From an uncultured Gemmatimonadota bacterium (GTDB lineage Bacteria; SM23-81; DAOVCL01), in NCBI GenBank assembly GCA_964626665.1, contig CAZVGK010000001.1, positions 32,001-96,000 of the forward strand: a DNA stretch of 64,000 nt, in the 5' to 3' direction. The position numbers and the translations under genes were made by a program. Positions 1-64,000 of the stretch are shown here, piece by piece. The notes beneath the pieces were generated by a model that ran no database searches, was not told the DNA's origin, and worked only from the letters and a program-made list of their open reading frames with translations. How positions within the stretch are numbered: the stretch's first letter is position 1; the number at the start of each line of letters is the position of its first letter.

Positions 1-2
1 TT

Positions 3-164
3 GGCCCCCTGGCCTTCTCCAACCAGACTTTGATCTTGGTTTCCCATAAGGAGTTGGCCCTGGTGGACAAGACAGCCCCCCGGGACAAGAGGACGGACTA
101 TATGAGGATTCTCTGTCCCCAGTGCAGGAGAGAGGTTATCTTTACAGAGGAGTGGGGGGCATAA
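3..164 (+). CDS. 3' end of a hypothetical protein entering from the left (ends ...MRILCPQCRREVIFTEEWGA)
   Basis: Open frame from position 3 to TAA at 162-164; contains a CxxC motif; partial. Confidence 0.5.
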   Translation, partial: GPLAFSNQTLILVSHKELALVDKTAPRDKRTDYMRILCPQCRREVIFTEEWGA

Positions 165-253
165 GGGCTCTCCCTCCTGAGGAGGGAAGTCCAAAGCCTT
201 TTCCGCCAAAGGAGAACCCCTGTAAACAAGGTTTAATTGCCTTAATTTTTTCC

Positions 254-281
254 TTGACATATTATCTTTCCCATATAGATT
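254..281 (+). promoter_or_regulatory. sigma70-like promoter of the csoR-family gene
   Basis: TTGACA at 254-259, 16-nt spacer, TAGATT at 276-281. Confidence 0.45.
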
Positions 282-334
282 TAAAGTTTTGAGAAGTTCA
301 GACCCTTAAAATCTCTTTGAGAGATTAACTCAGT

Positions 335-607
335 ATGCCCGTCAGTGCAGAGACAAAGGCAGACCTCTCCAGCAGGTTGGAAAAGGCCAGAGGGCAGCTT
401 TCTGGCCTGCAACGGATGATTGAAAATGGTGAGGACTGCACGCAAATTCTCACCCAGATCAGTGCTGTGCGGGCCGCTATTGGTAAAGTAGGGATAATAA
501 TCGTGCAGAATTATATGAAGGACTGTTTGGATATCTCAGAGGAGAGGGAGATCACAGAGGTGAGGGTGGAAAACCTTGTGGGTATCTTATCCAGGTTGAT
601 CAGATGA
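335..607 (+). CDS. CsoR/RcnR-family repressor, CstR-like (Cys35/Cys64, no metal-ligand His)
   Basis: RLxxxxGQLxGLxRMIExxxxC, QISAVRAA and the C-terminal YMKDC. Confidence 0.9.
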   Translation: MPVSAETKADLSSRLEKARGQLSGLQRMIENGEDCTQILTQISAVRAAIGKVGIIIVQNYMKDCLDISEEREITEVRVENLVGILSRLIR

Positions 608-648
608 AGGGGAATCCCAATTGGTATATTTTTTTTAATCTTTTGCTA

Positions 649-667
649 TACCCTACACCGTAGGGTA
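649..667. promoter_or_regulatory. palindromic CsoR/CstR-type operator upstream of the mbx operon
   Basis: TACCCTAC-ACC-GTAGGGTA, a perfect 8-bp inverted repeat; TACC...GGTA with C/G tracts is typical of CsoR-family operators. Confidence 0.7.
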
Positions 668-684
668 AAGGAAAGTATACCCAT

Positions 685-1206
685 ATGCGGTCGGGAACTT
701 ACATTTTTAAAGATAAGCTGAAATGCTTTCTCTACCTGTTCGTTCTGTCTGTTCTGGTATGGCTGGCTCTCACCTCCACCTTTCAGTGGGAGGAGTTGAC
801 CACAGGGGTGGTGATCAGCTTTTTCCTTTCCCTCCTGTTGAGTGGGCGGTATCTTGATTTGGGGTTACCTCCATTGAGCTTGAAGAGAATTATTCTTGCC
901 CTGTGGTATATCTTTGTCCTTTTTTGGGAGATAATAAAGGCTAACCTTGATGTAGCCTATAGGGTTATCCATCCTAAGATGCCCATCAGGCCAGGTATCG
1001 TGGTGATCCGCACCGGGCTTAAATCAGATATCGCTAAGCTGGTCCTGGCCAACTCTATCACCTTAACCCCAGGGACATTTACCCTGGATATCCAGGGTGA
1101 GAACCTTCTTATCCACTGGATAAATGTCCAGGCCGAGGATATGGAAGGGGCAACGAGAATTATTGGGGAAAAGTTTGAAAAATACCTGAGGGTGATCTTT
1201 AAATGA
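685..1206 (+). CDS. mnhE: Mrp/Mnh antiporter subunit E (MbxA equivalent)
   Basis: LANSITLTPGT motif; hydrophobic N-terminus. Confidence 0.93.
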   Translation: MRSGTYIFKDKLKCFLYLFVLSVLVWLALTSTFQWEELTTGVVISFFLSLLLSGRYLDLGLPPLSLKRIILALWYIFVLFWEIIKANLDVAYRVIHPKMPIRPGIVVIRTGLKSDIAKLVLANSITLTPGTFTLDIQGENLLIHWINVQAEDMEGATRIIGEKFEKYLRVIFK

Positions 1207-1454
1207 GCATAACTATTTTCTTGGTGATAATAGGTTTGGGTGTTATTCTCTGTCTGCTCCGGATGTTGCAGGGCCCAACGGCACCTGATCGGGCGGTGGC
1301 CGTGGACACCTCGGCTACAGTAACCACTGCCCTGCTGGTTCTTCTGGGTTTTTTCTTCAAGAGATATGTCTACCTGGATGTCTCCTTGGTCTATGCGGTC
1401 TTAACCTTCATAGGGACTGTGGCCATTGCCAGATATTTAGAGAGGGGGATATAG
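1203..1454 (+). CDS. mnhF: Mrp/Mnh subunit F (MbxB)
   Basis: GPTAPDRAVAVD motif; three TM segments. Confidence 0.92.
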   Translation: MSITIFLVIIGLGVILCLLRMLQGPTAPDRAVAVDTSATVTTALLVLLGFFFKRYVYLDVSLVYAVLTFIGTVAIARYLERGI

Positions 1455-1462
1455 CCCCTTAG

Positions 1463-1855
1463 CTGGCTTCATAAGGCAACTTCTTAAAATTGAGGTATGG
1501 TTTGCAGCCAGCAATTGCAAATTGCAGATTGTAAATTGAAAATAGCAAAATGAAAACCAAAATGTGGGGTTAACAGGTTGGAAGCAATAATGATTTTTAC
1601 TTTTACACTTTGCAATTTTCGTAACCGTTTAGCCATTTGAATAGCTTCATTGAAACTAAAACAAAGACGCTCTATTCTGTCATTTCGAGCGTAAGCGAGA
1701 AATCTGGTGACATAAAGGGCTAAGATGAATTTAGATTCCTCCCTTCGGTCGGAATGACAATCCTGGATTTCTCTGCACTCAATCGACTATTATCACCTTT
1801 CTTCACATAGCTAAACAGTTACCAATTTTCAATCTGAAATTCGCAGCTTCGCTGG
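1463..1855 (+). repeat. heptad-repeat intergenic element (copy A), interrupted by a MITE
   Basis: CTGGCTTCATAAGGC, TTGCAGCCAGCAATTG and CGCAGCTTCGCT recur in inverted orientation at 10761-10848; contains (AAATTGC)-type 7-mers. Confidence 0.65.
1621..1822. mobile_element. 202-bp MITE with 13-bp TIRs and 8-bp target duplication
   Basis: GTAACCGTTTAGC...GCTAAACAGTTAC (1 mismatch), flanked by CAATTTTC at 1613-1620 and 1823-1830; internal inverted REP-like pair at 1678-1759. Confidence 0.8.
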
Positions 1856-1881
1856 TTTAGATCTCAAGGAAGAGGTTTGAG

Positions 1882-2217
1882 ATGGGAGTTGTAGGTCAGA
1901 TAGTCACGGGGATTGGCGTTATTTTCCTCTTTTTAGGGAGCTTGGGGGTGTTCAGGCTGCCTGATGTTTACAACCGGCTGCAGGCAGGAACGAAGTGCAC
2001 CACCTTAGGGGCATTCCTCACCATCATTGGGGTAGGGATGATGGAACCGGCCTGGTTTGTGAAGACACTGCTCATCGGTCTGTTCATTCTGGCCACCAAT
2101 CCCATCTCCAGCCATGCCTTGGGGAGGGCAAGCTGCAAGAGCGGAGTTCCCCTCTGTGAGAAAAGCGTAGTGAACAAGAGCAAGGACCTATGCAAGAAGG
2201 GGGAGGAGGCGGAATGA
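1882..2217 (+). CDS. mnhG: Mrp/Mnh subunit G (MbxC)
   Basis: RLPDVYNRLQAGTK and TNPISSHAL motifs. Confidence 0.93.
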   Translation: MGVVGQIVTGIGVIFLFLGSLGVFRLPDVYNRLQAGTKCTTLGAFLTIIGVGMMEPAWFVKTLLIGLFILATNPISSHALGRASCKSGVPLCEKSVVNKSKDLCKKGEEAE

Positions 2218-2450
2218 TCTTCCAGGCATTTTTAATATTCATAATGCTTATCGGGGCCATCGCCGCGGCCCTCTTCCGGGATTTAATGAACTCCGTCATC
2301 GCCTGTGCTCTGGTCAGTTTGATTGCCGCCATTCTCTTCTATTTCCTCCAGGCCCCTGATGTGGCTATGGCCGAGGCATCCATTGGAGCTGGGTTAACTA
2401 CCGCTATTTTCGTCATTGCCATCAGGAGGACGAGGAGACATGAGGAATGA
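2214..2450 (+). CDS. DUF4040/MbxD-like membrane subunit
   Basis: LQAPDVAMAEASIGAG motif; ATG at 2214 overlaps the mnhG stop. Confidence 0.88.
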   Translation: MIFQAFLIFIMLIGAIAAALFRDLMNSVIACALVSLIAAILFYFLQAPDVAMAEASIGAGLTTAIFVIAIRRTRRHEE

Positions 2451-2502
2451 AGGCAGCCGAGGGTTAGTGTTCTGGCTACATTAAGTAGTCCATAGATTAC
2501 TA

Positions 2503-2658
2503 TTTTACGAAAACGTGTCAGAATGCCCAGTCCTGTGAACGGGAATGAGTGACATCCTTATAGTTCCCTCTCCCCTGGGGGAGAGGGTTAGGGTGAGGGG
2601 GGGATCGGAGGTAATTCTCACCCTCTCCTTAGTCCTCCCCCATCAAGGGGGAGGAGAG
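2503..2658 (+). repeat. ~155-bp dispersed palindromic element (CCCTCTCCCC/GGGGAGAGGG family), copy 1
   Basis: Aligns by eye, in reverse complement, with 31495-31644 and 39811-39964. Confidence 0.75.
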
Positions 2659-2796
2659 TGTTTTAGCTGAGCGGTCAGATCCCCTGATCTGCATTACGGC
2701 ATATTCTCAAAAGCCCAGAAAAGGTTAGTCCGGTTAAAGCCGGGTAGAATAAGGCTACTTCGTCACCTTGCTTCCCGCAATGACATATCTTTGCCT

Positions 2797-2847
2797 GTCA
2801 TTGCGAGGCTTGCCCTGAGCGGCAGCAAGGGGCAAGCCGAAGCAATC
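2797..2847 (+). repeat. GTCATTGCGAGG...AGCAATC REP-like element
   Basis: Related copies at 14544-14645 and 47416-47449. Confidence 0.75.
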
Positions 2848-2894
2848 TTTAACCTCTGCTGCACTGTAAATCTTGTGTTTAACGCATTAAAGAT

Positions 2895-3584
2895 ATGAGA
2901 AAGTTAATTAGCTTAATCTTGCTTTTGGTTGTGGCCTTAGGGGTGGGCTTCTCCCTTTCCCAGGTGCCTTTTGGCCAGGAAAAGACTAAGGTGGGCAAAT
3001 ACTATGTAGCCAAAGGGGTCAGGGAAACAGGAGCAACAAATATCGTTACCTCAGTGGTCCTTAACTATCGAGGTTTTGATACCCTGGGTGAAGTCACGGT
3101 TCTCTTCATTGCTGCTCTGGGCCTGGGGGCCGTGCTCTATCGTCGCGGCAAGAGGAAAACCAGAAAGGGTTTAGAGCCGGCAAGCCTAATTCTCTCTACA
3201 GGGTGCCGTTTCCTCTTCCCCTTAATTCTCCTTTTTGGGGGTTACATCTTCATTCATGGTCATCTCACCCCTGGTGGGGGTTTCCAGGGAGGGGCGATCA
3301 TCGCCTCCGCTTACCTCTTGATTTATTTGGGTTGTCGGGGGGGGAGGATAAACAAAAGAGCCTTTAACGCTATAGAATCCTTAGGCGGTTTGACCTTTGT
3401 GGTGATTGGATTGCTTGGGCTGGTAGTTGGCGGCTATTTCCTCCTGAACTTTTTCCCCCTGGGGAGGGCAAATTTCCTCTTCAGCGCAGGCATAATTCCC
3501 ATTATCTATGTGGCTATTGGGTTTAAAGTTGGTTCGGAGCTGGCCGGAATTGTGGACAACCTGATGGAGGAAACAGGTGATTGA
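2895..3584 (+). CDS. mnhB: Mrp/Mnh subunit B (MbxE/F fusion)
   Basis: NIVTSVVLNYRGFDTLGE and HGHLTPGGGFQGG motifs. Confidence 0.93.
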   Translation: MRKLISLILLLVVALGVGFSLSQVPFGQEKTKVGKYYVAKGVRETGATNIVTSVVLNYRGFDTLGEVTVLFIAALGLGAVLYRRGKRKTRKGLEPASLILSTGCRFLFPLILLFGGYIFIHGHLTPGGGFQGGAIIASAYLLIYLGCRGGRINKRAFNAIESLGGLTFVVIGLLGLVVGGYFLLNFFPLGRANFLFSAGIIPIIYVAIGFKVGSELAGIVDNLMEETGD

Positions 3585-3632
3585 AGAAGGGAGCGCCAAT
3601 AGTCTTCTGGCTAAGGGTTTTTAGCTGAAGAG

Positions 3633-3998
3633 GTGGAGATGGGTTTTCTCTCTAAAAGCATCTATTACATAGCATCTTTCGGGTTGATATTCATCGGTCT
3701 ATACATCGTTATGGTGAAGAAGAACCTGATCAAGGTGATCATCGGATTGAGCATCATAGACACCGGGGTGAACCTTTTTCTCATCACCATTGGCTATATC
3801 TGGCGAGGAACTGCCCCCATTTATTCCCGGCCAGGTTTATCAGCGAAGTCTATGGTTGACCCTGTCCCCCAGGCTCTGGTTCTTACCGCCATTGTCATTG
3901 GTGTCTCCGTTTTGGCTTTAGCACTTTCCTTAGCCATAAAATTATATCACCATTACGGAACGCTTAACCTACGGAAAATAAAGGAGTTGAGATGGTGA
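3633..3998 (+). CDS. mnhC: Mrp/Mnh subunit C (MbxG)
   Basis: DPVPQALVLTAIVIG motif. Confidence 0.93.
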   Translation: MEMGFLSKSIYYIASFGLIFIGLYIVMVKKNLIKVIIGLSIIDTGVNLFLITIGYIWRGTAPIYSRPGLSAKSMVDPVPQALVLTAIVIGVSVLALALSLAIKLYHHYGTLNLRKIKELRW

Positions 3999-4059
3999 AG
4001 GGGTTAAACCACAAATTTCTCCAGAATATTTGGGCCCTTTCTCCGGCGAGGTATAAGGA

Positions 4060-5550
4060 ATGTTGAGTCCGGTGCTTTTAATTGCTGTCCCTTTGGGTCT
4101 TGCCTTCCTTTTACCCCTTTTGGGGCTTGGCTCTGAGAAGATTGGGAAATACATCCCTATTGTGGGAACGGGTTTCAATCTGGTCATCGGTCTCCTGCTT
4201 CTCCCCAAAGCCTTAAACCATCCCATCGTTGTCTCCCTTGGGGGTTGGCATCCTCCCCTTTGTATCAATTTGGTGGCCGGCCCCTTAGGAGTTCTGCTCT
4301 CCCTGCTTATCTCCTTGGTGGGCTTGCTGGTGGCCATCTATGCCCTTGGTTACATCAAAGAAGGTGCCCAGGAAAGGTATCATACCCTTTATCTTTTGCT
4401 TCTCACCGGGGCTACAGGTGTTGTCCTCACCGGGGATATATTCAACCTCTTCGTCTTCTTTGAGATCCTCTGTATCTCCTCCTATGCCCTGGTAGCTTAT
4501 TGGGGAAATAAGCCAGGGGTTGAAGCGGCAACAAAGTATCTCATCCAGGGTTCCCTTGGGGCTTCCTTTATCCTTATCGGCATTGGTTTGCTCTACGGCC
4601 TTTTTGGGACGCTTAATATGGCAGATATTGCCAATAGTATAACCAACCAGGCAGCGGTGATCAATCAGCACCCGATGATCTTGTTTGTCTCTTTGGCATT
4701 TTTGATAACCGGATTTGGGGTGGAGGCGGCCATTTTTCCATTAAATGCCTGGTTGCCTGATGCTCACTCATCAGCTCCCTCCTCGATCAGTGCCATCCTC
4801 TCCGGGTTGGCTATCAAGGCAGGTATCTATGCAGTGGCCAGAGTTGTCTTTACCATCTTTGGCGCTCAAAATATCCTCAGCTTGATTGCCGTGATTGGCC
4901 TGCTGACCCTCCTTGTGGGGGAGATGTCTGCCTTTAAACAGAGGAATATCAAACGGCTTTTGGCCTATTCCAGCGTGGGGCAAGTAGGTTTGATAGTATT
5001 TGCCCTGGGGATAGCCTCACCGCATGGGGTTGCTGGTGGTCTGTTTCAGATTGTTAGCCATGCCCTAGCCAAATCTATGCTCTTTTTGGGTGTGGGATAT
5101 ATGATCTATCGCACCGGTTCTATGGAGATCTCCTCTATGGAGGGTATGGGAAAGAGGATGCCCTTGACCTCTCTCTCCTTTACCATTGGGGCCTTTTCCC
5201 TTGTTGGCCTACCTCCCTTTATTGGCTTTTCCAGCAAACTCTCCATTGTGCGGGCCGCCCTGGAAAAGGGAGAGGTCTTCTTTGTCGTCCTGGTCATATT
5301 TGCTCTGTTGGGCACGGTAATAGAGGGGGCTTATTTCTTTAGGGTGGTGCAGGCCCTCTACTTCAAGGGGGAGAGGAGCCAGCTAAAGAGGGAGGAGGCT
5401 CCCGTATCCGCCTTGATTCCCATAGTTCTCCTTGCTGGCTTGATTGTGGGGATTGGGGTATACCCACATTTGGTGAGTAATCTCTTTGGGGCAGCAGCAG
5501 GGGAGCTGGTGAACAGGATGGCCTATATCAGGGGTGTATTAGGGGGATAG
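4060..5550 (+). CDS. mnhD: MnhD-like proton-translocating subunit (MbxH)
   Basis: TGDIFNLFVFFEI, WLPDAH and KRLLAYSS motifs. Confidence 0.92.
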   Translation: MLSPVLLIAVPLGLAFLLPLLGLGSEKIGKYIPIVGTGFNLVIGLLLLPKALNHPIVVSLGGWHPPLCINLVAGPLGVLLSLLISLVGLLVAIYALGYIKEGAQERYHTLYLLLLTGATGVVLTGDIFNLFVFFEILCISSYALVAYWGNKPGVEAATKYLIQGSLGASFILIGIGLLYGLFGTLNMADIANSITNQAAVINQHPMILFVSLAFLITGFGVEAAIFPLNAWLPDAHSSAPSSISAILSGLAIKAGIYAVARVVFTIFGAQNILSLIAVIGLLTLLVGEMSAFKQRNIKRLLAYSSVGQVGLIVFALGIASPHGVAGGLFQIVSHALAKSMLFLGVGYMIYRTGSMEISSMEGMGKRMPLTSLSFTIGAFSLVGLPPFIGFSSKLSIVRAALEKGEVFFVVLVIFALLGTVIEGAYFFRVVQALYFKGERSQLKREEAPVSALIPIVLLAGLIVGIGVYPHLVSNLFGAAAGELVNRMAYIRGVLGG

Positions 5551-5591
5551 GGGTAGTTTTCCGCCAATATAAGGTAAATGGGAAAAATTTT

Positions 5592-7439
5592 ATGTCCATA
5601 GGTGTAATACTAATAATTGCTTTTGGGGGAGCGTTTTTCACCTATCTTTTGGGCAAGATCTCCTCTACTCTGAGGAACCTTTTTGCCGTTCTGATTTCCC
5701 TTCTGCTTGTTGGTTTGATCTCTCTTGCCTATGGCAGGTTAGGGTGGAGGGTCGGCTACGAATTCCTTGGTTTTAACCTTGTTTTGAGATTAACTGTCCT
5801 CTCCTGGTTTTTTGCTATTTCGATAGCTGGCATTGGGTTTCTCTCCATAGTCTTTTCACTGAGCTATATGAAGGGGAGGGAAAACCTCGATTTCTATTAT
5901 CTGATGATGCTCCTGGTTAATGCCGGAATGTTAGGGGTTGTCTTCAGCGGTGATCTGCTTTCCTTTTATATCTTCTGGGAAATTATGAGTTGGGGAACAT
6001 ATCTGTTGATCAGCTCCGGGCGAGGTAAGGCCTTGGATGCGGGTCTGAAATATATCATCTGGTCAATTATCGGTTCCAGCCTTATGATGCTTGGCTTTCT
6101 CTACCTATATGTTAGCTATGGGACATTAAGTTTCCCCGGTCTCTCCCTCCGGCTTAGCTCTGCCCCATCCGGGGTTCTCCTTCTTACCCTCATCCTCTTC
6201 GGCATTGGGTTTGGCATCAAGAATGCCCTTCTTCCCCTCCATACCTGGTTGCCAGATGTTTACACCGAGGCTCCTTCCCCGTTTACCGCTGTTCTCTCCG
6301 GGATGCTCACGCGCATGGGGGTTTACGGTTTCCTTCTGGTGATGTATGTGCTGGTAGGGTTGAGGGAGGTAGTTCACCTCGGCTCTGGTTGGTTTACCTT
6401 CAACAATGTCCTCTCCTGGCTGGGCGCTATCACCATAGTTATCCCCACCTTTATTGCCCTGCTGCAGAATGATGCCAAGAGGCTCTTGGCCTGGAGTAGC
6501 GTAGGCCAGGGAGGGTATATGATCTTGGGGATAGCCTTCGGGACGAGTATGGGGGTGGCGGGAGGGATACTGCACACCTTGGGATATGCACTGAGCGTGG
6601 TGCTACTCTTTATGGTGGTGGGGGCGGTGGAACATCGCACCCAGGGGATAAGAGACTTAAACCAATTGGGTGGGTTAATAAAGAAGATGCCCCTTACATT
6701 CATCGGGGCTTTGATCGGTATCTCTGGGTTGATTGGGGTTCCCTTGGTTTGTCCCTTTGTTTCCAAGTGGTTGATCTATAAAACATTAATTGATCAAGGG
6801 CATCCAATTTTGGCCTTTGCCGCTTTAATCGGAACCTGGGGAGCCATACTTTATGCCTATAAATTCATTCACAACATTTTCTTGGGGCAAACGCCTAAGA
6901 GGCTAGAGAATGTAAAGGTGGCCCCTTTTAGCATGCAATTTCCTATGGCCGTTCTCTCGGTGATCATTGTCCTCTTCGGTATCCTTCCAGGTATTCCGCT
7001 TAAGGTTATTGGGAACATTGAGAGCTCCTTTGGCTTTGCCCCTCTTGCCCTAAATGTATGGGGGATAAGATCCGAAGTGGCCATCCTAAATACATTAAAC
7101 ATCTTTGCGGCAGTATTATTGGCGGTCTTCTTCATTTTCCTCCTCTTTCGCATGGGAGCCGGATCGCGGAGGGTTCCCCAGGAGGATAGTTACACCGCGG
7201 GAGCAGCGCCAGTTCCTGCAGATAGGTATCATCATACGGTCGATTTCTATAACCCATTCCAGAGAATAATTTCACCCTATCTGCGGGATAGGATTGACGA
7301 TCTTTACTACTGGATTGCTGGGGGCGCAAGGGGGATCTGTGACGGAATCAGACGCATCTATACAGGGGATGTGGGGACCTATGCTCTCTACATCGTCCTT
7401 TTTCTGGCGTTTCTCATTCTAATGCAGAGGTTTGGCTAG
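5592..7439 (+). CDS. second antiporter-like subunit (MbxH'; MnhD/NuoL-like)
   Basis: FYIFWEIMS, PLHTWLPDVY and KRLLAWSS motifs; long C-terminal helix plus TM. Confidence 0.9.
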   Translation: MSIGVILIIAFGGAFFTYLLGKISSTLRNLFAVLISLLLVGLISLAYGRLGWRVGYEFLGFNLVLRLTVLSWFFAISIAGIGFLSIVFSLSYMKGRENLDFYYLMMLLVNAGMLGVVFSGDLLSFYIFWEIMSWGTYLLISSGRGKALDAGLKYIIWSIIGSSLMMLGFLYLYVSYGTLSFPGLSLRLSSAPSGVLLLTLILFGIGFGIKNALLPLHTWLPDVYTEAPSPFTAVLSGMLTRMGVYGFLLVMYVLVGLREVVHLGSGWFTFNNVLSWLGAITIVIPTFIALLQNDAKRLLAWSSVGQGGYMILGIAFGTSMGVAGGILHTLGYALSVVLLFMVVGAVEHRTQGIRDLNQLGGLIKKMPLTFIGALIGISGLIGVPLVCPFVSKWLIYKTLIDQGHPILAFAALIGTWGAILYAYKFIHNIFLGQTPKRLENVKVAPFSMQFPMAVLSVIIVLFGILPGIPLKVIGNIESSFGFAPLALNVWGIRSEVAILNTLNIFAAVLLAVFFIFLLFRMGAGSRRVPQEDSYTAGAAPVPADRYHHTVDFYNPFQRIISPYLRDRIDDLYYWIAGGARGICDGIRRIYTGDVGTYALYIVLFLAFLILMQRFG

Positions 7440-7460
7440 CTCCTCGTTGGTCATAGCGAG

Positions 7461-7567
7461 CCGTCAGAACCCCGATTCTGACGGCAAGGGGGGAAAGTGG
7501 CAGGGAAGCCGGGTAGAAACCGCAGATTCACGCAGATTCTACTCCGTCAGGGCAGGAGCCCTGACGG
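7461..7567. repeat. two CCGTCAG...CTGACGG hairpins plus CGCAGATT 9-mer repeats
   Basis: Hairpins at 7461-7485 and 7544-7567; family members at 39774, 40041 and 49082. Confidence 0.7.
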
Positions 7568-7617
7568 CACAAGCTCTATAATTCAGACCAGGCGAGTTGC
7601 CGTTGGAAGGGTGTGAT

Positions 7618-8505
7618 ATGGTAAGAACTGTTGCTGAACTTATTGGCTCTCCCCTTATTGCCTTTGTGGTCGGGGTTTTCTTCCTGGGCTTGGCCAGGAA
7701 GGTTACCGCGCGTATTCAGCGAAGATATGGTCCTCCCCTCTACCAGCCGGTCATCGATGTGGTGAAGCTCCTCTATCAGAAGAGCGTCTCCCATGGTTTG
7801 ATGTTTGATTTTGGGGTCCTCCTCTCTTTGGGGGGGGCGATAGTGACCATTCTCTTCATTCCGGTGGGGAGGATATGTCCGCTGAATATGTCCGGAGGGA
7901 TGCTGGTAATTATCTATCTTATGCTCCTTTCCCCTCTGGGAACTGCCCTCAGTGCGGGGGAAGCGGCGAACCCCAACGCCAGCATTGGCATCTCCCGGAA
8001 GATGTTGCTTGCCTTGGGATATGAAGTCCCCTTCCTGCTAATTATACTTTCGGTTATGACCCATTATGGGACTACCTCCATCACAGAGATTGTCCACCTA
8101 CAGCAGATAGGGCATTGGGGGATAGTTTCTCTGCCCCTTCCTGGTATAGCGGCCCTTTTGATCCTACCTCCGATGTTGGGGATAAGGCCCTTTGATATGG
8201 TCGACGCCCCGCAGGAGATAGCATCTGGCCCACTGGCCGAATATGGGGGGAAGTATCTGGCCCTCATCTCCATCGAGCATGCCATGCACATCTTCTTAGT
8301 CATTGCTCTCTTCGTTGATCTCTTCTTGGGCGGTTCCGGTAATCTCCTCATTTTCCTGGTGGAGGTGACAGTCATCTTTTTGCTGGGCCTTTTAGTTAGT
8401 GTTGTATTCCCCCGCTTCCGGATTGAGCAGGCGCTGAGGTATTGCTGGAAGTGGCCTACAATTCTGGCTTTTATTGGCTTGATAATAGTGATGATATGGA
8501 GGTAG
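7618..8505 (+). CDS. nuoH: NuoH-like membrane anchor (MbxM)
   Basis: ARIQRRYGPPLYQP and PFDMVDAPQEIASGPLAEY motifs. Confidence 0.9.
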   Translation: MVRTVAELIGSPLIAFVVGVFFLGLARKVTARIQRRYGPPLYQPVIDVVKLLYQKSVSHGLMFDFGVLLSLGGAIVTILFIPVGRICPLNMSGGMLVIIYLMLLSPLGTALSAGEAANPNASIGISRKMLLALGYEVPFLLIILSVMTHYGTTSITEIVHLQQIGHWGIVSLPLPGIAALLILPPMLGIRPFDMVDAPQEIASGPLAEYGGKYLALISIEHAMHIFLVIALFVDLFLGGSGNLLIFLVEVTVIFLLGLLVSVVFPRFRIEQALRYCWKWPTILAFIGLIIVMIWR

Positions 8506-8539
8506 TTGGTGGGCTTTATTCTCTTAAAAGGAGATAGAA

Positions 8540-9064
8540 ATGGATAGAGGGAACATCATAAAGGCCTTAAAAAGCCCCGGGAAATGGGGTGAGAAGTACT
8601 CCCTCTGGGTGACATACTTTTGTACAGGGTGTGGTATCATGGAGATCCCCCCTATTTTGACCTCCAGGTGGGATGCCGAGCGATTTGGGATAATTCCCAT
8701 GGCCACCCCCAGGCAGGGGAACCTCTTTTTGATCACCGGTTATGTGTCGCTTAAGACCCTGCGGGCGATCATCAGAACCTACGAGCAGATGAATGATCCC
8801 AAGTACTTGATCGGTTTTGGCTCCTGTCCGGTGAATGGTGGTATGTATTGGGACTCTTACAACACGATAAAGCGCCTCGATAAGTATCTTCCTGTGGATG
8901 GCTGGATTGCTGGTTGTATGCCCAGGCCAGAAGCCATATTCATTGCCGTGGTCCATCTGTGGACGATGATAGATAAGGGGATGGCCACTGGTTACAAGAA
9001 GTATGTGGAGAACTATGATTATTATAAGGGAAATCAACGAAAGCTGTTGGGAGAGGAAATATAG
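8540..9064 (+). CDS. nuoB: NuoB-like [4Fe-4S] small subunit (MbxJ/MbsJ type)
   Basis: FCTGCG, GSCPVNGG and GCMPRPEA; CxxC rather than the tandem CC of complex I. Confidence 0.92.
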   Translation: MDRGNIIKALKSPGKWGEKYSLWVTYFCTGCGIMEIPPILTSRWDAERFGIIPMATPRQGNLFLITGYVSLKTLRAIIRTYEQMNDPKYLIGFGSCPVNGGMYWDSYNTIKRLDKYLPVDGWIAGCMPRPEAIFIAVVHLWTMIDKGMATGYKKYVENYDYYKGNQRKLLGEEI

Positions 9065-9105
9065 AACTTGTCTGGCTGAACAGTTGCGGCTAAAAGGGGA
9101 ATGAT

Positions 9106-9609
9106 ATGAGGGAGGAAGAGCTGAAGAAGGAAATCGAGAATATGTTTGCGGGCAGCCAGGGGACCATCCAAAGGCAGGGGAGGTTGATTGTAAACTGCCC
9201 GAAGGAATCCCTTTCCTCCCTACTCATCTATCTGAAGGCAAACGGATTTGAACACCTATCCGCTATCTCCTGTGTGGATTGGATGGGGGAGAACCAATTT
9301 GAGTTGATATATCATCTCAACTCGTTCTCCACTGGGGTGCATATAATGGTGAAGGCGAGGATCGATAGGGATACCCCAAATTATGTGACTGTTTTACCCC
9401 TTTTCCCTAATGCTCAGACCTACGAACGGGAGATACATGAGATGTTCGGGATAGATTTTGCCGGCAACCCCAGGCAGATCCCCCTTCTTTTGGACCATTG
9501 GAAGGAGATGCCCCCATTTCGGAAGGATTTCGATATGCGGGAGTATGTGAAGCGCACATTTGGAAATGACCAAGGAAACCAGACTAAGGAAGGAAAAGGG
9601 AGCGGTTAG
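9106..9609 (+). CDS. nuoC: NuoC-like subunit (MbxK)
   Basis: YEREIHEMFGIDFAGNP and PPFRKDF motifs. Confidence 0.92.
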   Translation: MREEELKKEIENMFAGSQGTIQRQGRLIVNCPKESLSSLLIYLKANGFEHLSAISCVDWMGENQFELIYHLNSFSTGVHIMVKARIDRDTPNYVTVLPLFPNAQTYEREIHEMFGIDFAGNPRQIPLLLDHWKEMPPFRKDFDMREYVKRTFGNDQGNQTKEGKGSG

Positions 9610-10735
9610 TCCTTTTGATGAAGGAATGAGTGAAGAAAGAAGAGAACTGGAACTATACTTTGGCCCTCAGCATGTGGGTATGGTGGGGAACTTCAGCATC
9701 ACCCTTCAGGTGGAGGGGGACAAGATCGTGGAGGCAAAGGCCAATCCTGGTTTCCTCCATCGGGGTTTCGAAAAGCTGATGGAGTATAGGACCTGGATTC
9801 AGAACTTCCCTTTGGTCTGCCGGATCAATGTAATGGATCCAGATCCCGAGGAGTTGGTTTATGCTCTGGCCGTTGAGGAACTGGCCGGCATAGAGGTGCC
9901 GGAGAGGGCCAGGTACATAAGGACGATGGTTTTGGAGATGTCCAGGATAACATCCCACCTGGCCAGTATATGGGCTTACGCCAATATGTTGGGGTTTGAC
10001 ACCATTGGTCAATGGAGTGTGGGAGACAGGGATTATTTCCTTGATCTGTTTGAAGATCTTACTGGAGGAAGGATCTACCATATCTATATCACCCCTGGTG
10101 GGGTGCGCAGGGATTTGCCGGAAGGGTTTGAGGAGAAGGTGAAGGAAGTTATGGGAAATTTAGAAAGCCATCTGCCAGAATATGATAACCTCTTCTTTAA
10201 CAACAGGCTCTTTGTGGAGAGAACCGGGGGAGTGGCTAAGTTGAATAAAGATGAGGCCATTGCCCTGGGGGCAACAGGCCAGGTGCTACGGGCTACAGGG
10301 GTGGAGTGGGATATAAGGAAGGTCGAGCCCTATGCTGCCTACTCGGCTATGGATTTTGCTGTCCCGGTGGAGGAGGGCGGTGATTCTTATTCCCGAATGA
10401 TGTTGATCAGGAAGGAGATAGATCAAAGTCTGTCCATTATCAAACAGGCTTTAAGGAAAATGCCTGGAGGGCTTGCCTTCCAAAAGGTTCCCAACCCTTT
10501 CAAATGGAAGATTCCACCTGGGGAGGTTTGGGTGCGGGTGGAATCGGCAAGGGGGGAGAAGGGTCTCTATATGGTTAGTGATGGAGGGGATAAACCACAT
10601 AGTGTTCGTTTTCGGAGCCCCTCCTATCCCCACGGGATTCTCATTTTGGAAAAGCTTTTACAGGGAGTAAGCATAGCCGATACCGGTCATATTATGATGA
10701 GTCTGAATGTTGCTGCTCCGGAAATAGACAGATAG
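9560..10735 (+). CDS. nuoD: NuoD-like catalytic large subunit (MbxL/MbsL type, no NiFe ligands)
   Basis: FGPQH, PGFLHRGFEK and C-terminal PEIDR; a single Cys; exact start uncertain (9560/9566/9626). Confidence 0.92.
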   Translation: MEMTKETRLRKEKGAVSPFDEGMSEERRELELYFGPQHVGMVGNFSITLQVEGDKIVEAKANPGFLHRGFEKLMEYRTWIQNFPLVCRINVMDPDPEELVYALAVEELAGIEVPERARYIRTMVLEMSRITSHLASIWAYANMLGFDTIGQWSVGDRDYFLDLFEDLTGGRIYHIYITPGGVRRDLPEGFEEKVKEVMGNLESHLPEYDNLFFNNRLFVERTGGVAKLNKDEAIALGATGQVLRATGVEWDIRKVEPYAAYSAMDFAVPVEEGGDSYSRMMLIRKEIDQSLSIIKQALRKMPGGLAFQKVPNPFKWKIPPGEVWVRVESARGEKGLYMVSDGGDKPHSVRFRSPSYPHGILILEKLLQGVSIADTGHIMMSLNVAAPEIDR

Positions 10736-10760
10736 TAGAAGGCAACTTAGATATAAGCTC

Positions 10761-10848
10761 GCTAGCGAAACTGCGTAATGTAAAATGAAAAATGCATTTT
10801 CAATTGCTGGCTGCAAGACTTGACACAAATTTTTGCCTATGAAGCCAG
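10761..10848 (-). repeat. heptad-repeat intergenic element (copy B, short, inverted)
   Basis: Reverse complement matches both ends of 1463-1855. Confidence 0.65.
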
Positions 10849-10852
10849 ATAG

Positions 10853-11026
10853 CCTGAATTATTCATAAACTGATGATGAATTCATTATTCAAGTGCCTTC
10901 CTATCGCCCGTAGGGACAGACCTTCAGGTCTGTCCGCCTCTTTCGGACAGGTCTAAAGACCTGTCCCTACAAGAAGAAACCTACGGGGTTTGAAGATGAA
11001 CCAAAGTAATTCATGAATAGATCGGG
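10853..11026. mobile_element. 174-bp MITE-like element containing a REP doublet
   Basis: CCTGAATTATTCATAAA / TTCATGAATAGATCGGG imperfect TIRs (13/17), with ATAG on both flanks; a solo related end lies at 18341-18358. Confidence 0.6.
10910..10970. repeat. GTAG-type REP doublet (REPIN-like)
   Basis: GTAGGGACAGACCTTCAGGTCTGTCCG plus an inverted copy ending CCCTAC; also at 36457-36516 and singly at 49134-49160. Confidence 0.85.
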
Positions 11027-11059
11027 ATAGAATCTATCCCCTTTGATTAAAATAGGAGG

Positions 11060-12925
11060 ATGAAGGGAATGGCTAAGAAAGGAAGTATTTTCACCCCTTT
11101 GACCGCGTTGAAGTTCCTCTTTAAAAAGCCTCATACCTTGCGGTATCCCTTCGAACAGAAGGAGATCTCCCCCCGTTATCGGGGGTTCCATATAAACGAT
11201 TGGGAAAAGTGCACTGGATGTGGTAACTGTGCTGATATCTGCCCTAATGAGGCTATCACTATGAAGGAGATGCCTGAGATCAAGCCAAAACCGGGCGAGA
11301 AGAACGAGCGTCCGGAGATCGACTACGGCAGATGTTGCTTTTGTGGCCTGTGTGTAGATATCTGCCCTCCTGGTTCCCTTAGCCTGAGCAGGGATTACCT
11401 CCATATCGTCCCCAAATCCGATATGTTCATCTCCTTGGCTGATAGCGAGAAATCAGGGAACAAATCCTTTGTAAAAAAGGAGGAATACTCTTTAATGAAG
11501 GCCAGCTTGGCCCATCGGTTGGCCGGAAATGAGGGATTTGCCTCGGACAAGGACTACTCCTATGTGGAGTTTGAGCGGGTGCCTATGCCCATAGTTGAGC
11601 CGGAGAAGCGGAAGGGCTCCTTTATCGAGCTGGTCCTCGGCTACGAGGAGGAAGAGGCAAGAAAGGAGGCCGCCCGCTGTCTGGAGTGCAAGCTCTGCGA
11701 AGAGGCCTGCCCTGCTCACCTAAAGATCTCCGATTATGTAAAGGAGATAGCTGAGGGCAGATATGAGAATGCCCTAAGGAAGATCTTTGAGGATAACCCC
11801 ATTCCCTTGATCTGTGGCAAGATATGTATGGCCCACTGTGAAGATGTCTGCTCAATCAGCTATCGGGGGGAGCCAATAGCTATCAGGTGGTTGAAGAGGT
11901 TTGCCGCAGATCAGGTGGTGGATTACAGGGAGGCGCTGTGGCCGGAGATCCCCCCGGATACCGGCAAGAAGGTAGCCATCATCGGGGCGGGTCCCAGTGG
12001 TTTGTCCCTTGCTTACTTCCTGAGATTAAGGGGGCATAGCATTACTGTATATGATGCCTTGCCCGCTGGGGGAGGGATGTTGCGGGGGGGGCCCCCACTC
12101 TACCGGCTTCCCTTGAAGAGCATAGACAAGGATGTCAATTATATTGCCTCTCTGGGTGTAGATTTTGAGTTTAACACAGAGGTGGGTAAAAACATAGATT
12201 TTAAGGAAATCCTTCGTAACTACGATGCAGTTTATCTGAGCATTGGGATGTGTAGGGGGAGGTATATCAAACTGGAGCACGAGGAGCTCATTCCGCAGGC
12301 AGTAGATTTCCTGCAGAGGGTGAAGTTCGGTAAGGAGGTGCAGGTAGGCAAGGATGTGATTATCATCGGGGGAGGGAATGTGGCAATGGATGTGGCCCGC
12401 ACCTGCTTGAGGCTGCAGCAAATACAATATCCTGGGCAAAAAACCTCGGTTAATATCGCCTGTCTGGAATCCTGGGACATTATACCGGCTACCGAGGAGG
12501 AGTGGAAAGAGGCCAAGGAGGAAGGTGTGCAGTTTAATGTCTCCTGGGGGCCCAAAAAGGTCTTGTTGGATGGTGGTAAAATAAAGGGGTTGGAGTTTAA
12601 AGCCGTAAAGTCCGTGTTTGATGAACAGGGCAGATTCGCCCCCACATTTTACGAGGAAAAGCTAATGACCCTGGAAGGGGATATGATCATCGAGGCTGTG
12701 GGCCAGATGTCAGACTTTTCATTTCTGCCAGAAGAGCTGATGAGTAAATTAGAATTTACCCCCCGCAGGAAGGTGAAGGTCGACGAAAATGGTCAGACCT
12801 CTATCCCCGGGATCTTTGCCGGCGGTGATATAGTCAACCTAAATCTGGATGCGGTAACTGCCATTGCCGATGCCAAAGTCGCCACGGAGGGCATAGACAA
12901 ATATCTGAAAGGGAAGATGAAATGA
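11060..12925 (+). CDS. MbxN/NuoI-like 2x[4Fe-4S] domain fused to GltD/SudA-like FAD/NAD(P)H oxidoreductase
   Basis: CTGCGNCADICP, CCFCGLCVDICP, RCLECKLCEEACP, GAGPSG, GGGNVAMD and FAGGD motifs. Confidence 0.9.
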   Translation: MKGMAKKGSIFTPLTALKFLFKKPHTLRYPFEQKEISPRYRGFHINDWEKCTGCGNCADICPNEAITMKEMPEIKPKPGEKNERPEIDYGRCCFCGLCVDICPPGSLSLSRDYLHIVPKSDMFISLADSEKSGNKSFVKKEEYSLMKASLAHRLAGNEGFASDKDYSYVEFERVPMPIVEPEKRKGSFIELVLGYEEEEARKEAARCLECKLCEEACPAHLKISDYVKEIAEGRYENALRKIFEDNPIPLICGKICMAHCEDVCSISYRGEPIAIRWLKRFAADQVVDYREALWPEIPPDTGKKVAIIGAGPSGLSLAYFLRLRGHSITVYDALPAGGGMLRGGPPLYRLPLKSIDKDVNYIASLGVDFEFNTEVGKNIDFKEILRNYDAVYLSIGMCRGRYIKLEHEELIPQAVDFLQRVKFGKEVQVGKDVIIIGGGNVAMDVARTCLRLQQIQYPGQKTSVNIACLESWDIIPATEEEWKEAKEEGVQFNVSWGPKKVLLDGGKIKGLEFKAVKSVFDEQGRFAPTFYEEKLMTLEGDMIIEAVGQMSDFSFLPEELMSKLEFTPRRKVKVDENGQTSIPGIFAGGDIVNLNLDAVTAIADAKVATEGIDKYLKGKMK

Positions 12926-12932
12926 CCGCAAA

Positions 12933-13850
12933 ATGAAGGATATTCACATAAAAAAGTGCAGACCATATGACACTAGCTGCCACTTAGAGGTGATTCAAAG
13001 CTGGCACGATGAATTCGAGTCCAGTATTGAATCACTCATCTCCTACCTTCAAATCCTCAATAAGAGCTCAAAGCAAGCTCGGGTTGAATGCGGCAAACAC
13101 TACTCTAAGATCGTCGAACTTACCCAAGCCAAGACAAGGTTTACTTTTGAGGTTTCTCACGAACTTAAGTCTCCATTAGCTGCTGTGTATAACATCCTTA
13201 ATACCATCATTGGAGGCTATCTCAAGGATGACACCGGGAAACAGATTGAACTTTTAATTCGCGCCCGCACCCGGGTCAGAGAGGTTATTGCCCTTCTCAA
13301 CGATCTCTTAATTCTATCCCGTCTTGAGGAAGGGACGGGGAGGTTAAGGAAGGGACTGATTTCTATAAATGAAGTTCTCCTTTCCGTATGTAAGGAGATG
13401 GAGGGGTATGCCGAGGAGAAGGGGGTTCAATTCTCGTATAGGTTTGCAGACGATTTGCCCTCTGTCTTTGGTAATCCCGAGCTTATCCGTAGGGTCTTTG
13501 CGAACATCATAGATAACGCCATTAAATATACCGACTCAGGGGGAAGTGTAAAGGCAAAAGCCGTAAGAGAGGGCAGCTTTCTACTGTTCCAGGTGAGGGA
13601 TACCGGTATTGGCATCAGGGAGGAGGAGCTTCCCAAGGTTTTCGATGTTTTTTTCCGCGGCAGTGAGGCAAAGCAAAAGGGCAAGAGGGAGGGAATGGGA
13701 CTGGGGCTCTCCCTGGTGAAACAGATTATAGATGACCATAAGGGGACAATCTCCATAAATAGCAAGTTTGGCCAAGGAACCACCGTAGTGCTCCGGTTTC
13801 CTGAAGCCCAGAAAGGAGGGGATAGTGGCGAAACGGATCCTCATAGTTGA
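12933..13850 (+). CDS. cytoplasmic histidine kinase (HisKA + HATPase, no recognisable sensor domain)
   Basis: SHELKSPL, NIIDNAIKY, DTGIGI and GMGLGLS boxes. Confidence 0.92.
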   Translation: MKDIHIKKCRPYDTSCHLEVIQSWHDEFESSIESLISYLQILNKSSKQARVECGKHYSKIVELTQAKTRFTFEVSHELKSPLAAVYNILNTIIGGYLKDDTGKQIELLIRARTRVREVIALLNDLLILSRLEEGTGRLRKGLISINEVLLSVCKEMEGYAEEKGVQFSYRFADDLPSVFGNPELIRRVFANIIDNAIKYTDSGGSVKAKAVREGSFLLFQVRDTGIGIREEELPKVFDVFFRGSEAKQKGKREGMGLGLSLVKQIIDDHKGTISINSKFGQGTTVVLRFPEAQKGGDSGETDPHS

Positions 13851-14211
13851 TGATGACCCAGATTTTGTAGAGTCCACTAAGATCATTTTAGAGGCAAGCG
13901 GTTATGCAGTCCGCACAGCCAGCAATGGGAAAGATGCACTTGCCTTGTTACAGGAAAGGAAATCAGATCTTATTTTACTTGATGTTATGATGGATACAAA
14001 AGGAGAAGGTGTCTGGTTCAGTCAGAAGCTGAGAAAGGATAAAAATCTTCAGGATATTCCAATTCTGATGATTACTGCGGTAGATCAGGAAAGCAATATG
14101 CATTTTAATCTGGAAACAGATGAAGAGTATCTCCCAGTGGATGGATTTATTGAGAAACCAGTGGAGCCAGAGGATCTACTGAAGGAAATAGCCAAGCTTA
14201 TTGAAGGGTAG
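13825..14211 (+). CDS. single-domain response regulator
   Basis: IVDDD, LLDVMM and EKPV. Confidence 0.93.
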   Translation: MAKRILIVDDDPDFVESTKIILEASGYAVRTASNGKDALALLQERKSDLILLDVMMDTKGEGVWFSQKLRKDKNLQDIPILMITAVDQESNMHFNLETDEEYLPVDGFIEKPVEPEDLLKEIAKLIEG

Positions 14212-14543
14212 TATCAGAGGTAAAGCAAGCACGTACTCCATATCTCTCAGGTTTTCTTTCTCCACCAGGTGGTAGCAACTGTCTTTGCAGCATCCCTTCC
14301 CACATCTCCATAAACCCTTCCCGTGAGGGCTGTCTGGTGACGGGGTTTTCCATGCTATTTACGATCGAACACTATTTTCAGCCCCTTTCGCCATCCTTTA
14401 CCCCACCGCACCTCAAAGGATTTCCCCCAGTCTACCTGGATAATATAGGAATTCCCAATAGCAGGTGAGGACAGATTTCGGTCTGTCCCTGCAGGGTGTT
14501 ATTACTCAGGTCACACTATAGTTTGCACATTGGTATTTCATTG

Positions 14544-14645
14544 GTCATTGCGAGGCTTGTCCCGAGCGCCAGCGAGGGAACTCAACGAAGCAATCCCACT
14601 GGTTTTTTGAGCGGTTAGGGATTGCTTCGCTTCGCTCGCAATGAC
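14544..14645. repeat. inverted pair of GTCATTGCGAG REP-like elements
   Basis: GTCATTGCGAG...GAAGCAATCCC and GGGATTGCTTC...CTCGCAATGAC. Confidence 0.8.
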
Positions 14646-14793
14646 TTTGTTCATTGTAGAGTTATTAGTGGGTGGGAAAAGTGCTCCGGAGCCAATCCCT
14701 TGGCCATTTCACCCAGTTTCCCACATGAGCCAAAGACAGTTTCGATTTTGGCTTAAAGATTTAATGAGACAACCCCTCGATTTCAAAATTGGT

Positions 14794-14822
14794 TTGACAC
14801 ATTGGAGTCCACCGTATATATT
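14794..14822 (+). promoter_or_regulatory. sigma70-like promoter
   Basis: TTGACA-17 nt-TATATT. Confidence 0.6.
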
Positions 14823-14962
14823 TCAATTGCCAGTGTTTCCGGGATGGGAAAGCGATAGTCAACCAGTGATTCGTCAGTGGAGTGTTTTAGGGGGAGGGGT
14901 AGATGTTTCTACAACACTTAACTTGTCTTAGGCCGTGCTTGTTTAGAGAAATGGGTAGGTGA

Positions 14963-16945
14963 ATGCGACACGCTACATTAAGAACAAAGTTAACATTTAG
15001 CTTTTCCCTGGTTATTGTGGTAGGCGTTTTCTTGTCAGTAATTATAGGTATACGGTTGATTGGTAACACAATTATAAGGCAAGCGCAGGATAAAGTGAGG
15101 CTCGATCTCAACTCTGCGCGAGAAGTGTATCACCAGGAAAGCCAATGCATTAGAAACACAGTCCGTTTAATTGCAATGAGATTTTTTGTGAGAGAGGCTA
15201 TATTAACGGGTAACAGGAAAAAGTTGAGAACTGAGTTACAGGCGCTCAGGAAAAGGGAATCCTTAGATATACTTACTTTAGTTGATAAGAAGGGATGTGT
15301 TCTTCTCAGGGCAGGTAATCCAACGATCTATGGTGACCAACTGAATGATGAGATAGTTAATTGGATAATGGCAAAGAAACAGGCCGTAGTATCAACGCAA
15401 ATCGTCTCTAAGGAAAAGCTACAAAGGGAAGGTGAAAGCCTCGTTCAGCAAGCCAGGTTGGAATTGATCCCCACTCCCAGGGCCCGGCCAAGGACAGAGT
15501 TGGTGGAGACTTCGGGTATGATGATTAGAGCGGTAGCACCTGTTTTTGACTATAATGGTAACCTGATTGGAATATTGTATGGGGGGAAACTACTTAATCG
15601 AAACTATGAGATCGTTGATAAAGTTAAGGGCATAGTTTATAAAGGGGAAAAATATAAGGGAAAGGACATTGGGACTGTTACCATTTTCCAAGGAGATCTT
15701 CGTATATCCACAAATGTGAGAAGGATTGATGGTTTAAGAGCCATTGGAACTCGGGTCTCTCAAGAGGTATACGATCAAGTAATCGGAAAGGGGATCCCAT
15801 GGATTGGCAGGGCATTTGTGGTAAATAACTGGTATATAACTGCATATGAACCTATAAAAAACTTAGGGGGGGACATTATTGGTATGCTTTATGTGGGAAT
15901 GCTTGAGGCACCATACATCGATTTAAGGAATAGAGTCATATTCACCTTCTTAGGGATCGCATTCCTGAGCGTCATCCTTCTGTCAATAATAGCGTATCTT
16001 ACTACAACGAATATCGTCAAACCACTAAGAGAGTTGCTATATGCCACTAAGAAAGTCGCCAAGGGCGATTTAGCTCATCGGGTACCAATAAAGTCCCAGG
16101 ACGAAATAGGGCAGTTGACAGATTCTTTTAATCATATGACTATGGAGCTGCAGAAGGCTACCGAGAACTATCTGATGTTAAATAGGACATTGGAGGATAA
16201 AGTGAAGGAAAAGAGCAGGGAATGCAAGGAGGCCCAAGACCAGCTCATTCAGTCGGAGAAGTTGACCTCACTGGGTAAATTGGCTGCTGGGATAGCCCAC
16301 GAGATAAATAATCCTCTGACATCAATACTGATTAACAGTCATCTGATAGCAGAAAAATTGAAGGACGATGATCGCTTTCAGGAGAACCTGAATCTAATGA
16401 TAGATGAAACAACTCGGTGCAGCGAGATCGTTAAGGGGCTTTTGGAATTTTCCCGGCAGACTCTCCCCGAGAAGAACCCTGCAGATGTTAATGAGGTGAT
16501 TGCAAAAACTCTGTTGCTTTTGAGAAGCCAGCTCCTCGTCCATAATGTGAAAGTCGCTAAAGACCTGGTCGGCGACTTACCAAAGTTAATGATAGACATT
16601 AACAAAATCGAGCAGGTTTTTACAAACATTGTGTTGAATGCCATCGAGGCTATGCCAGATGGAGGGATGCTATCCGTTAGTTCTCAGATCTCAGCAGATA
16701 GCCGATTTGTGGAAATTGAATTTCGAGATGAAGGCGGTGGTATTCCTAAAGAGAATATTAGGCGGATTTTTGACCCATTCTTCACCACAAAAGGGATAAA
16801 AGGTACTGGATTGGGACTTTCCGTTAGCTATGGGATCGTGCAACAGCATAGGGGGACTATAGATGTGCGCAGTGAGTTAGGAGAGGGGACATCCATAACC
16901 ATACATCTACCCATAAATGAGGCAAAAAAACCTAAGTCAAAGTAG
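14963..16945 (+). CDS. membrane sensor histidine kinase (Cache-HAMP-HisKA-HATPase)
   Basis: Two TMs; RISTNV...RAIGT...YITAYEPI Cache motifs; DEIGQL; AHEINNPL; GTGLGLS. Confidence 0.93.
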   Translation: MRHATLRTKLTFSFSLVIVVGVFLSVIIGIRLIGNTIIRQAQDKVRLDLNSAREVYHQESQCIRNTVRLIAMRFFVREAILTGNRKKLRTELQALRKRESLDILTLVDKKGCVLLRAGNPTIYGDQLNDEIVNWIMAKKQAVVSTQIVSKEKLQREGESLVQQARLELIPTPRARPRTELVETSGMMIRAVAPVFDYNGNLIGILYGGKLLNRNYEIVDKVKGIVYKGEKYKGKDIGTVTIFQGDLRISTNVRRIDGLRAIGTRVSQEVYDQVIGKGIPWIGRAFVVNNWYITAYEPIKNLGGDIIGMLYVGMLEAPYIDLRNRVIFTFLGIAFLSVILLSIIAYLTTTNIVKPLRELLYATKKVAKGDLAHRVPIKSQDEIGQLTDSFNHMTMELQKATENYLMLNRTLEDKVKEKSRECKEAQDQLIQSEKLTSLGKLAAGIAHEINNPLTSILINSHLIAEKLKDDDRFQENLNLMIDETTRCSEIVKGLLEFSRQTLPEKNPADVNEVIAKTLLLLRSQLLVHNVKVAKDLVGDLPKLMIDINKIEQVFTNIVLNAIEAMPDGGMLSVSSQISADSRFVEIEFRDEGGGIPKENIRRIFDPFFTTKGIKGTGLGLSVSYGIVQQHRGTIDVRSELGEGTSITIHLPINEAKKPKSK

Positions 16946-16985
16946 TAAGCGAAATGTTATGGGTAGAAAAGAAAGGAGGACATAG

Positions 16986-18281
16986 ATGACCTGGATTGAT
17001 GATTACAAGGGGAAAATCTCATCTCTTGAGGAGGCAGCATCTGTTGTAAAAAGTAAAGACAGAGTTTATACAAGCGGTAATGCAGCGACCCCTCTTACCT
17101 TACTGGAAGCATTAGCGAATCGGAAGGATGAACTTCAGGATGTTGAGATTACACATGTGCTGTTACTCGGCAATGACCCGCTTTCCAAACCGGGAATGGA
17201 AGGCCATTTCAGACACAATTCGCTTTTTGTGGGACCCGCCGACAGAGAAGCCATAAACGAGGGACGTGCCGATTATATCCCCATATTCTTGTATGAAATA
17301 CCAGACCTGTTTTACTCCGGGCTGCTTAACCTTGATGTGGCGTTTGTGCATTTGTCACCTTCTGATAGCAAAGGCTTTATGAGCTTTGGCGTTGAATGTC
17401 TGGCTTCAAAAGCCGCGGCCGAATCGGCAAAAATTGTTGTGGCTGAGGTAAATGATAAAATGCCAAGAACATTGGGCGATTGTTTCATCCATATTTCTCA
17501 GGTAGACAAAATTGTGGAAGTCTCCGTAGACTTACCCGAGCTTTTGCCAAAAGAGTTTACAGAGGTGGAAGAAAAAATCGGCAGCTATATTGCAGGTTTG
17601 GTTGAAGATGGCTCTACGATTCAACTGGGAATAGGAGGAATACCAAATGCTGCACTTCAGGCTATGACAGGTAAGAGAGATCTGGGGATACATACGGAGA
17701 TGGTTTCAGATGGGATAATAGAGGCAATGGAGAGTGGCCTGATAACAGGAGCCAAGAAGACCTTACATTCCCACAAGGTTGTTGCCACATTCCTTTTTGG
17801 TTCAAAAAAGGTCTACGAATATGCACACGATAATCCGGCATTTGAAATCCACCCCGTGAATTATACAAACGATCCTTTCATTGTCGCTCAAAATGAGAAG
17901 ATGGTAGCCATAAATTCGGCGATAGAGGTTGATTTGACCGGCCAAGTATGTTCGGATTCAATCGGAACCAGAATTTATTCCGGTTTTGGCGGTCAGGTTG
18001 ATTTTATCCGAGGTGCTGCTCGATCGAAGGGTGGTAAACCCATTATTGCGTTGCCCTCAACAGCGAAAAGGGGCGAAACCTCAAGAATAGTTCCCTATCT
18101 TAAACACGGAGCGGGAGTTGTGGATACAAGAGCAGATGTTCATTATATCGTGACGGAATATGGGGTCGCACACCTGCATGGTAAAAACCTGAGGGAACGT
18201 GCTCTGGCGTTGATTAGGATTGCCTGCCCAGAGTTTAGGGAGGAACTGGAAAAAGAGGCAATTAAGAGGAAATTGTTGTAG
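16986..18281 (+). CDS. acetyl-CoA hydrolase / 4-hydroxybutyrate CoA-transferase family
   Basis: QLGIGGIP, HTEM, SGFGGQVDF and VTEYG motifs. Confidence 0.92.
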   Translation: MTWIDDYKGKISSLEEAASVVKSKDRVYTSGNAATPLTLLEALANRKDELQDVEITHVLLLGNDPLSKPGMEGHFRHNSLFVGPADREAINEGRADYIPIFLYEIPDLFYSGLLNLDVAFVHLSPSDSKGFMSFGVECLASKAAAESAKIVVAEVNDKMPRTLGDCFIHISQVDKIVEVSVDLPELLPKEFTEVEEKIGSYIAGLVEDGSTIQLGIGGIPNAALQAMTGKRDLGIHTEMVSDGIIEAMESGLITGAKKTLHSHKVVATFLFGSKKVYEYAHDNPAFEIHPVNYTNDPFIVAQNEKMVAINSAIEVDLTGQVCSDSIGTRIYSGFGGQVDFIRGAARSKGGKPIIALPSTAKRGETSRIVPYLKHGAGVVDTRADVHYIVTEYGVAHLHGKNLRERALALIRIACPEFREELEKEAIKRKLL

Positions 18282-18409
18282 GGACTCCGCCTTAGTGGAG
18301 TCCGAGGAGAGCGGAGGGGTATAAGCGTCTCTCCTGATCAGTTTATGAATAATCCAGGTTTGAAATGTAGTGTGGTCAACCACAAAAATCACAGTTTAAG
18401 GAGGGGAAA

Positions 18410-19201
18410 ATGGGAGAAAAAGCAAAGATTTTGGTTGTTGATGATGAGATATCAGTTTGTAAGAGTATAGCCAGTGCATTAGAACCTGAACAGTATATTG
18501 TGGATATGGCACTTAGCGGAGAGGAGGCCCTGAAGAAGGAGGCAAAGAGCAAATATGATGTTATCGTTACAGATTTAATGATGCCGGGTATAAGCGGCAT
18601 GGAACTCCTGAAGAAGGTTAAAAAGGAAGGGCCCGGTGCAAAAGTAATAATGATTACTGGATATCCCTCAATTAAATCGGCTGTGGAGTCCATTAGATTG
18701 GGAGCTTTTGACTATATACCCAAACCATTCACCCCCAATGATCTACGGAGCCTTGTCTCCAGAGCCCTGGAAAGTAGGCGCTATCGTGAACGGGAGGTGG
18801 CTGGGGAAGCCGGGCCAAGGAAGAAAGAGGAAGAAAAGATTTCTGTTCCTCAGGGTTTATATTGTATTCCGGAGAATTCGTGGGCGATGATAGAGCAAGA
18901 CGGCAATGTACGCGTAGGGATACATCATGTTTTCCTGAGAACTATTGGAGAAATAACTTCCGTCGATCTTCCCAGAGAGAATGAAATAAGGTATCAGGGA
19001 GAAGCTTGTTCAAGAGTGACGGATTCTCACCTACATGTGCACAGGGTATGGACACCAGTTGGTGGGGAAGTTATTGCGGTAAATGAAGAAGTAGCAAGGG
19101 ATTACTCCAAATTGGTGAAAGACCCCTACAAAGAGGGGTGGACATTGCTAATGGCGCCTATACATTTAGATGAAGATTTGAGGAATTTAGTCCCTTCTTA
19201 A
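18410..19201 (+). CDS. response-regulator receiver fused to a GcvH-like domain lacking the lipoyl-Lys
   Basis: VVDDE/TDLMMPG/KPF; C-terminal VRVGI, PVGGEVIAVN and DPYKEGW. Confidence 0.88.
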   Translation: MGEKAKILVVDDEISVCKSIASALEPEQYIVDMALSGEEALKKEAKSKYDVIVTDLMMPGISGMELLKKVKKEGPGAKVIMITGYPSIKSAVESIRLGAFDYIPKPFTPNDLRSLVSRALESRRYREREVAGEAGPRKKEEEKISVPQGLYCIPENSWAMIEQDGNVRVGIHHVFLRTIGEITSVDLPRENEIRYQGEACSRVTDSHLHVHRVWTPVGGEVIAVNEEVARDYSKLVKDPYKEGWTLLMAPIHLDEDLRNLVPS

Positions 19202-19477
19202 GGCGCAAATTGCGGGACGAGAAACTAACCCCCCTTCTTGAAAATCCCCGCGGAGTTGAAAGAAATCCCCTGTTGCTGAGCCAAATTCCCGCTGTCGCAG
19301 CCATTAGTCTGCTCTCTATCGCCACCTATGAGGGCACAACTACTGTTGTGGTATATAGTCCTCCCCCATCAAGAGGAGGAAAGTGTTTAGAAATCCTGCT
19401 TATCTGCGTCCCATAGGATTTTCACTTTTAGACGGGATTGCCGGGATGAACAAGGTTCGTTAACACCGAAAATCATT

Positions 19478-22400
19478 TTGGATATTCCTAAAATCAAAAA
19501 CTTACTCCCTTCATTGAAAGCCCTCTTAGAAGGGCTTGATCCCACCACATTAGTGTATTTGGATAGCAATGGCCGATGGCTAAGGGACCCTCAGACTTTG
19601 AGAGACAGAATAGCCAATGAATTGTGGTTTAGAATCTGGGAGATAAAACTGAAGAGGGATTTCACCAAACAAATCAAAAGCATCATTTATCCCTTTATCC
19701 GAGATGAAGGCTCCTGGGATGTTACTTGTAGCGTTTTCCGTGGGATATTTGCTGAAAACTGTGAAGAAACTGACGACTTGCTTGTTATTATGGAAGTGCT
19801 CTATTTGCTAGTTGAATACGGTGCATACAAAACGGCCAGTGAGGCATATGTAGCTGATTGGGATGATAAAGGAAGGACAAGAAGAACCCAATACCTAAAA
19901 AAAGCCGAAGAATTCTTGGGTGACTTGAAGCGGATAGGGGGTGATAACTCCAAAGTTGATACCTTGTTCAAGATAATCGACCTACTAAAGGGAGATAAAG
20001 AATCCATCTTTAACAAGGTAAGTTTGATCATTGCTGAGGAGGAAAAGGTCAGGCAATATGTCAATGGTCTGCTCACCGACCTCAAGAGCGCTAAACAGGA
20101 AGATATTGTTAACGATTTGATTAACGGGGGGACAAGTTCAACACTTGGAATGATAACTACTGTGCCCGCGGCTCTTCTCCGCCCATGTTTGGCGTTGCTC
20201 ACTGATCCAGCCATTGATGTTTCCAGTGGCCTTCAATATGAGGCATCAATTATTTTGGGGAGGTTGAATGATCCCCGTTCTGCGGATACCCTGTTAAAGG
20301 CCTTGGAAACCTATGATCTAAAATACACCCATCTTAGGTGCAATTTAATATATGCTGCAGGTAATCTTAGACAGAAGAAGGCAGTAAGTCATCTCATTGA
20401 CATACTGGAGGGTCCTGATTCCATTGATGTTCGATCAAGTGACGGTTCCTTGGGGTATAATCAACCGTTGAGCTCGGAGAAACGTGAGGCTATCTGGGCA
20501 CTTGGCAAACTGGGAGCCAATGCGGTAGGGGTAATACCCGTGCTTATGAAGTGCATCGATATCGCAGATAGGGAAACACAACTTTGTCTGGCCTGGGCAA
20601 TGGGAATGATAGGCCGCGGACAGAAGGGGAAATTTGGAGGCATTGATGCAGGTATTGTAATAGCATTGTTGAACTTACTTATGGTTAAAGATGGCCAGAT
20701 ATTTGAAGAAGCCTCCTTTGCGTTAAGAGAATTGGATTTGCCTGATTTTCTTCATACCCTCTATCTACGCAACTTAGCCGCGGCCCCCGTGCTCTCCCTC
20801 AAACCGAGCAGCAACGGATTATACGAGCTTTCTGAAACCTTACTTCACCTGATGTCGATAAAGGGACTGGTTGTTATGGCAGTCACTGGCGACTCTGGAA
20901 CTGGTAAGACATATTTTTGTGAGGTAATAGCCAAGGGATTTGCTGGATTACGAGAAGATGAGATATTGTATCTCCTGAGGGATGATCCGGGACATATGAA
21001 GATATTTAACAGGATGCTGGGCATAAAATGGTTGAAGGGGAACGTTAGCCCGCAGTTTTACCAGGATTATTCGCTGACGGAATATGATGAGAACCCGGAT
21101 GAGTTTTTTGATGAATTTATCAGAGAATATTCACATAAGAAGCTAATTATTCTGGATGGATGGATGGACGAGGTATACTTTCAGCGCATAGTTGAAACCT
21201 TCTACGCCAAAGGCTATCTGGATATCGTAGTCAATTTTCGAACGACTTTCTCTACAAAGAGGCTCAACCTGGAAGAACGTGAGGGGTCATTAGAAAGCGT
21301 CCGCACTCATCTCTCCTATATCGAGGAGTCCGTGATTCAAGAGACGAGGCTTTATCGTGAAGGTCTCGTTCTCATATATGGTCTTGACAATTCGATACCG
21401 TCGCGGTTAAGCAGGGGAGAAATATTTGAGGTTTTCCAGAGAAAAAAGGTGGAAGCCTGGGGTGACTACATCAGGATCGGCAGGTTTGAGAGGGATGTCC
21501 AGCCATTGAGTATCGAGGATGGCACTTTATCGTCTCGCTGGGAGGAGATTATCTTTGAGATTGAGGGGATTTCCTCAGAGGGAGTTTCCCCCCTTACCCC
21601 CAATGAGGCAAGTTTTTCTCGCATATTGAATGAGGATATCGCTCAGGAGCCTAACCTTCTTCAAGTGATAAGGCTCAAGGATCTCAGCATCAATCGAATA
21701 GTATTCTATACGCAGGGGCAGATAGCCTACTGTGGCTATGACGGAAGTATTGGCATTCTCACAGGCCTGAATGACCGAATCCTCTATACCTATTTGTGCA
21801 ATAAGAAAGTAGATCGATTAACCATCGTTGATGGAGATATCTGGGCAGTTGATAGCGACGGAGATCTGAAGGTTGTATCTTTTCATAAAGCCACGATAAC
21901 AGATTTGGGGACAAGTAAATCCCCAATCTGTTCAATCGCTTCATTCCGGAGCGGCCGAGTAGTTACCGGACACTTTGATGGGACAATGAGAATATGGGAT
22001 ATTCAATCGAAACAAGTGAAAGTGATTAAAGGTTATGGGAATCCCATACTATCCCTGGCTGTCAATCGCCACGGAAGGATATTTTCAGGTGGCCAAGACA
22101 AAGAATTAAGGATGTGGGAGATAGAAAAGAATAGGGTGAAGATACTTGTTGGATATGAGGCCCCCATCGTGGCCATCGGTATATATCCTGATGGCAGAAT
22201 AGTAACAGGAAGTGGATTGGCCGACAAATCCGAGAATGGGAGGCCCAGAGGCAATGCTAAAATCAGGATAGTTGATTTTGAAACCGATACCTGCAGGATA
22301 TTCGCTCCCGGTGATACCGGATTGGTAAATGCAATTAATGCTTACTTTGATGGACGAGTTGTTGTTGGTTTAAAGGCCCCAGTCAATCGTGGTCCAGGAT

Positions 22401-22645
22401 GTAACCTCATCATTATAGACCCGCGTCCAGATTCCCCACAATATAAGACTTTGGGGGGGCATAGGCTTGAGACGAGGGATTGTATAACTATGGGGCCAAG
22501 GATCATTACCTCTGGAAGCGAAAGCGATTCTGAGCACACACTGCGCATCTGGGGCACAGAATCATATGTAAGAATGGAGTACGATAAATTAAGATTAATG
22601 CCTGAATCTATGGGTAAACCGCCCTATTATCGCACTCTCTTTTGA
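19478..22645 (+). CDS. large HEAT-repeat / P-loop / WD40 protein
   Basis: AIWALGKLG-type HEAT repeats; GDSGTGKT; GTMRIWD, ELRMWE and TLRIWG WD40 ends. Confidence 0.8.
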   Translation: MDIPKIKNLLPSLKALLEGLDPTTLVYLDSNGRWLRDPQTLRDRIANELWFRIWEIKLKRDFTKQIKSIIYPFIRDEGSWDVTCSVFRGIFAENCEETDDLLVIMEVLYLLVEYGAYKTASEAYVADWDDKGRTRRTQYLKKAEEFLGDLKRIGGDNSKVDTLFKIIDLLKGDKESIFNKVSLIIAEEEKVRQYVNGLLTDLKSAKQEDIVNDLINGGTSSTLGMITTVPAALLRPCLALLTDPAIDVSSGLQYEASIILGRLNDPRSADTLLKALETYDLKYTHLRCNLIYAAGNLRQKKAVSHLIDILEGPDSIDVRSSDGSLGYNQPLSSEKREAIWALGKLGANAVGVIPVLMKCIDIADRETQLCLAWAMGMIGRGQKGKFGGIDAGIVIALLNLLMVKDGQIFEEASFALRELDLPDFLHTLYLRNLAAAPVLSLKPSSNGLYELSETLLHLMSIKGLVVMAVTGDSGTGKTYFCEVIAKGFAGLREDEILYLLRDDPGHMKIFNRMLGIKWLKGNVSPQFYQDYSLTEYDENPDEFFDEFIREYSHKKLIILDGWMDEVYFQRIVETFYAKGYLDIVVNFRTTFSTKRLNLEEREGSLESVRTHLSYIEESVIQETRLYREGLVLIYGLDNSIPSRLSRGEIFEVFQRKKVEAWGDYIRIGRFERDVQPLSIEDGTLSSRWEEIIFEIEGISSEGVSPLTPNEASFSRILNEDIAQEPNLLQVIRLKDLSINRIVFYTQGQIAYCGYDGSIGILTGLNDRILYTYLCNKKVDRLTIVDGDIWAVDSDGDLKVVSFHKATITDLGTSKSPICSIASFRSGRVVTGHFDGTMRIWDIQSKQVKVIKGYGNPILSLAVNRHGRIFSGGQDKELRMWEIEKNRVKILVGYEAPIVAIGIYPDGRIVTGSGLADKSENGRPRGNAKIRIVDFETDTCRIFAPGDTGLVNAINAYFDGRVVVGLKAPVNRGPGCNLIIIDPRPDSPQYKTLGGHRLETRDCITMGPRIITSGSESDSEHTLRIWGTESYVRMEYDKLRLMPESMGKPPYYRTLF

Positions 22646-22679
22646 TATTTTGAGGAATGGGGTCGGCAATATTAGACAG

Positions 22680-23372
22680 ATGAATCCTTTTAAAAATCAG
22701 ACAGTTACCGCTATAGTTAAAATCATAGTAGCCCTACTTTTGGGACTTTTCGTCCTTATGGTTGGGGCATTTGTAATGTCCTTTGATGACCTACCTGAGC
22801 TGATAAGGTCCAATCATACAACTATGCTATTCCTCTCCTTCCTGATTATATTGATTTTGAGCAAGGGCAGAATCTCAACTTATGGTTTTAAGCTAACAAG
22901 GGACATTCAGTTAAAGCAGATCACTTTGTGGAGTCTGGGCATAGAGGCTGTGGGGACCTTAATACAATCATTTATCCCAGGAGAAGAGGCGACTTTTTTT
23001 GAGGAATTTTCTTTCCCCCGGATAGTAATCTCCATCTGGATCTATGCCAGCATCTGTGAAGAGGTTCTCACCCGAGGATTAATTCAGAGCTATTTGAACT
23101 CGTTGGCTAAATATGGGTTTACCCTGTTCAAAGCGAGAGTTAGCCTACCCGTGCTGGTAGCTGCCCTGTTTTTTGGCTCTATGCATCTTGCCCTGTTAAC
23201 GATGGGTGTAGGCGGTTTTGTGGTATTTACTATTGTTTTCTTTGCCTTTATCCTGGGAATTATCGCTGGTTATTACCGCGAAAAAACAGGGAGTATTATT
23301 CCTGCCATCATTATCCATATGGCCTTCAATATATCGGGGACGATTATAGGATTACTGACTAAACTTTTTTAG
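22680..23372 (+). CDS. CPBP (CAAX/Abi) intramembrane glutamic endopeptidase
   Basis: EEVLTRG, FGSMH and HMAFN motifs; ATG at 22680 preferred. Confidence 0.9.
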   Translation: MNPFKNQTVTAIVKIIVALLLGLFVLMVGAFVMSFDDLPELIRSNHTTMLFLSFLIILILSKGRISTYGFKLTRDIQLKQITLWSLGIEAVGTLIQSFIPGEEATFFEEFSFPRIVISIWIYASICEEVLTRGLIQSYLNSLAKYGFTLFKARVSLPVLVAALFFGSMHLALLTMGVGGFVVFTIVFFAFILGIIAGYYREKTGSIIPAIIIHMAFNISGTIIGLLTKLF

Positions 23373-23403
23373 GATGATATTCAAAGGAAGAGGAGGGTTT
23401 TTT

Positions 23404-24369
23404 ATGTTTCATATCCTGATTTCTTTGGTCCTGGTTCTCACCACCTCTGCTCAACCACAGGATAAGCTCTCTGCCGGAATTGAATCCTTTAAAGCCGGTA
23501 GATTCAATCAGGCCAAAGCCATCTTTGAAGAAATATTGAAGGCAGATCCGAAGGATGATCAAGCTCTCTTTTACCTTGGCCGATTGGATTTAGTGGAGGA
23601 TGATTACAGGGGTGCTACGCGTTACTTGGAAAAAGCCTTGAAGATCAATCCGCAGGAATCCGATTACCACCTCTGGCTGGGGCGGGCACTGGGAGAGAGA
23701 CTCCCCTATGTAGGGATATTTAAAAAGATAAAGCTATCGATGAGGATGAAGAAAGAGTTCGAAAAAGCGGTAGAGCTGGATTCAACCAGTATTCCTGCGC
23801 ATTTTCAAATGTTCTATCTCTATCTCCATTCACCACCTATGGCCGGAGGGGGAGTGGAAAAGGCTAAAAAGGAGGCAGAGATTATCAAAAGTCTTGATGA
23901 GGTGGAGGGTCATCTGGCATTTGCCGCACTCTATGATGAAGCCGGGGAGTTGGAAAAGGTAAGGGAAGAGTATAGAAGGGCACTTCAGCTTGCCCCGGAG
24001 GAAATTGAGGTAATATACAACTATGGCATATTTCTCCAGGGGCATAAGGAATATGATGAGGCTATTGGCTACTTCAATAAGATTCTGGAATTGGACCCTC
24101 AAAACTACAATGCCCATTATCAAATAGGAAAAACCCGCATCCTCGCTGAGAAAGACCTCACAGAAGCGAAGCATCACTTGGAGAAATGTTTAATAATGAA
24201 CTCAGCCGACCACCGATCACCATCCAAGGCTACGGTCCACTACCGATTGGGTCAGGTATATCACCTTCTGGATCAACTGGAGAAGGCTCGCCAAGAATGG
24301 GGAGAATCTCTCAGGCTTGAGCCCAATTTTAAGGAGGCAAAGGAATCCCTGAAAAAAGTTAAGAATTGA
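23404..24369 (+). CDS. secreted tetratricopeptide-repeat protein
   Basis: Signal-peptide-like N-terminus and multiple TPR units. Confidence 0.85.
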   Translation: MFHILISLVLVLTTSAQPQDKLSAGIESFKAGRFNQAKAIFEEILKADPKDDQALFYLGRLDLVEDDYRGATRYLEKALKINPQESDYHLWLGRALGERLPYVGIFKKIKLSMRMKKEFEKAVELDSTSIPAHFQMFYLYLHSPPMAGGGVEKAKKEAEIIKSLDEVEGHLAFAALYDEAGELEKVREEYRRALQLAPEEIEVIYNYGIFLQGHKEYDEAIGYFNKILELDPQNYNAHYQIGKTRILAEKDLTEAKHHLEKCLIMNSADHRSPSKATVHYRLGQVYHLLDQLEKARQEWGESLRLEPNFKEAKESLKKVKN

Positions 24370-24725
24370 AGCCAAACTTTAGGTTGTTACACCTGGGGTC
24401 TACATTTTCTACTTTAGAGGTTTTTCTAATTGCTCAAGCCTCTCCATCAACCCCAGATCCTTAACCCTTATTTTCTCCTCCGACATCTTGCAAACCCCCC
24501 TGTAATCTCGTTTAGGGTTAACCTTTTAAAATGTACCCTTTAGCCTCCAGATGTAGGAGCATTATGCTGAGGCAATCTACTCTTCAATTTCCACAATGCA
24601 ATTAGTCAAACATCTAATAGAGATATATTTGTGAGATTAGTTGGTAGGAACTTATGAACCTCTTCAGATTGAGGAAGGACCTCTAAGATGTCTTTGGGGG
24701 GGGGGTGCTGCTCAGATTTACGCAG

Positions 24726-25649
24726 TTAGAATTTGGCTTCTAAGGAGTAAATCTTGGCTGGTTGAGTGGCGACCTTCTCGGGCAGATAGGCAAAGCTGAA
24801 GCCAAACCTGAAGCTTTTATACCTCCGAGCCACCCCCCCTCCGAAAGTGAATCGGTCGTTGTTGTAGCCTAACCTCAGATTGAAATCCTTATATATCGTA
24901 AAATCAGCTCCGAGGTGATACCTCCAGGACTGCTTTAGATTCTTCTCCAAGTCAAAGGCAGTGAGCAACCTCTCACTAAGCAGCCAGTAGGAAATGCCTA
25001 TCCGATAGTTAACTGGGATGGTGTCTGTGGTCGTAGTTCCCCTTGCCCAGAGGTCCTTTGTGTCCCATTTATATCTGGATCTGATGTTTTGGATTGAGGC
25101 CCCAACGGAGAACTTCTTCTCCCTTCTGTAAATCCCTCCAAACCCCAGCCCTACGGTGTAGGCGCTTATCCCAACCACCTTCTGCTGGAAATACCTAATG
25201 GCCAGGCCAAAGGCCAGATGGGGAATTGTTCTTTTGGAAAAGCAGAAGGTAATAGCATTCTCATTATCGGAGAGCTTTTCCGTGGGTTGTCCATCTTCAT
25301 CCCGTCCATCGATATCATCCAGTCCAGCGCTGATCCATCCTATTCCCACCCCGGCTTCATGTCTCAAGGGTTGGACATATCCCAAATATTTGAACTTCCT
25401 ATCCAGGGAGAGTGCCCGATAAGCGGTGGTGAAGACCCTCTTCCTGATGAAGGAGGGAGCTGCTGGATTGTAGTGGATGGCAGAGGCATCATCGGCCACC
25501 GAGACAAAAGCTCCTCCCATACTGAGGGCCTTTGCCCCTGCTCCCATCCTTAAGAAGGCTCCTGCATATCCCCTCTCTTCGGCAGCCATCAGGCAAGGGT
25601 GAATGAAGAAGAGAAGAAGAAATAAGATGGGTATCTTTTTGGTATGCAC
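24726..25649 (-). CDS. PorV/PorQ (UPF0164) family outer-membrane beta-barrel
   Basis: FLRMGAGAKALSMGGAFVSVADDASAIHYNPA; C-terminal Phe. Confidence 0.88.
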   Translation of the reverse strand: MHTKKIPILFLLLFFIHPCLMAAEERGYAGAFLRMGAGAKALSMGGAFVSVADDASAIHYNPAAPSFIRKRVFTTAYRALSLDRKFKYLGYVQPLRHEAGVGIGWISAGLDDIDGRDEDGQPTEKLSDNENAITFCFSKRTIPHLAFGLAIRYFQQKVVGISAYTVGLGFGGIYRREKKFSVGASIQNIRSRYKWDTKDLWARGTTTTDTIPVNYRIGISYWLLSERLLTAFDLEKNLKQSWRYHLGADFTIYKDFNLRLGYNNDRFTFGGGVARRYKSFRFGFSFAYLPEKVATQPAKIYSLEAKF

Positions 25650-25659
25650 TTTTCCCCCT

Positions 25660-27597
25660 TTAGTCCATAACTACTATTTTGCCCCAGGCCACCCGTCCAT
25701 CGGCCCCCTCCACCTTGTAGAGATAAGCGCCATTGGCTACCCTGTCTCCCTTTCCGTTTTTCCCGTTCCAGTTTATCCCTCGGTCGCCTCTGGGATCTTC
25801 GGAACTGAGTGTTTTCACCAGATCCAGGGCCAGGTCGTAGATCTTAACCACCGTCCTGCCTGCTTTTGCTGTGTGATAGACAATCCTGATCGCCCCGGAA
25901 CGGGAAGGAGAGAAGGGATTGGGGAAAGCGTAGGTTGAGGGAGCCTTGTCAACTCCAATGGGCCCATAGGCTTTGATTATCCGCCAGCTTTTCCCATCGT
26001 CCTTAGATAGGGCCAAGCCCTGGTAAGTCCCCACCCAAACGGTTGTATCCTCCGACCTTTCCACCACTTTTACCGAGATCACCTCATCGATATAGATCCG
26101 GTCATTGCTTGGATAATCGACGATGTCGAAGAACTCCCAATGCCTACCTCCATCCCTTGACCTGATCAGCCCATGGTCGGTCGCCGCCCAGACCACGGAG
26201 TCCTGGAAGCTAAAGTTCCAGGCAGTATACCCCTCCATATAGTTTCGCCAGGTATTTCCCCCATCCTCAGTCTTCACAATTCCCGTAGACCCATTGTCCT
26301 TGTCCGTGGGCCTTGTCCCGGCCCAGAGAACCGTCTTCAAACTATCCTTCTGCCTATATTTTTGCACCCCTAAGCTGACCACGAAGTTCCCCGGGATGCG
26401 GGTCTGCTCAGAGTTATAGTTTACCCAGGTCTTCCCCTTATCTGCCGAGCGGTTGATCCCATCCGCGGTTCCAGCCCATATAGTATCACCACAGGTGACC
26501 ACGGAGAAAGCCCGCTGGTTGTAGTCGCTGTAACTGGGGTCAAAGGGCTTGTTATCTGGGGTGACCTTATCCCAAGTTAAGCCCCAATCGCTGCTTTTGG
26601 CCAGGCCTCCGTAGAATGCGGCGATCCAGACGGTGGTATCCTGCAGGGCAATATCATAGATGGGACGTCCCACATCAATGATCTTCTCCCCGAACTGGAA
26701 GCTATCGTTCTTTAACCAGAAGCCTGTGGAATCCTTGGCTGTTCTCACCTTGGCCCGCAGGATCCAATTCCCCCCCAGGCCGGTCTCCTCAGAGAAGTGC
26801 CATCTCCCCTGGGTGCCCCGGTAGATGAGGTTTCTTCCCTTGCTAATTCCCCGGGCATCCCGCCCAATGGAGAGAGGGGGGGGAGCCTCAAAGATGAGAC
26901 CAATCCTGAAAGAGGGTATATTAACTGTGATGGCCTCGGAAGTGAGGTCAATGTCGATAAATTTGGTTGTGTCCCCTTTTATTTCGTAGGACTTAGTGAA
27001 GATAGTGTCGCCTGGATTCTCCTTTCCCTCATCTTGCCAAATTCTCAAGAGAAAGGGGGCGGTTCCCTCTTTGCCTATATAGACCCTCACGGTGTCAATG
27101 GAGACAGGCAGGTTGGAGGTATCCACCTCGAAGACGGAAGCGAAGCAATCGCCCCTTTCAAATCCGGGTTGAAAGTAGTAGTTGCGAAAGATGTATTGGG
27201 TGGGAAAGGAAAACCAACTATCTCCCCCCTCTTTAGTCAGACTCAATCCTGCCCCAGCAGGGAAGTAGTCCTCCCCCACCTGCTCCCCATACCCTGTAGC
27301 TGCCCAGATGATATTGGGTTTCACCGAAGCTAAGGCAAAAATGTTGTCCCTGGCTAACCCATCCTCGGTGGTATAGGTTTTCCATCCCTGGGGGCCGAAG
27401 GGATCCCCCACCAGTTTGTTTATCCCACTTGAGGTTCCCACCCAGAGCGAGTCACCATCCCAATCAATATCCCCGATGCCATTTCCCGAGATCCTCCCCA
27501 GGGTCTCGGTGGCAAAATCCTTGGGGATCTGGGCGGATAAAGAGAGTGGGAAAAAAAGTAGGTGAATTATGGATAGAGTAATGATGCTCCTTAGCAT
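25660..27597 (-). CDS. secreted Asp-box (BNR) beta-propeller with FlgD-Ig/T9SS-like C-terminus
   Basis: Repeated SxDxGxTW; YAFPNPF...WNGKNGKGDRVANGAYLY. Confidence 0.82.
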   Translation of the reverse strand: MLRSIITLSIIHLLFFPLSLSAQIPKDFATETLGRISGNGIGDIDWDGDSLWVGTSSGINKLVGDPFGPQGWKTYTTEDGLARDNIFALASVKPNIIWAATGYGEQVGEDYFPAGAGLSLTKEGGDSWFSFPTQYIFRNYYFQPGFERGDCFASVFEVDTSNLPVSIDTVRVYIGKEGTAPFLLRIWQDEGKENPGDTIFTKSYEIKGDTTKFIDIDLTSEAITVNIPSFRIGLIFEAPPPLSIGRDARGISKGRNLIYRGTQGRWHFSEETGLGGNWILRAKVRTAKDSTGFWLKNDSFQFGEKIIDVGRPIYDIALQDTTVWIAAFYGGLAKSSDWGLTWDKVTPDNKPFDPSYSDYNQRAFSVVTCGDTIWAGTADGINRSADKGKTWVNYNSEQTRIPGNFVVSLGVQKYRQKDSLKTVLWAGTRPTDKDNGSTGIVKTEDGGNTWRNYMEGYTAWNFSFQDSVVWAATDHGLIRSRDGGRHWEFFDIVDYPSNDRIYIDEVISVKVVERSEDTTVWVGTYQGLALSKDDGKSWRIIKAYGPIGVDKAPSTYAFPNPFSPSRSGAIRIVYHTAKAGRTVVKIYDLALDLVKTLSSEDPRGDRGINWNGKNGKGDRVANGAYLYKVEGADGRVAWGKIVVMD

Positions 27598-27608
27598 GGA
27601 AATAGCTC

Positions 27609-28346
27609 CTATTTAGGGTTTATAGTGAAATACGAGGTGTCTGGCTGACTTTCCAACCCACTTCTATCTTTAGCAATGAAAACCCAAGTATAGGTTCCAA
27701 CCCAAAAGGTATCGGGTGGAAAGGGAATCATCATTGAAAAGACATTGTCATCTTCAACTTTATCACAGGAGTAAGGATGTGTGCCACCGTCATTGAACAA
27801 GTAAAAGGGACTTAACTTTGCCTCTTCTCCATTGGGTATAAAACTATGAAAACGGACATCATTGACATCGCTCCAACCCTGGTGATCATTTATCTGAGCA
27901 TAGATATATATGGTACCCTGGGCAATAGAGTCAATGGAGGAGGGGCTAACAGTTACGCTTTCTATCCAGGGTGGCTGGTTCTTCCCTGGCAGGGCCCAAT
28001 CCTGGTTGGAGTATTCGCTCTCTCCCTGAGAGTAAAAAGCAGTTACAACATAGTAGTAGATGATGTCATCTGTAACGGTGATATCGGCATATTCTGGCTG
28101 GGGCATCTTCTCGATCGTAGCAATGGAAGAATAGCCTTCGCCAGATTTTTTCCTGTATAGCTTATACCCGGTCACCCCTTCAGCCTTAGGAACCTGCCAG
28201 CTAAGATAGACTCTCCCCTCCAGCCCGGAATCGGCCACGAGGTTAAAGGGGGGCTCTAAATATTTTTCCTTTACAGGATTTTTGCCGCATTGAAGCCAGG
28301 CAAAAGAGAGGAAGATCAGGACGAATGGCAGAACTTTTCTTAACAT
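27609..28346 (-). CDS. lipoprotein with fibronectin type III domain
   Basis: Signal ending WLQC; LSWQ...GYKLYR...YYYVVTA...GES. Confidence 0.78.
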   Translation of the reverse strand: MLRKVLPFVLIFLSFAWLQCGKNPVKEKYLEPPFNLVADSGLEGRVYLSWQVPKAEGVTGYKLYRKKSGEGYSSIATIEKMPQPEYADITVTDDIIYYYVVTAFYSQGESEYSNQDWALPGKNQPPWIESVTVSPSSIDSIAQGTIYIYAQINDHQGWSDVNDVRFHSFIPNGEEAKLSPFYLFNDGGTHPYSCDKVEDDNVFSMMIPFPPDTFWVGTYTWVFIAKDRSGLESQPDTSYFTINPK

Positions 28347-28455
28347 TTCTCACCTCCCCCTGTTGGTTGGGAAGTTAACCAAATTTGAACTCGGATACCG
28401 AGCTGCGGAAACCTATTTCTGCCACATTTGCCAACAGGCCGTAAACAACCCCCCC

Positions 28456-28484
28456 ATAATAAAGGGTCAAACCAAGCCTGTCAA
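28456..28484 (-). promoter_or_regulatory. sigma70-like promoter of the lipoprotein-propeller-porV unit
   Basis: TTGACA-17 nt-TATTAT on the minus strand. Confidence 0.6.
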
Positions 28485-28516
28485 GCCAATTTAATTCCAT
28501 TCTTACTTTAAGGGCG

Positions 28517-29533
28517 TCAAAATTCCTTTCCTCGTAGGCGGCTGATCCTCCGACGGGCGTTTATATGCTCACGATTGGTGCGGGAGAATATGTGGCTGCC
28601 ATCCCCCTGGGCAACAAAGTAGAGGTAATTGGTGGAGGCAGGCCAGAGGGCTGCCTTTATGGACTCCAATCCCGGATTGCAGATAGGGCCAGGGGGGAGA
28701 CCTGGATGGAGATAGGTGTTGTAAGGGGATTTTACCCTAAGGTCCCTTTTTGTGAGAAGGTGGTTGGGGAGGGAAAGGGCATAGAGCACCGTGGGGTCAC
28801 ATTGCAGGGGCATCCTCATCTTCAAGCGGTGGTGAAAGACGGCTGATATTAAAGGCCTCTCCTGAGGGAGTCCGGTTTCCTTCTCGATGAGGGAGGCCAG
28901 AGTTAGAACTTGGTTCAAGCTCAGGCCCAACTCCTCAGCTTTGGCCTTTAGATCGGAGGTGAAAACCTTAAAGAGTCCATCTACCATTAGCTTGGCTATC
29001 TCCTCCTCCTTCATCCCCCAGCAGAGCTTGTAGGTGTTAGGGAAGAGATAACCCTCTAAATTGGAGGTATTAACCCCTAATTTTTGGCAGAAACCCTTAT
29101 CGGTGGCTGTGGCCACAAGCGCGGTGGAGTCAACCTCCAACTTTCTCTGGAGGAGGCCAGCAATTTCCTTGAAGGTGAGGCCCTCGGGTATGGTGACATC
29201 CTCGGTGACTGATTTCCCCTGGCTGAGCAGGTGTAAAATCTGCCAAAGGGAAACCCCAGGCCTAATCCGGTAGCGGCCTGCCTTGAGACCTTTCTCCCAA
29301 CCGCAGACCTTGGCAAAGAAGACGAAGAAATTCTCGTTTCCAATTAAGTCCCTCTTACTGAGGCTATGAGCGATCTCCCTTACATTCATCCCCCTTTTGA
29401 TATATATCTCCCTTGGGGGTTGGTGGGTGTTGGGCACCGGAGGGGCAAAGAGGGCAAATCCCAGAAGGATCACCAAGGTAAAGGCGACAACTATAAGTAA
29501 CTCCCTGAGGAGACTTTTCAGTTGGCTGTTCAT
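28517..29533 (-). CDS. mltG: endolytic transglycosylase MltG
   Basis: LEGYLFPNTY, ASLIEKET, LQCDPTV and SPYNTY...GLPPGPI. Confidence 0.96.
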   Translation of the reverse strand: MNSQLKSLLRELLIVVAFTLVILLGFALFAPPVPNTHQPPREIYIKRGMNVREIAHSLSKRDLIGNENFFVFFAKVCGWEKGLKAGRYRIRPGVSLWQILHLLSQGKSVTEDVTIPEGLTFKEIAGLLQRKLEVDSTALVATATDKGFCQKLGVNTSNLEGYLFPNTYKLCWGMKEEEIAKLMVDGLFKVFTSDLKAKAEELGLSLNQVLTLASLIEKETGLPQERPLISAVFHHRLKMRMPLQCDPTVLYALSLPNHLLTKRDLRVKSPYNTYLHPGLPPGPICNPGLESIKAALWPASTNYLYFVAQGDGSHIFSRTNREHINARRRISRLRGKEF

Positions 29534-29952
29534 CTTTGGCTCTCCAGGTAGGACTGGAGGATGATGGTAGCAGCTAATCTATCCACCTCTCCCTTCCTTC
29601 CCTTTGTTCTTCTCCTCATATCATTTAGGGCCCGCCGAGCGGATATAGTGCTGAGCCTTTCATCCCAGGTCACAATCGGTTTTTTTAGCTTCTCCCGAAG
29701 TTTTTCCGTGAATTTTAAAACCTTTTTGGCAGTTGGCCCTTTGCTCCCATTCATATTCAGGGGAAGACCAACCACTACCTTTGTTATTCCCTTTTGGGTC
29801 ACCATCTCCTCTATTTTGGTGAGGAGTTCTCCCTCATCCTCTGGCTCCAAGGTCTCCATCCCTTGGGCGGTGAGCCCCAGGGGGTCGCTTAAGGCCAAGC
29901 CTACCCTTTTCTCCCCAAAGTCCACAGCCAGTATCCTTTGCTCCCCTTTAAT
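29530..29952 (-). CDS. ruvX: Holliday junction resolvase-like RuvX/YqgF; probable ATT start
   Basis: RILAVDFGEKRVGLALSD, VVGLP and WDERLST; the conserved RILA lies upstream of the only canonical start codon. Confidence 0.93.
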   Translation of the reverse strand: MKGEQRILAVDFGEKRVGLALSDPLGLTAQGMETLEPEDEGELLTKIEEMVTQKGITKVVVGLPLNMNGSKGPTAKKVLKFTEKLREKLKKPIVTWDERLSTISARRALNDMRRRTKGRKGEVDRLAATIILQSYLESQR

Positions 29953-29973
29953 CTCTACACCTCCCTTTGGGGA

Positions 29974-30002
29974 AATATAGCGTCCGCTTGTTTAGAGGTC
30001 AA
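29974..30002 (-). promoter_or_regulatory. sigma70-like promoter of ruvX-mltG
   Basis: TTGACC-17 nt-TATATT on the minus strand. Confidence 0.6.
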
Positions 30003-30021
30003 CCCCTTTATCCTCCTGAGG

Positions 30022-31383
30022 TCAACCCGGGGAATCCGGCTTCTTGGGGCGAATCTCTTCCTCTTTGTGCCTCTTCCAATATTCCATCCTTTTTTTGATC
30101 TCCCTTTCAAAGCCGAAGTCGCTGGGAGTGTAATACTTTCTTCCCTGCAGGTTCTCCGGAAGATAATCCTGGGCTACGAAATGGTCGGGGAAGTTGTGGG
30201 GGAACTTATAGCCCTGACCATAGCCTAAATCTTTCATTAGCCCGGTGGGGGCATTCCTTATGTGAAGGGGAACGGGTAGGGCCTGGGTATTTTGCACATC
30301 CTTTTTAACCCAAGCAAAGGCCCGATCCACGGCATTGGATTTGGGGGCGGTAGCCAGATAGACGGCCGCCTGGGCCAAGGCCAGCTCCCCCTCCGGGGAA
30401 CCGAGGAAGTGGTAGGCCTCCTTGGCCGCCAGGGCTACCTGCAGTGCTTGAGGGTCAGCATTTCCCACATCCTCGGAGGCGAACCTGACCATTCTGCGGG
30501 CGATGTAGAGGGGGTCTTCCCCGGATTCCAGCATCCTGGTCAACCAGTAGAGGGCAGCATCGGGATCTGAGCCGCGCAGGCTTTTGTGCAGAGCGCTGAT
30601 CAGGTTGTAGTGTTCTTCACCTGACTTATCATAGAGGAGAACCCTCTTCTGCAGGGCCTCCTGAGTTAACTTGAGGGTGATCCTCTTCTGACCATCCTTC
30701 TCCGCAGGGGCCGTCGTTAGGGCAAACTCCATTCCGCTGAGGGCTACGCGGGCATCGCCGTTGGCTACTTGGGCGATATAGCTTAGGGCGTCTTTCTCCA
30801 CCTGGGCCCTGTAATTACCCAGTCCCCTTTTCTTGTCCCTCAGGGCTCTCTGGAGGATGAGCAAGATCTCCTCCGGGGATAAGGGGTTGAGGGTATATAC
30901 CTGGCAGCGGGAGAGAAGGGCGGAGATAACCTCAAAGGAGGGATTCTCGGTGGTGGCCCCAATAAGTGTGATGGTTCCCTTCTCCACATAGGGGAGGAAG
31001 GCGTCCTGTTGGGCTTTGTTGAAGCGGTGGATCTCATCGACGAAGAGGATTGTCCTCTTCTGATGGGTTCTCCACTGGTATCTGGCGATCTTGATGACCT
31101 CCCTAATCTCCTTTACCCCGGAGAGGACTGCACTAAAGGAGATAAAGTAGGAATTGGTATATTTGGCTATCAGCCGAGCCAGGGTGGTCTTCCCGCCTCC
31201 TGGTGGCCCCCAGAAGATTAGCGATCCGGTCTCCCCGGATTCGATTGCCCCCCTGAGCGGTTTCCCCTTTTCTAAGAGGTGTTCCTGGCCCACAAACTCA
31301 TCCAGGCTTTGAGGCCTCATCCTTTCGGCTAAGGGGGCGGGCCCTTCCTCCTCCTTTTTCCCGAAGAGATCTATCTCCTCCAT
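30022..31383 (-). CDS. rarA: replication-associated recombination protein A (RarA/MgsA)
   Basis: PLAERMRP, GPPGGGKTT, DEIHRFNKAQQD and ISALHKSLRGSD. Confidence 0.96.
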   Translation of the reverse strand: MEEIDLFGKKEEEGPAPLAERMRPQSLDEFVGQEHLLEKGKPLRGAIESGETGSLIFWGPPGGGKTTLARLIAKYTNSYFISFSAVLSGVKEIREVIKIARYQWRTHQKRTILFVDEIHRFNKAQQDAFLPYVEKGTITLIGATTENPSFEVISALLSRCQVYTLNPLSPEEILLILQRALRDKKRGLGNYRAQVEKDALSYIAQVANGDARVALSGMEFALTTAPAEKDGQKRITLKLTQEALQKRVLLYDKSGEEHYNLISALHKSLRGSDPDAALYWLTRMLESGEDPLYIARRMVRFASEDVGNADPQALQVALAAKEAYHFLGSPEGELALAQAAVYLATAPKSNAVDRAFAWVKKDVQNTQALPVPLHIRNAPTGLMKDLGYGQGYKFPHNFPDHFVAQDYLPENLQGRKYYTPSDFGFEREIKKRMEYWKRHKEEEIRPKKPDSPG

Positions 31384-31426
31384 CTCTCTTTCGACTTGAT
31401 TACCTTGAAAGCATAGGAATTACCAT

Positions 31427-31675
31427 TTTTAGACAGGATAAATGGGATGAACAGGATAAGTAAACCTCCCCACCCACAAGGGGTATCCAAAAGGTCTCCT
31501 CCCCCTTGATGAGGGAGGACTAAGGAGAGTGTGAAAATTATACCCGTTTCCTCCTCCACCTTCACCTACCAGGGGAGAGGAAACTATGAGGAGGGCTATC
31601 ATCCCTATTGAAAGAAGGGGGTATTTTGATAGGTGTTCATAAAAATCCGGTAAACCCTGTTCATCCTGTCAGAAA
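31427..31675. repeat. 9-mer-arm element (GACAGGAT arms) enclosing copy 2 of the ~155-bp element (31495-31644)
   Basis: GACAGGATAAATGGGATGAACAGGAT ... ATCCGGTAAACCCTGTTCATCCTGTC; an empty relative lies at 48995-49060. Confidence 0.7.
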
Positions 31676-31902
31676 AGCTCCGCAGCAGGCGGCTAAGTTC
31701 ACCCCCAAGTTCCCTCTATCTCTGGTAATATAATCAGGAAGGTTGGTTTCGGCAACTATTTTCGAGCCTTGACTGGCATGGCCCAAATTGAGCCCCCCTG
31801 AAGGGTTAAGGAGGTCAAATCTTAAATGGGTAACCAGCATCTGGGTTTAGCTGATATGGCCTTTTCAATTTTTCTCCAACCTATCCCATTAGTAAAAGAT
31901 CG

Positions 31903-32045
31903 TCACGGAATCTCACGGAGAAAAGCAATTAAAAATTGACAATTAAGAATTAAAAATGGGGTTTCCGCTGGTTATCTCTGCTCCCCGATCCCTGTAAACT
32001 GATTACTGATTCCTGTTTTAGTCCGTGTTAATCTGTGGTGAAATT
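31903..32045 (+). repeat. ~140-bp composite 9-mer/7-mer element
   Basis: Inverted homolog at 46150-46277. Confidence 0.7.
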
Positions 32046-32113
32046 TTTGTTGGCTCCATCCTTGAATTCAATTTCTCCCTTGCCATCCGTTATTTTCCCC
32101 CTATATTTGCACT

Positions 32114-32512
32114 ATGTTTTGGAAGATCCTCTTGGCCTTTACAATTATTCCCCTTCTGGAACTGGCTCTTCTTCTAAAGCTTGGGCGCTGGATCGGCGTA
32201 GGGCCAACCATCTCCCTGGTGATCATCACCGCCCTCTTGGGAGCGGCTTTAGCCAAGAGCCAGGGTGTTGGAGTTATCAAGAGGATAAGAGGTCAGCTCT
32301 CCCAGGGGAGCATCCCCACAGAGGGGCTACTGGATGGAGCCTTTGTCCTCTCCGGCGGGCTTCTCCTCTTAACCCCGGGCCTGCTTACCGACCTATTGGG
32401 GTTCGTTTTCTTAATTCCTTTTACCAGATTGCCCATAAAGAAGTGGCTGAGAAAGAAATTGGAGAGGCTCATCCAAAAGAATGCTGTTCACACCAGTTAT
32501 CACATAGACTGA
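32114..32512 (+). CDS. fxsA: FxsA family membrane protein
   Basis: IPLLELALL and GGLLLLTPGLLTDLLG motifs. Confidence 0.93.
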   Translation: MFWKILLAFTIIPLLELALLLKLGRWIGVGPTISLVIITALLGAALAKSQGVGVIKRIRGQLSQGSIPTEGLLDGAFVLSGGLLLLTPGLLTDLLGFVFLIPFTRLPIKKWLRKKLERLIQKNAVHTSYHID

Positions 32513-32533
32513 CTTCCCTCTCAGAAGGTCTCC

Positions 32534-33310
32534 TTAATCCTTTTTAGCCCTGCTTGCTGGGGTCGGTTTCTTATCCCCCTCAATTTGCTGCAACCACTTC
32601 AGAAAATCTTCACTACCAGCGTGCTCTATCAATTCGTGAATAGAAGCCTTCTTCAAAAAATAACGAAAGGCTGCGCTGTGCTTCCTATAACTACCTCTCT
32701 TTGTGGCTTTGACGACCTCCCAAACTTCGGCAGGCCTGAGGGTGTAATCTGGAAACTGACCTGCCGCATATATAGCAAAACCTTCAAAAAACCAAAGAGG
32801 TCCCATTTTCTCTTCATTGCCGTTTAGAATCCTGATATGAAGCCTATGAGCCATTTCATGGGTGATCAGCTTTTCAAAGGATTTATCCTCTATACCTTCT
32901 GGATAAATTCGGCTATAAAGCTCAGGTGATACGGACAGAAACATCCTCTTTTCCAAACAAGCAGAGAATGCCTTGGGAAATTTAGTTGCTGGATTTTCAC
33001 CTGTGATTTTGATAACCGCCTGAATGAATTTGTTTTGCTTAGTATAGATTTCAGCCCGGTCAGCGAAACTCTCCTTCACAAGATTACCCCAGCCATTTTG
33101 TACGGCAAAATTCCGCAAACGCCTTTGCGCTGCCACTAATTCTTTTTCCAACCCATTCCTCTTTGGCTCAAGCGATTTGGGTAAAACAAGAGGGATTCTA
33201 TAAACACCTTCTTCAATCATTTTTAACTTTTCCATTTTGCAATCTTCCCCAATAATTACGAGAACAAATATTGTAGGGATTATCAGATATTTATTCGGCT
33301 TGATTTGCAC
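32534..33310 (-). CDS. hypothetical gluzincin-like metallopeptidase
   Basis: THEMAH plus PLWFFEGFA; start uncertain. Confidence 0.65.
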   Translation of the reverse strand: MQIKPNKYLIIPTIFVLVIIGEDCKMEKLKMIEEGVYRIPLVLPKSLEPKRNGLEKELVAAQRRLRNFAVQNGWGNLVKESFADRAEIYTKQNKFIQAVIKITGENPATKFPKAFSACLEKRMFLSVSPELYSRIYPEGIEDKSFEKLITHEMAHRLHIRILNGNEEKMGPLWFFEGFAIYAAGQFPDYTLRPAEVWEVVKATKRGSYRKHSAAFRYFLKKASIHELIEHAGSEDFLKWLQQIEGDKKPTPASRAKKD

Positions 33311-33350
33311 TTCTATAGTTAATGTCGCCCGTTATCTGCCCTCGCCAACT

Positions 33351-33593
33351 CTATGCCTTCCTATAAGCCTCCAAAAACTCATCTCTTGTAATTCCAGATT
33401 GGGTGCAGATTGTCCTTAATGTAGAGGCTTTTATCTTCGGCTGATTCGGCATAGTTAAAGGAGTTTTACTTCCGTCGGGGTTTTTACGTACCATGGAAAT
33501 GTGCTCTTTCTCCCTTACAGTTTGAAAGCCAAGAATCTCTAATGTCTTTACTACCTTTCGCTTGGGGGCATCAACAGGAAACTTTACCATCAA
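33351..33593 (-). CDS. hicA: HicA-family toxin
   Basis: LGFQTVREKEHISM and TLRTICTQSGITRDEF. Confidence 0.88.
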   Translation of the reverse strand: MMVKFPVDAPKRKVVKTLEILGFQTVREKEHISMVRKNPDGSKTPLTMPNQPKIKASTLRTICTQSGITRDEFLEAYRKA

Positions 33594-33814
33594 ACTTCTA
33601 CTCCTGTTTCAGCAACGAAGACCTCAATAATTCGTGGATCTACCTCTATTACTTCTTTTCCAAAGGTTTCAATATGAAAACGAATTGCTGACTTTACATC
33701 AGAAAGTGCCTCTTCATAGGTATCTCCCTGCCCCACCACAACCCCCTTGAGCCCCAGTGGATACGCTACATAACCATCAGGGTGTTTCTCCACAATGATT
33801 TTAAATTGTCTCAT
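33590..33814 (-). CDS. hicB: HicB-family antitoxin (short form)
   Basis: GYVAY...GQGDTYEEALSDVKSAI. Confidence 0.9.
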   Translation of the reverse strand: MRQFKIIVEKHPDGYVAYPLGLKGVVVGQGDTYEEALSDVKSAIRFHIETFGKEVIEVDPRIIEVFVAETGVEV

Positions 33815-33840
33815 GAAAAATTCCTCCTTTTCAAGTAATG

Positions 33841-33900
33841 GCAGCTAACGGAGCGGCGGGTAGGCGAAGTCTCGGCTTATCGGGATTTGAGCGGAGCGAT
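33841..33900 (-). other. attC-like half site upstream of hicB
   Basis: Minus strand ...GACTTCGCCTACCCGCCGCTCC-GTTAGCTGC; near-complementary GCAGATAAC just after the hicA stop (33331-33339). Confidence 0.45.
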
Positions 33901-33946
33901 AGAATGAATTTTGAAGGTCTGATTATCATATCCCTATTTTTTGTCC

Positions 33947-36085
33947 TCAGTAGGAGATTATCTCCAGGTCGGCATATTTGACCAGGATCTTCTTTAGTCT
34001 GTGACCAGGGAACATAACGGTCAACTTAAGGTTCTCACCTGAGCCTTCGCTCTCCATCACTACCCCTTCCCCCCAGGATGGGTGCCTGACCACGCTTCCC
34101 TTCTTCAAGGGCAGTGGGAAAAGGTCACTTTCCTCCCTGGTGGTTATTCCCCAACTGAAGCCCCTTTTCTCTAAAAGGTCTGCGGGGATCTCCTGCAGGA
34201 AGCGGGAGGGGGGACTGCCGTAGCTTCCCTCGTATCTCCTTCTTCTCTTGGCATAGCTAAGGATGACTTGGTCCTTGGCCCGGGTAAGGCCTACATAGAA
34301 GAGCCTTCTCTCCTCCTCCAGCCTCTCTGGACTACTTAGGGAATGGGTCACGGGAAGGAGCCCCTCCTCCAGCCCACAGATGAAGACCACTGGGAACTCC
34401 AATCCCTTAGCATTGTGCAGAGTCATCAAGGTGACCGCCTGAGATCTCCCGTTCCAACTGTCGATGTCCGTAATCAAGGAGACCTCCTCCAACCAGGCCT
34501 CCAGAGATGGCTTTGGGTTCCTTTCGGCATAGTCCTTGGCGGCGTTGAGAAGTTCCTTAATGTTCTCTGCCCTCCCCTGGGCCTCCAAGGTCCCCTGGGA
34601 CTCCAGCAGGGGAAGATAGCCTGTTTGGTTAATGGTTCTCTCTACCAGTTGGGGTAGAGGGATGGTTTTAGATATAGTCTGCAATTCGATTATCAGCTCC
34701 ACAAACCCCTTTACTACCCTGCGGTAGGAGGTTTGCAGCCCCTGCAGCTCATCAACCCTTTGCATAGCCTCGAAGAAAGGAAGGTTATGATCCCGGGCAT
34801 ACCTGGCGATCTTTAGTCTCGTTCCCTCTCCGATCCCCCTATGGGGGACATTGATTATTCTGAGCAGGCTAACCTCGTCCAGAGGGTTGGCGATAACCCT
34901 CAAATAGGCAAGGATATCCTTTACCTCCTTCCGCTCATAGAACCTTACCCCTCCCACGATGATATAGGGGATAGCCTCCCTTCTGAATTCTTCCTCTAAA
35001 ATCCTGGATTGGGCGTTTGTGCGGTAAAGGATGACGAAACTCCCATATTCCCTCCCTTCTTCCCTGTACAGATCCCCGATAACCTGCAGAATGGAGGCTG
35101 CCTCCTCCCTCTCATCCCCGCAACTAATGAGGGTAATCCTTTCCCCCCCTTCCCTTTCGGTCCAAAGTTCCTTCCCCTTGCGGCCTAAGTTATTTCCCAC
35201 CACAGAGCTTGCTGCCTGAAGGATCATCTGGGTGGAGCGGTAATTTCTCTCCAGCCTGACCACCTTGGCCTGCGGATAGTCCTCCTCAAACTCCAAGATG
35301 TTTCTTATGTCTGCCCCTCTCCATCCATAAATGGACTGATCATCATCCCCCACTACGCAGAGGTTGCCATGAGCTGAGGCTAAAAGGTTGAGCCACCTGT
35401 ATTGGGCGTGGTTGGTATCCTGGTATTCATCCACCAAGATATATCTGAATCTCTCCTGATAGTGGTGCAGGATATCGGGGAATGATGTAAAGAGTTCAAC
35501 GGTTTTCATTATCAGATCGGAGAAGTCCAAGGCACCAAAGTCACGCAGCCTCGTCTGATAATGTTCATAAACCTCAGCAACTACCCTTTCCATATAGTCC
35601 CTGCTCTCCTTTCCATACTCCTCTGCCCCGATGAGGTTATTTTTAGCCCATTCGATCCTGACCCTCACCGCAGATGGGGAGAACCTTAAAGCTGGGAGTT
35701 CCAACTCCTTCATTAGCCCTTTGATCAGGGAGAGTTGGTCATCATCGTCATAGATGGTAAACTGGGGGTTATAGCCCATTAGATCAATGTGCCGCCGCAA
35801 GATCCTGGCACAGGTGGAATGAATAGTGGCTACCCAAGGGCTTATAGCCCCTCGGGGAAGGAGTTGCCCAATCCTCTCCTTCATCTCGCGGGCTGCTTTG
35901 TTGGTGAAGGTAACCGCAAGTATATTTGTGGGATTGACCCCCTTGTGGCCTACAAGGTAGGCTACCCTGTAGGTGAGAACCCTTGTCTTCCCGCTTCCCG
36001 CTCCAGCCAATACCAGAAGGGGCCCTTCGGTATGTTCCAGCGCCTCCCTCTGGGCTGGGTTGAGGTTATCTAAAAGATTCTTCAT
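33947..36085 (-). CDS. pcrA: ATP-dependent DNA helicase PcrA/UvrD
   Basis: AGAGSGKT, VDEYQDTN, VGDDDQSIY, KGLEF and EERRLFYVGLTRA; ATG at 36085 preferred. Confidence 0.96.
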   Translation of the reverse strand: MKNLLDNLNPAQREALEHTEGPLLVLAGAGSGKTRVLTYRVAYLVGHKGVNPTNILAVTFTNKAAREMKERIGQLLPRGAISPWVATIHSTCARILRRHIDLMGYNPQFTIYDDDDQLSLIKGLMKELELPALRFSPSAVRVRIEWAKNNLIGAEEYGKESRDYMERVVAEVYEHYQTRLRDFGALDFSDLIMKTVELFTSFPDILHHYQERFRYILVDEYQDTNHAQYRWLNLLASAHGNLCVVGDDDQSIYGWRGADIRNILEFEEDYPQAKVVRLERNYRSTQMILQAASSVVGNNLGRKGKELWTEREGGERITLISCGDEREEAASILQVIGDLYREEGREYGSFVILYRTNAQSRILEEEFRREAIPYIIVGGVRFYERKEVKDILAYLRVIANPLDEVSLLRIINVPHRGIGEGTRLKIARYARDHNLPFFEAMQRVDELQGLQTSYRRVVKGFVELIIELQTISKTIPLPQLVERTINQTGYLPLLESQGTLEAQGRAENIKELLNAAKDYAERNPKPSLEAWLEEVSLITDIDSWNGRSQAVTLMTLHNAKGLEFPVVFICGLEEGLLPVTHSLSSPERLEEERRLFYVGLTRAKDQVILSYAKRRRRYEGSYGSPPSRFLQEIPADLLEKRGFSWGITTREESDLFPLPLKKGSVVRHPSWGEGVVMESEGSGENLKLTVMFPGHRLKKILVKYADLEIISY

Positions 36086-36171
36086 AGTAGTTTTTGTAAA
36101 GTAGCAAAGCGATCTTCCCCTGTCAAGGTTAAAAGAGCCTATCCCCCTGTTACTGGGAGGACAAAAAGGTT

Positions 36172-36200
36172 TTGACAAGATAGAGATGTTTTCGTATATT
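36172..36200 (+). promoter_or_regulatory. sigma70-like promoter for the 36550 gene
   Basis: TTGACA-17 nt-TATATT; a divergent TTGACA-17 nt-TACTTT for pcrA lies at 36126-36098. Confidence 0.55.
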
Positions 36201-36456
36201 GGATGCGATTAGTTTGCCTTCCTTAGAGGGTTAAATCCTGCTTCTCCTGTAGAAAAAAATGTGGCAGGGAAGGTTTAGTAGAACTAAAGAAGACGCTTGA
36301 TAGCACAATTGCAGGGCCTCAATTTATCGAACCCGCAAAAGGACGGGTCGGATGAATCCGACCCCTTCGGAAAGAGGCTATAGATGCGTAAAAAGGTGAG
36401 TGATAGAGAGGAGAAAAGCTTTGCAGCGGAATCTAACTCGATCTATACTATGAGTT

Positions 36457-36516
36457 GTAGGGACAAGGCTTCAGCCCTGTCCGAAGGGGCGGACAGACAT
36501 AAATGTCTGTCCCTAC
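36457..36516. repeat. GTAG-type REP doublet
   Basis: Same family as 10910-10970. Confidence 0.85.
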
Positions 36517-36549
36517 ACGAAATACAAACCAAAAAATGGAGGTGATGAG

Positions 36550-39500
36550 ATGAAAGCACGCATGTTTGTCTGCTTTGTGGCCCTGGTTTTGGTAGGCGTC
36601 GTTGCCATACCGGCTTTTGGCCAGAACCTATTTGTGAAAACCCTGGGGGGAGCCAGCATAGATTATGGGCACTCTGTGGTAGAGGTTTCTGATGGCTTGT
36701 CGTTGCCGGAGTCACTTACAGTTATGGCGCAGGTGATGAAGATCTCCTCCTGGCTAAGCTTGATGGTTCAGGCAATCACCTGTGGACAAAAACCCTGGGG
36801 GGAACCGGCCATGATAGGGGGATCTCTGTGGTAGAGGTTTCTGATGGGGGGCTTGTCGTTGCCGGAGTCACTTACAGTTATGGCGCAGGTGATGAAGATC
36901 TCCTCCTGGCTAAGCTTGATGGTTCAGGCAATCACCTGTGGACAAAAACCCTGGGGGGAACCGGCCATGATAGGGGGATCTCTGTGGTAGAGGTTTCTGA
37001 TGGGGGGCTTGTCGTTGCCGGAGTCACTTACAGTTATGGCGCAGGTGATGAAGATCTCCTCCTGGCTAAGCTTGATGGTTCAGGCAATCACCTGTGGACA
37101 AAAACCCTGGGGGGAACCGGCCATGATAGGGGGATCTCTGTGGTAGAGGTTTCTGATGGGGGGCTTGTCGTTGCCGGAGTCACTTACAGTTATGGCGCAG
37201 GTGATGAAGATCTCCTCCTGGCTAAGCTTGATGGTTCAGGCAATCACCTGTGGACAAAAACCCTGGGGGGAACCGGCCATGATAGGGGGATCTCTGTGGT
37301 AGAGGTTTCTGATGGGGGGCTTGTCGTTGCCGGAGTCACTTACAGTTATGGCGCAGGTGATGAAGATCTCCTCCTGGCTAAGCTTGATGGTTCAGGCAAT
37401 CACCTGTGGACAAAAACCCTGGGGGGAACCGGCCATGATAGGGGGATCTCTGTGGTAGAGGTTTCTGATGGGGGGCTTGTCGTTGCCGGAGTCACTTACA
37501 GTTATGGCGCAGGTGATGAAGATCTCCTCCTGGCTAAGCTTGATGGCTCAGGCAATCACCTGTGGACAAAAACCCTGGGGGGAACCAACTGGGATAGGGG
37601 GTACTCTGTGGTAGAGGTTTCTGATGGTGGGCTTGTGGTTGCCGGAGGCACTGAGAGTTACGGCGCAGGTTCTTGGGATCTCCTCCTGGCCAAGTTTGAT
37701 GCTGATGGCAATACCTGTATGGGGGAGTTTGTCACTCCCACCGTCCAGAGCGTCTCTCCTACCATAAACACCTGGGACCCCACAGTCAACACTTGGTCGC
37801 CGACCATTACCAGTCCTACTCCCACGATCACTTCTCCTGAGCCAACGCTAACAACCGTGTGCGAAGAATGTGGGGACCTTTACTTTCGGCCTAACTCCGA
37901 CGGTTGGGGATTTAAGAATAAAGCTGATAATATGTGGCCAAAGAGTTGGTGGCAACAGTTTAATTACTGCCAATCTCCATACCCATTCCTTTGGTGTTAC
38001 CTATGCAAATCTTCAGACTTTCCGGATTGGCCACTTTTCGTATCCGCATTTGGAGAGGATCAATGCTACTGGAATCCGCCGCCCGGTTCGGTGATCTATA
38101 AGCCATCGGCGGTGAGGAAATGGTTTGCAATCAAAGGAGGTTGGAACGGCTCTTGCTTTGGATTCGCCATATCGAGCTTTCTTTTCTTTGACAATTATCT
38201 GCACCTTTCCAGCGAATTCCCCGGCTATTTGCAGCTTTATTCAGTTCCGCTCGGCGATGAGAGCCGGTTGATGATAAACAAATACATGATCTATCAGGTC
38301 GGCAAAGCGCAACAAGAATATATAGATGCCAACTATAACACCACCACACCACACCAAACTCTCCAGGCCTGTAAGGATATGTTCAATTCCTCTTATCGCG
38401 ACGACAGGATACTTCTTATGCACAATAACCACGGTGGCGGTGGCCACACCGTCAATCCATACAGATGTGAAGTTAATCCCGAAAATCCTGAAAAAACGTA
38501 CATTTATGTGTGCGATAGCAATAACCCCGGAGAGGAGCGAAAGATTATCATCAATACTGCCACTAATATTTGGGCATACTCGGGAAAGCCCACATGGGGA
38601 GGGAAAAAGCACCTTTTTCTGAGTGATCCTATGAGCAATTACACCACAAACCCGATTCTACGCACTTCCATCCCTCCTCAGGATAGGTGGGCGAACGGAA
38701 AGGCTATGCTGAACTCTGAATATATTGAGTTTTACATCTCATTTACAGACACCGCTCTTTTCGAGTCTCCTGCTGGGAATATTGGCCATATCGGGGATTC
38801 TCTCTTCACTACACTTTCGGAAGGCCATCCAATCATATCTCTAACTGGAGAAGAGGTTTTGCCTATAGGGTACTACCTACCCAACGATACCTGGACTTGC
38901 CAGTTCTCAGACATAGCTGATTCGACATTCCGTCTGAGCCTATTTACTGATTCCACTGTAATTGTATACTCGCGGACAGAAGCCGATAGCACCCAAGGCG
39001 AGAGGCTTCGTTATCCCGGAAATGATAGCACGCTTTGGGTTGGTAATCCTGACCCTTACACGCGATCCTACGATCTTGAAGTTATTTCTGTTGCCCCTGA
39101 TTCGGAGATAGTTTGCGGCATACATAATATCTCTATTGACCAGAGTGATTCAGCTTGCTACTCAATCACTCCTGTATCGGGATTACAACTTGACAATTAT
39201 GGAGGACAAAAGACCTATGATTTGCAGGTTGAGATCGTAGGCGATAATGTTGACACGGTGTTTTTCCATGGTAATATAGCGCTAAGCGGAAGCACCGCAC
39301 ATCAAATTATCTCGGATTGGCGTCAAAATGGGGATACCCTTATGGTTTTAGTTGACGAGGGTATGGAGGGAGATTTTTCAGATACCATTCGCCTTGCAAA
39401 TGAATGGGTGCCTGTTGTCACTGGTGAGCCGAAGATATTGCCCACCGAATTCTCCCTCTCCCAAAACTACCCCAACCCGTTTAACTCCACTACTCTGATA

Positions 39501-39707
39501 AAATACAGTTTACCGAAGGATTGTCATGTGAACTTGGGGACTTACAACATCCTTGGCCAGAAGGTGGCAAGTTTGGTTGATGGAAAGCAGAGAGCCGGCT
39601 ACAAGATAGCCAGGTGGGATGCAAGTTCTTTCTCTAGCGGCATATATTTTTACAGGCTTCAGGCTGGGAATTTTGTGCAGACGAGGAAGATGGTGCTAAT
39701 CAGATAG
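36550..39707 (+). pseudogene. frameshifted secreted protein: signal peptide, 7-blade propeller, Pro/Thr linker, papain-like Cys-His-Asp domain, T9SS-type C-terminal domain
   Basis: ORFs 36550-36834 and 36828-39707 join if GG at 36694-36695 is restored to the G6 seen in sister repeats; C-terminus NYPNPFN...SSGIYFYRL. Confidence 0.75.
36672..37712 (+). repeat. 156-bp coding tandem repeat, 7 units
   Basis: Unit starts at 36672, 36824, 36980, 37136, 37292, 37448 and 37604; units 2-5 read as identical. Confidence 0.97.
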
Positions 39708-39810
39708 AGACGAGAGATAGAAACGACCCCACCCTAAATCGTGCTAGTTGATCGGAGTTCGTGATCGGGGGTTTGTCAGGACGGGAGCCCTGACAGCATA
39801 AAAGAAATAT

Positions 39811-39964
39811 TCTCCCCCCCTTGATGGGGGAGAACCAAAGAGAGGGTGAGGATTATCCCTCGATCCCCTCTCCCTCTAACTCTCACCCACCAGGAGAGAG
39901 GGAACCATAAGGACGCCATTCATCCCCGCTCATAGAAATAGGTTTTTTGTCTGATTTTCATAAA
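39811..39964 (-). repeat. ~155-bp dispersed element, copy 3
   Basis: Reverse complement of 2503-2658 with substitutions. Confidence 0.75.
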
Positions 39965-39967
39965 TAG

Positions 39968-40002
39968 AAACCTCCCGCAGATTCGAAATCTGCGGGAGGT
40001 TT
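39968..40002. terminator. perfect 16-bp hairpin, possible bidirectional terminator or REP
   Basis: AAACCTCCCGCAGATT-CGA-AATCTGCGGGAGGTTT. Confidence 0.55.
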
Positions 40003-40238
40003 AATATTCTTGTGGCAGAGGAGAGATTGCTCGTTTTCTTCCGTCAGGGCGGGAGCCCTGACAACACGAGATAAATCCGCCCTCACCTAAAGAACCCCCC
40101 CTCTAACTCCCTCCCGCCAGGGAAGGGAGAATTACAATCGAGGTCTGAAGACCCCTCCCACAAGTCGATCAGACGGGTTTAAGATTCTAAAGAAAATTCG
40201 TTCGGTGTAATCTCAGCCACATTTTTTAAATTTTGGGG

Positions 40239-40267
40239 TTGCTTTTCTGCGGGAAAGTTGGTATAAT
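40239..40267 (+). promoter_or_regulatory. sigma70-like promoter of the yggT cluster
   Basis: TTGCTT-17 nt-TATAAT. Confidence 0.65.
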
Positions 40268-40312
40268 ATCCTCCTATGGGAAGTCAGAATAAAGGGGTGA
40301 GAAGCCACAGAT

Positions 40313-40609
40313 ATGTTTATTCTCTCTAATTTCCTGGGAGCGGTAGCCAGAATTTTAAATATCCTCCTCTCCCTCTATATGCTTTTGATTATCGGTCGAG
40401 CACTTATCTCCTGGGTTCATCCTGACCCTTATTCCCCTTTGGTGAGATTCCTGGTAGGGGCCACCGAACCCCTGCTTGCCCCCTTAAGGAGGCTTCTCCC
40501 CGGCTGGCGAATGGGGATAGATTTTTCTCCCCTTCTTGCCTTGTTGGTTATATATTTTCTCAAGATCTTCCTGGTGCAAAGCCTATTTGATTTAACCAGG
40601 AGGTTTTGA
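40313..40609 (+). CDS. yggT: YggT family membrane protein
   Basis: SWVHPDPYSP, TEPLLAPLRR and IDFSP motifs. Confidence 0.94.
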   Translation: MFILSNFLGAVARILNILLSLYMLLIIGRALISWVHPDPYSPLVRFLVGATEPLLAPLRRLLPGWRMGIDFSPLLALLVIYFLKIFLVQSLFDLTRRF

Positions 40610-40647
40610 AAGGGACGAGAATCCATTTTGCAGGGGAGGTGATAGGT

Positions 40648-41154
40648 TTGCAGATAACCCCCATAGAAATTAAGAAGCAAGAGTTCCACAAGGCCTTTCG
40701 GGGATATGATCCGGGAGAGGTAGAGGCATTCTTAGAGATGGTCGCGGAGGAGATGGAATCCTTAAATCGGGAGAACAGTGAGCTTAAGGAGAGGCTTACG
40801 GTCCAGAAATCGAAGTTAAAGGATTATGAGGAGATGAGGGAATCCTTACATAAGGCCCTGGTTACCACAGAGAAGGCGGCTGAGGAAAAGATAGAGAATG
40901 CGCAGAAGGAGGCCGGACTGATCCTTAACGATGCCCAACTTAAGGGGGAGAGACTCATCGAGGAGGCCCGGAGGAAAGTTCTAAAGTATGAGAGGGATAT
41001 TGCCGATTTAAATAACCTCAAGGCATCCCTCATTACCCGCCTTAAGGCCTTGCTCTCCGCTCAGGGGGAGATGCTTGAGGCCATAGAAAAGGAGGGGATA
41101 GAGAAGAGAGGGCCGGTTGCCGAGCCGCATTTGGAGGTTGGGGCAGGAACCTGA
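40648..41154 (+). CDS. divIVA: DivIVA domain protein
   Basis: ITPIEIKKQEFHKAFRGYD plus coiled coil; TTG at 40648 follows GGAGGTG. Confidence 0.9.
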   Translation: MQITPIEIKKQEFHKAFRGYDPGEVEAFLEMVAEEMESLNRENSELKERLTVQKSKLKDYEEMRESLHKALVTTEKAAEEKIENAQKEAGLILNDAQLKGERLIEEARRKVLKYERDIADLNNLKASLITRLKALLSAQGEMLEAIEKEGIEKRGPVAEPHLEVGAGT

Positions 41155-41289
41155 CCTTTCGAGCTCATAAATAGTAACCCATAGTGGAACTTTTTCGACA
41201 GGATGAAGAGGTTTTCGGAATTTATGTTTTATCCTGATCATTCTGTTGAAAGGGGAGATTCCCCTAGTTTTAAGTTCAAGGAGACAATT

Positions 41290-42111
41290 ATGGAAGATCT
41301 GCAGAAAAGAATCTCAGAGGCGAAGGATTTTATAGCAGCTAAATCCAAGATCAAACCTAAGATAGGGATTATTTTGGGCACCGGTTTAGGAGCTTTAGCC
41401 AAGGAGATTAAGGTGGAATCCTCCATTCCCTACAAGGAGATCCCCTATTTTCCTGTCTCTACGGTCTATGGCCATGAGGGGAAGTTGGTCCTGGGCAGTT
41501 TGGGGGGGAAGAAGGTGCTGGCTATGCAGGGCAGATTTCACTATTATGAGGGCTATAGCCTCCAGGAGGTTACCTTTCCGGTGAGGGTAATGAGGGCAAT
41601 GGGAGCGGATACCCTGGTGGTCTCCAATGCCTGTGGGGGGATGAACCCCCTCTTCTCCCGGGGGGATATTATGGTTATGGAGGATCACATCAACCTCTTT
41701 GGTGACAATCCCCTGCGGGGTCCCAATGACGACAGCCTGGGTCCCCGGTTCCCCGATATGTCTGAACCTTACAGCAAGGAGCTCATTGCTTTGGCTGAGC
41801 AGGTGGCCTTAGAGGCGGGGATAAAGCTGCAGAAGGGGGTATATGTAGGGGTGCAGGGGCCGAATTTGGAGACCAGGGCAGAGTACAGATTCTTGCGCGG
41901 CATTGGAGCTGATGTGGTGGGAATGTCCACGGTGCCGGAGACCATAGTGGCCGTCCATTCCGGGATGAGGGTCTTAGGCCTCTCGGTGGTCACCGATCTC
42001 TGTCTCCCCGATGCCCTCAAGCCGGCCAGCCATATAGAGATCGTGAAGACCGCCTCTAAAGCCGAGCCGCAGCTGACCAAGCTGATGATGCTCACCATAG
42101 AGAGGATGTAG
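41290..42111 (+). CDS. punA: purine-nucleoside phosphorylase (trimeric type)
   Basis: ILGTGLG, QGRFHYYEGY, GPNLETRAEY and GMSTVPE. Confidence 0.95.
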   Translation: MEDLQKRISEAKDFIAAKSKIKPKIGIILGTGLGALAKEIKVESSIPYKEIPYFPVSTVYGHEGKLVLGSLGGKKVLAMQGRFHYYEGYSLQEVTFPVRVMRAMGADTLVVSNACGGMNPLFSRGDIMVMEDHINLFGDNPLRGPNDDSLGPRFPDMSEPYSKELIALAEQVALEAGIKLQKGVYVGVQGPNLETRAEYRFLRGIGADVVGMSTVPETIVAVHSGMRVLGLSVVTDLCLPDALKPASHIEIVKTASKAEPQLTKLMMLTIERM

Positions 42112-44886
42112 GTGGATTACTCAAAGACCATAAATCTTCCTCGGCCCAGTATCTCGATGAAGGCCAACCTCCCCCATAAGGAACCGGAGCTTTTGCAGTT
42201 CTGGGAAGAGCTAAGGTTCTACCAGAAGCTGCGGGAGGAGAGGAAGGGAGCCCCGCAATACATCCTCCATGATGGCCCCCCCTATTCCAATGGCCATATC
42301 CATATGGGCACAGCCCTAAACAAGGTGGCCAAGGATATAGTAGTGCGGTCGAAGTCTATGGCTGGCTATGACAGCCCCTATATCCCGGGATGGGACAATC
42401 ACGGGATGCCCATTGAGATCGAGGCTACGAAGAGTTCTGGCCAGGGGGATAGGCTTGCCGTAAGGAGGAGCTGTCGGGAGTATGCCCGTAAGTTTGTAAA
42501 TGTGCAAAGGGAGGAGTTCAAGAGGTTGGGGGTTATGGGACAATGGGACGAGCCCTACCTGACGATGTCCCCGAAGTTCGAGGCAAAGATCATCGATGTG
42601 TTTGGGGAACTGGCTGAGAAAGGTTATATTTACAGGGGTTTAAGGCCCATTGACTGGTGTCCCCACTGCCGCACGGCCTTAGCCGAGGCGGAGATCGAAT
42701 ATAAAGAGAAGGAATCGGATTCCATCTTGGTCCGTTTTCCCTTGTTAAAGGACCCCCAGGGGATTTTCGCCGGGGCTAAAGAGGCCTTTGTGCTCATCTG
42801 GACAACCACCCCTTGGACTATACCGGCAAACCAGGCGGTGGTGGTCAACCCAGAATTTGCCTATGTGGTTGCCCTCTCAGGCTCTGAGTCTTATCTGGTG
42901 GCGGAGGAGCTTCTCCCCCAGGTGATGAGATTAGCTGGCAAGGGGAATTACCGAGCGATAAAGAGGATAAAAGGTGAAAAGCTGCAAGGTTTAGTTTTCA
43001 AGCATCCGCTGTTCGATCGCCCCTCCCCCCTCTTCCTCGCCGACCATGTTACCCTGGAGGAGGGAACGGGGATTGTGCATACCGCACCCGGCCATGGGGA
43101 GGAGGACTTCGAGGTGGGGAAGAGAGAGGAATTGGAGGTCCTCTCCGTAGTGGATGAGGCCGGAGTCTTCAACTTTCAGGCGGGCAAATATTCCGGTTTG
43201 AGCTTGGAGCAGGGAAATGCAGCGGTATTAAGGGATCTTTTGGCCAACGGCAACCTCCTCCACCATACACGCATCACCCACAAATACCCTCACTGTTGGA
43301 GATGTCACCAACCCCTCATCTTTCGCGCCACGGTGCAATGGTTTTTATCGGTCGACCACCTCTCGTTAAGGAAGAAGGCACTGGCGGCTATTGAAAAGGT
43401 TAAGTGGGTTCCCTCCTCCAGCCGCAATCGCATCATCTCAATGATGGAGGGCCGCCCGGATTGGTGCCTCTCGCGGCAGCGGAACTGGGGGGTGGGTATT
43501 CCCGTCTTCTACTGTCAGGGGTGTGGAAGAGAGATAATCAGAAAGGACCTCATCGAAAGGGTGCGGGACCTGGTTGCCCAGAAGGGTTCCGATGTTTGGT
43601 TTGAGCTGCCAGCTGAGGAGCTCCTTCCCCCTGATTTTAGGTGTCCTTATTGTGGGGGGAGGGAGTTTGAAAAGGAGAAGGATATCCTCGATGTCTGGTT
43701 CGACTCCGGTTGCAGCCACCTGGTCGTCCTGGAGGGAAACTCTGATTTGAGGTGGCCTGCCGACCTCTACTTGGAGGGGACGGACCAGCACAGGGGATGG
43801 TTTAACCAGTCTCTTCTTATCTCTATGGCTATTAAGGGTTTCCCGCCTTATCGCACCGTGGTGACCAACGGCTGGATGCTTGATGCCCAGGGTAAGGCTA
43901 TGCACAAGTCCCGGGGTAATGTCATCTCCCCTATGGAGATCTACAACAAGTATGGGGCCGATATCTTACGGCTTTGGGTGGCCTCAACTGAGTTCACCTC
44001 GGATATGAAGCTCTCCCCTAGCATCATCCAGCAAGTGGTTGATGCCTATCGCCGCATTCGCAACACCTTCAGATTTCTCTTGGGCAACCTGTATGACTTC
44101 TCTCCGGGGCCCCATCTTCAGCCGCGGGATGGACTCCTGGAGATAGATAGGTTCATCCTCCAAAAGTTGGGTTATCTGGTAAAGGAGGTCTTGGGGTACT
44201 ATGAGAGGTTTGAATTCCACAAGATTTACCATGTTTTCCACAATTTCTGTGCTGTGGACCTCTCCGCCTTCTACTTGGATGTGCTCAAGGATAGGATGTA
44301 TACCTGGGGGAAGGACTCCTTAGAGAGGAGGTCGGGGCAAACCGCCTTTTACCTGCTGGCCAATTCCTTGGCTAAGCTCATTGCCCCCATAATGCCGTTT
44401 ACGGCTGAGGAGATATGGGAGAAAATTCCCTATTCCGGAGATAGGCCAGAGAGCATTCACCTTACCCTCTTCCCAGATCCTGACCTTGGCTGGTTTAATC
44501 CAGCCGAGGAGGAAAATTGGCGGAGGTTGTTGCAGCTGAGGGATGTGGTGCTCAAGGGGATAGAGATAATGCGGGGGGATGGCCTGATTGGCAATTCACT
44601 GGAGGCGAGGGTAACCTTGGAGGCCACCGATCCTGGATTGAGGGAGATTTTGGAGAGGTATGAGGGGGATCTTCCCACCCTCTTTATCTGCTCTCAGGTG
44701 GAGCTCTCCCCCCTTCCCCGGTATACCTGCCAGGATGAGGGGATTGGTTTGAAGGTGTTGGTGGGAAGGGCTCAAGGGGGAAAATGTGTCAGGTGCTGGA
44801 ATTACTCCCCTACAGTGGGGGAGGATGAGGATTTCCCTGGCGTCTGTGCCAGGTGTGCCCAGGTCTTAAGGGAAGGGTGGGGATAA
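42112..44886 (+). CDS. ileS: isoleucine--tRNA ligase (type 1)
   Basis: LHDGPPY, WTTTPWT, DWCLSRQR, AMHKS and a C-terminal Zn finger. Confidence 0.97.
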   Translation: MDYSKTINLPRPSISMKANLPHKEPELLQFWEELRFYQKLREERKGAPQYILHDGPPYSNGHIHMGTALNKVAKDIVVRSKSMAGYDSPYIPGWDNHGMPIEIEATKSSGQGDRLAVRRSCREYARKFVNVQREEFKRLGVMGQWDEPYLTMSPKFEAKIIDVFGELAEKGYIYRGLRPIDWCPHCRTALAEAEIEYKEKESDSILVRFPLLKDPQGIFAGAKEAFVLIWTTTPWTIPANQAVVVNPEFAYVVALSGSESYLVAEELLPQVMRLAGKGNYRAIKRIKGEKLQGLVFKHPLFDRPSPLFLADHVTLEEGTGIVHTAPGHGEEDFEVGKREELEVLSVVDEAGVFNFQAGKYSGLSLEQGNAAVLRDLLANGNLLHHTRITHKYPHCWRCHQPLIFRATVQWFLSVDHLSLRKKALAAIEKVKWVPSSSRNRIISMMEGRPDWCLSRQRNWGVGIPVFYCQGCGREIIRKDLIERVRDLVAQKGSDVWFELPAEELLPPDFRCPYCGGREFEKEKDILDVWFDSGCSHLVVLEGNSDLRWPADLYLEGTDQHRGWFNQSLLISMAIKGFPPYRTVVTNGWMLDAQGKAMHKSRGNVISPMEIYNKYGADILRLWVASTEFTSDMKLSPSIIQQVVDAYRRIRNTFRFLLGNLYDFSPGPHLQPRDGLLEIDRFILQKLGYLVKEVLGYYERFEFHKIYHVFHNFCAVDLSAFYLDVLKDRMYTWGKDSLERRSGQTAFYLLANSLAKLIAPIMPFTAEEIWEKIPYSGDRPESIHLTLFPDPDLGWFNPAEEENWRRLLQLRDVVLKGIEIMRGDGLIGNSLEARVTLEATDPGLREILERYEGDLPTLFICSQVELSPLPRYTCQDEGIGLKVLVGRAQGGKCVRCWNYSPTVGEDEDFPGVCARCAQVLREGWG

Positions 44887-44989
44887 GGGTGTCGGGGATC
44901 GGTTCTCAGGGATCAGGGGAAATCCTGACAACTGACTGCCGACCCCTGAGAGCTGTAAGCAGGTATGAAATGAGATAGAAGGGGAGGAA

Positions 44990-45385
44990 ATGGATGCTAA
45001 GCACTTGAAGAAGTTTGAGGGATTGCTCCTGGCCAAGAGGAAACAACTCCTTGAATCGATAGGTCATTATGAGGATTCCCTGATGAACTCCTCCCTCAAG
45101 GAGTCTAATGGGAACCTCTCCACCTATGCTGATCATATGGCTGATTTAGGGACCGATGCTCAGGAGAGGGAGAAGGCCTATCACTTTGCCTCCAAGGAGG
45201 GAAGGTTGCTCTACCACATTGATGAGGCCCTGCGGCGGATGCAGGATGGCACCTATGGGAAGTGTGTGGAGTGTGGGGAGGAGATAAGCCTGGATAGGTT
45301 GGAGGCCGTCCCTCATGCCAGGTTGTGCATAAGGTGCAAGCAGCGAGAAGAGGAGAAGAAAAGGCAACTTGACCGCACAGCTTAG
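44990..45385 (+). CDS. TraR/DksA C4-zinc-finger protein
   Basis: HMADLGTD and YGKCVECG...RLEAVP...CIRC. Confidence 0.92.
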   Translation: MDAKHLKKFEGLLLAKRKQLLESIGHYEDSLMNSSLKESNGNLSTYADHMADLGTDAQEREKAYHFASKEGRLLYHIDEALRRMQDGTYGKCVECGEEISLDRLEAVPHARLCIRCKQREEEKKRQLDRTA

Positions 45386-45866
45386 CCGGGAGAGGGGAAC
45401 CGCGTTGAGGGGGAGCCTCTACTTCTACTTAGGGATCTTCTTGGCCGTGGTTGGCTTAGATCAGGTCACCAAATATCTGGCCAGCAGATTTCTCTCAGCA
45501 CGGATCTGTGTAGAAGTTGCGGGTTCCGTCTTCAGATTGACCCTGGTGAGGAACCCCGCTGGGGTATTTGGGATAGTGGGTGGGGGGAAGCTATTCTATC
45601 TTTACCTCTCCCTTTTAGCAGTAGGATTGATTGGTTTCTACCTCACCAAAGTTAAGCTCCCTATCTACAGGTTTTCCCTGGCCCTTATCTTGGGTGGGGC
45701 TGTGGGGAACCTGGCCGATCGGATAAGGTTCGGGGAGGTAGTGGATTTCCTGGACTTTGGCCTCGGCTCCTATCGCTGGCCCACCTTTAATCTCGCTGAT
45801 AGTGCAATAACCATTGGCATCTTTCTTCTCTTGTTGGCCAGCTTCAGAAAAGGTAAAAGTCATTAG
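45369..45866 (+). CDS. lspA: lipoprotein signal peptidase II
   Basis: DQVTK, GNLADR, VVDF and FNLAD. Confidence 0.95.
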   Translation: MTAQLSRERGTALRGSLYFYLGIFLAVVGLDQVTKYLASRFLSARICVEVAGSVFRLTLVRNPAGVFGIVGGGKLFYLYLSLLAVGLIGFYLTKVKLPIYRFSLALILGGAVGNLADRIRFGEVVDFLDFGLGSYRWPTFNLADSAITIGIFLLLLASFRKGKSH

Positions 45867-45974
45867 GGATAACAACGGGATAGCCAAAATTGTTGGCAGA
45901 TTTGGAACAGGTAAGATAGCCGTAGGCTTTATCCTGCGAAAGGAACTACCCAATCTTGTTTTTTGACAATTTTT

Positions 45975-46360
45975 TTTAACCGCAAGGCTCGCTAAGTAGG
46001 CGCAGAGAACGCAAAGGATTAAATGTAAATTGCAGTATATGCCGGGGAGAGCCTGAAGTCTCCAATACCTTCTTTACTATCCGTGAAATCTGTGGCTGCT
46101 ATTTGTTGGCAACTCTGACCGACTGTGTAGCTCCGTGAGATTCTGTGGTAATTTCACCACGGACTATGCACAGAAAAACAGGAATCAGTTTTCAGGGATC
46201 AAGGATGGACAGCATAAATTCCTTCTTTAATTCTTAATTTTCAATTCATAATTGTTTTTTCCCGTCTAATTCCGTGAATTCCTGGGGTAAGTCTGTTAAT
46301 TCGTGTAGATTCGTCTATTCGTGCCATTCGTGTTCCAGGGGTTCAGTGTAATCTGTGGTT
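45975..46360. repeat. patchwork of 9-mer and 7-mer repeat arms
   Basis: CGCAAGG/CGCTAAG/CGCAGAG/CGCAAAG, ATTCGTG x4 and TCCGTG..ATCTGTGG; includes the inverted homolog of 31903-32045. Confidence 0.65.
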
Positions 46361-46421
46361 GTTGTTTGATTGTGCTTTTGCCGCGTTGTTTTATTCCGTG
46401 GTGAACCGTTCGGGAAAAAGG

Positions 46422-47384
46422 TTGAAGGTAAAAACCGTAAAGATAGAAGGGATAGGTGAACCCCTCAGGTTAGATGTTTGGCTGGTTAAGAATATGCAAG
46501 GGCTGAGCCGTTCTCGGTTGCAGGGATTGGTAAATGAGGGGTTTATTCTCCTAAACAACAAAAAAGTCAAGCCAAACCATAGGGTCTCCTCTGGAGAGCT
46601 GGTCACTATAACCATCCCTTCCCCTGAGAGGTCAACCCTCCAACCGGAGGAGGGCCCCTTGAATGTCCTCTATGAGGACGAACACCTTTTGGTGATCAAC
46701 AAACCTCCTGGCCTGGCTGTCCATCCCGGCGGTGGGGTGAGGCAGGGGACCCTGGTCAACCTTCTCCTCCATCATTGTAGGGAACTTTCGGGGATAGGGG
46801 GGATAGAGAAACCGGGAATTGTCCATCGCTTGGACAAGGATACAACCGGGGTTATGGTGGTGGCCAAGGATGACTGGACCCATCTGGAGCTCTCCTCCCA
46901 GTTTCAGAGAAGGGAAGTGAAGAAGGAATACCTGGCCCTTGTTTGGGGAGAGCTGGGGGGAGGGGAGGGGGTGATAGAGCTTCCCATAGGTAGAAGCAGG
47001 AAGGACAGGAAGAAGATGGCTGTCCGCGAGCTGGGAGGGAGGGAAGCGCTAACCCGCTACAAGGTTTTAGAGGATTTTGGCCTCTGCTCCTACCTGGCTG
47101 TAAGGCTAGGCACAGGTCGCACCCATCAGATTAGGGTGCATCTCTCCCATATAAGCCATCCCATAGTAGGAGATCCTAAATATGGGGGGAGAAGGAAGAT
47201 GTTAGGTAAACTCCCCCCCTCCCAAAGGGATATGGCCCGGATGCTCTTGGAGCTTCTTCCTCGCCAGGCACTTCATGCTCATCACTTAGGGTTCGTTCAT
47301 CCGATAAGCAGGGAATACTTGGAGTTCTCCAGCCCCCTGTGGGGGGATATGGCCAAGGCATTGGAGCTGCTCAGGTGTAGATGA
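46422..47384 (+). CDS. rluD: RluA-family pseudouridine synthase (RluD-like, with S4 domain)
   Basis: RLDVWL, NKPPG, GIVHRLDKDTTG and GRTHQIRVH; start uncertain. Confidence 0.93.
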   Translation: MKVKTVKIEGIGEPLRLDVWLVKNMQGLSRSRLQGLVNEGFILLNNKKVKPNHRVSSGELVTITIPSPERSTLQPEEGPLNVLYEDEHLLVINKPPGLAVHPGGGVRQGTLVNLLLHHCRELSGIGGIEKPGIVHRLDKDTTGVMVVAKDDWTHLELSSQFQRREVKKEYLALVWGELGGGEGVIELPIGRSRKDRKKMAVRELGGREALTRYKVLEDFGLCSYLAVRLGTGRTHQIRVHLSHISHPIVGDPKYGGRRKMLGKLPPSQRDMARMLLELLPRQALHAHHLGFVHPISREYLEFSSPLWGDMAKALELLRCR

Positions 47385-47579
47385 TAAAATCCACAAAGAG
47401 CGCTGAATGAAGTAAGTCATTGCGAGGCACCGAAAGTGCCGGAGCAATCTCTCTGGATTAGTAGAAATCTCTGTTTTGGACGCTGATAGTCGCAGATTTT
47501 ACAGGATAATTTTTATAAATCCCAAGCATCTGCGTTAATCTGCGTTCCATAAAGCCTGTCTGAAGGGGGCCAAGTTCTG

Positions 47580-48329
47580 ATGCAGATAGGGGAAAAGGTA
47601 TATCATTTTACCGAATTGGACTCCACAAATGATTTCGCTAAGGGACTTATCGCGGGAGCCCCAGAGGGAACGGTGGTAATTGCAGAAAGACAGAGGAGGG
47701 GAAAGGGAAGGTTGGGCAAGAGTTGGTGCTCTCCAGAAGGTGGGCTTTGGTTTTCTATTATCATAGGGAAAAGCAATGGCTTGCTTATTCCCTTGATGGC
47801 TGGGGTAGCCCTCTGTGAGGTCCTGCGGGGACTTGGTTTAAATGTGGGTATAAAATGGCCCAATGACATAGTGATAGGGGGCAAGAAGATAGCTGGAATC
47901 CTGACTGAGCTGGAAGGGAAGAGGATCATTCTGGGAATTGGCCTGAACCTGAATGTATCTCGGTTTCCTGATGAGATAAAGGATGTAGCCACCTCCCTTT
48001 TCCTGGAGATGGGAAGGAGCTATCCCAGGGAAGAGGTGCTCGGATTGATCCTGAAAGGGATTGAGAGATGGTTTGGGGCTTTAAGGGAGGGCAATATCCA
48101 AGGCTTGCTTGATAAGTGGCGGGAATATGCGGCCATCCTGGGGAAGGTGGTGGTGGTGAGAACCCCCAGGAGGATACTGCAGGGGAGGGCAATGGATATA
48201 GCGCAGGATGGAGGGCTTCTTTTGGAACTCCCCGATGGATCCAAAGAGAAAGTTTTGGCCGGTGAATGTAGCCTCAGGGTGGGGACCGTGGGTTCTCCGA
48301 TTCCCGAGCCAGCCAGCAAAGGGGGTTGA
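47580..48329 (+). CDS. birA: biotin--[acetyl-CoA carboxylase] ligase without N-terminal HTH
   Basis: DSTN, GKGRLG, KWPND and KIAGIL. Confidence 0.94.
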   Translation: MQIGEKVYHFTELDSTNDFAKGLIAGAPEGTVVIAERQRRGKGRLGKSWCSPEGGLWFSIIIGKSNGLLIPLMAGVALCEVLRGLGLNVGIKWPNDIVIGGKKIAGILTELEGKRIILGIGLNLNVSRFPDEIKDVATSLFLEMGRSYPREEVLGLILKGIERWFGALREGNIQGLLDKWREYAAILGKVVVVRTPRRILQGRAMDIAQDGGLLLELPDGSKEKVLAGECSLRVGTVGSPIPEPASKGG

Positions 48330-48423
48330 GGGGGGACTGGCCTCTTCCCCAAGAGAGTAGCCCTAACTTGTTGGGACGTTTGAAGAGGTCAAGCCAGGAA
48401 ATTAGTAAACGGAGGGAACTGAA

Positions 48424-48945
48424 TTGAAAATAGGGACGCTGCAGGTCTATACTGGGGAGGGGAAGGGGAAGACCACCGCTGCCCTGGGTCAGGCCCTGCG
48501 GGCAGTGGGCCATGGACAGCAGGTGATTGTGATCCAATTTATGAAGGGTCAAATAAACTATGGTGAACTGAAGGCGGTGGAGGATGTTCCCGGATTGAAG
48601 ATTGAGCAGTATGGTTTGCCCACCTTTGTGGAGCGGGGTAATCCCTCCGCAGAGGATAGGGAATGGGCCAGGAAGGGGATGGAGCGGGCCAAAAAGGTCA
48701 TCAGGGAGGCAAGATATGACATGGTCGTCTTGGATGAGATAAGTGTGGCCGTGGACTATGGATTGGTTGGCTTAGATGAAGTCCTCGGTTTAATTAAGGC
48801 CAGGCCCCCGGAGATGGAACTTGTTCTCACCGGCAGATATGCGGCCAAGGAGATAATTGAGCTTGCTGACCTGGTTACGGAGATGAAGGAAATAAAGCAC
48901 CACTATCAAAAGGGCATCCAGGCCAGGGAGGGAATCGAGTTCTAA
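48424..48945 (+). CDS. cobO: cob(I)yrinic acid a,c-diamide adenosyltransferase
   Basis: YTGEGKGKTTAALG, QFMKG, LTGR and GIEF. Confidence 0.94.
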   Translation: MKIGTLQVYTGEGKGKTTAALGQALRAVGHGQQVIVIQFMKGQINYGELKAVEDVPGLKIEQYGLPTFVERGNPSAEDREWARKGMERAKKVIREARYDMVVLDEISVAVDYGLVGLDEVLGLIKARPPEMELVLTGRYAAKEIIELADLVTEMKEIKHHYQKGIQAREGIEF

Positions 48946-49081
48946 GGGGTTCAAGATTGAGGATATGGCCTTGTAGTATGAGAATTCCCACCTATTGGAC
49001 AGGATATACAGGATTGCCAGGATATGAATTGATTATGTAAATCCCGTTTATCCCGTCAAAAAAGCCTTGTCGTTGGTTTCC

Positions 49082-49127
49082 CCAATTCAGTGCCGTCAGG
49101 GCCCCTGCCCTGACGGCACTGAATTGG
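49082..49127. repeat. perfect 21-bp-stem hairpin of the CCGTCAGGG family
   Basis: CCAATTCAGTGCCGTCAGGGC-CCCT-GCCCTGACGGCACTGAATTGG. Confidence 0.85.
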
Positions 49128-49636
49128 ATGTAAGTAGGGACAGGTCTTCAGCCCTGTCCGAAAGAGTGCTGCCCTTGCGCCGCTCTAATTCTCTGCCTAT
49201 GATGAATCAGAGCTAAGGCAGAATATTGGAAATGTTAATTGGTATTTAAAGATGTGACTCCGATTTATGCCAAAAAGGAGAAAAACATCACACAGAACAA
49301 GTTTGAGCGGTTTAACGGTCAAAGTAGAGGGAATTGTATTTTTTAAAACTGCTTTTAGCCCATATTCTGGAAAATAAATTTTGGATTCGTAACTTATTGA
49401 TTTTCAAGGGAAAATTTTCTAGATTTTCATGGACTACATTCAATTGGCGATTATTAAAAAACTGTCTAACTGGTTGATTTTTAAGTAGTTGTTCGTATTT
49501 GACCTTAAATTTTTCCCGGAATGTAGGCTACAGCATAAAAATGCTACCATAACATCCAGGGGCCAGTAGCAACTTTTTCATAGGTGACCTCAGTGACAGA
49601 ATGGCAAAAAATCTTTCTCAAATCTGCATTTTTTTC

Positions 49637-49665
49637 TTGACAAATGCTTACTGAATTCTTATAAT
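49637..49665 (+). promoter_or_regulatory. consensus sigma70 promoter of the aromatic amino acid operon
   Basis: TTGACA-17 nt-TATAAT. Confidence 0.85.
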
Positions 49666-49730
49666 ATATTAGAAAAGGGGGCTGAGGTGTCTTTAAGAAT
49701 GTCAGGACAGATTTTTTGAAGGGAAGTAGA

Positions 49731-49886
49731 ATGATTTTTTCGGTTGGTTCGTCTAAACATGTTGTCAATTATAAGAACCAGTGGCACCATTTGTCCATGG
49801 GGGCATGGTGTCTTTGGATGTGGCACATTTGGTACTATAGTAGCTTACAGAGACCAACCGGAAAAGGATTGAGAGCAATGAAATAG
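49731..49886 (+). CDS. attenuator leader peptide, 51 aa, Trp/His/Tyr-rich
   Basis: MIFSVGSSKHVVNYKNQWHHLSMGAWCLWMWHIWYYSSLQRPTGKGLRAMK; AAGGGA upstream; lies between the promoter and the terminator. Confidence 0.8.
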   Translation: MIFSVGSSKHVVNYKNQWHHLSMGAWCLWMWHIWYYSSLQRPTGKGLRAMK

Positions 49887-49908
49887 AAAATACAACAGAG
49901 TGAAGGTT

Positions 49909-49943
49909 AAAACCCACATCCGATTTCGGTTGTGGGTTTTTTT
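49909..49943 (+). terminator. intrinsic terminator of the attenuator
   Basis: AAAACCCACATCCG-ATTT-CGGTTGTGGG followed by T7. Confidence 0.85.
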
Positions 49944-50093
49944 GTTCGTTCGCCAGAGGGCAGAGTGAGAGTTTCTTCAAAAGTCAAGTTTGATGGTTAG
50001 GCAAAAAGTCAAAAAATGCTCTTGTAACATTGTGAACCTAAAATGCAACTTATTTAAAATGAATATGTTGCTTACCTTGGTTTAATCCGTTAT

Positions 50094-50814
50094 AGCACCA
50101 AAACGGACTTTTTAGCAAAATTGACTAAAACCAAAATAACTGTTGCAGGTGGTGTGAGTTCAATTGATGAGATAAGAGAAGTTGCAAGAATAGGAGTGGA
50201 TGTACAACTTGGTATGGCACTGTATACTGGTAAGATAAATCTCGCAGAAGCATTTATTGAATCGCTCAACTGGAAAGGTGAACTCATACCAACCATTACA
50301 CAGGATCATAGAGGTCAGGTTCTTTTGCCTCGCTTACAGTAACAGGGATTCTCTCAGGAAGGCATTTGAAAAAGGCAAAATGTGGTATTTTTCAAGGTCA
50401 CGAAATAAGCTCTGGATGAAAGGCGAAACATCCGGCAATATACAAGAGCCTATAAGATTAAGGGCAGATGGCGATAGGGATGCACTGCTTGCCACAGTAA
50501 AGCAACAGGGTGTTGCGTGCCATACAGGTGAGTATTCCTGTTTCGGCGCTAAAAAGTTCAGCCTTTATGAACTCTATGAAGTTGTAAAAGACAGGATAGA
50601 AAATCCAAGACCTGAATCATACACCGCAGAACTAACAGATGATATGCTGAGCGATAAGATATTGGAAGAAGCCAAAGACCTTATAGAGGCAAGAGATAAA
50701 GATGGAATAATACGGGAAGCAGCAGATCTTATATATTTTCTGAAGATTCTTCTAGCCAAGAATGGGATCAAAATAAATGATGTATTTAACGAATTAAGGA
50801 GGCGTAGAAGATGA
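50094..50814 (+). pseudogene. hisIE: 5'-truncated, frameshifted HisA-like/HisI/HisE fusion remnant
   Basis: VAGGV...QLGMALY in one frame; YFSRSRNKLWMKGETSGN, ACHTG and EAADLIY in the next; extra T at 50323-50326; DCD motif reads DGD. Confidence 0.82.
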
Positions 50815-51821
50815 AAATAAAAGAAGCAATAAAAAAAATTATTGAACTGAATGACCTAACCCAGCAGGAAGCCTTTGAGGTCGCAATAGAGATTATGAGT
50901 GGTGGTGCAACAGACGCCCAGATAGCTGCTCTGCTTACAGCATTGAGAATGAAAGGTGAAACAATAGACGAGATAACTGGATTTGTCAGGGCAATGAGAG
51001 ATAAGGTAACCCCTATTGAATGTAGTTCTAAAGATCTTGTTGACACCTGTGGCACAGGCGGTGATAGGTCCGGAACATTTAATATCTCAACACTCTCTGC
51101 GTTCGTCGCAGCCGGCGCTGGCTGTAGGGTGGCAAAACATGGAAACCGGTCTGTATCCAGTAGATGTGGAAGTGCTGACCTTCTTAAAGCTCTGGGTGTA
51201 AATATTGAGATTACACCAAAAAGAATGGTAAGCTGTATTGATGAGACAGGTATCGGTTTTTTGTTTGCACCAATTCTACACAAAGCTATGAAATACGCAA
51301 TAGGGCCAAGGAGAGAAGTTGGAGTGAGAACAATTTTTAATATACTTGGTCCCCTTACCAATCCTGCAGGTGCAAGGCGGCAGCTTTTAGGGTTATTTAG
51401 CGATGAACTTACAGAGCCCATCGCAAATGTGTTAAAGAAACTTGGTTCTGAACACTGCCTAGTAGTTCATGGTGAGGATGGACTTGATGAGATAACCATA
51501 ACAGGGAAGACATTCGTGAAGGAATTACGTAATGGGGTGGTGGAGAGTTACTGCATAGAACCAGAAGATTTTGGAATTCAAAAGGGAACAATTGATGATA
51601 TTAGGGGTGGCGATGTAAACGATAATGTTAGGATTGCTCTGGATATTCTCAATGGTGGCAAGGGACCTAAGAGAGATATAACGGTTTTTAATGCCGGTGC
51701 AGCCATCTATGTAGGTGGTAAGGCAGCATCGCTTGCAGAAGGTATCGAACTTGCAAAGGAATCAATAGATTCTGGCAAGGCAATTGAGAAACTCCAGATG
51801 CTGAGGGAAATGACGCGATGA
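50811..51821 (+). CDS. trpD: anthranilate phosphoribosyltransferase
   Basis: DTCGTGGD, KHGNRSVSS and GSAD. Confidence 0.97.
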   Translation: MKIKEAIKKIIELNDLTQQEAFEVAIEIMSGGATDAQIAALLTALRMKGETIDEITGFVRAMRDKVTPIECSSKDLVDTCGTGGDRSGTFNISTLSAFVAAGAGCRVAKHGNRSVSSRCGSADLLKALGVNIEITPKRMVSCIDETGIGFLFAPILHKAMKYAIGPRREVGVRTIFNILGPLTNPAGARRQLLGLFSDELTEPIANVLKKLGSEHCLVVHGEDGLDEITITGKTFVKELRNGVVESYCIEPEDFGIQKGTIDDIRGGDVNDNVRIALDILNGGKGPKRDITVFNAGAAIYVGGKAASLAEGIELAKESIDSGKAIEKLQMLREMTR

Positions 51822-52591
51822 ATTTACTGAAAAGAATAGTTTCATACAAAAGAGAAGAAGTGAAGAAGAGAAAAAGCATTGTTTCCGTTGGAACTCTTAA
51901 AAGTGGAAATTTCCCAAAAGTGAGAGATTTCAAATCAGTGCTTGAAAAAGAAGGTATATCAATAATTGCCGAAATAAAGCGGATGTCCCCCTCAGCAGGT
52001 ATTATAAGAGAGGATTTTGACCCTACCCAAATGGCAAGAACATATGAAGAGAATGGGGCAAGTGCCATTTCAGTGCTTACAGACAGAAAATTCTTTGGTG
52101 GTAGTATTGATTATGTAATTGCGGTTAAGAACGAGGTGAATCTGCCCGTATTAAGAAAAGAGTTTATCATTGATGAGTATCAGATTTATGAATCACGCTA
52201 CATTGGTGCTGATGCAGTTCTCCTTATTGCAAGGATATTGACTTCTGCTGAACTGGGCAGGTTCATTTCGATAGCAAAAGAATTGGGACTGGCATGCCTT
52301 GTTGAGGTTCATACACGGAATGAACTTGAAGAGGTTTTATCAACAATCACAGAGATAATAGGAATAAACAACAGAAACCTTGATACACTTCAGATTGATA
52401 TTAAAACTTCACTTGAATTGAAGAAGATGACCCCAGAAGGGTATATTACTGTGAGTGAAAGCGGGATAAAAACAAGAGAGGATGTCCTAAAACTTCAAGA
52501 AGCTGGCTTTGATGCTATACTTGTTGGTGAAACACTTATGCGGACAAAAAATTTAGGAAATAAACTTAAAGAACTTTTGGGAGAAGTATAG
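51818..52591 (+). CDS. trpC: indole-3-glycerol phosphate synthase
   Basis: IAEIKRMSPS, GINNRNL and VSESG. Confidence 0.96.
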   Translation: MNLLKRIVSYKREEVKKRKSIVSVGTLKSGNFPKVRDFKSVLEKEGISIIAEIKRMSPSAGIIREDFDPTQMARTYEENGASAISVLTDRKFFGGSIDYVIAVKNEVNLPVLRKEFIIDEYQIYESRYIGADAVLLIARILTSAELGRFISIAKELGLACLVEVHTRNELEEVLSTITEIIGINNRNLDTLQIDIKTSLELKKMTPEGYITVSESGIKTREDVLKLQEAGFDAILVGETLMRTKNLGNKLKELLGEV

Positions 52592-53674
52592 ATGGAAATC
52601 CTTGATGAATTGAGAAAAAAGGTGAGCGAGATTGATAGAGAGATTATAAAGTTGATAGCAAAGAGGCTCGAAATTACAAAAAAGATCGGTAAAAAGAAAA
52701 AGGAGGAAGGTATACCTTTGCGAAACTGGGAGATAGAGAAAGCAGTAATTGAAAATGCAACAGAATTTGCTGCTGAATTAGGGATATCTCCTGCTCTTAT
52801 CAAATCACTTATGCAGCAACTTATAACGGAATCCCGTATACAGCAGGAGATACTTCATTACTCTGCCTACAAAGGGGATAAAGAGAATGTTCTGATTATT
52901 GGTGGATTAGGAGAGATGGGCAAATGGTTTTCGTATTTCTTCCAGAATCAGGGCCATAATGTATCGATTTATGACATCAAAGGCGAATCAGAGGATTTTA
53001 AATCATACGGAAGTCTGGAAGAGGGGATTGAGGAAGCATCATTTACTCTTATTGCCACATCACTTGAGGTAGTTCCGGAGATAATAAACAAAATAACAGA
53101 ACTGGGGTTCAAAGGTATTGTATTTGATATAGCAAGCTTGAAAGGACATTTAGAGGATTCTATCAAAAGGGCAACTGATAAGAGAATTTCCATTACCAGC
53201 ATTCATCCTATGTTTGGTTCAAATGTACGAACACTTTCCGATAAGGTAATTTGCCTCTGTGATTGCGGAGATAAGGAAGCAAATCAGAAAGTTGAATTTC
53301 TCTTCAAAGGCACAGCCGCATCGATTGTGAAACTATCGCTTGAGGAGCATGATCGTGTTATTTCTTTTGTGCTGGGACTTTCTCACATAATAAATATCAT
53401 ATTTATGAAGGTACTCATGGAGGGAGGCTATAAGTACGACGAATTGAAGAAGATTGCAAGTACTACCTTCCTTTCTCAAATGGTAACTGCAACCAGTGTA
53501 ATTAAGGAGAATCCACATCTCTATTATGAAATACAAAAATACAATCCATTTAAAGGAGACTTATACGAAAAGTTAAAAGAAGCTACAAAATCAATTACCG
53601 ATATTGTCTCATCAGCAAACAAGCCAGAGTTCATAGAAATCATGGAAAAAGGTAAGTATTGGTTAGGAGAATGA
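52592..53674 (+). CDS. tyrA: chorismate mutase / prephenate dehydrogenase fusion
   Basis: N-terminal AroQ-class chorismate mutase (LDELRKK...R); IIGGLGEMG, DIASLK, SIHPMFG and EEHD. Confidence 0.9.
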   Translation: MEILDELRKKVSEIDREIIKLIAKRLEITKKIGKKKKEEGIPLRNWEIEKAVIENATEFAAELGISPALIKSLMQQLITESRIQQEILHYSAYKGDKENVLIIGGLGEMGKWFSYFFQNQGHNVSIYDIKGESEDFKSYGSLEEGIEEASFTLIATSLEVVPEIINKITELGFKGIVFDIASLKGHLEDSIKRATDKRISITSIHPMFGSNVRTLSDKVICLCDCGDKEANQKVEFLFKGTAASIVKLSLEEHDRVISFVLGLSHIINIIFMKVLMEGGYKYDELKKIASTTFLSQMVTATSVIKENPHLYYEIQKYNPFKGDLYEKLKEATKSITDIVSSANKPEFIEIMEKGKYWLGE

Positions 53675-54273
53675 TGACAAAGATAAAGATATGTGGTGTA
53701 ACAAATATTGAGGATGCAATGATGATTGCTGAACTCGGTGCAGATGCCTTGGGCTTTGTTTTTGCTCCATCAAAGAGAAGGATAAGCCCGCAGGATGCAA
53801 AAGAAATTATAAAAAGACTTCCACCATTCGTCACAACCGTTGGTGTATATATGGACGCAGAGATTGATGAGGTAAATCAGGTAACCGAATACACTGGGAT
53901 AGATGTTATTCAACTTCATGGAAATGAGCCACCGACCCATTGCGATAGGCTCAAAAAGAAGGTAATAAAAAGAATCTCGGTATGTGATAATGATACTACT
54001 GAGATGCTTATTTCAAGGATGGAAAGATACCGAGTTCCTGCCTATCTTTTGGACCCTGGGGCAGGCAGTGGTAAGGTATTTAATTGGGAAAAAGCAGTGG
54101 GTATTGATTTACCTCTTATCATTGCGGGAGGACTTACCCCGGATAATGTAAAAACTGTTGTACGATTGTTAAAGCCTTACGGGGTGGACGTCTCTTCAGG
54201 AGTAGAACAGTTTCCTGGTAAGAAGAATAAACAAAAGGTGAAAAGATTTATAGAGGAGGTGAGGTCTTGTTGA
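53671..54273 (+). CDS. trpF: phosphoribosylanthranilate isomerase
   Basis: KIKICG, QLHGNE, AGGLTPDNV and DVSSGVE. Confidence 0.95.
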   Translation: MMTKIKICGVTNIEDAMMIAELGADALGFVFAPSKRRISPQDAKEIIKRLPPFVTTVGVYMDAEIDEVNQVTEYTGIDVIQLHGNEPPTHCDRLKKKVIKRISVCDNDTTEMLISRMERYRVPAYLLDPGAGSGKVFNWEKAVGIDLPLIIAGGLTPDNVKTVVRLLKPYGVDVSSGVEQFPGKKNKQKVKRFIEEVRSC

Positions 54274-55043
54274 TTACAGGAATAATAGGTTATCCCTTAG
54301 AGACTACGCTTTCACCCAAGATGCATAATGCAGCATTTAAGGAATTGGGAATAGATGGTGTTTATCTTCGCTTGCCTGTTTTAAAAGAAAGGTTGAAAGA
54401 GGCAACGCTGGGTCTTCGTGCGCTCGGTTTCAGGGGAGTGAATGTAACAGTTCCTCACAAAGAGACTATAGTGGAATATCTTGATGATACTACAGAGGAG
54501 GTGAAAAGGGTTGGTGCTGTGAATACGATCTTGATAGAGGATTATAAACTTATCGGGCACAACACAGACATATATGGATTTAAGGAGTCTTTGATGGAAT
54601 ATAAAATTGATATCACAGATAAAGATCTTCTAATTGTAGGGGCAGGTGGTGCTGCCCGTGCCTGTGCTCATGTAATAAATTCGATGAAACCAAAGAGGTT
54701 CATCATTACAGATAAGATTCTTGAAAGAGCAGAGGTCGTTTCAAATTTATTTGATGCAGAAATAATTGAGCCTGCTGAAATTGAGAATATTATTCCTGAA
54801 ATGGATATTGTAATAAATGCAACCCCCATAGACTTTCAAGAAATGATATTACCAGTTATGAAACGAGGAGCTGTCTACTACGACGTAAATTATAAATTTA
54901 GAAAGTTAAAAGGAAGGGATATTAAGATGATAAATGGACTTTTGATGCTTGTACTTCAGGGTGCGCAATCTTTCCATTTATGGACGGGAAGGGAAGCACC
55001 AATAGAGGTAATGAAAAATATGGTAGGGTTTGAAAATGATTAG
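54267..55043 (+). CDS. aroE: shikimate dehydrogenase
   Basis: SPKMHN, NVTVPHK, GAVNT, NTD and GAGGAA. Confidence 0.95.
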   Translation: MLITGIIGYPLETTLSPKMHNAAFKELGIDGVYLRLPVLKERLKEATLGLRALGFRGVNVTVPHKETIVEYLDDTTEEVKRVGAVNTILIEDYKLIGHNTDIYGFKESLMEYKIDITDKDLLIVGAGGAARACAHVINSMKPKRFIITDKILERAEVVSNLFDAEIIEPAEIENIIPEMDIVINATPIDFQEMILPVMKRGAVYYDVNYKFRKLKGRDIKMINGLLMLVLQGAQSFHLWTGREAPIEVMKNMVGFEND

Positions 55044-56178
55044 ATGGTTGACTTCGGGTGAATCGCACGGAAAGGGATTGTCTGTTATCATCGAGGGATT
55101 ACCTGCTGGTATACCCGTGGATGTTGAATTCATCAACGATGAACTTCTGCGAAGGCAGAAAGGATATGGTCGTGGAAAGCGGATGACAATAGAAAAGGAT
55201 CGCGTGGAAGTATTGTCCGGGGTGAGATACGGAAAGACTATCGGTTCCCCTGTTAGTCTGTTTATTAGTAATAAAGATTATGAAAACTGGAAGGATATTA
55301 TGAAAATAGAGCCTGGCAAAGAGACTGATAAGGTGACCTCTCCCAGGCCAGGGCATGCCGACCTTGCAGGAGTGCTGAAGTATGGCTTGGATGATATAAG
55401 AAATGTGATTGAGCATGCCTCTGCAAGGGAGACTGCGGCAAGAGTTGCAGCAGGTGCAATTCTTAAATTGTTTTTAAAAGAGTTTAAGATCGAATTTTAC
55501 TCCCATACAATTGCAATCGGTGGTATAAGCATAAATGAGAGAAAAAGAGAAATTGATAAATTAGAGAATACACCACTGCGGTGTATGGATCCAGAGAAAG
55601 AAAAAGAGATGATCAAACTTATTGATGAGGCAAAAAGTAGAGGCGATTCGATCGGCGGAATAAGTGAGGTTGTCGCCCTTGGTGTTTGCCCCGGGCTTGG
55701 AAGTTACTCTCATTACGATAAACGATTGGACGCAAGGATTGCTCATGCAATGCTTTCTATCCCGTCTGTGAAAGGTATTGAGATAGGTGAGGCCTTTGAG
55801 AATTCTAAAAGATTTGGATCGGATGTCCATGATGAAATATTCTACAGTGATGAAAAGGGTTTCTATCATAAAACAAACAGGGCTGGTGGAATAGAAGGTG
55901 GTGTCAGTAATGGTGGGGATATTGTTGTCCGCCTTGCAATAAAACCCATACCAACACTTAGAAAGCCTTTTCATTCGGTAGACATATTGACAAAAGAAGA
56001 GCGACTTGCCCAGAAGGAACGGGCTGATGTATGTGTCGTTCCTGCTGTGGGGGTGATTGGTGAGGCGATGCTCGCCTTTGTTATTTCCGATGCCTTCATT
56101 GAGAAATTCGGTGGGGACTGCCTCGATGATATAAAATCACACTATGATTTATATATGAAGAGGATAAGAGATGTCTGA
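55036..56178 (+). CDS. aroC: chorismate synthase
   Basis: TSGESHG, PRPGHAD, SARETA and KPIPT. Confidence 0.96.
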   Translation: MIRWLTSGESHGKGLSVIIEGLPAGIPVDVEFINDELLRRQKGYGRGKRMTIEKDRVEVLSGVRYGKTIGSPVSLFISNKDYENWKDIMKIEPGKETDKVTSPRPGHADLAGVLKYGLDDIRNVIEHASARETAARVAAGAILKLFLKEFKIEFYSHTIAIGGISINERKREIDKLENTPLRCMDPEKEKEMIKLIDEAKSRGDSIGGISEVVALGVCPGLGSYSHYDKRLDARIAHAMLSIPSVKGIEIGEAFENSKRFGSDVHDEIFYSDEKGFYHKTNRAGGIEGGVSNGGDIVVRLAIKPIPTLRKPFHSVDILTKEERLAQKERADVCVVPAVGVIGEAMLAFVISDAFIEKFGGDCLDDIKSHYDLYMKRIRDV

Positions 56179-57757
56179 TAATATAATTCTTATTGGATTT
56201 ATGGGAACAGGAAAGGATGTTGTTGGGAAGCAGATCGCAAGAAAAACGGGAATGAGTTTTCTTTCAGTTGATGAATTCATAGAGCTGAGGGAGAATAAAA
56301 CGATAAGCAGGATATTTGAGGAATCTGGTGAAGGGTATTTCAGGAGGTTAGAAAAAGAGGCGGTTCTGGCAATAAAGGATTTGAAGAATACAGTTGTAGC
56401 AACTGGGGGAGGAATTGTTATTGATGAGGAAAATCGGCGGCTTCTTTCTAAAATGGGTACAGTAATTCATCTTGAAGCAAAACTGGATCTCATTGAAGAA
56501 AGACTCAGAGATGATTTTAATCGTCCACTGATACAGGATAAAAAGAACATAAAGAGAATATTTAAAGAAAGGAAGGGTATATACGATTTTGCAGAACTAA
56601 AAATTGATACATCATTTAAGAATCCCCATGAGATTGCAGATGAAATAATCCAAAAAGGAAATGTAAGAAAGAGAGACAGGAACTTCCCACTTGATACAAT
56701 CGTTGTGAAATCAGAATTAAAAAACTATCCTGTTCATGTTGGATCGGGCATTCTTACAAGCAATAAAAATTTCATTAGACTGCTGGATCTGAATACCAAT
56801 AGAACAATAGTGATTACCAATCCACTTGTGGGCGCTTTATATCTACAGTCTATTGAGGATGCCCTTAATGAGAACAAAGTCAATCCCATTCACTTTATCG
56901 TACCTGATGGAGAGGAGTATAAGACATTAGAGATGGCTACCCGTATCTATGATTTTCTCTTGGAAAATAAGGTAACTAGATCAGAGCCAATAATTGCCCT
57001 TGGTGGCGGTGTAATAGGAGATCTTGCTGGTTTTGTTGCCGCTACATACAAGAGGGGAGTACCTCTCATCCAGATTCCGACAACACTACTTGCCCAGGTC
57101 GATGCATCTATTGGTGGTAAGACTGGTGTTGACCATAAACTGGGGAAGAATATGATTGGAGCCTTCTATCAACCCGATTCGGTAATTACCGATGTGGCCG
57201 TGCTCTTAAGTCTTTCAGAGAGGGAATTTAGAAATGGTCTGGCAGAGGTGATAAAATACGGAATTATAAAGGATCAAAAACTCTTTTCTTTGCTTGAAAA
57301 AAAGCATAACGAAATTTTAGACCGTGATATCAATATCCTTACTGAAATTATATCGAGGTGTATACAGATAAAGAGAAAAATTGTACAAGAGGATGAAAGG
57401 GAGGAGAAGGGCATAAGGGAGATTTTGAACTATGGGCATACAATAGGCCATATTATTGAGACGCTCACGGGTTATTCACAATACAGGCATGGTGAGGCAG
57501 TAGCAATTGGTATGGTTGAGGAAGCCAGAATGGCCGTGAGGAACGGCGTTTTGGAGGAAGAGGATTTAAAAAGGTTATCAGAGCTGATTTCATCATACGG
57601 GTTGCCTGTGGAGATACCCGAGTCCATAAGTAGGAATGATGTAAGGGGAAAGATACTTCAGGACAAGAAGGTCAGGCATGGAGAAATAAGAATGCCCATT
57701 CCTGAAGGGATAGGAAGAGTTGTCTTAAGGGAGGTACGATGCGAAACATTGTTGTAA
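56171..57757 (+). CDS. aroB: shikimate kinase / 3-dehydroquinate synthase fusion (AroK-AroB)
   Basis: GFMGTGK and ATGGG; then GGGVIGD, PTTLLAQVD, LNYGHT and HGEAV. Confidence 0.95.
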   Translation: MSDNIILIGFMGTGKDVVGKQIARKTGMSFLSVDEFIELRENKTISRIFEESGEGYFRRLEKEAVLAIKDLKNTVVATGGGIVIDEENRRLLSKMGTVIHLEAKLDLIEERLRDDFNRPLIQDKKNIKRIFKERKGIYDFAELKIDTSFKNPHEIADEIIQKGNVRKRDRNFPLDTIVVKSELKNYPVHVGSGILTSNKNFIRLLDLNTNRTIVITNPLVGALYLQSIEDALNENKVNPIHFIVPDGEEYKTLEMATRIYDFLLENKVTRSEPIIALGGGVIGDLAGFVAATYKRGVPLIQIPTTLLAQVDASIGGKTGVDHKLGKNMIGAFYQPDSVITDVAVLLSLSEREFRNGLAEVIKYGIIKDQKLFSLLEKKHNEILDRDINILTEIISRCIQIKRKIVQEDEREEKGIREILNYGHTIGHIIETLTGYSQYRHGEAVAIGMVEEARMAVRNGVLEEEDLKRLSELISSYGLPVEIPESISRNDVRGKILQDKKVRHGEIRMPIPEGIGRVVLREVRCETLL

Positions 57758-58176
57758 TACATGGACCAAATCTTAATCTTCTAGGGAAGCGAAAACCAGA
57801 GGTATACGGGACCCTGACTCTTGATGAGTTGAACAGGAAGATAGAAGCCTTTTCCGAAGAGAAGAATATCGTGGTGCATATCATTCAGTCCAACAGTGAG
57901 GGCGATATCATCGGCGCGATTCATGATGCTGGTGGTACTCACGGAATAGTGATCAACCCTGGCGGGTATACCCACACCTCGGTTGCCATCAGGGATGCTG
58001 TGGAAGCTGTTGGGGTTCCGGTTGTGGAGGTTCACATCAGCAATATCTATGCGAGGGAAGCGTTCAGGCAGAAATCTGTGATTGCTCCGGTTTGCATCGG
58101 ACAGATAACAGGACTGGGCTGGGTTGGTTACCTATTGGCAATTGAATACCTTATGAAAATGAGTGAGGGAAAATGA
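57739..58176 (+). CDS. aroQ: type II 3-dehydroquinate dehydratase
   Basis: [17 protein letters not shown] and EVHISN. Confidence 0.96.
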
Positions 58177-59354
58177 GAACGAACTTACCCGATGAAAGAG
58201 GTTATTTCGGAAAGTTCGGCGGCAGGTACGTCCCTGAAACGTTGATGACTGCCCTTGATGAATTAGAAAAGGCATACCTGTCGATGCGGGATGATCCGGA
58301 ATTCAAGAAGACGTTCGATTATTATCTTCGTGAATACGCAGGTAGACCGTCCCCATTGTACTCTGCTCGTAGACTCACAAGAGAACTTGGTGGTGCCAAG
58401 ATCTACCTGAAGCGCGAAGACCTCATGCACACGGGCGCGCACAAGATTAACAATACGATTGGTCAGGTTCTTCTTGCAGAGAGGACGGGAAAGAAAAGAA
58501 TCATTGCTGAGACGGGTGCAGGTCAGCATGGCGTCGCTACTGCCACTGCCTGTGCCTTATTTGGACTTGAATGTTCCGTTTACATGGGCACTGAGGACAT
58601 AGAAAGACAGAAAATGAATGTATTCAGGATGGAACTCCTTGGTGCTAAGGTTATACCTGTTGATTCAGGTTCCAGAACCCTCAAGGATGCAATAAACGAA
58701 GCTATAAGGGATTGGGTAACAAATGTCACCACTACCTATTATTGTATCGGCTCTGTGGTTGGACCTCATCCTTACCCTATGATGGTGCGTGATTTTCAAT
58801 CTATAATAGGAAAGGAGACAAAGGAACAGATACTGGGAAAAGAAGGCAGACTGCCCGATCTACTTATTGCTTGTGTTGGGGGCGGCAGCAATGCCATTGG
58901 ATTGTTTTATCCGTTCATAGATGATGATGTCAAAATGGTCGGTGTGGAGGGGGGAGGAGCAGGGTTGGATACCCGAAAGCATGCAGCCACATTGTGCAGG
59001 GGTAGCATTGGCGTTCTCCACGGTTCTATGAGTTATTTGCTCCAGGATGAAAACGGACAGATACTTCCAACACACTCGGTTGCTCCTGGATTAGATTATC
59101 CTGGTGTGGGCCCAGAACATGCTTATCTTAAAAATACCAATAGGATAGAATATACGTTTGCTACAGATGAGGAGACCCTCGAAGCATTTAGAATACTCTC
59201 AGAGACAGAGGGGATAATACCTGCACTTGAAAGTGCACACGCCGTCGCATATACGCTTAAAGTTGCCAGGAATATGCCAGAGGATAAGATAATCGTGGTA
59301 AATCTTTCTGGCCGGGGAGACAAGGACTTAGAAATTGTGGAGGGTGTGATATGA
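58173..59354 (+). CDS. trpB: tryptophan synthase beta chain
   Basis: [18 protein letters not shown] and GLDYPG. Confidence 0.98.
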
Positions 59355-60118
59355 GAATAAGGGAAACGTTTGATATCCTTAACCAGGCCGGAGAGATGTT
59401 ATTTATACCTTATATCACTGCTGGCTATCCTTCACTTGAGGAGTCAATAAACATTTTCCGTATGCTCTGCGAGTACGGTGCAGACATAATAGAAATAGGT
59501 GTTCCTTTCTCTGATCCTATTGCAGATGGTCCGACGATTCAGTATTCGTCGCAGATTGCCCTACAAAATGGCGTGACACTGAAAAAATTGATGGGCAGGT
59601 TGAGGGACGTGAAGATAGACAAGCCATTGATACTTATGTCCTATCTGAACCCATTACTGGCGTATGGAAAAGAAAATCTCTATAGAGATATGAAGGAAAT
59701 CGGTCTGTCAGGAATAATTGTTCCTGATATGCCTGCTGAGGAATCTGACGAATGGCTCTCTCTATCAAAGGCTTATGATATTGATATTATTTTTCTCGTT
59801 GCCCCCACATCCTCTGATGAGAGGATAAGATTTATTGCTGAACGGTCTTGCGGTTTTATATATTGCGTTAGTATCACAGGAACAACAGGAATGAGGGATG
59901 AATTACCAGGCGGGCTTTTAAGATTTATCAGGAAAATCAAGAAACTAACAGATGTGCCCGTTGCAGTTGGTTTTGGTATTTCAACACCTGAACAGATATT
60001 AACACTAAAAGGAGAGATAGATGGTGTTATTGTAGGAAGTAGAATAATAGAAGCCATAAGACGAGGAGAGAATTTAAAAGAAATTGTAGCGAAGTTGAAA
60101 AGTACAACAAGGAGGTAG
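59351..60118 (+). CDS. trpA: tryptophan synthase alpha chain
   Basis: [17 protein letters not shown] and VGFGIS. Confidence 0.97.
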
Positions 60119-60120
60119 AT

Positions 60121-61134
60121 ATGTTAGTAGTAATGCATAAAGATGCAACTAAAGAACAGATTGATAAGGTTAGCAATGTAATAAAAGAGATGGGGCTTAA
60201 AGCCCATCCTATCCCTGGTGCGCAGAGAGTTGCCATCGGAATAACAGGGAATAAGGAAATGGTAGACACTAACAGGATTGAAGGACTTCCTGGTGTAGTA
60301 AATATAATCCATGTTACCCAACCATTTAAGCTTGCAAATAGAGAGTTTCATCCTGAAGATACAATTGTCTCTGTTGATGGGAAATTTATTGGTGAAAAAG
60401 AGATTGCAATTATCGCAGGGCCTTGTGCTGTAGAGTCTGAAGAAAGTCTGTTAGAGATTGCAGAATTAGTTAAGGAAGCAGGGGCAAAATTCTTACGCGG
60501 CGGTGCGTTTAAACCAAGGAGCTCCCCATATAGTTTCCAAGGATTAGGAGAGAAGGGTTTAGAAATCTTGGCAAAGGCGCGTGAGCGCACAGGGCTCTCG
60601 ATAGTTACCGAGGTACTTTCCGAAGTGGATGTTCCCCTTGTATCACAATATGCAGATATCTTTCAGATAGGAGCCAGGAGTATGCAAAATTTTCCCTTAC
60701 TTAAGACAGTCGGTAGATTCCCAAAGCCGGTATTGCTTAAAAGGGGGATGTCGGCAACAATTGAGGAGTTGCTAATGTCGGCTGAGTATATCTTATCTGA
60801 GGGAAATCCCAATGTGATCCTGTGCGAAAGAGGAATCAGGACTTTTGAGAAATATACAAGAAATACATTGGATATTAGCACAGTTCCGGTGATTGACCGC
60901 TTGAGCCATCTACCCATTATTATCGATCCGAGCCATGCCTCTGGGAATTGGAGATACGTTAGCGCCCTTTCGAGGGCTGCGATTGCGGCGGGGGCCGATG
61001 GCCTGTTGATAGAAGTTCATACCAACCCTCCGGGTGCGCTTTCGGACGGGAAGCAGTCTCTGAAACCTGAAAGGTTTAATCAATTGATGGGAGAGATTAA
61101 AAAGATTGCAGCGGCAATAGGGAGGAAGGTATGA
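60121..61134 (+). CDS. aroF: DAHP synthase class I-beta with N-terminal regulatory domain
   Basis: [19 protein letters not shown] and DPSHA. Confidence 0.95.
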
Positions 61135-61952
61135 AGAGAGTTTTTTATCAGGGAGAGAGGGGATGTTTCAGTGAACTTGCTGCTGAGAAGTTCTTTGATA
61201 GCCCAATAGAGGGAATCGGGGTGCCCACATTTGAGGCCGTGTTCGAAGCAGTGAAAAATGAAAGAGATGGTTATGGAATCATTCCCATCGAAAACGCTCT
61301 GACGGGAAGTATTCATCAGAATTACGATCTTCTCCTGAAGTATGATCTCTGGATTGTCGGAGAGGTGAGGTTGAAGATTACATTCAACCTGTTGGCTCAT
61401 CCAGGAGTTCGTTTGCCATCGATAAATGAAGTCTGGTCTCATCCCGTGGCCCTTGATCAATGCAAGGAATTCTTCACGCGTCATCCTGAATACAAAATTG
61501 TTCCGGTTTATGATACTGCAGGAGCGGCAAAAATTCTTCAGAAAGAGAAGAGAACCGATGTAGGTATTCTTGCGGGTCCCCAGGTTGCCAAACTTTATGG
61601 GCTTGAAACACTTGAACAGAGGGTCGAAGATAATCCCCAGAATTTTACACGATTCCTCATTCTCTCAGGTGAAAAGAAAATCTGTACGGGTCAAGATGTC
61701 AAGACCTCTCTTGTCTTCGGAGTCAAGAATGCCCCAGGTATTCTCTTCAAGTGTTTGAGCATTTTTGCGTTAAGAAATATCGACCTCACAAAATTGGAAT
61801 CCAGGCCCATCATCGGAAAACCCTGGGAATATCTATTTTATATTGATCTGAAAGGGAGTATTGAAGATGAAAGTTGTAAGGGCGCAGTGGAGAACTTTCG
61901 TGAGGTCGTTGCCTATTTGAGAATTTTAGGGAGTTACGAACTGAAGTGGTGA
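61131..61952 (+). CDS. pheA: prephenate dehydratase with ACT domain
   Basis: [13 protein letters not shown] and LTKLESRP. Confidence 0.95.
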
Positions 61953-61956
61953 CGGT

Positions 61957-63267
61957 ATGAGACTCGTATTGAGAAAGTGCATCTCGCCCAGGGGTGAGGT
62001 GAAGGTGAGTGGAGATAAATCGATAACGCACAGGGGTTTCATCATTGGGGCCGTTGCTCGAGGGAGGAGTGTGCTTCGTGGGTATTCGAGATGCCAGGAT
62101 TGCGTGGCAACACTGAAGACCTTACGGGAGCTCGGAATATTCACAGAAGAATCGGAATCCACCGTGTCCATTCAGGGGAAAGGATTGGGCGGGCTTACTG
62201 AACCCGACGATGTGCTAAACTGTGAGAATTCCGGGACGACTATGCGATTGCTTGCCGGGCTGTTATCGGGGCAGGATTTCTTCTCCGTACTGACCGGGGA
62301 TGGTTCGTTACGAAGAAGACCGATGAGTAGGATTATTCAGCCGTTGAGTCAGATGGGTGCAGAGATCCGCGCAAGAAGTGGGGGCAGATTTGCTCCATTG
62401 AGCATTCAGGGCAGCACATTGAAGTCCATTGATTACACACTGCCTGTGGCCAGTGCCCAGGTGAAATCTGCCATCTTACTCGCCGGCCTTTGTGCCGATG
62501 GTGAGACAATCGTCGAAGAGCCGTATCCCACGAGAGATCATACCGAACGGATGCTGGCCCTTTTTGGCGCAAAAATCGAAAAAGCGGGTGAGAGAACGAT
62601 CCTTCGAGGGGAGGATAGCAACCTCGAAGCAAAGGAGTTGATCGTCCCGGGTGATCTCTCCTCGGCAGCCTATTTTATCGTCCTTGCAAGTCTTGCCCGT
62701 GATTCGGAGATTCTTTTGAAGGATGTGGGTGTAAACCCGACCCGAACAGGGATACTCGATGCGTTGGAAATGATGGGTGCAGGGATCTCTTTCTTGAATC
62801 GCAGGACGGTTTCCAATGAACCCGTTGCCGACCTTATGATTAAATCTGGTGGACTCGAGGGAAGAGAGGTATCGGGCAAACTCATCCCCAGACTCATAGA
62901 TGAAATACCTGTGTTGGCGGTGGCGGCTACTCAGGCAGAAGGGGTCACTGTGGTTAGGGATGCAGCCGAATTACGGGTAAAGGAGACCGACAGAATCAAG
63001 GCGATAGTGAAGGAACTCAAAAAAATGGGTGCCAAAATAGAGGAAAGAGAGGATGGATTTACCGTGGAAGGGCCGACACGGCTTTACGGAGCCTCGTGCA
63101 GTTCTTTTGGTGACCACAGAATTGCAATAGCCTTAGCCATTGCCGGACTTATAGCCGATGGAGTAACGACGATTGATGGTGCTGAATGTATAGACATTTC
63201 ATTCCCTGAATTCATACCAACAGCAAGGAAGGTGTGTGGTGAAGATAGGCTCACTACCCAAGATTAG
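61957..63267 (+). CDS. aroA: EPSP synthase (class II)
   Basis: GDKSITHR, SAQVKSA, RDHTERM, ELRVKETDR and DHRIA. Confidence 0.97.
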   Translation: MRLVLRKCISPRGEVKVSGDKSITHRGFIIGAVARGRSVLRGYSRCQDCVATLKTLRELGIFTEESESTVSIQGKGLGGLTEPDDVLNCENSGTTMRLLAGLLSGQDFFSVLTGDGSLRRRPMSRIIQPLSQMGAEIRARSGGRFAPLSIQGSTLKSIDYTLPVASAQVKSAILLAGLCADGETIVEEPYPTRDHTERMLALFGAKIEKAGERTILRGEDSNLEAKELIVPGDLSSAAYFIVLASLARDSEILLKDVGVNPTRTGILDALEMMGAGISFLNRRTVSNEPVADLMIKSGGLEGREVSGKLIPRLIDEIPVLAVAATQAEGVTVVRDAAELRVKETDRIKAIVKELKKMGAKIEEREDGFTVEGPTRLYGASCSSFGDHRIAIALAIAGLIADGVTTIDGAECIDISFPEFIPTARKVCGEDRLTTQD

Positions 63268-64000
63268 ATTCAACCGTGAGAGACTCGAATTAAAATCTTC
63301 TCCTGTGAGTGTATTCGAGGAAGTCTATAACCAGGATTATTTTGGCTTTATCTATGAATCATTGGAGAGTGTGGGAGAGAGGGGTAGATATTCATTCATT
63401 GGTGCAAGACCTTTCATCTTATTTAAGAGCAAAGGAGAAGATATAGAAATTAATGTTATGAAAAAGACTTACAAGAAGAAAGGGGATCCTATAGATTTTT
63501 TAAGAAGTATTGTGGCAGAATATAGAGAATGTCCTGATACGGTGTTCCCCGGTGGTGCGGTTGGATATATCTCCTATGATGCTGTAAGATTCTTCGAAAA
63601 AATTCCTGACATAAATCCGGATGAACTTGCTGTTCCTGATACATATTTTATGTTCCCTTCTGAGATAATCGTCTTTGATCACAAGGAAGGGACCGTTGAT
63701 ATTATTGTGTATTCTGAAAAGAATAATCAGGAAAGAATAAAGGAGTTGAGAGGTGCAATTGAGACATGCACAAAGGAGACTGCATTTCGACCTCATAAGC
63801 TTGAGGCGCCACTACCATTTGAGTCAAATTTCACCAAAGATTCCTACCAAGAGATTGTAGAAAAAGCAAAAGAATATATCTACGCAGGTGATGTATTCCA
63901 GGTTGTGCTTTCTCAGAGGTTCCGATGTTGTGTAGAGAAAGAACCCATCCGTATTTATAAGGCCCTCCGTCTCACAAATCCTTCCCCTTACATGTATTAT
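63239..64000 (+). CDS. trpE: anthranilate synthase component I (partial, runs off the window; absent from the ORF track)
   Basis: GTG at 63239 after AAGGAAGG; YES...GRYSFIG, GGAVGYISYD, AGDVFQVVLSQR and NPSPYMYY. Confidence 0.9.
   Translation, partial: MKIGSLPKIRFNRERLELKSSPVSVFEEVYNQDYFGFIYESLESVGERGRYSFIGARPFILFKSKGEDIEINVMKKTYKKKGDPIDFLRSIVAEYRECPDTVFPGGAVGYISYDAVRFFEKIPDINPDELAVPDTYFMFPSEIIVFDHKEGTVDIIVYSEKNNQERIKELRGAIETCTKETAFRPHKLEAPLPFESNFTKDSYQEIVEKAKEYIYAGDVFQVVLSQRFRCCVEKEPIRIYKALRLTNPSPYMYY

Follow-up and report, generated by a model that had tools for sequence, protein, structure and literature searches.

A probable ribosome-mediated attenuator with mixed Trp, His and Tyr codons ahead of a trp/tyr/phe/aro operon

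The textbook example of a cell that monitors the charging of its own tRNAs is leader-peptide attenuation. Its classical form is trpL of E. coli and Salmonella, with a leader of 14 codons and the 1:2, 2:3 and 3:4 set of pairings, and multivalent leaders occur in enterobacteria as thrL (Thr and Ile) and ilvL/ivbL (Ile, Val and Leu). To our knowledge, the attenuators described so far respond either to a single amino acid or to several products of the same branched pathway. A mixed aromatic leader has already been published: in Corynebacterium glutamicum the AroR leader (Phe-Tyr-Phe) precedes aroF, according to the passages of PMC11802643 that deal with it. In Bacillus subtilis an aro-trp-hisC-tyrA supra-operon is placed under TRAP control in excerpts of PMC1173090, PMC4027176 and PMC3064811.

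The window analysed here (the whole stretch of 64,000 nucleotides of DNA, from an uncultured Gemmatimonadota bacterium) holds at 49637-49943 what is probably a ribosome-mediated (leader-peptide) transcription attenuator with mixed Trp, His and Tyr regulatory codons. It resembles trpL in having a promoter and a leader with Trp codons in segment 1, in an antiterminator (2:3) that is weaker than the terminator (3:4) and would win only kinetically, and in the predicted termination when the leader is untranslated. Unlike trpL, the leader has 51 codons of mixed W/H/Y composition and no Rfam match, carries a second W/Y cluster on segment 2 and adds a long-range clamp (A:C) and another antiterminator, and the operon behind it covers Trp, Tyr, Phe and the common aromatic pathway. 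With thrL, ilvL/ivbL and AroR it shares the principle of a single leader peptide whose codons represent at least two end products of the pathway under control; in contrast to these leaders of one branched pathway, the window and its relatives combine His, from an unrelated pathway, with the aromatic amino acids, because the two pathways have merged into one operon. As in B. subtilis, aromatic, trp and a his-type gene stand in one transcription unit and the leader offers a choice between terminator and antiterminator, whereas sensing there is done by TRAP on (G/U)AG repeats and no TRAP gene was found in the genome of the window.

An earlier note on this DNA had read a consensus promoter, a 51-codon ORF and an intrinsic terminator in this region, and all three were confirmed:

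49637..49665, + strand: sigma-70-type promoter TTGACA-17-TATAAT, matching the consensus at 12/12 positions
49699..49719, + strand: 6-codon mini-ORF (MSGQIF and stop) read from the sequence, with GAGGTG 9 nt upstream and its end 11 nt before the leader ATG
49731..49886, + strand: leader sORF of 51 codons (ATG at 49731, TAG at 49884-49886), assessed by codon count and shuffle statistics
49909..49943, + strand: intrinsic terminator with arms AAAACCCACATCCGA / TCGGTTGTGGGTTTT (49909-49923 / 49926-49940), 93% complementary

Six promoter-like sites lie in 48900-50900, where shuffled sequences give 4.0 +/- 1.9, and the promoter at 49637-49665 alone scores 12/12. From its position we infer a transcription start at about 49672, a site that has no start codon, in contrast to the leaders of the relatives. 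The sORF translates as MIFSVGSSKHVVNYKNQWHHLSMGAWCLWMWHIWYYSSLQRPTGKGLRAMK and holds, in the same numbers as the earlier note had counted, five Trp (codons 18, 26, 29, 31 and 34), four His (10, 19, 20 and 32) and three Tyr codons (14, 35 and 36); Phe occurs only once, although the operon includes pheA. AGGGAAG lies 5-11 nt upstream of the ATG and is similar to GAGGGAAA preceding trpC and trpB; the 16S tail of the host includes CCTCC and the Shine-Dalgarno sequence of the sORF is weak. The reading frame stays open over 66 codons, and of the seven TGG triplets that the sORF contains, as read from the sequence, five are in frame. The stop codon is followed after 22 nt by the terminator stem, whose core (49913-49922 / 49927-49936) closes a loop ATTT and runs into seven T residues (49937-49943), with an energy of -18.7 kcal/mol. 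This hairpin, whose stem has one internal mismatch, was missed by a simple terminator scan. Between the terminator and trpD the only promoter-like site on the + strand is a weak one (9/12, 50201-50228).

The cluster of W/H/Y codons clearly exceeds chance. Ten of codons 18-36 encode Trp, His or Tyr, and at least 10 such residues in 19 codons were reached by 3 of 25,621 open segments of 40-70 aa in the whole genome and by none of 20,000 dinucleotide shuffles of the leader, while at least five Trp by itself was reached by 327 of the 20,000 shuffles.

The transcript can adopt several alternative pairings, which involve the following segments:

49735..49749, + strand: segment A (codons 2-6), pairing with segment C, a predicted anti-antiterminator; it has TTTCGGTTG in common with the terminator 3' arm
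49778..49817, + strand: hairpin 1:2, an inverted repeat of -21.1 kcal/mol
49814..49823, + strand: predicted antiterminator strand 1 (codons L28-W29-M30-W31), pairing with the terminator 5' arm at 49914-49923
49852..49869, + strand: segment C (codons 41-46), with alternative partners, either A or 49918-49932 (predicted antiterminator 2)

Three complementarities had been pointed out by the earlier note, and all of them turned out to extend further than described. The pairing of 49736-49748 with 49853-49865 (12 Watson-Crick pairs and one G-U) extends to helix A:C of 15 uninterrupted pairs (49735-49749 : 49852-49866, -20.0 kcal/mol), a length reached in 123 of 5,000 shuffles. The octamer GGATGTGG at 49816-49823 is the exact complement of 49914-49921 and is part of a 10-pair helix, 49814-49823 : 49914-49923, of -16.1 kcal/mol. 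The third pairing, of 49853-49865 with the terminator 3' arm at 49924-49932, does exist but is wider: 49855-49869 of segment C joins 49918-49932 and so takes in the top of both terminator arms instead of the 3' arm alone (-18.1 kcal/mol; the repeat tool scores 80% over 15 nt, and a count by eye gives 12 Watson-Crick pairs and one G-U). Both antiterminator pairings are mutually exclusive with the terminator hairpin. Hairpin 1:2 carries Q17-W18-H19-H20 on its 5' strand and W26-C27-L28-W29 on its 3' strand. A further helix, 49812-49846 with segment C, was weak (-9.6 kcal/mol) and was dropped.

These complementarities are only modestly unusual, as each terminator pairing is matched by 8-10% of shuffles: a duplex with the terminator 5' arm as good as -16.1 kcal/mol appears in 190 of 2,000 and a duplex with 49914-49936 as good as that observed in 161 of 2,000. 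Two coarser measures did not discriminate at all, namely the longest perfect Watson-Crick run (8, reached by 227 and 833 of 3,000 shuffles) and the duplex energy of one half against the other (reached by 1,155 of 2,000). The fold of the leader as a whole is more stable than 198 of 200 shuffles (z = -2.33).

The effect of a stalled ribosome was modeled by folding just the stretch of RNA downstream of it, as far as the terminator loop, without pseudoknots or kinetics. In this stall model the terminator 5' arm is sequestered with P of about 0.8 for stalls from S7 to G24, which supports predicted antitermination by stalls at H10, Y14 and W18-H19-H20, while with the ribosome at the stop codon no antiterminator forms, either in the model or in co-transcriptional snapshots. 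In the snapshots both antiterminators belong to the minimum-energy fold at transcript lengths 49922-49934 with a stalled ribosome, and not with a ribosome at the stop. The second half of the cluster behaves otherwise: W26, W29, W31, H32, W34, Y35 and Y36 lie on the antiterminator strand or just past it, and the modeled pairing of 49812-49825 with the 5' arm falls to 0.25 for a stall at W26 and to 0.00 from L28 onward. A ribosome stalled in W26-Y36 is thus predicted to mask the antiterminator strand. The same model applied to leaders of two related loci gave peaks exactly on the Y/W/H codons of L133 (0.72 versus 0.02 at the stop) and exactly on the WWW codons of L021 (0.81 versus 0.01). Equilibrium folding of the full leader with a ribosome mask at each codon, a check of the kind that the earlier note had proposed, was uninformative, since the terminator persisted at P>=0.93 for every position of the mask. 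Any regulation must therefore be kinetic. When the 5' part is kept in a masked fold of the transcript ending at 49924, helix A:C dominates, because the program cannot form the pseudoknot of A:C with the antiterminator.

We infer translation of the sORF, stalling, the codons that count and read-through from these data, and the proposed mechanism would run as follows. Transcription would begin at about 49672, and a ribosome would be on the 51-codon sORF while RNA polymerase heads to the terminator at 49909-49943. With ample charged tRNAs the ribosome would pass segments 2 and C to the stop at 49884, leaving the terminator arms free, so that the hairpin would form and transcription would end ahead of the operon. 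When tRNA-Trp, tRNA-His or tRNA-Tyr is scarce, an early stall, best supported at H10, Y14 and W18-H19-H20, would keep hairpin 1:2 open and 49814-49823 would take the terminator 5' arm; the second antiterminator (49855-49869 : 49918-32) may add to this, and polymerase would read into trpD...trpE. For stalls at W26-Y36 this second antiterminator would help only with segment A masked, as queued ribosomes might do; such masking is an assumption. If the leader is not translated, A:C and hairpin 1:2 would occupy both antiterminator strands and the terminator would form.

The position of the leader directly upstream of a trp/tyr/phe/aro operon counts in favor of an attenuator. The region downstream comprises:

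49990..50113, no strand given: copy of a host repeat element, adjoining the break point of the his deletion, with 78% copies on contig C8 and several copies in the congener G002
50112..50814, + strand: remnant of a hisF-hisIE fusion gene, residues 181-252, a frame change, then residues 249-408
50811..64000, + strand: operon trpD-trpC-tyrA(CM-PDH)-trpF-aroE-aroC-aroKB-aroQ-trpB-trpA-aroF(DAHPS)-pheA-aroA-trpE, by NCBIfam matches

The operon of 14 genes continues past the end of the window, and the order of its genes is identical to that of the supra-operons of its relatives. The his locus has lost hisG-hisA and the first 180 codons of hisF-IE by deletion; the hisIE part of the remnant is an open frame of 185 codons (50257-50814), and a search of the genome for other his genes found none. 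His sensing therefore no longer fits the operon and is probably a vestigial relic. The earlier note had matched the codon mix to a his remnant plus trp, tyr, phe and aro genes: the aromatic operon bears this out, but the his part is a frameshifted hisF'-hisIE tail, and Phe has a single codon. Four His codons against the missing his genes, and one Phe codon against pheA, count against an attenuator.

The operon is, on the evidence of composition and distribution, foreign to its phylum and probably horizontally acquired: GC content is 38.8% in the leader and 42.2% in the operon against 48.6% in the rest of the window and 48.9% in the genome, and TrpD is present in 1 of 7 genomes of the phylum. 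The leader probably arrived together with the operon from a WOR-3-like lineage by horizontal transfer. A deletion beside the host repeat would later have taken out hisG...hisF', with the His codons left reporting on a pathway missing from the cell.

Leaders rich in the same codons were found in homologous operons, and this comparison is the strongest support for the attenuator. Every one of the 17 hisG loci whose upstream sequence reaches 200 nt has an sORF ending 61-206 nt before hisG, with 7-11 W/H/Y/F per 12-codon window and a consensus ending ...NHNHTTFHFNHYWYWHFRAQ before the stop. Among 14 long loci trpD follows hisF-IE in 13, and in 12 the gene order continues through aroF exactly as in the window. 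The WOR-3-like his-trp-tyr-phe-aro supra-operons (L098-L113) share the gene order from hisF-IE on, with TrpD 52-74% identical, and their leaders have the same mix of aromatic and His codons and an xWxWH motif in common with the window (CLWMWH versus CYWYWH), without DNA or profile similarity. Their sORFs are leaderless, start 6-7 nt after the -10 box and end HYWYWHFR[AT]; a large hairpin takes its 5' arm from these last codons and has the stop in its loop. In the window, by contrast, a 59-nt 5' UTR precedes the sORF, the frame continues for 17 codons beyond the WxWH motif, the canonical terminator is a separate element, and hisG is missing. In the WOR-3-type family the hairpin often has no T-run next to it, so that attenuation is a putative mechanism even there, a point against the attenuator in the window. 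We found no paper on a His/Phe/Tyr/Trp leader of these supra-operons. The earlier note, which knew of no described leader with such a composition, needs correction in that a mixed aromatic leader, AroR, is in print.

The closest TrpD other than the window's own (77% identical) is that of L133, a metagenome contig. Its leader, MKAKMVNSSMYTYWWTYHHPGTGPPMIRF and stop (...YTYWWTYHH...), stands between hisD and trpD and is like that of the window in its mixed Y/W/H codons directly upstream of trpD and in a canonical hairpin with T-run; it has a canonical terminator/antiterminator pair in the 1:2 / 2:3 / 3:4 layout, with the stall-model peak on the regulatory codons. It differs in having 29 codons, in being leaderless and in having all regulatory codons in or before segment 1, and no part of it can be aligned with the window leader. 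In L161 (TrpD 72%) the leader ends ...FTYYYYWYWPIRT before the stop, an aromatic cluster without His codons, and the operon is without hisG-hisF. Each of the five loci that have a WWW leader and 4 kb or more of downstream sequence (L016, L018, L020, L021 and L135) is a pure trpD-C-F-B-A operon. Among the relatives, leader codons thus appear to follow operon content, if imperfectly, since one relative (L117/L099) has a mixed leader yet no trpD after the his genes.

The window leader itself found no counterpart. Searches of the fetched loci by blastn and tblastn (94 and 80 loci by blastn) returned only a contig of the same organism (L132); nhmmer with a profile of 15 WOR-3-type sequences gave no match in the leader at E<=100; 201 genomes related to G041 gave matches to the promoter part (49606-49677) only and none to the leader; and the protein collection held no candidate among proteins of 28-90 aa. 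Pairwise alignments with the relatives' leaders scored no better than shuffles with a single exception, a match of CLWMWH to CYWYWH in L095 that 29 of 1,000 shuffles attain. The refuting condition of the earlier note, homologous leaders without a conserved sORF, came out in favor of its reading, in that homologous operons carry W/H/Y/F-rich leaders matching operon content; for this particular leader, conservation is by analogy and not by alignment. The design, which departs from that of the relatives in its 51 codons, the 5' UTR, the weak Shine-Dalgarno sequence and a stop 22 nt before the stem, counts against the attenuator.

A more specific version of the attenuator can be offered only tentatively, and we consider it doubtful as a whole. 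According to it, the leader has three inputs, Trp, His and Tyr, and each of its two codon clusters operates an antiterminator of its own: cluster 1 (H10, Y14, W18-H20) would act through 49814-23 and the terminator 5' arm, and cluster 2 (W26-Y36) through segment C and the top of the terminator once queued ribosomes mask A. The switch would have been transferred horizontally and would still respond to His, so that His starvation would cross-induce aromatic synthesis. The earlier note had likewise proposed two alternative antiterminators sensing Trp, His and Tyr; both pairings exist and are seen in the co-transcriptional snapshots, but stalls in W26-Y36 are predicted to mask the antiterminator strand.

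It could be argued that the leader is a decayed relic, in which promoter and terminator persist after the his deletion and the repeat insertions while the switch no longer regulates, and the operon is expressed by leak-through or from an unseen promoter. The leader is indeed flanked by host repeats (49353-49592 and 49990-50113), its ORF is unusually long and contains a 14-nt duplication (49781-94 / 49820-33), the antiterminator strand itself contains half of the regulatory-type codons, and no homologue is available to demonstrate purifying selection. Yet the promoter is perfect, the terminator intact, the frame open over its 66 codons with an extreme W/H/Y cluster, and three interlocking complementarities persist; moreover, a strong unregulated terminator would largely silence 14 intact biosynthetic genes. 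A slight further point is that the contigs of runs X20 and X21 that cover the leader show no differences from the window and so offer no variation in the helices (contigs only; those of X22 and X23 do not extend there). Thus we regard decay as unlikely.

Nor is it likely that the sORF is translated and Trp codons alone matter, with the His and Tyr codons incidental or effectless relics. Trp is the most enriched residue (5/51), related pure trp operons have WWW leaders, sensing of His would have no purpose with the other his genes not found, and in C. glutamicum Tyr availability is without effect on AroR regulation according to the relevant passages of the review PMC11802643. However, the predicted antiterminating stall zone has one Trp codon (W18) against three His and one Tyr, the Trp count is matched by shuffles as given above while the combined cluster is matched by none, and the closest relatives with tyrA in the operon use mixed leaders.

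A translation-independent RNA switch binding a ligand, a tRNA or a protein, with the A:C-closed domain as sensor and 49814-49823 freed when the sensor is empty, is very improbable, for although a 15-pair helix closes a structured domain that contains the antiterminator strand and the leader folds better than nearly all of its shuffles, no Rfam family, T-box included, matches at E<=10, the TRAP gene is missing, no conserved homologue defines an aptamer, the in-frame W/H/Y cluster would be left unexplained by an aptamer, and all close homologous operons have leader peptides. The cmscan of 48900-50900 at E<=10 gave chance matches of miRNA/snoRNA type on a nearby repeat hairpin only and no T-box (RF00230), Trp_leader (RF00513) or His_leader (RF00514), and a scan of 17 related loci at the Rfam gathering threshold gave 0 matches. 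TRAP-type attenuation was rejected as well: TRAP (MtrB, PF02081) had 0 matches in the genome of the window (99.65% complete), with a positive B. subtilis control, and no regular GAG/UAG array was seen by eye in the leader.

The leader-peptide attenuator that we prefer would be a regulatory element outside the current RNA-family libraries. A single mini-gene, here as in the relatives, seems to monitor both histidine and the aromatic amino acids, whose pathways are unrelated. Among the relatives there is a gradation, from WWW for pure trp operons through H/F/Y/W for his and aromatic operons to an aromatic cluster without His codons where hisG-hisF is absent, and the window is a fresh case, in which the his genes have just been deleted and the His codons retained. 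The evolution and rewiring of an attenuator thereby becomes testable by simple codon swaps. If the three-input reading is true, the window would, together with its relatives, be a natural series of leader codons re-tuned as operon content changes, and a switch would have moved into a phylum otherwise without the pathway.

The promoter, the short ORF (sORF) rich in Trp, His and Tyr codons, the terminator and the exclusive pairings that an earlier note reported upstream of the aromatic operon are confirmed by the sequence, the codon statistics and the duplex energies. Re-translation of the frame opened by ATG 49731 gave 5 Trp, 4 His and 3 Tyr, exactly as counted before. The leader is composed as follows.

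Features of the leader (positions in the window)
49637-49665, + strand: promoter, TTGACA-17-TATAAT, 12/12 consensus positions
about 270 nt from an inferred start near 49672, + strand: predicted leader RNA
ATG 49731 to TAG 49884-49886, + strand: leader sORF encoding MIFSVGSSKHVVNYKNQWHHLSMGAWCLWMWHIWYYSSLQRPTGKGLRAMK
49778-49790, + strand: segment 1, carrying Q17-W18-H19-H20
49801-49823, + strand: segment 2, carrying W26...W31
49909-49923 / 49926-49940, + strand: terminator hairpin (-18.7 kcal/mol), then T7 at 49937-49943
5' arm and 3' arm of the terminator, + strand: segments 3 and 4, assigned on the classical scheme

Ten Trp, His or Tyr codons fall among codons 18-36. Among the 25,621 segments of 40-70 aa that lie between stops in the six frames of the whole genome, 3 reach this density, and 20,000 shuffles of the leader that keep its dinucleotides give no case; five or more Trp alone occur in 327 of 20,000 leader shuffles, and 5 of the 7 TGG triplets in the sORF (counted by eye) are in frame. 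A 14-nt internal duplication (GTGGCACCATTTGT / GTGGCACATTTGGT, spacing 39 nt) suggests that the second codon cluster is a duplicate of the first, and the duplication with its second cluster may be a by-product. The 5' UTR also holds a six-codon mini-ORF, MSGQIF (49685-49719), with a good GAGGTG site and a stop 11 nt ahead of the leader ATG; it overlaps the hairpin that covers the leader ribosome-binding site, and could serve in gating or coupling of leader translation.

The downstream operon comprises trpD, trpC, tyrA (a chorismate mutase-prephenate dehydrogenase), trpF, aroE, aroC, aroKB, aroQ, trpB, trpA, DAHP synthase, pheA, aroA and trpE, all on the + strand in overlapping or abutting frames (50811-64000). 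The weightiest evidence comes from comparison with relatives. In public genomes, the TrpD proteins most similar to that of the window (74%, 70%, 64% and onward) are encoded immediately downstream of his genes: hisG-hisC-hisB-hisH-hisA-hisF/IE precedes trpD in 13 of 14 long loci, the exception being L117, which is without trpD, and the order trpC-tyrA-trpF-aroE-aroC-aroKB-aroQ-trpB-trpA-aroF follows in 12 of 14, identical to the window. All 17 hisG loci with at least 200 nt upstream (2 more at contig ends were left out) have an sORF that ends 61-206 nt ahead of hisG and contains 7-11 Trp, His, Tyr or Phe in a 12-codon window; the loose filter (at least 6) also took 3 other sORFs farther upstream, with scores of 6-7. 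The usual C-terminus is ...LNHNHTTFHFNHYWYWHFRAQ, while locus L095 ends in ...NLYFGHCYWYWHFRT and L097 in ...FVYFFNYFWHPGHCLGCH.

Within this hisG-upstream family (loci L098-L113, from relatives of genome G041) the start codon stands 6-7 nt past the -10 box, so that the mRNAs are apparently leaderless; the 5' arm of a large hairpin is built from the final codons (W-H-F-R-A), and 10 genomes have almost the same nucleotide sequence in the 3' half of the leader. Codons L-N-H, immediately ahead of the regulatory run, have their complement in the first 9 nt of the sORF (GTGGTTAAG). A gap of 5-12 nt often separates the T-run from the big hairpin, and L113 has no T-run, so regulation in this family may depend on direct occlusion by the ribosome or on some non-classical route.

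Besides a contig of the organism itself (L132, 100%), a scan of metagenome contigs returned L133, its nearest genuine relative (TrpD 77%). The leaderless sORF of L133, MKAKMVNSSMYTYWWTYHHPGTGPPMIRF, lies between hisD and trpD, and a textbook segment set, GGTGGACCT / AGGTCCGCC / TCGCGGACC / GGTTCGCGA with T9, lies 3' of it. In the same locus trpF comes almost directly after trpC, and 10 residues between them weakly resemble the C-terminus of TyrA (L133:2880-3014), perhaps a trace of a tyrA deletion. In L161 (72%) the leader (L161:1666-1785, ...SQFTYYYYWYWPIRT) is upstream of a hisC-like gene and trpD (L161:1940-3753); this locus has no his gene besides the hisC-like aminotransferase, and the aromatic cluster of its leader has no His codon. 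This family-type leader, ending ...FTYYYYWYWPIRT, is a natural 'His-less' counterpart of the mixed leaders. Just upstream of trpD in nine further loci (L016, L018, L019, L020, L021, L135, L137, L138 and L148) are sORFs with WWW and no other enrichment, selected for their location among the 99 and 20 sORFs flagged in 80 + 80 loci, most of the others being out-of-frame noise within genes. In all five WWW-led loci that extend at least 4 kb further downstream, the operon is a plain trpD-C-F-B-A(-E) one that lacks tyrA and aro genes. Across the relatives compared, the codon mix of the leader thus follows the operon products, a pattern not easily accounted for if the codons went unread, and the window leader, with Trp, His and Tyr ahead of tyrA, pheA and aro genes, fits this series. 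L117 and L099 (genome G078) have a mixed leader (...NWTISHYCFWHFRTTGSDRA) and a his operon with no trpD within 20 kb; this case either departs from a strict correspondence between leader codons and operon content or reflects another recent rearrangement.

Every alternative pairing named in the earlier note was recovered by inverted-repeat search and duplex energies. Segment A (49735-49749, codons 2-6) forms 15 uninterrupted pairs with 49852-49866 of segment C (49852-49869, codons 41-46; -20.0 kcal/mol), and 49855-49869 pairs with 49918-49932 at the top of both terminator arms (-18.1 kcal/mol). The local hairpin 1:2 (49778-49817), the antiterminator 2:3 (49814-49823 with the terminator 5' arm, 49914-49923) and the terminator 3:4 amount to -21.1, -16.1 and -18.7 kcal/mol. 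The statistical weight of these complementarities is modest: the 15-pair helix is found in 123 of 5,000 shuffles, and the complements to the terminator are equalled in 190 and 161 of 2,000 (8-10% each). The 9-mer GGTGTCTTT is present in two copies, at 49686-49694 in the 5' UTR and at 49807-49815 in segment 2; segment 1 and the AGAGACC stretch of segment C can each pair with either copy, giving additional alternative pairings.

In the E. coli trp leader the terminator is the more stable of the two structures, and the antiterminator wins only by forming earlier. Equilibrium folding of the whole window leader kept the terminator under every codon mask (P at least 0.93), and therefore the partners of its 5' arm were examined before the 3' arm exists, with folding restricted to the RNA between the stalled ribosome and the terminator loop. 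In this stall model 49812-49825 holds the 5' arm with P of about 0.79 for stalls from S7 to G24, a zone that takes in H10, Y14, W18, H19 and H20; the value is 0.25 at W26 and 0.00 from L28 on. The same model gave 0.72 across the regulatory codons Y11-H18 of L133 (down to 0.02 at the stop) and 0.81 at W14-W16 of L021 (down to 0.01). Because these peaks fall exactly on the regulatory codons, the crude model recovers attenuators of known type. When the window leader was folded length by length, the first antiterminator was the minimum-energy fold at 49922-49930 with the ribosome at W18, neither antiterminator formed with the ribosome at the stop codon, and the terminator was always the thermodynamic winner from 49938 onward. 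In the untranslated leader the A:C helix encloses the entire W-rich domain and the terminator forms.

The most likely mode would be the classical 1:2 / 2:3 / 3:4 scheme, onto which the leader pieces map: a stall at H10, Y14, W18, H19 or H20 would let 49812-49825 hold the terminator 5' arm, as modelled, and cause antitermination. The attenuator reading of the earlier note is right in kind and partly wrong in detail. The stretch it stressed, W26-Y36, lies on or just behind the first antiterminator strand, which a ribosome stalled there masks; the second antiterminator (segment C with 49918-49932) is the fold at 49930-49934 with the ribosome at W34 or Y36. It would compensate for such stalls only with segment A unavailable, since A otherwise captures C first. 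Segment A lies 60-90 nt upstream of these stalls, and queued ribosomes, we assume, could mask it. The A:C helix and the first antiterminator cross, making a pseudoknot, which the folding program is unable to model, and for this reason masked folding with the 5' part kept antiterminates only if A is masked; the connecting loops of 28-64 nt look long enough for both to coexist.

A switch responding to Trp only, a relic that does not regulate and an RNA switch independent of translation all give a poorer account of an in-frame three-amino-acid cluster paralleling the leaders of homologous operons. A TRAP gene was not found in the window's own genome, and a scan of the leader region at E<=10 matched no leader family in Rfam. 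Multivalent leader peptides are textbook knowledge for thr and ilv. AroR of C. glutamicum is described as a Phe-Tyr-Phe leader (PMC11802643), and a list of aromatic supra-operons in PMC1173090 includes putative attenuators; searches of the openly accessible full-text literature, mostly at abstract level, yielded no description of a leader combining His and aromatic codons. The window leader is probably a variant of a known attenuation mechanism.

Between the leader and trpD lies a his remnant (50112-50814), the tail of a hisF-hisIE fusion (residues 181-252, a frame change near 250, then residues 249-408), 70-73% identical to the hisF-hisIE gene of L095. Since the 99.65%-complete genome yielded no hisG, hisB, hisH or hisA by tblastn and no hisD by a curated model that was positive in 14/14 control genomes, the organism is probably a histidine auxotroph retaining an orphan hisIE frame. 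The unique sequence of the leader (49593-49989) lies between multi-contig genomic repeats at 49353-49592 and 49990-50113, the latter ending precisely at the start of the hisF' remnant, so that the break point adjoins a host repeat. The spacer after cobA (48982-49592, plus 49990-50113) is pieced together from repeats specific to this genome. Six further copies, 80-90% identical, exist of a roughly 180-bp unit (49353-49543), many partial copies exist of short units of hairpin type (49080-49166, with a perfect 22-bp hairpin at 49081-49128 among them), and the 125-bp unit at 49990-50113 is multi-copy in the congener G002 too. Of 7 genomes from the phylum a single one was found to have TrpD, and the two congeners (90% and 97% complete) yielded none; its closest relatives are WOR-3-like MAGs (74-77%), and GC is 42.2% in the operon and 38.8% in the leader against 48.6% in the rest of the window and 48.9% in the genome; by these signs the aromatic operon looks horizontally acquired.

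That no orthologous leader turned up in the sequences searched lowers the certainty of the attenuator reading. Blastn against all fetched loci returned the window's own contig only, a DNA profile of 15 family leaders gave no match in the window leader at E<=100, the 201 genomes related to G041 matched a generic promoter stretch only, and the peptide matched no called protein of 28-90 aa. Pairwise DNA alignments with L133, L095, L161 and L104 did not outscore shuffled sequence, each score being reached by 89-388 of 500 shuffles, and the sole hint of homology is CLWMWH against CYWYWH of L095 (29 of 1,000 shuffles). Common descent of the window and family leaders is plausible, as their operons are orthologous, the window leader sits ahead of the his remnant, and its GC is low. 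The interest of the leader is raised by its probable history of horizontal transfer and his-gene loss, through which the His codons were retained.
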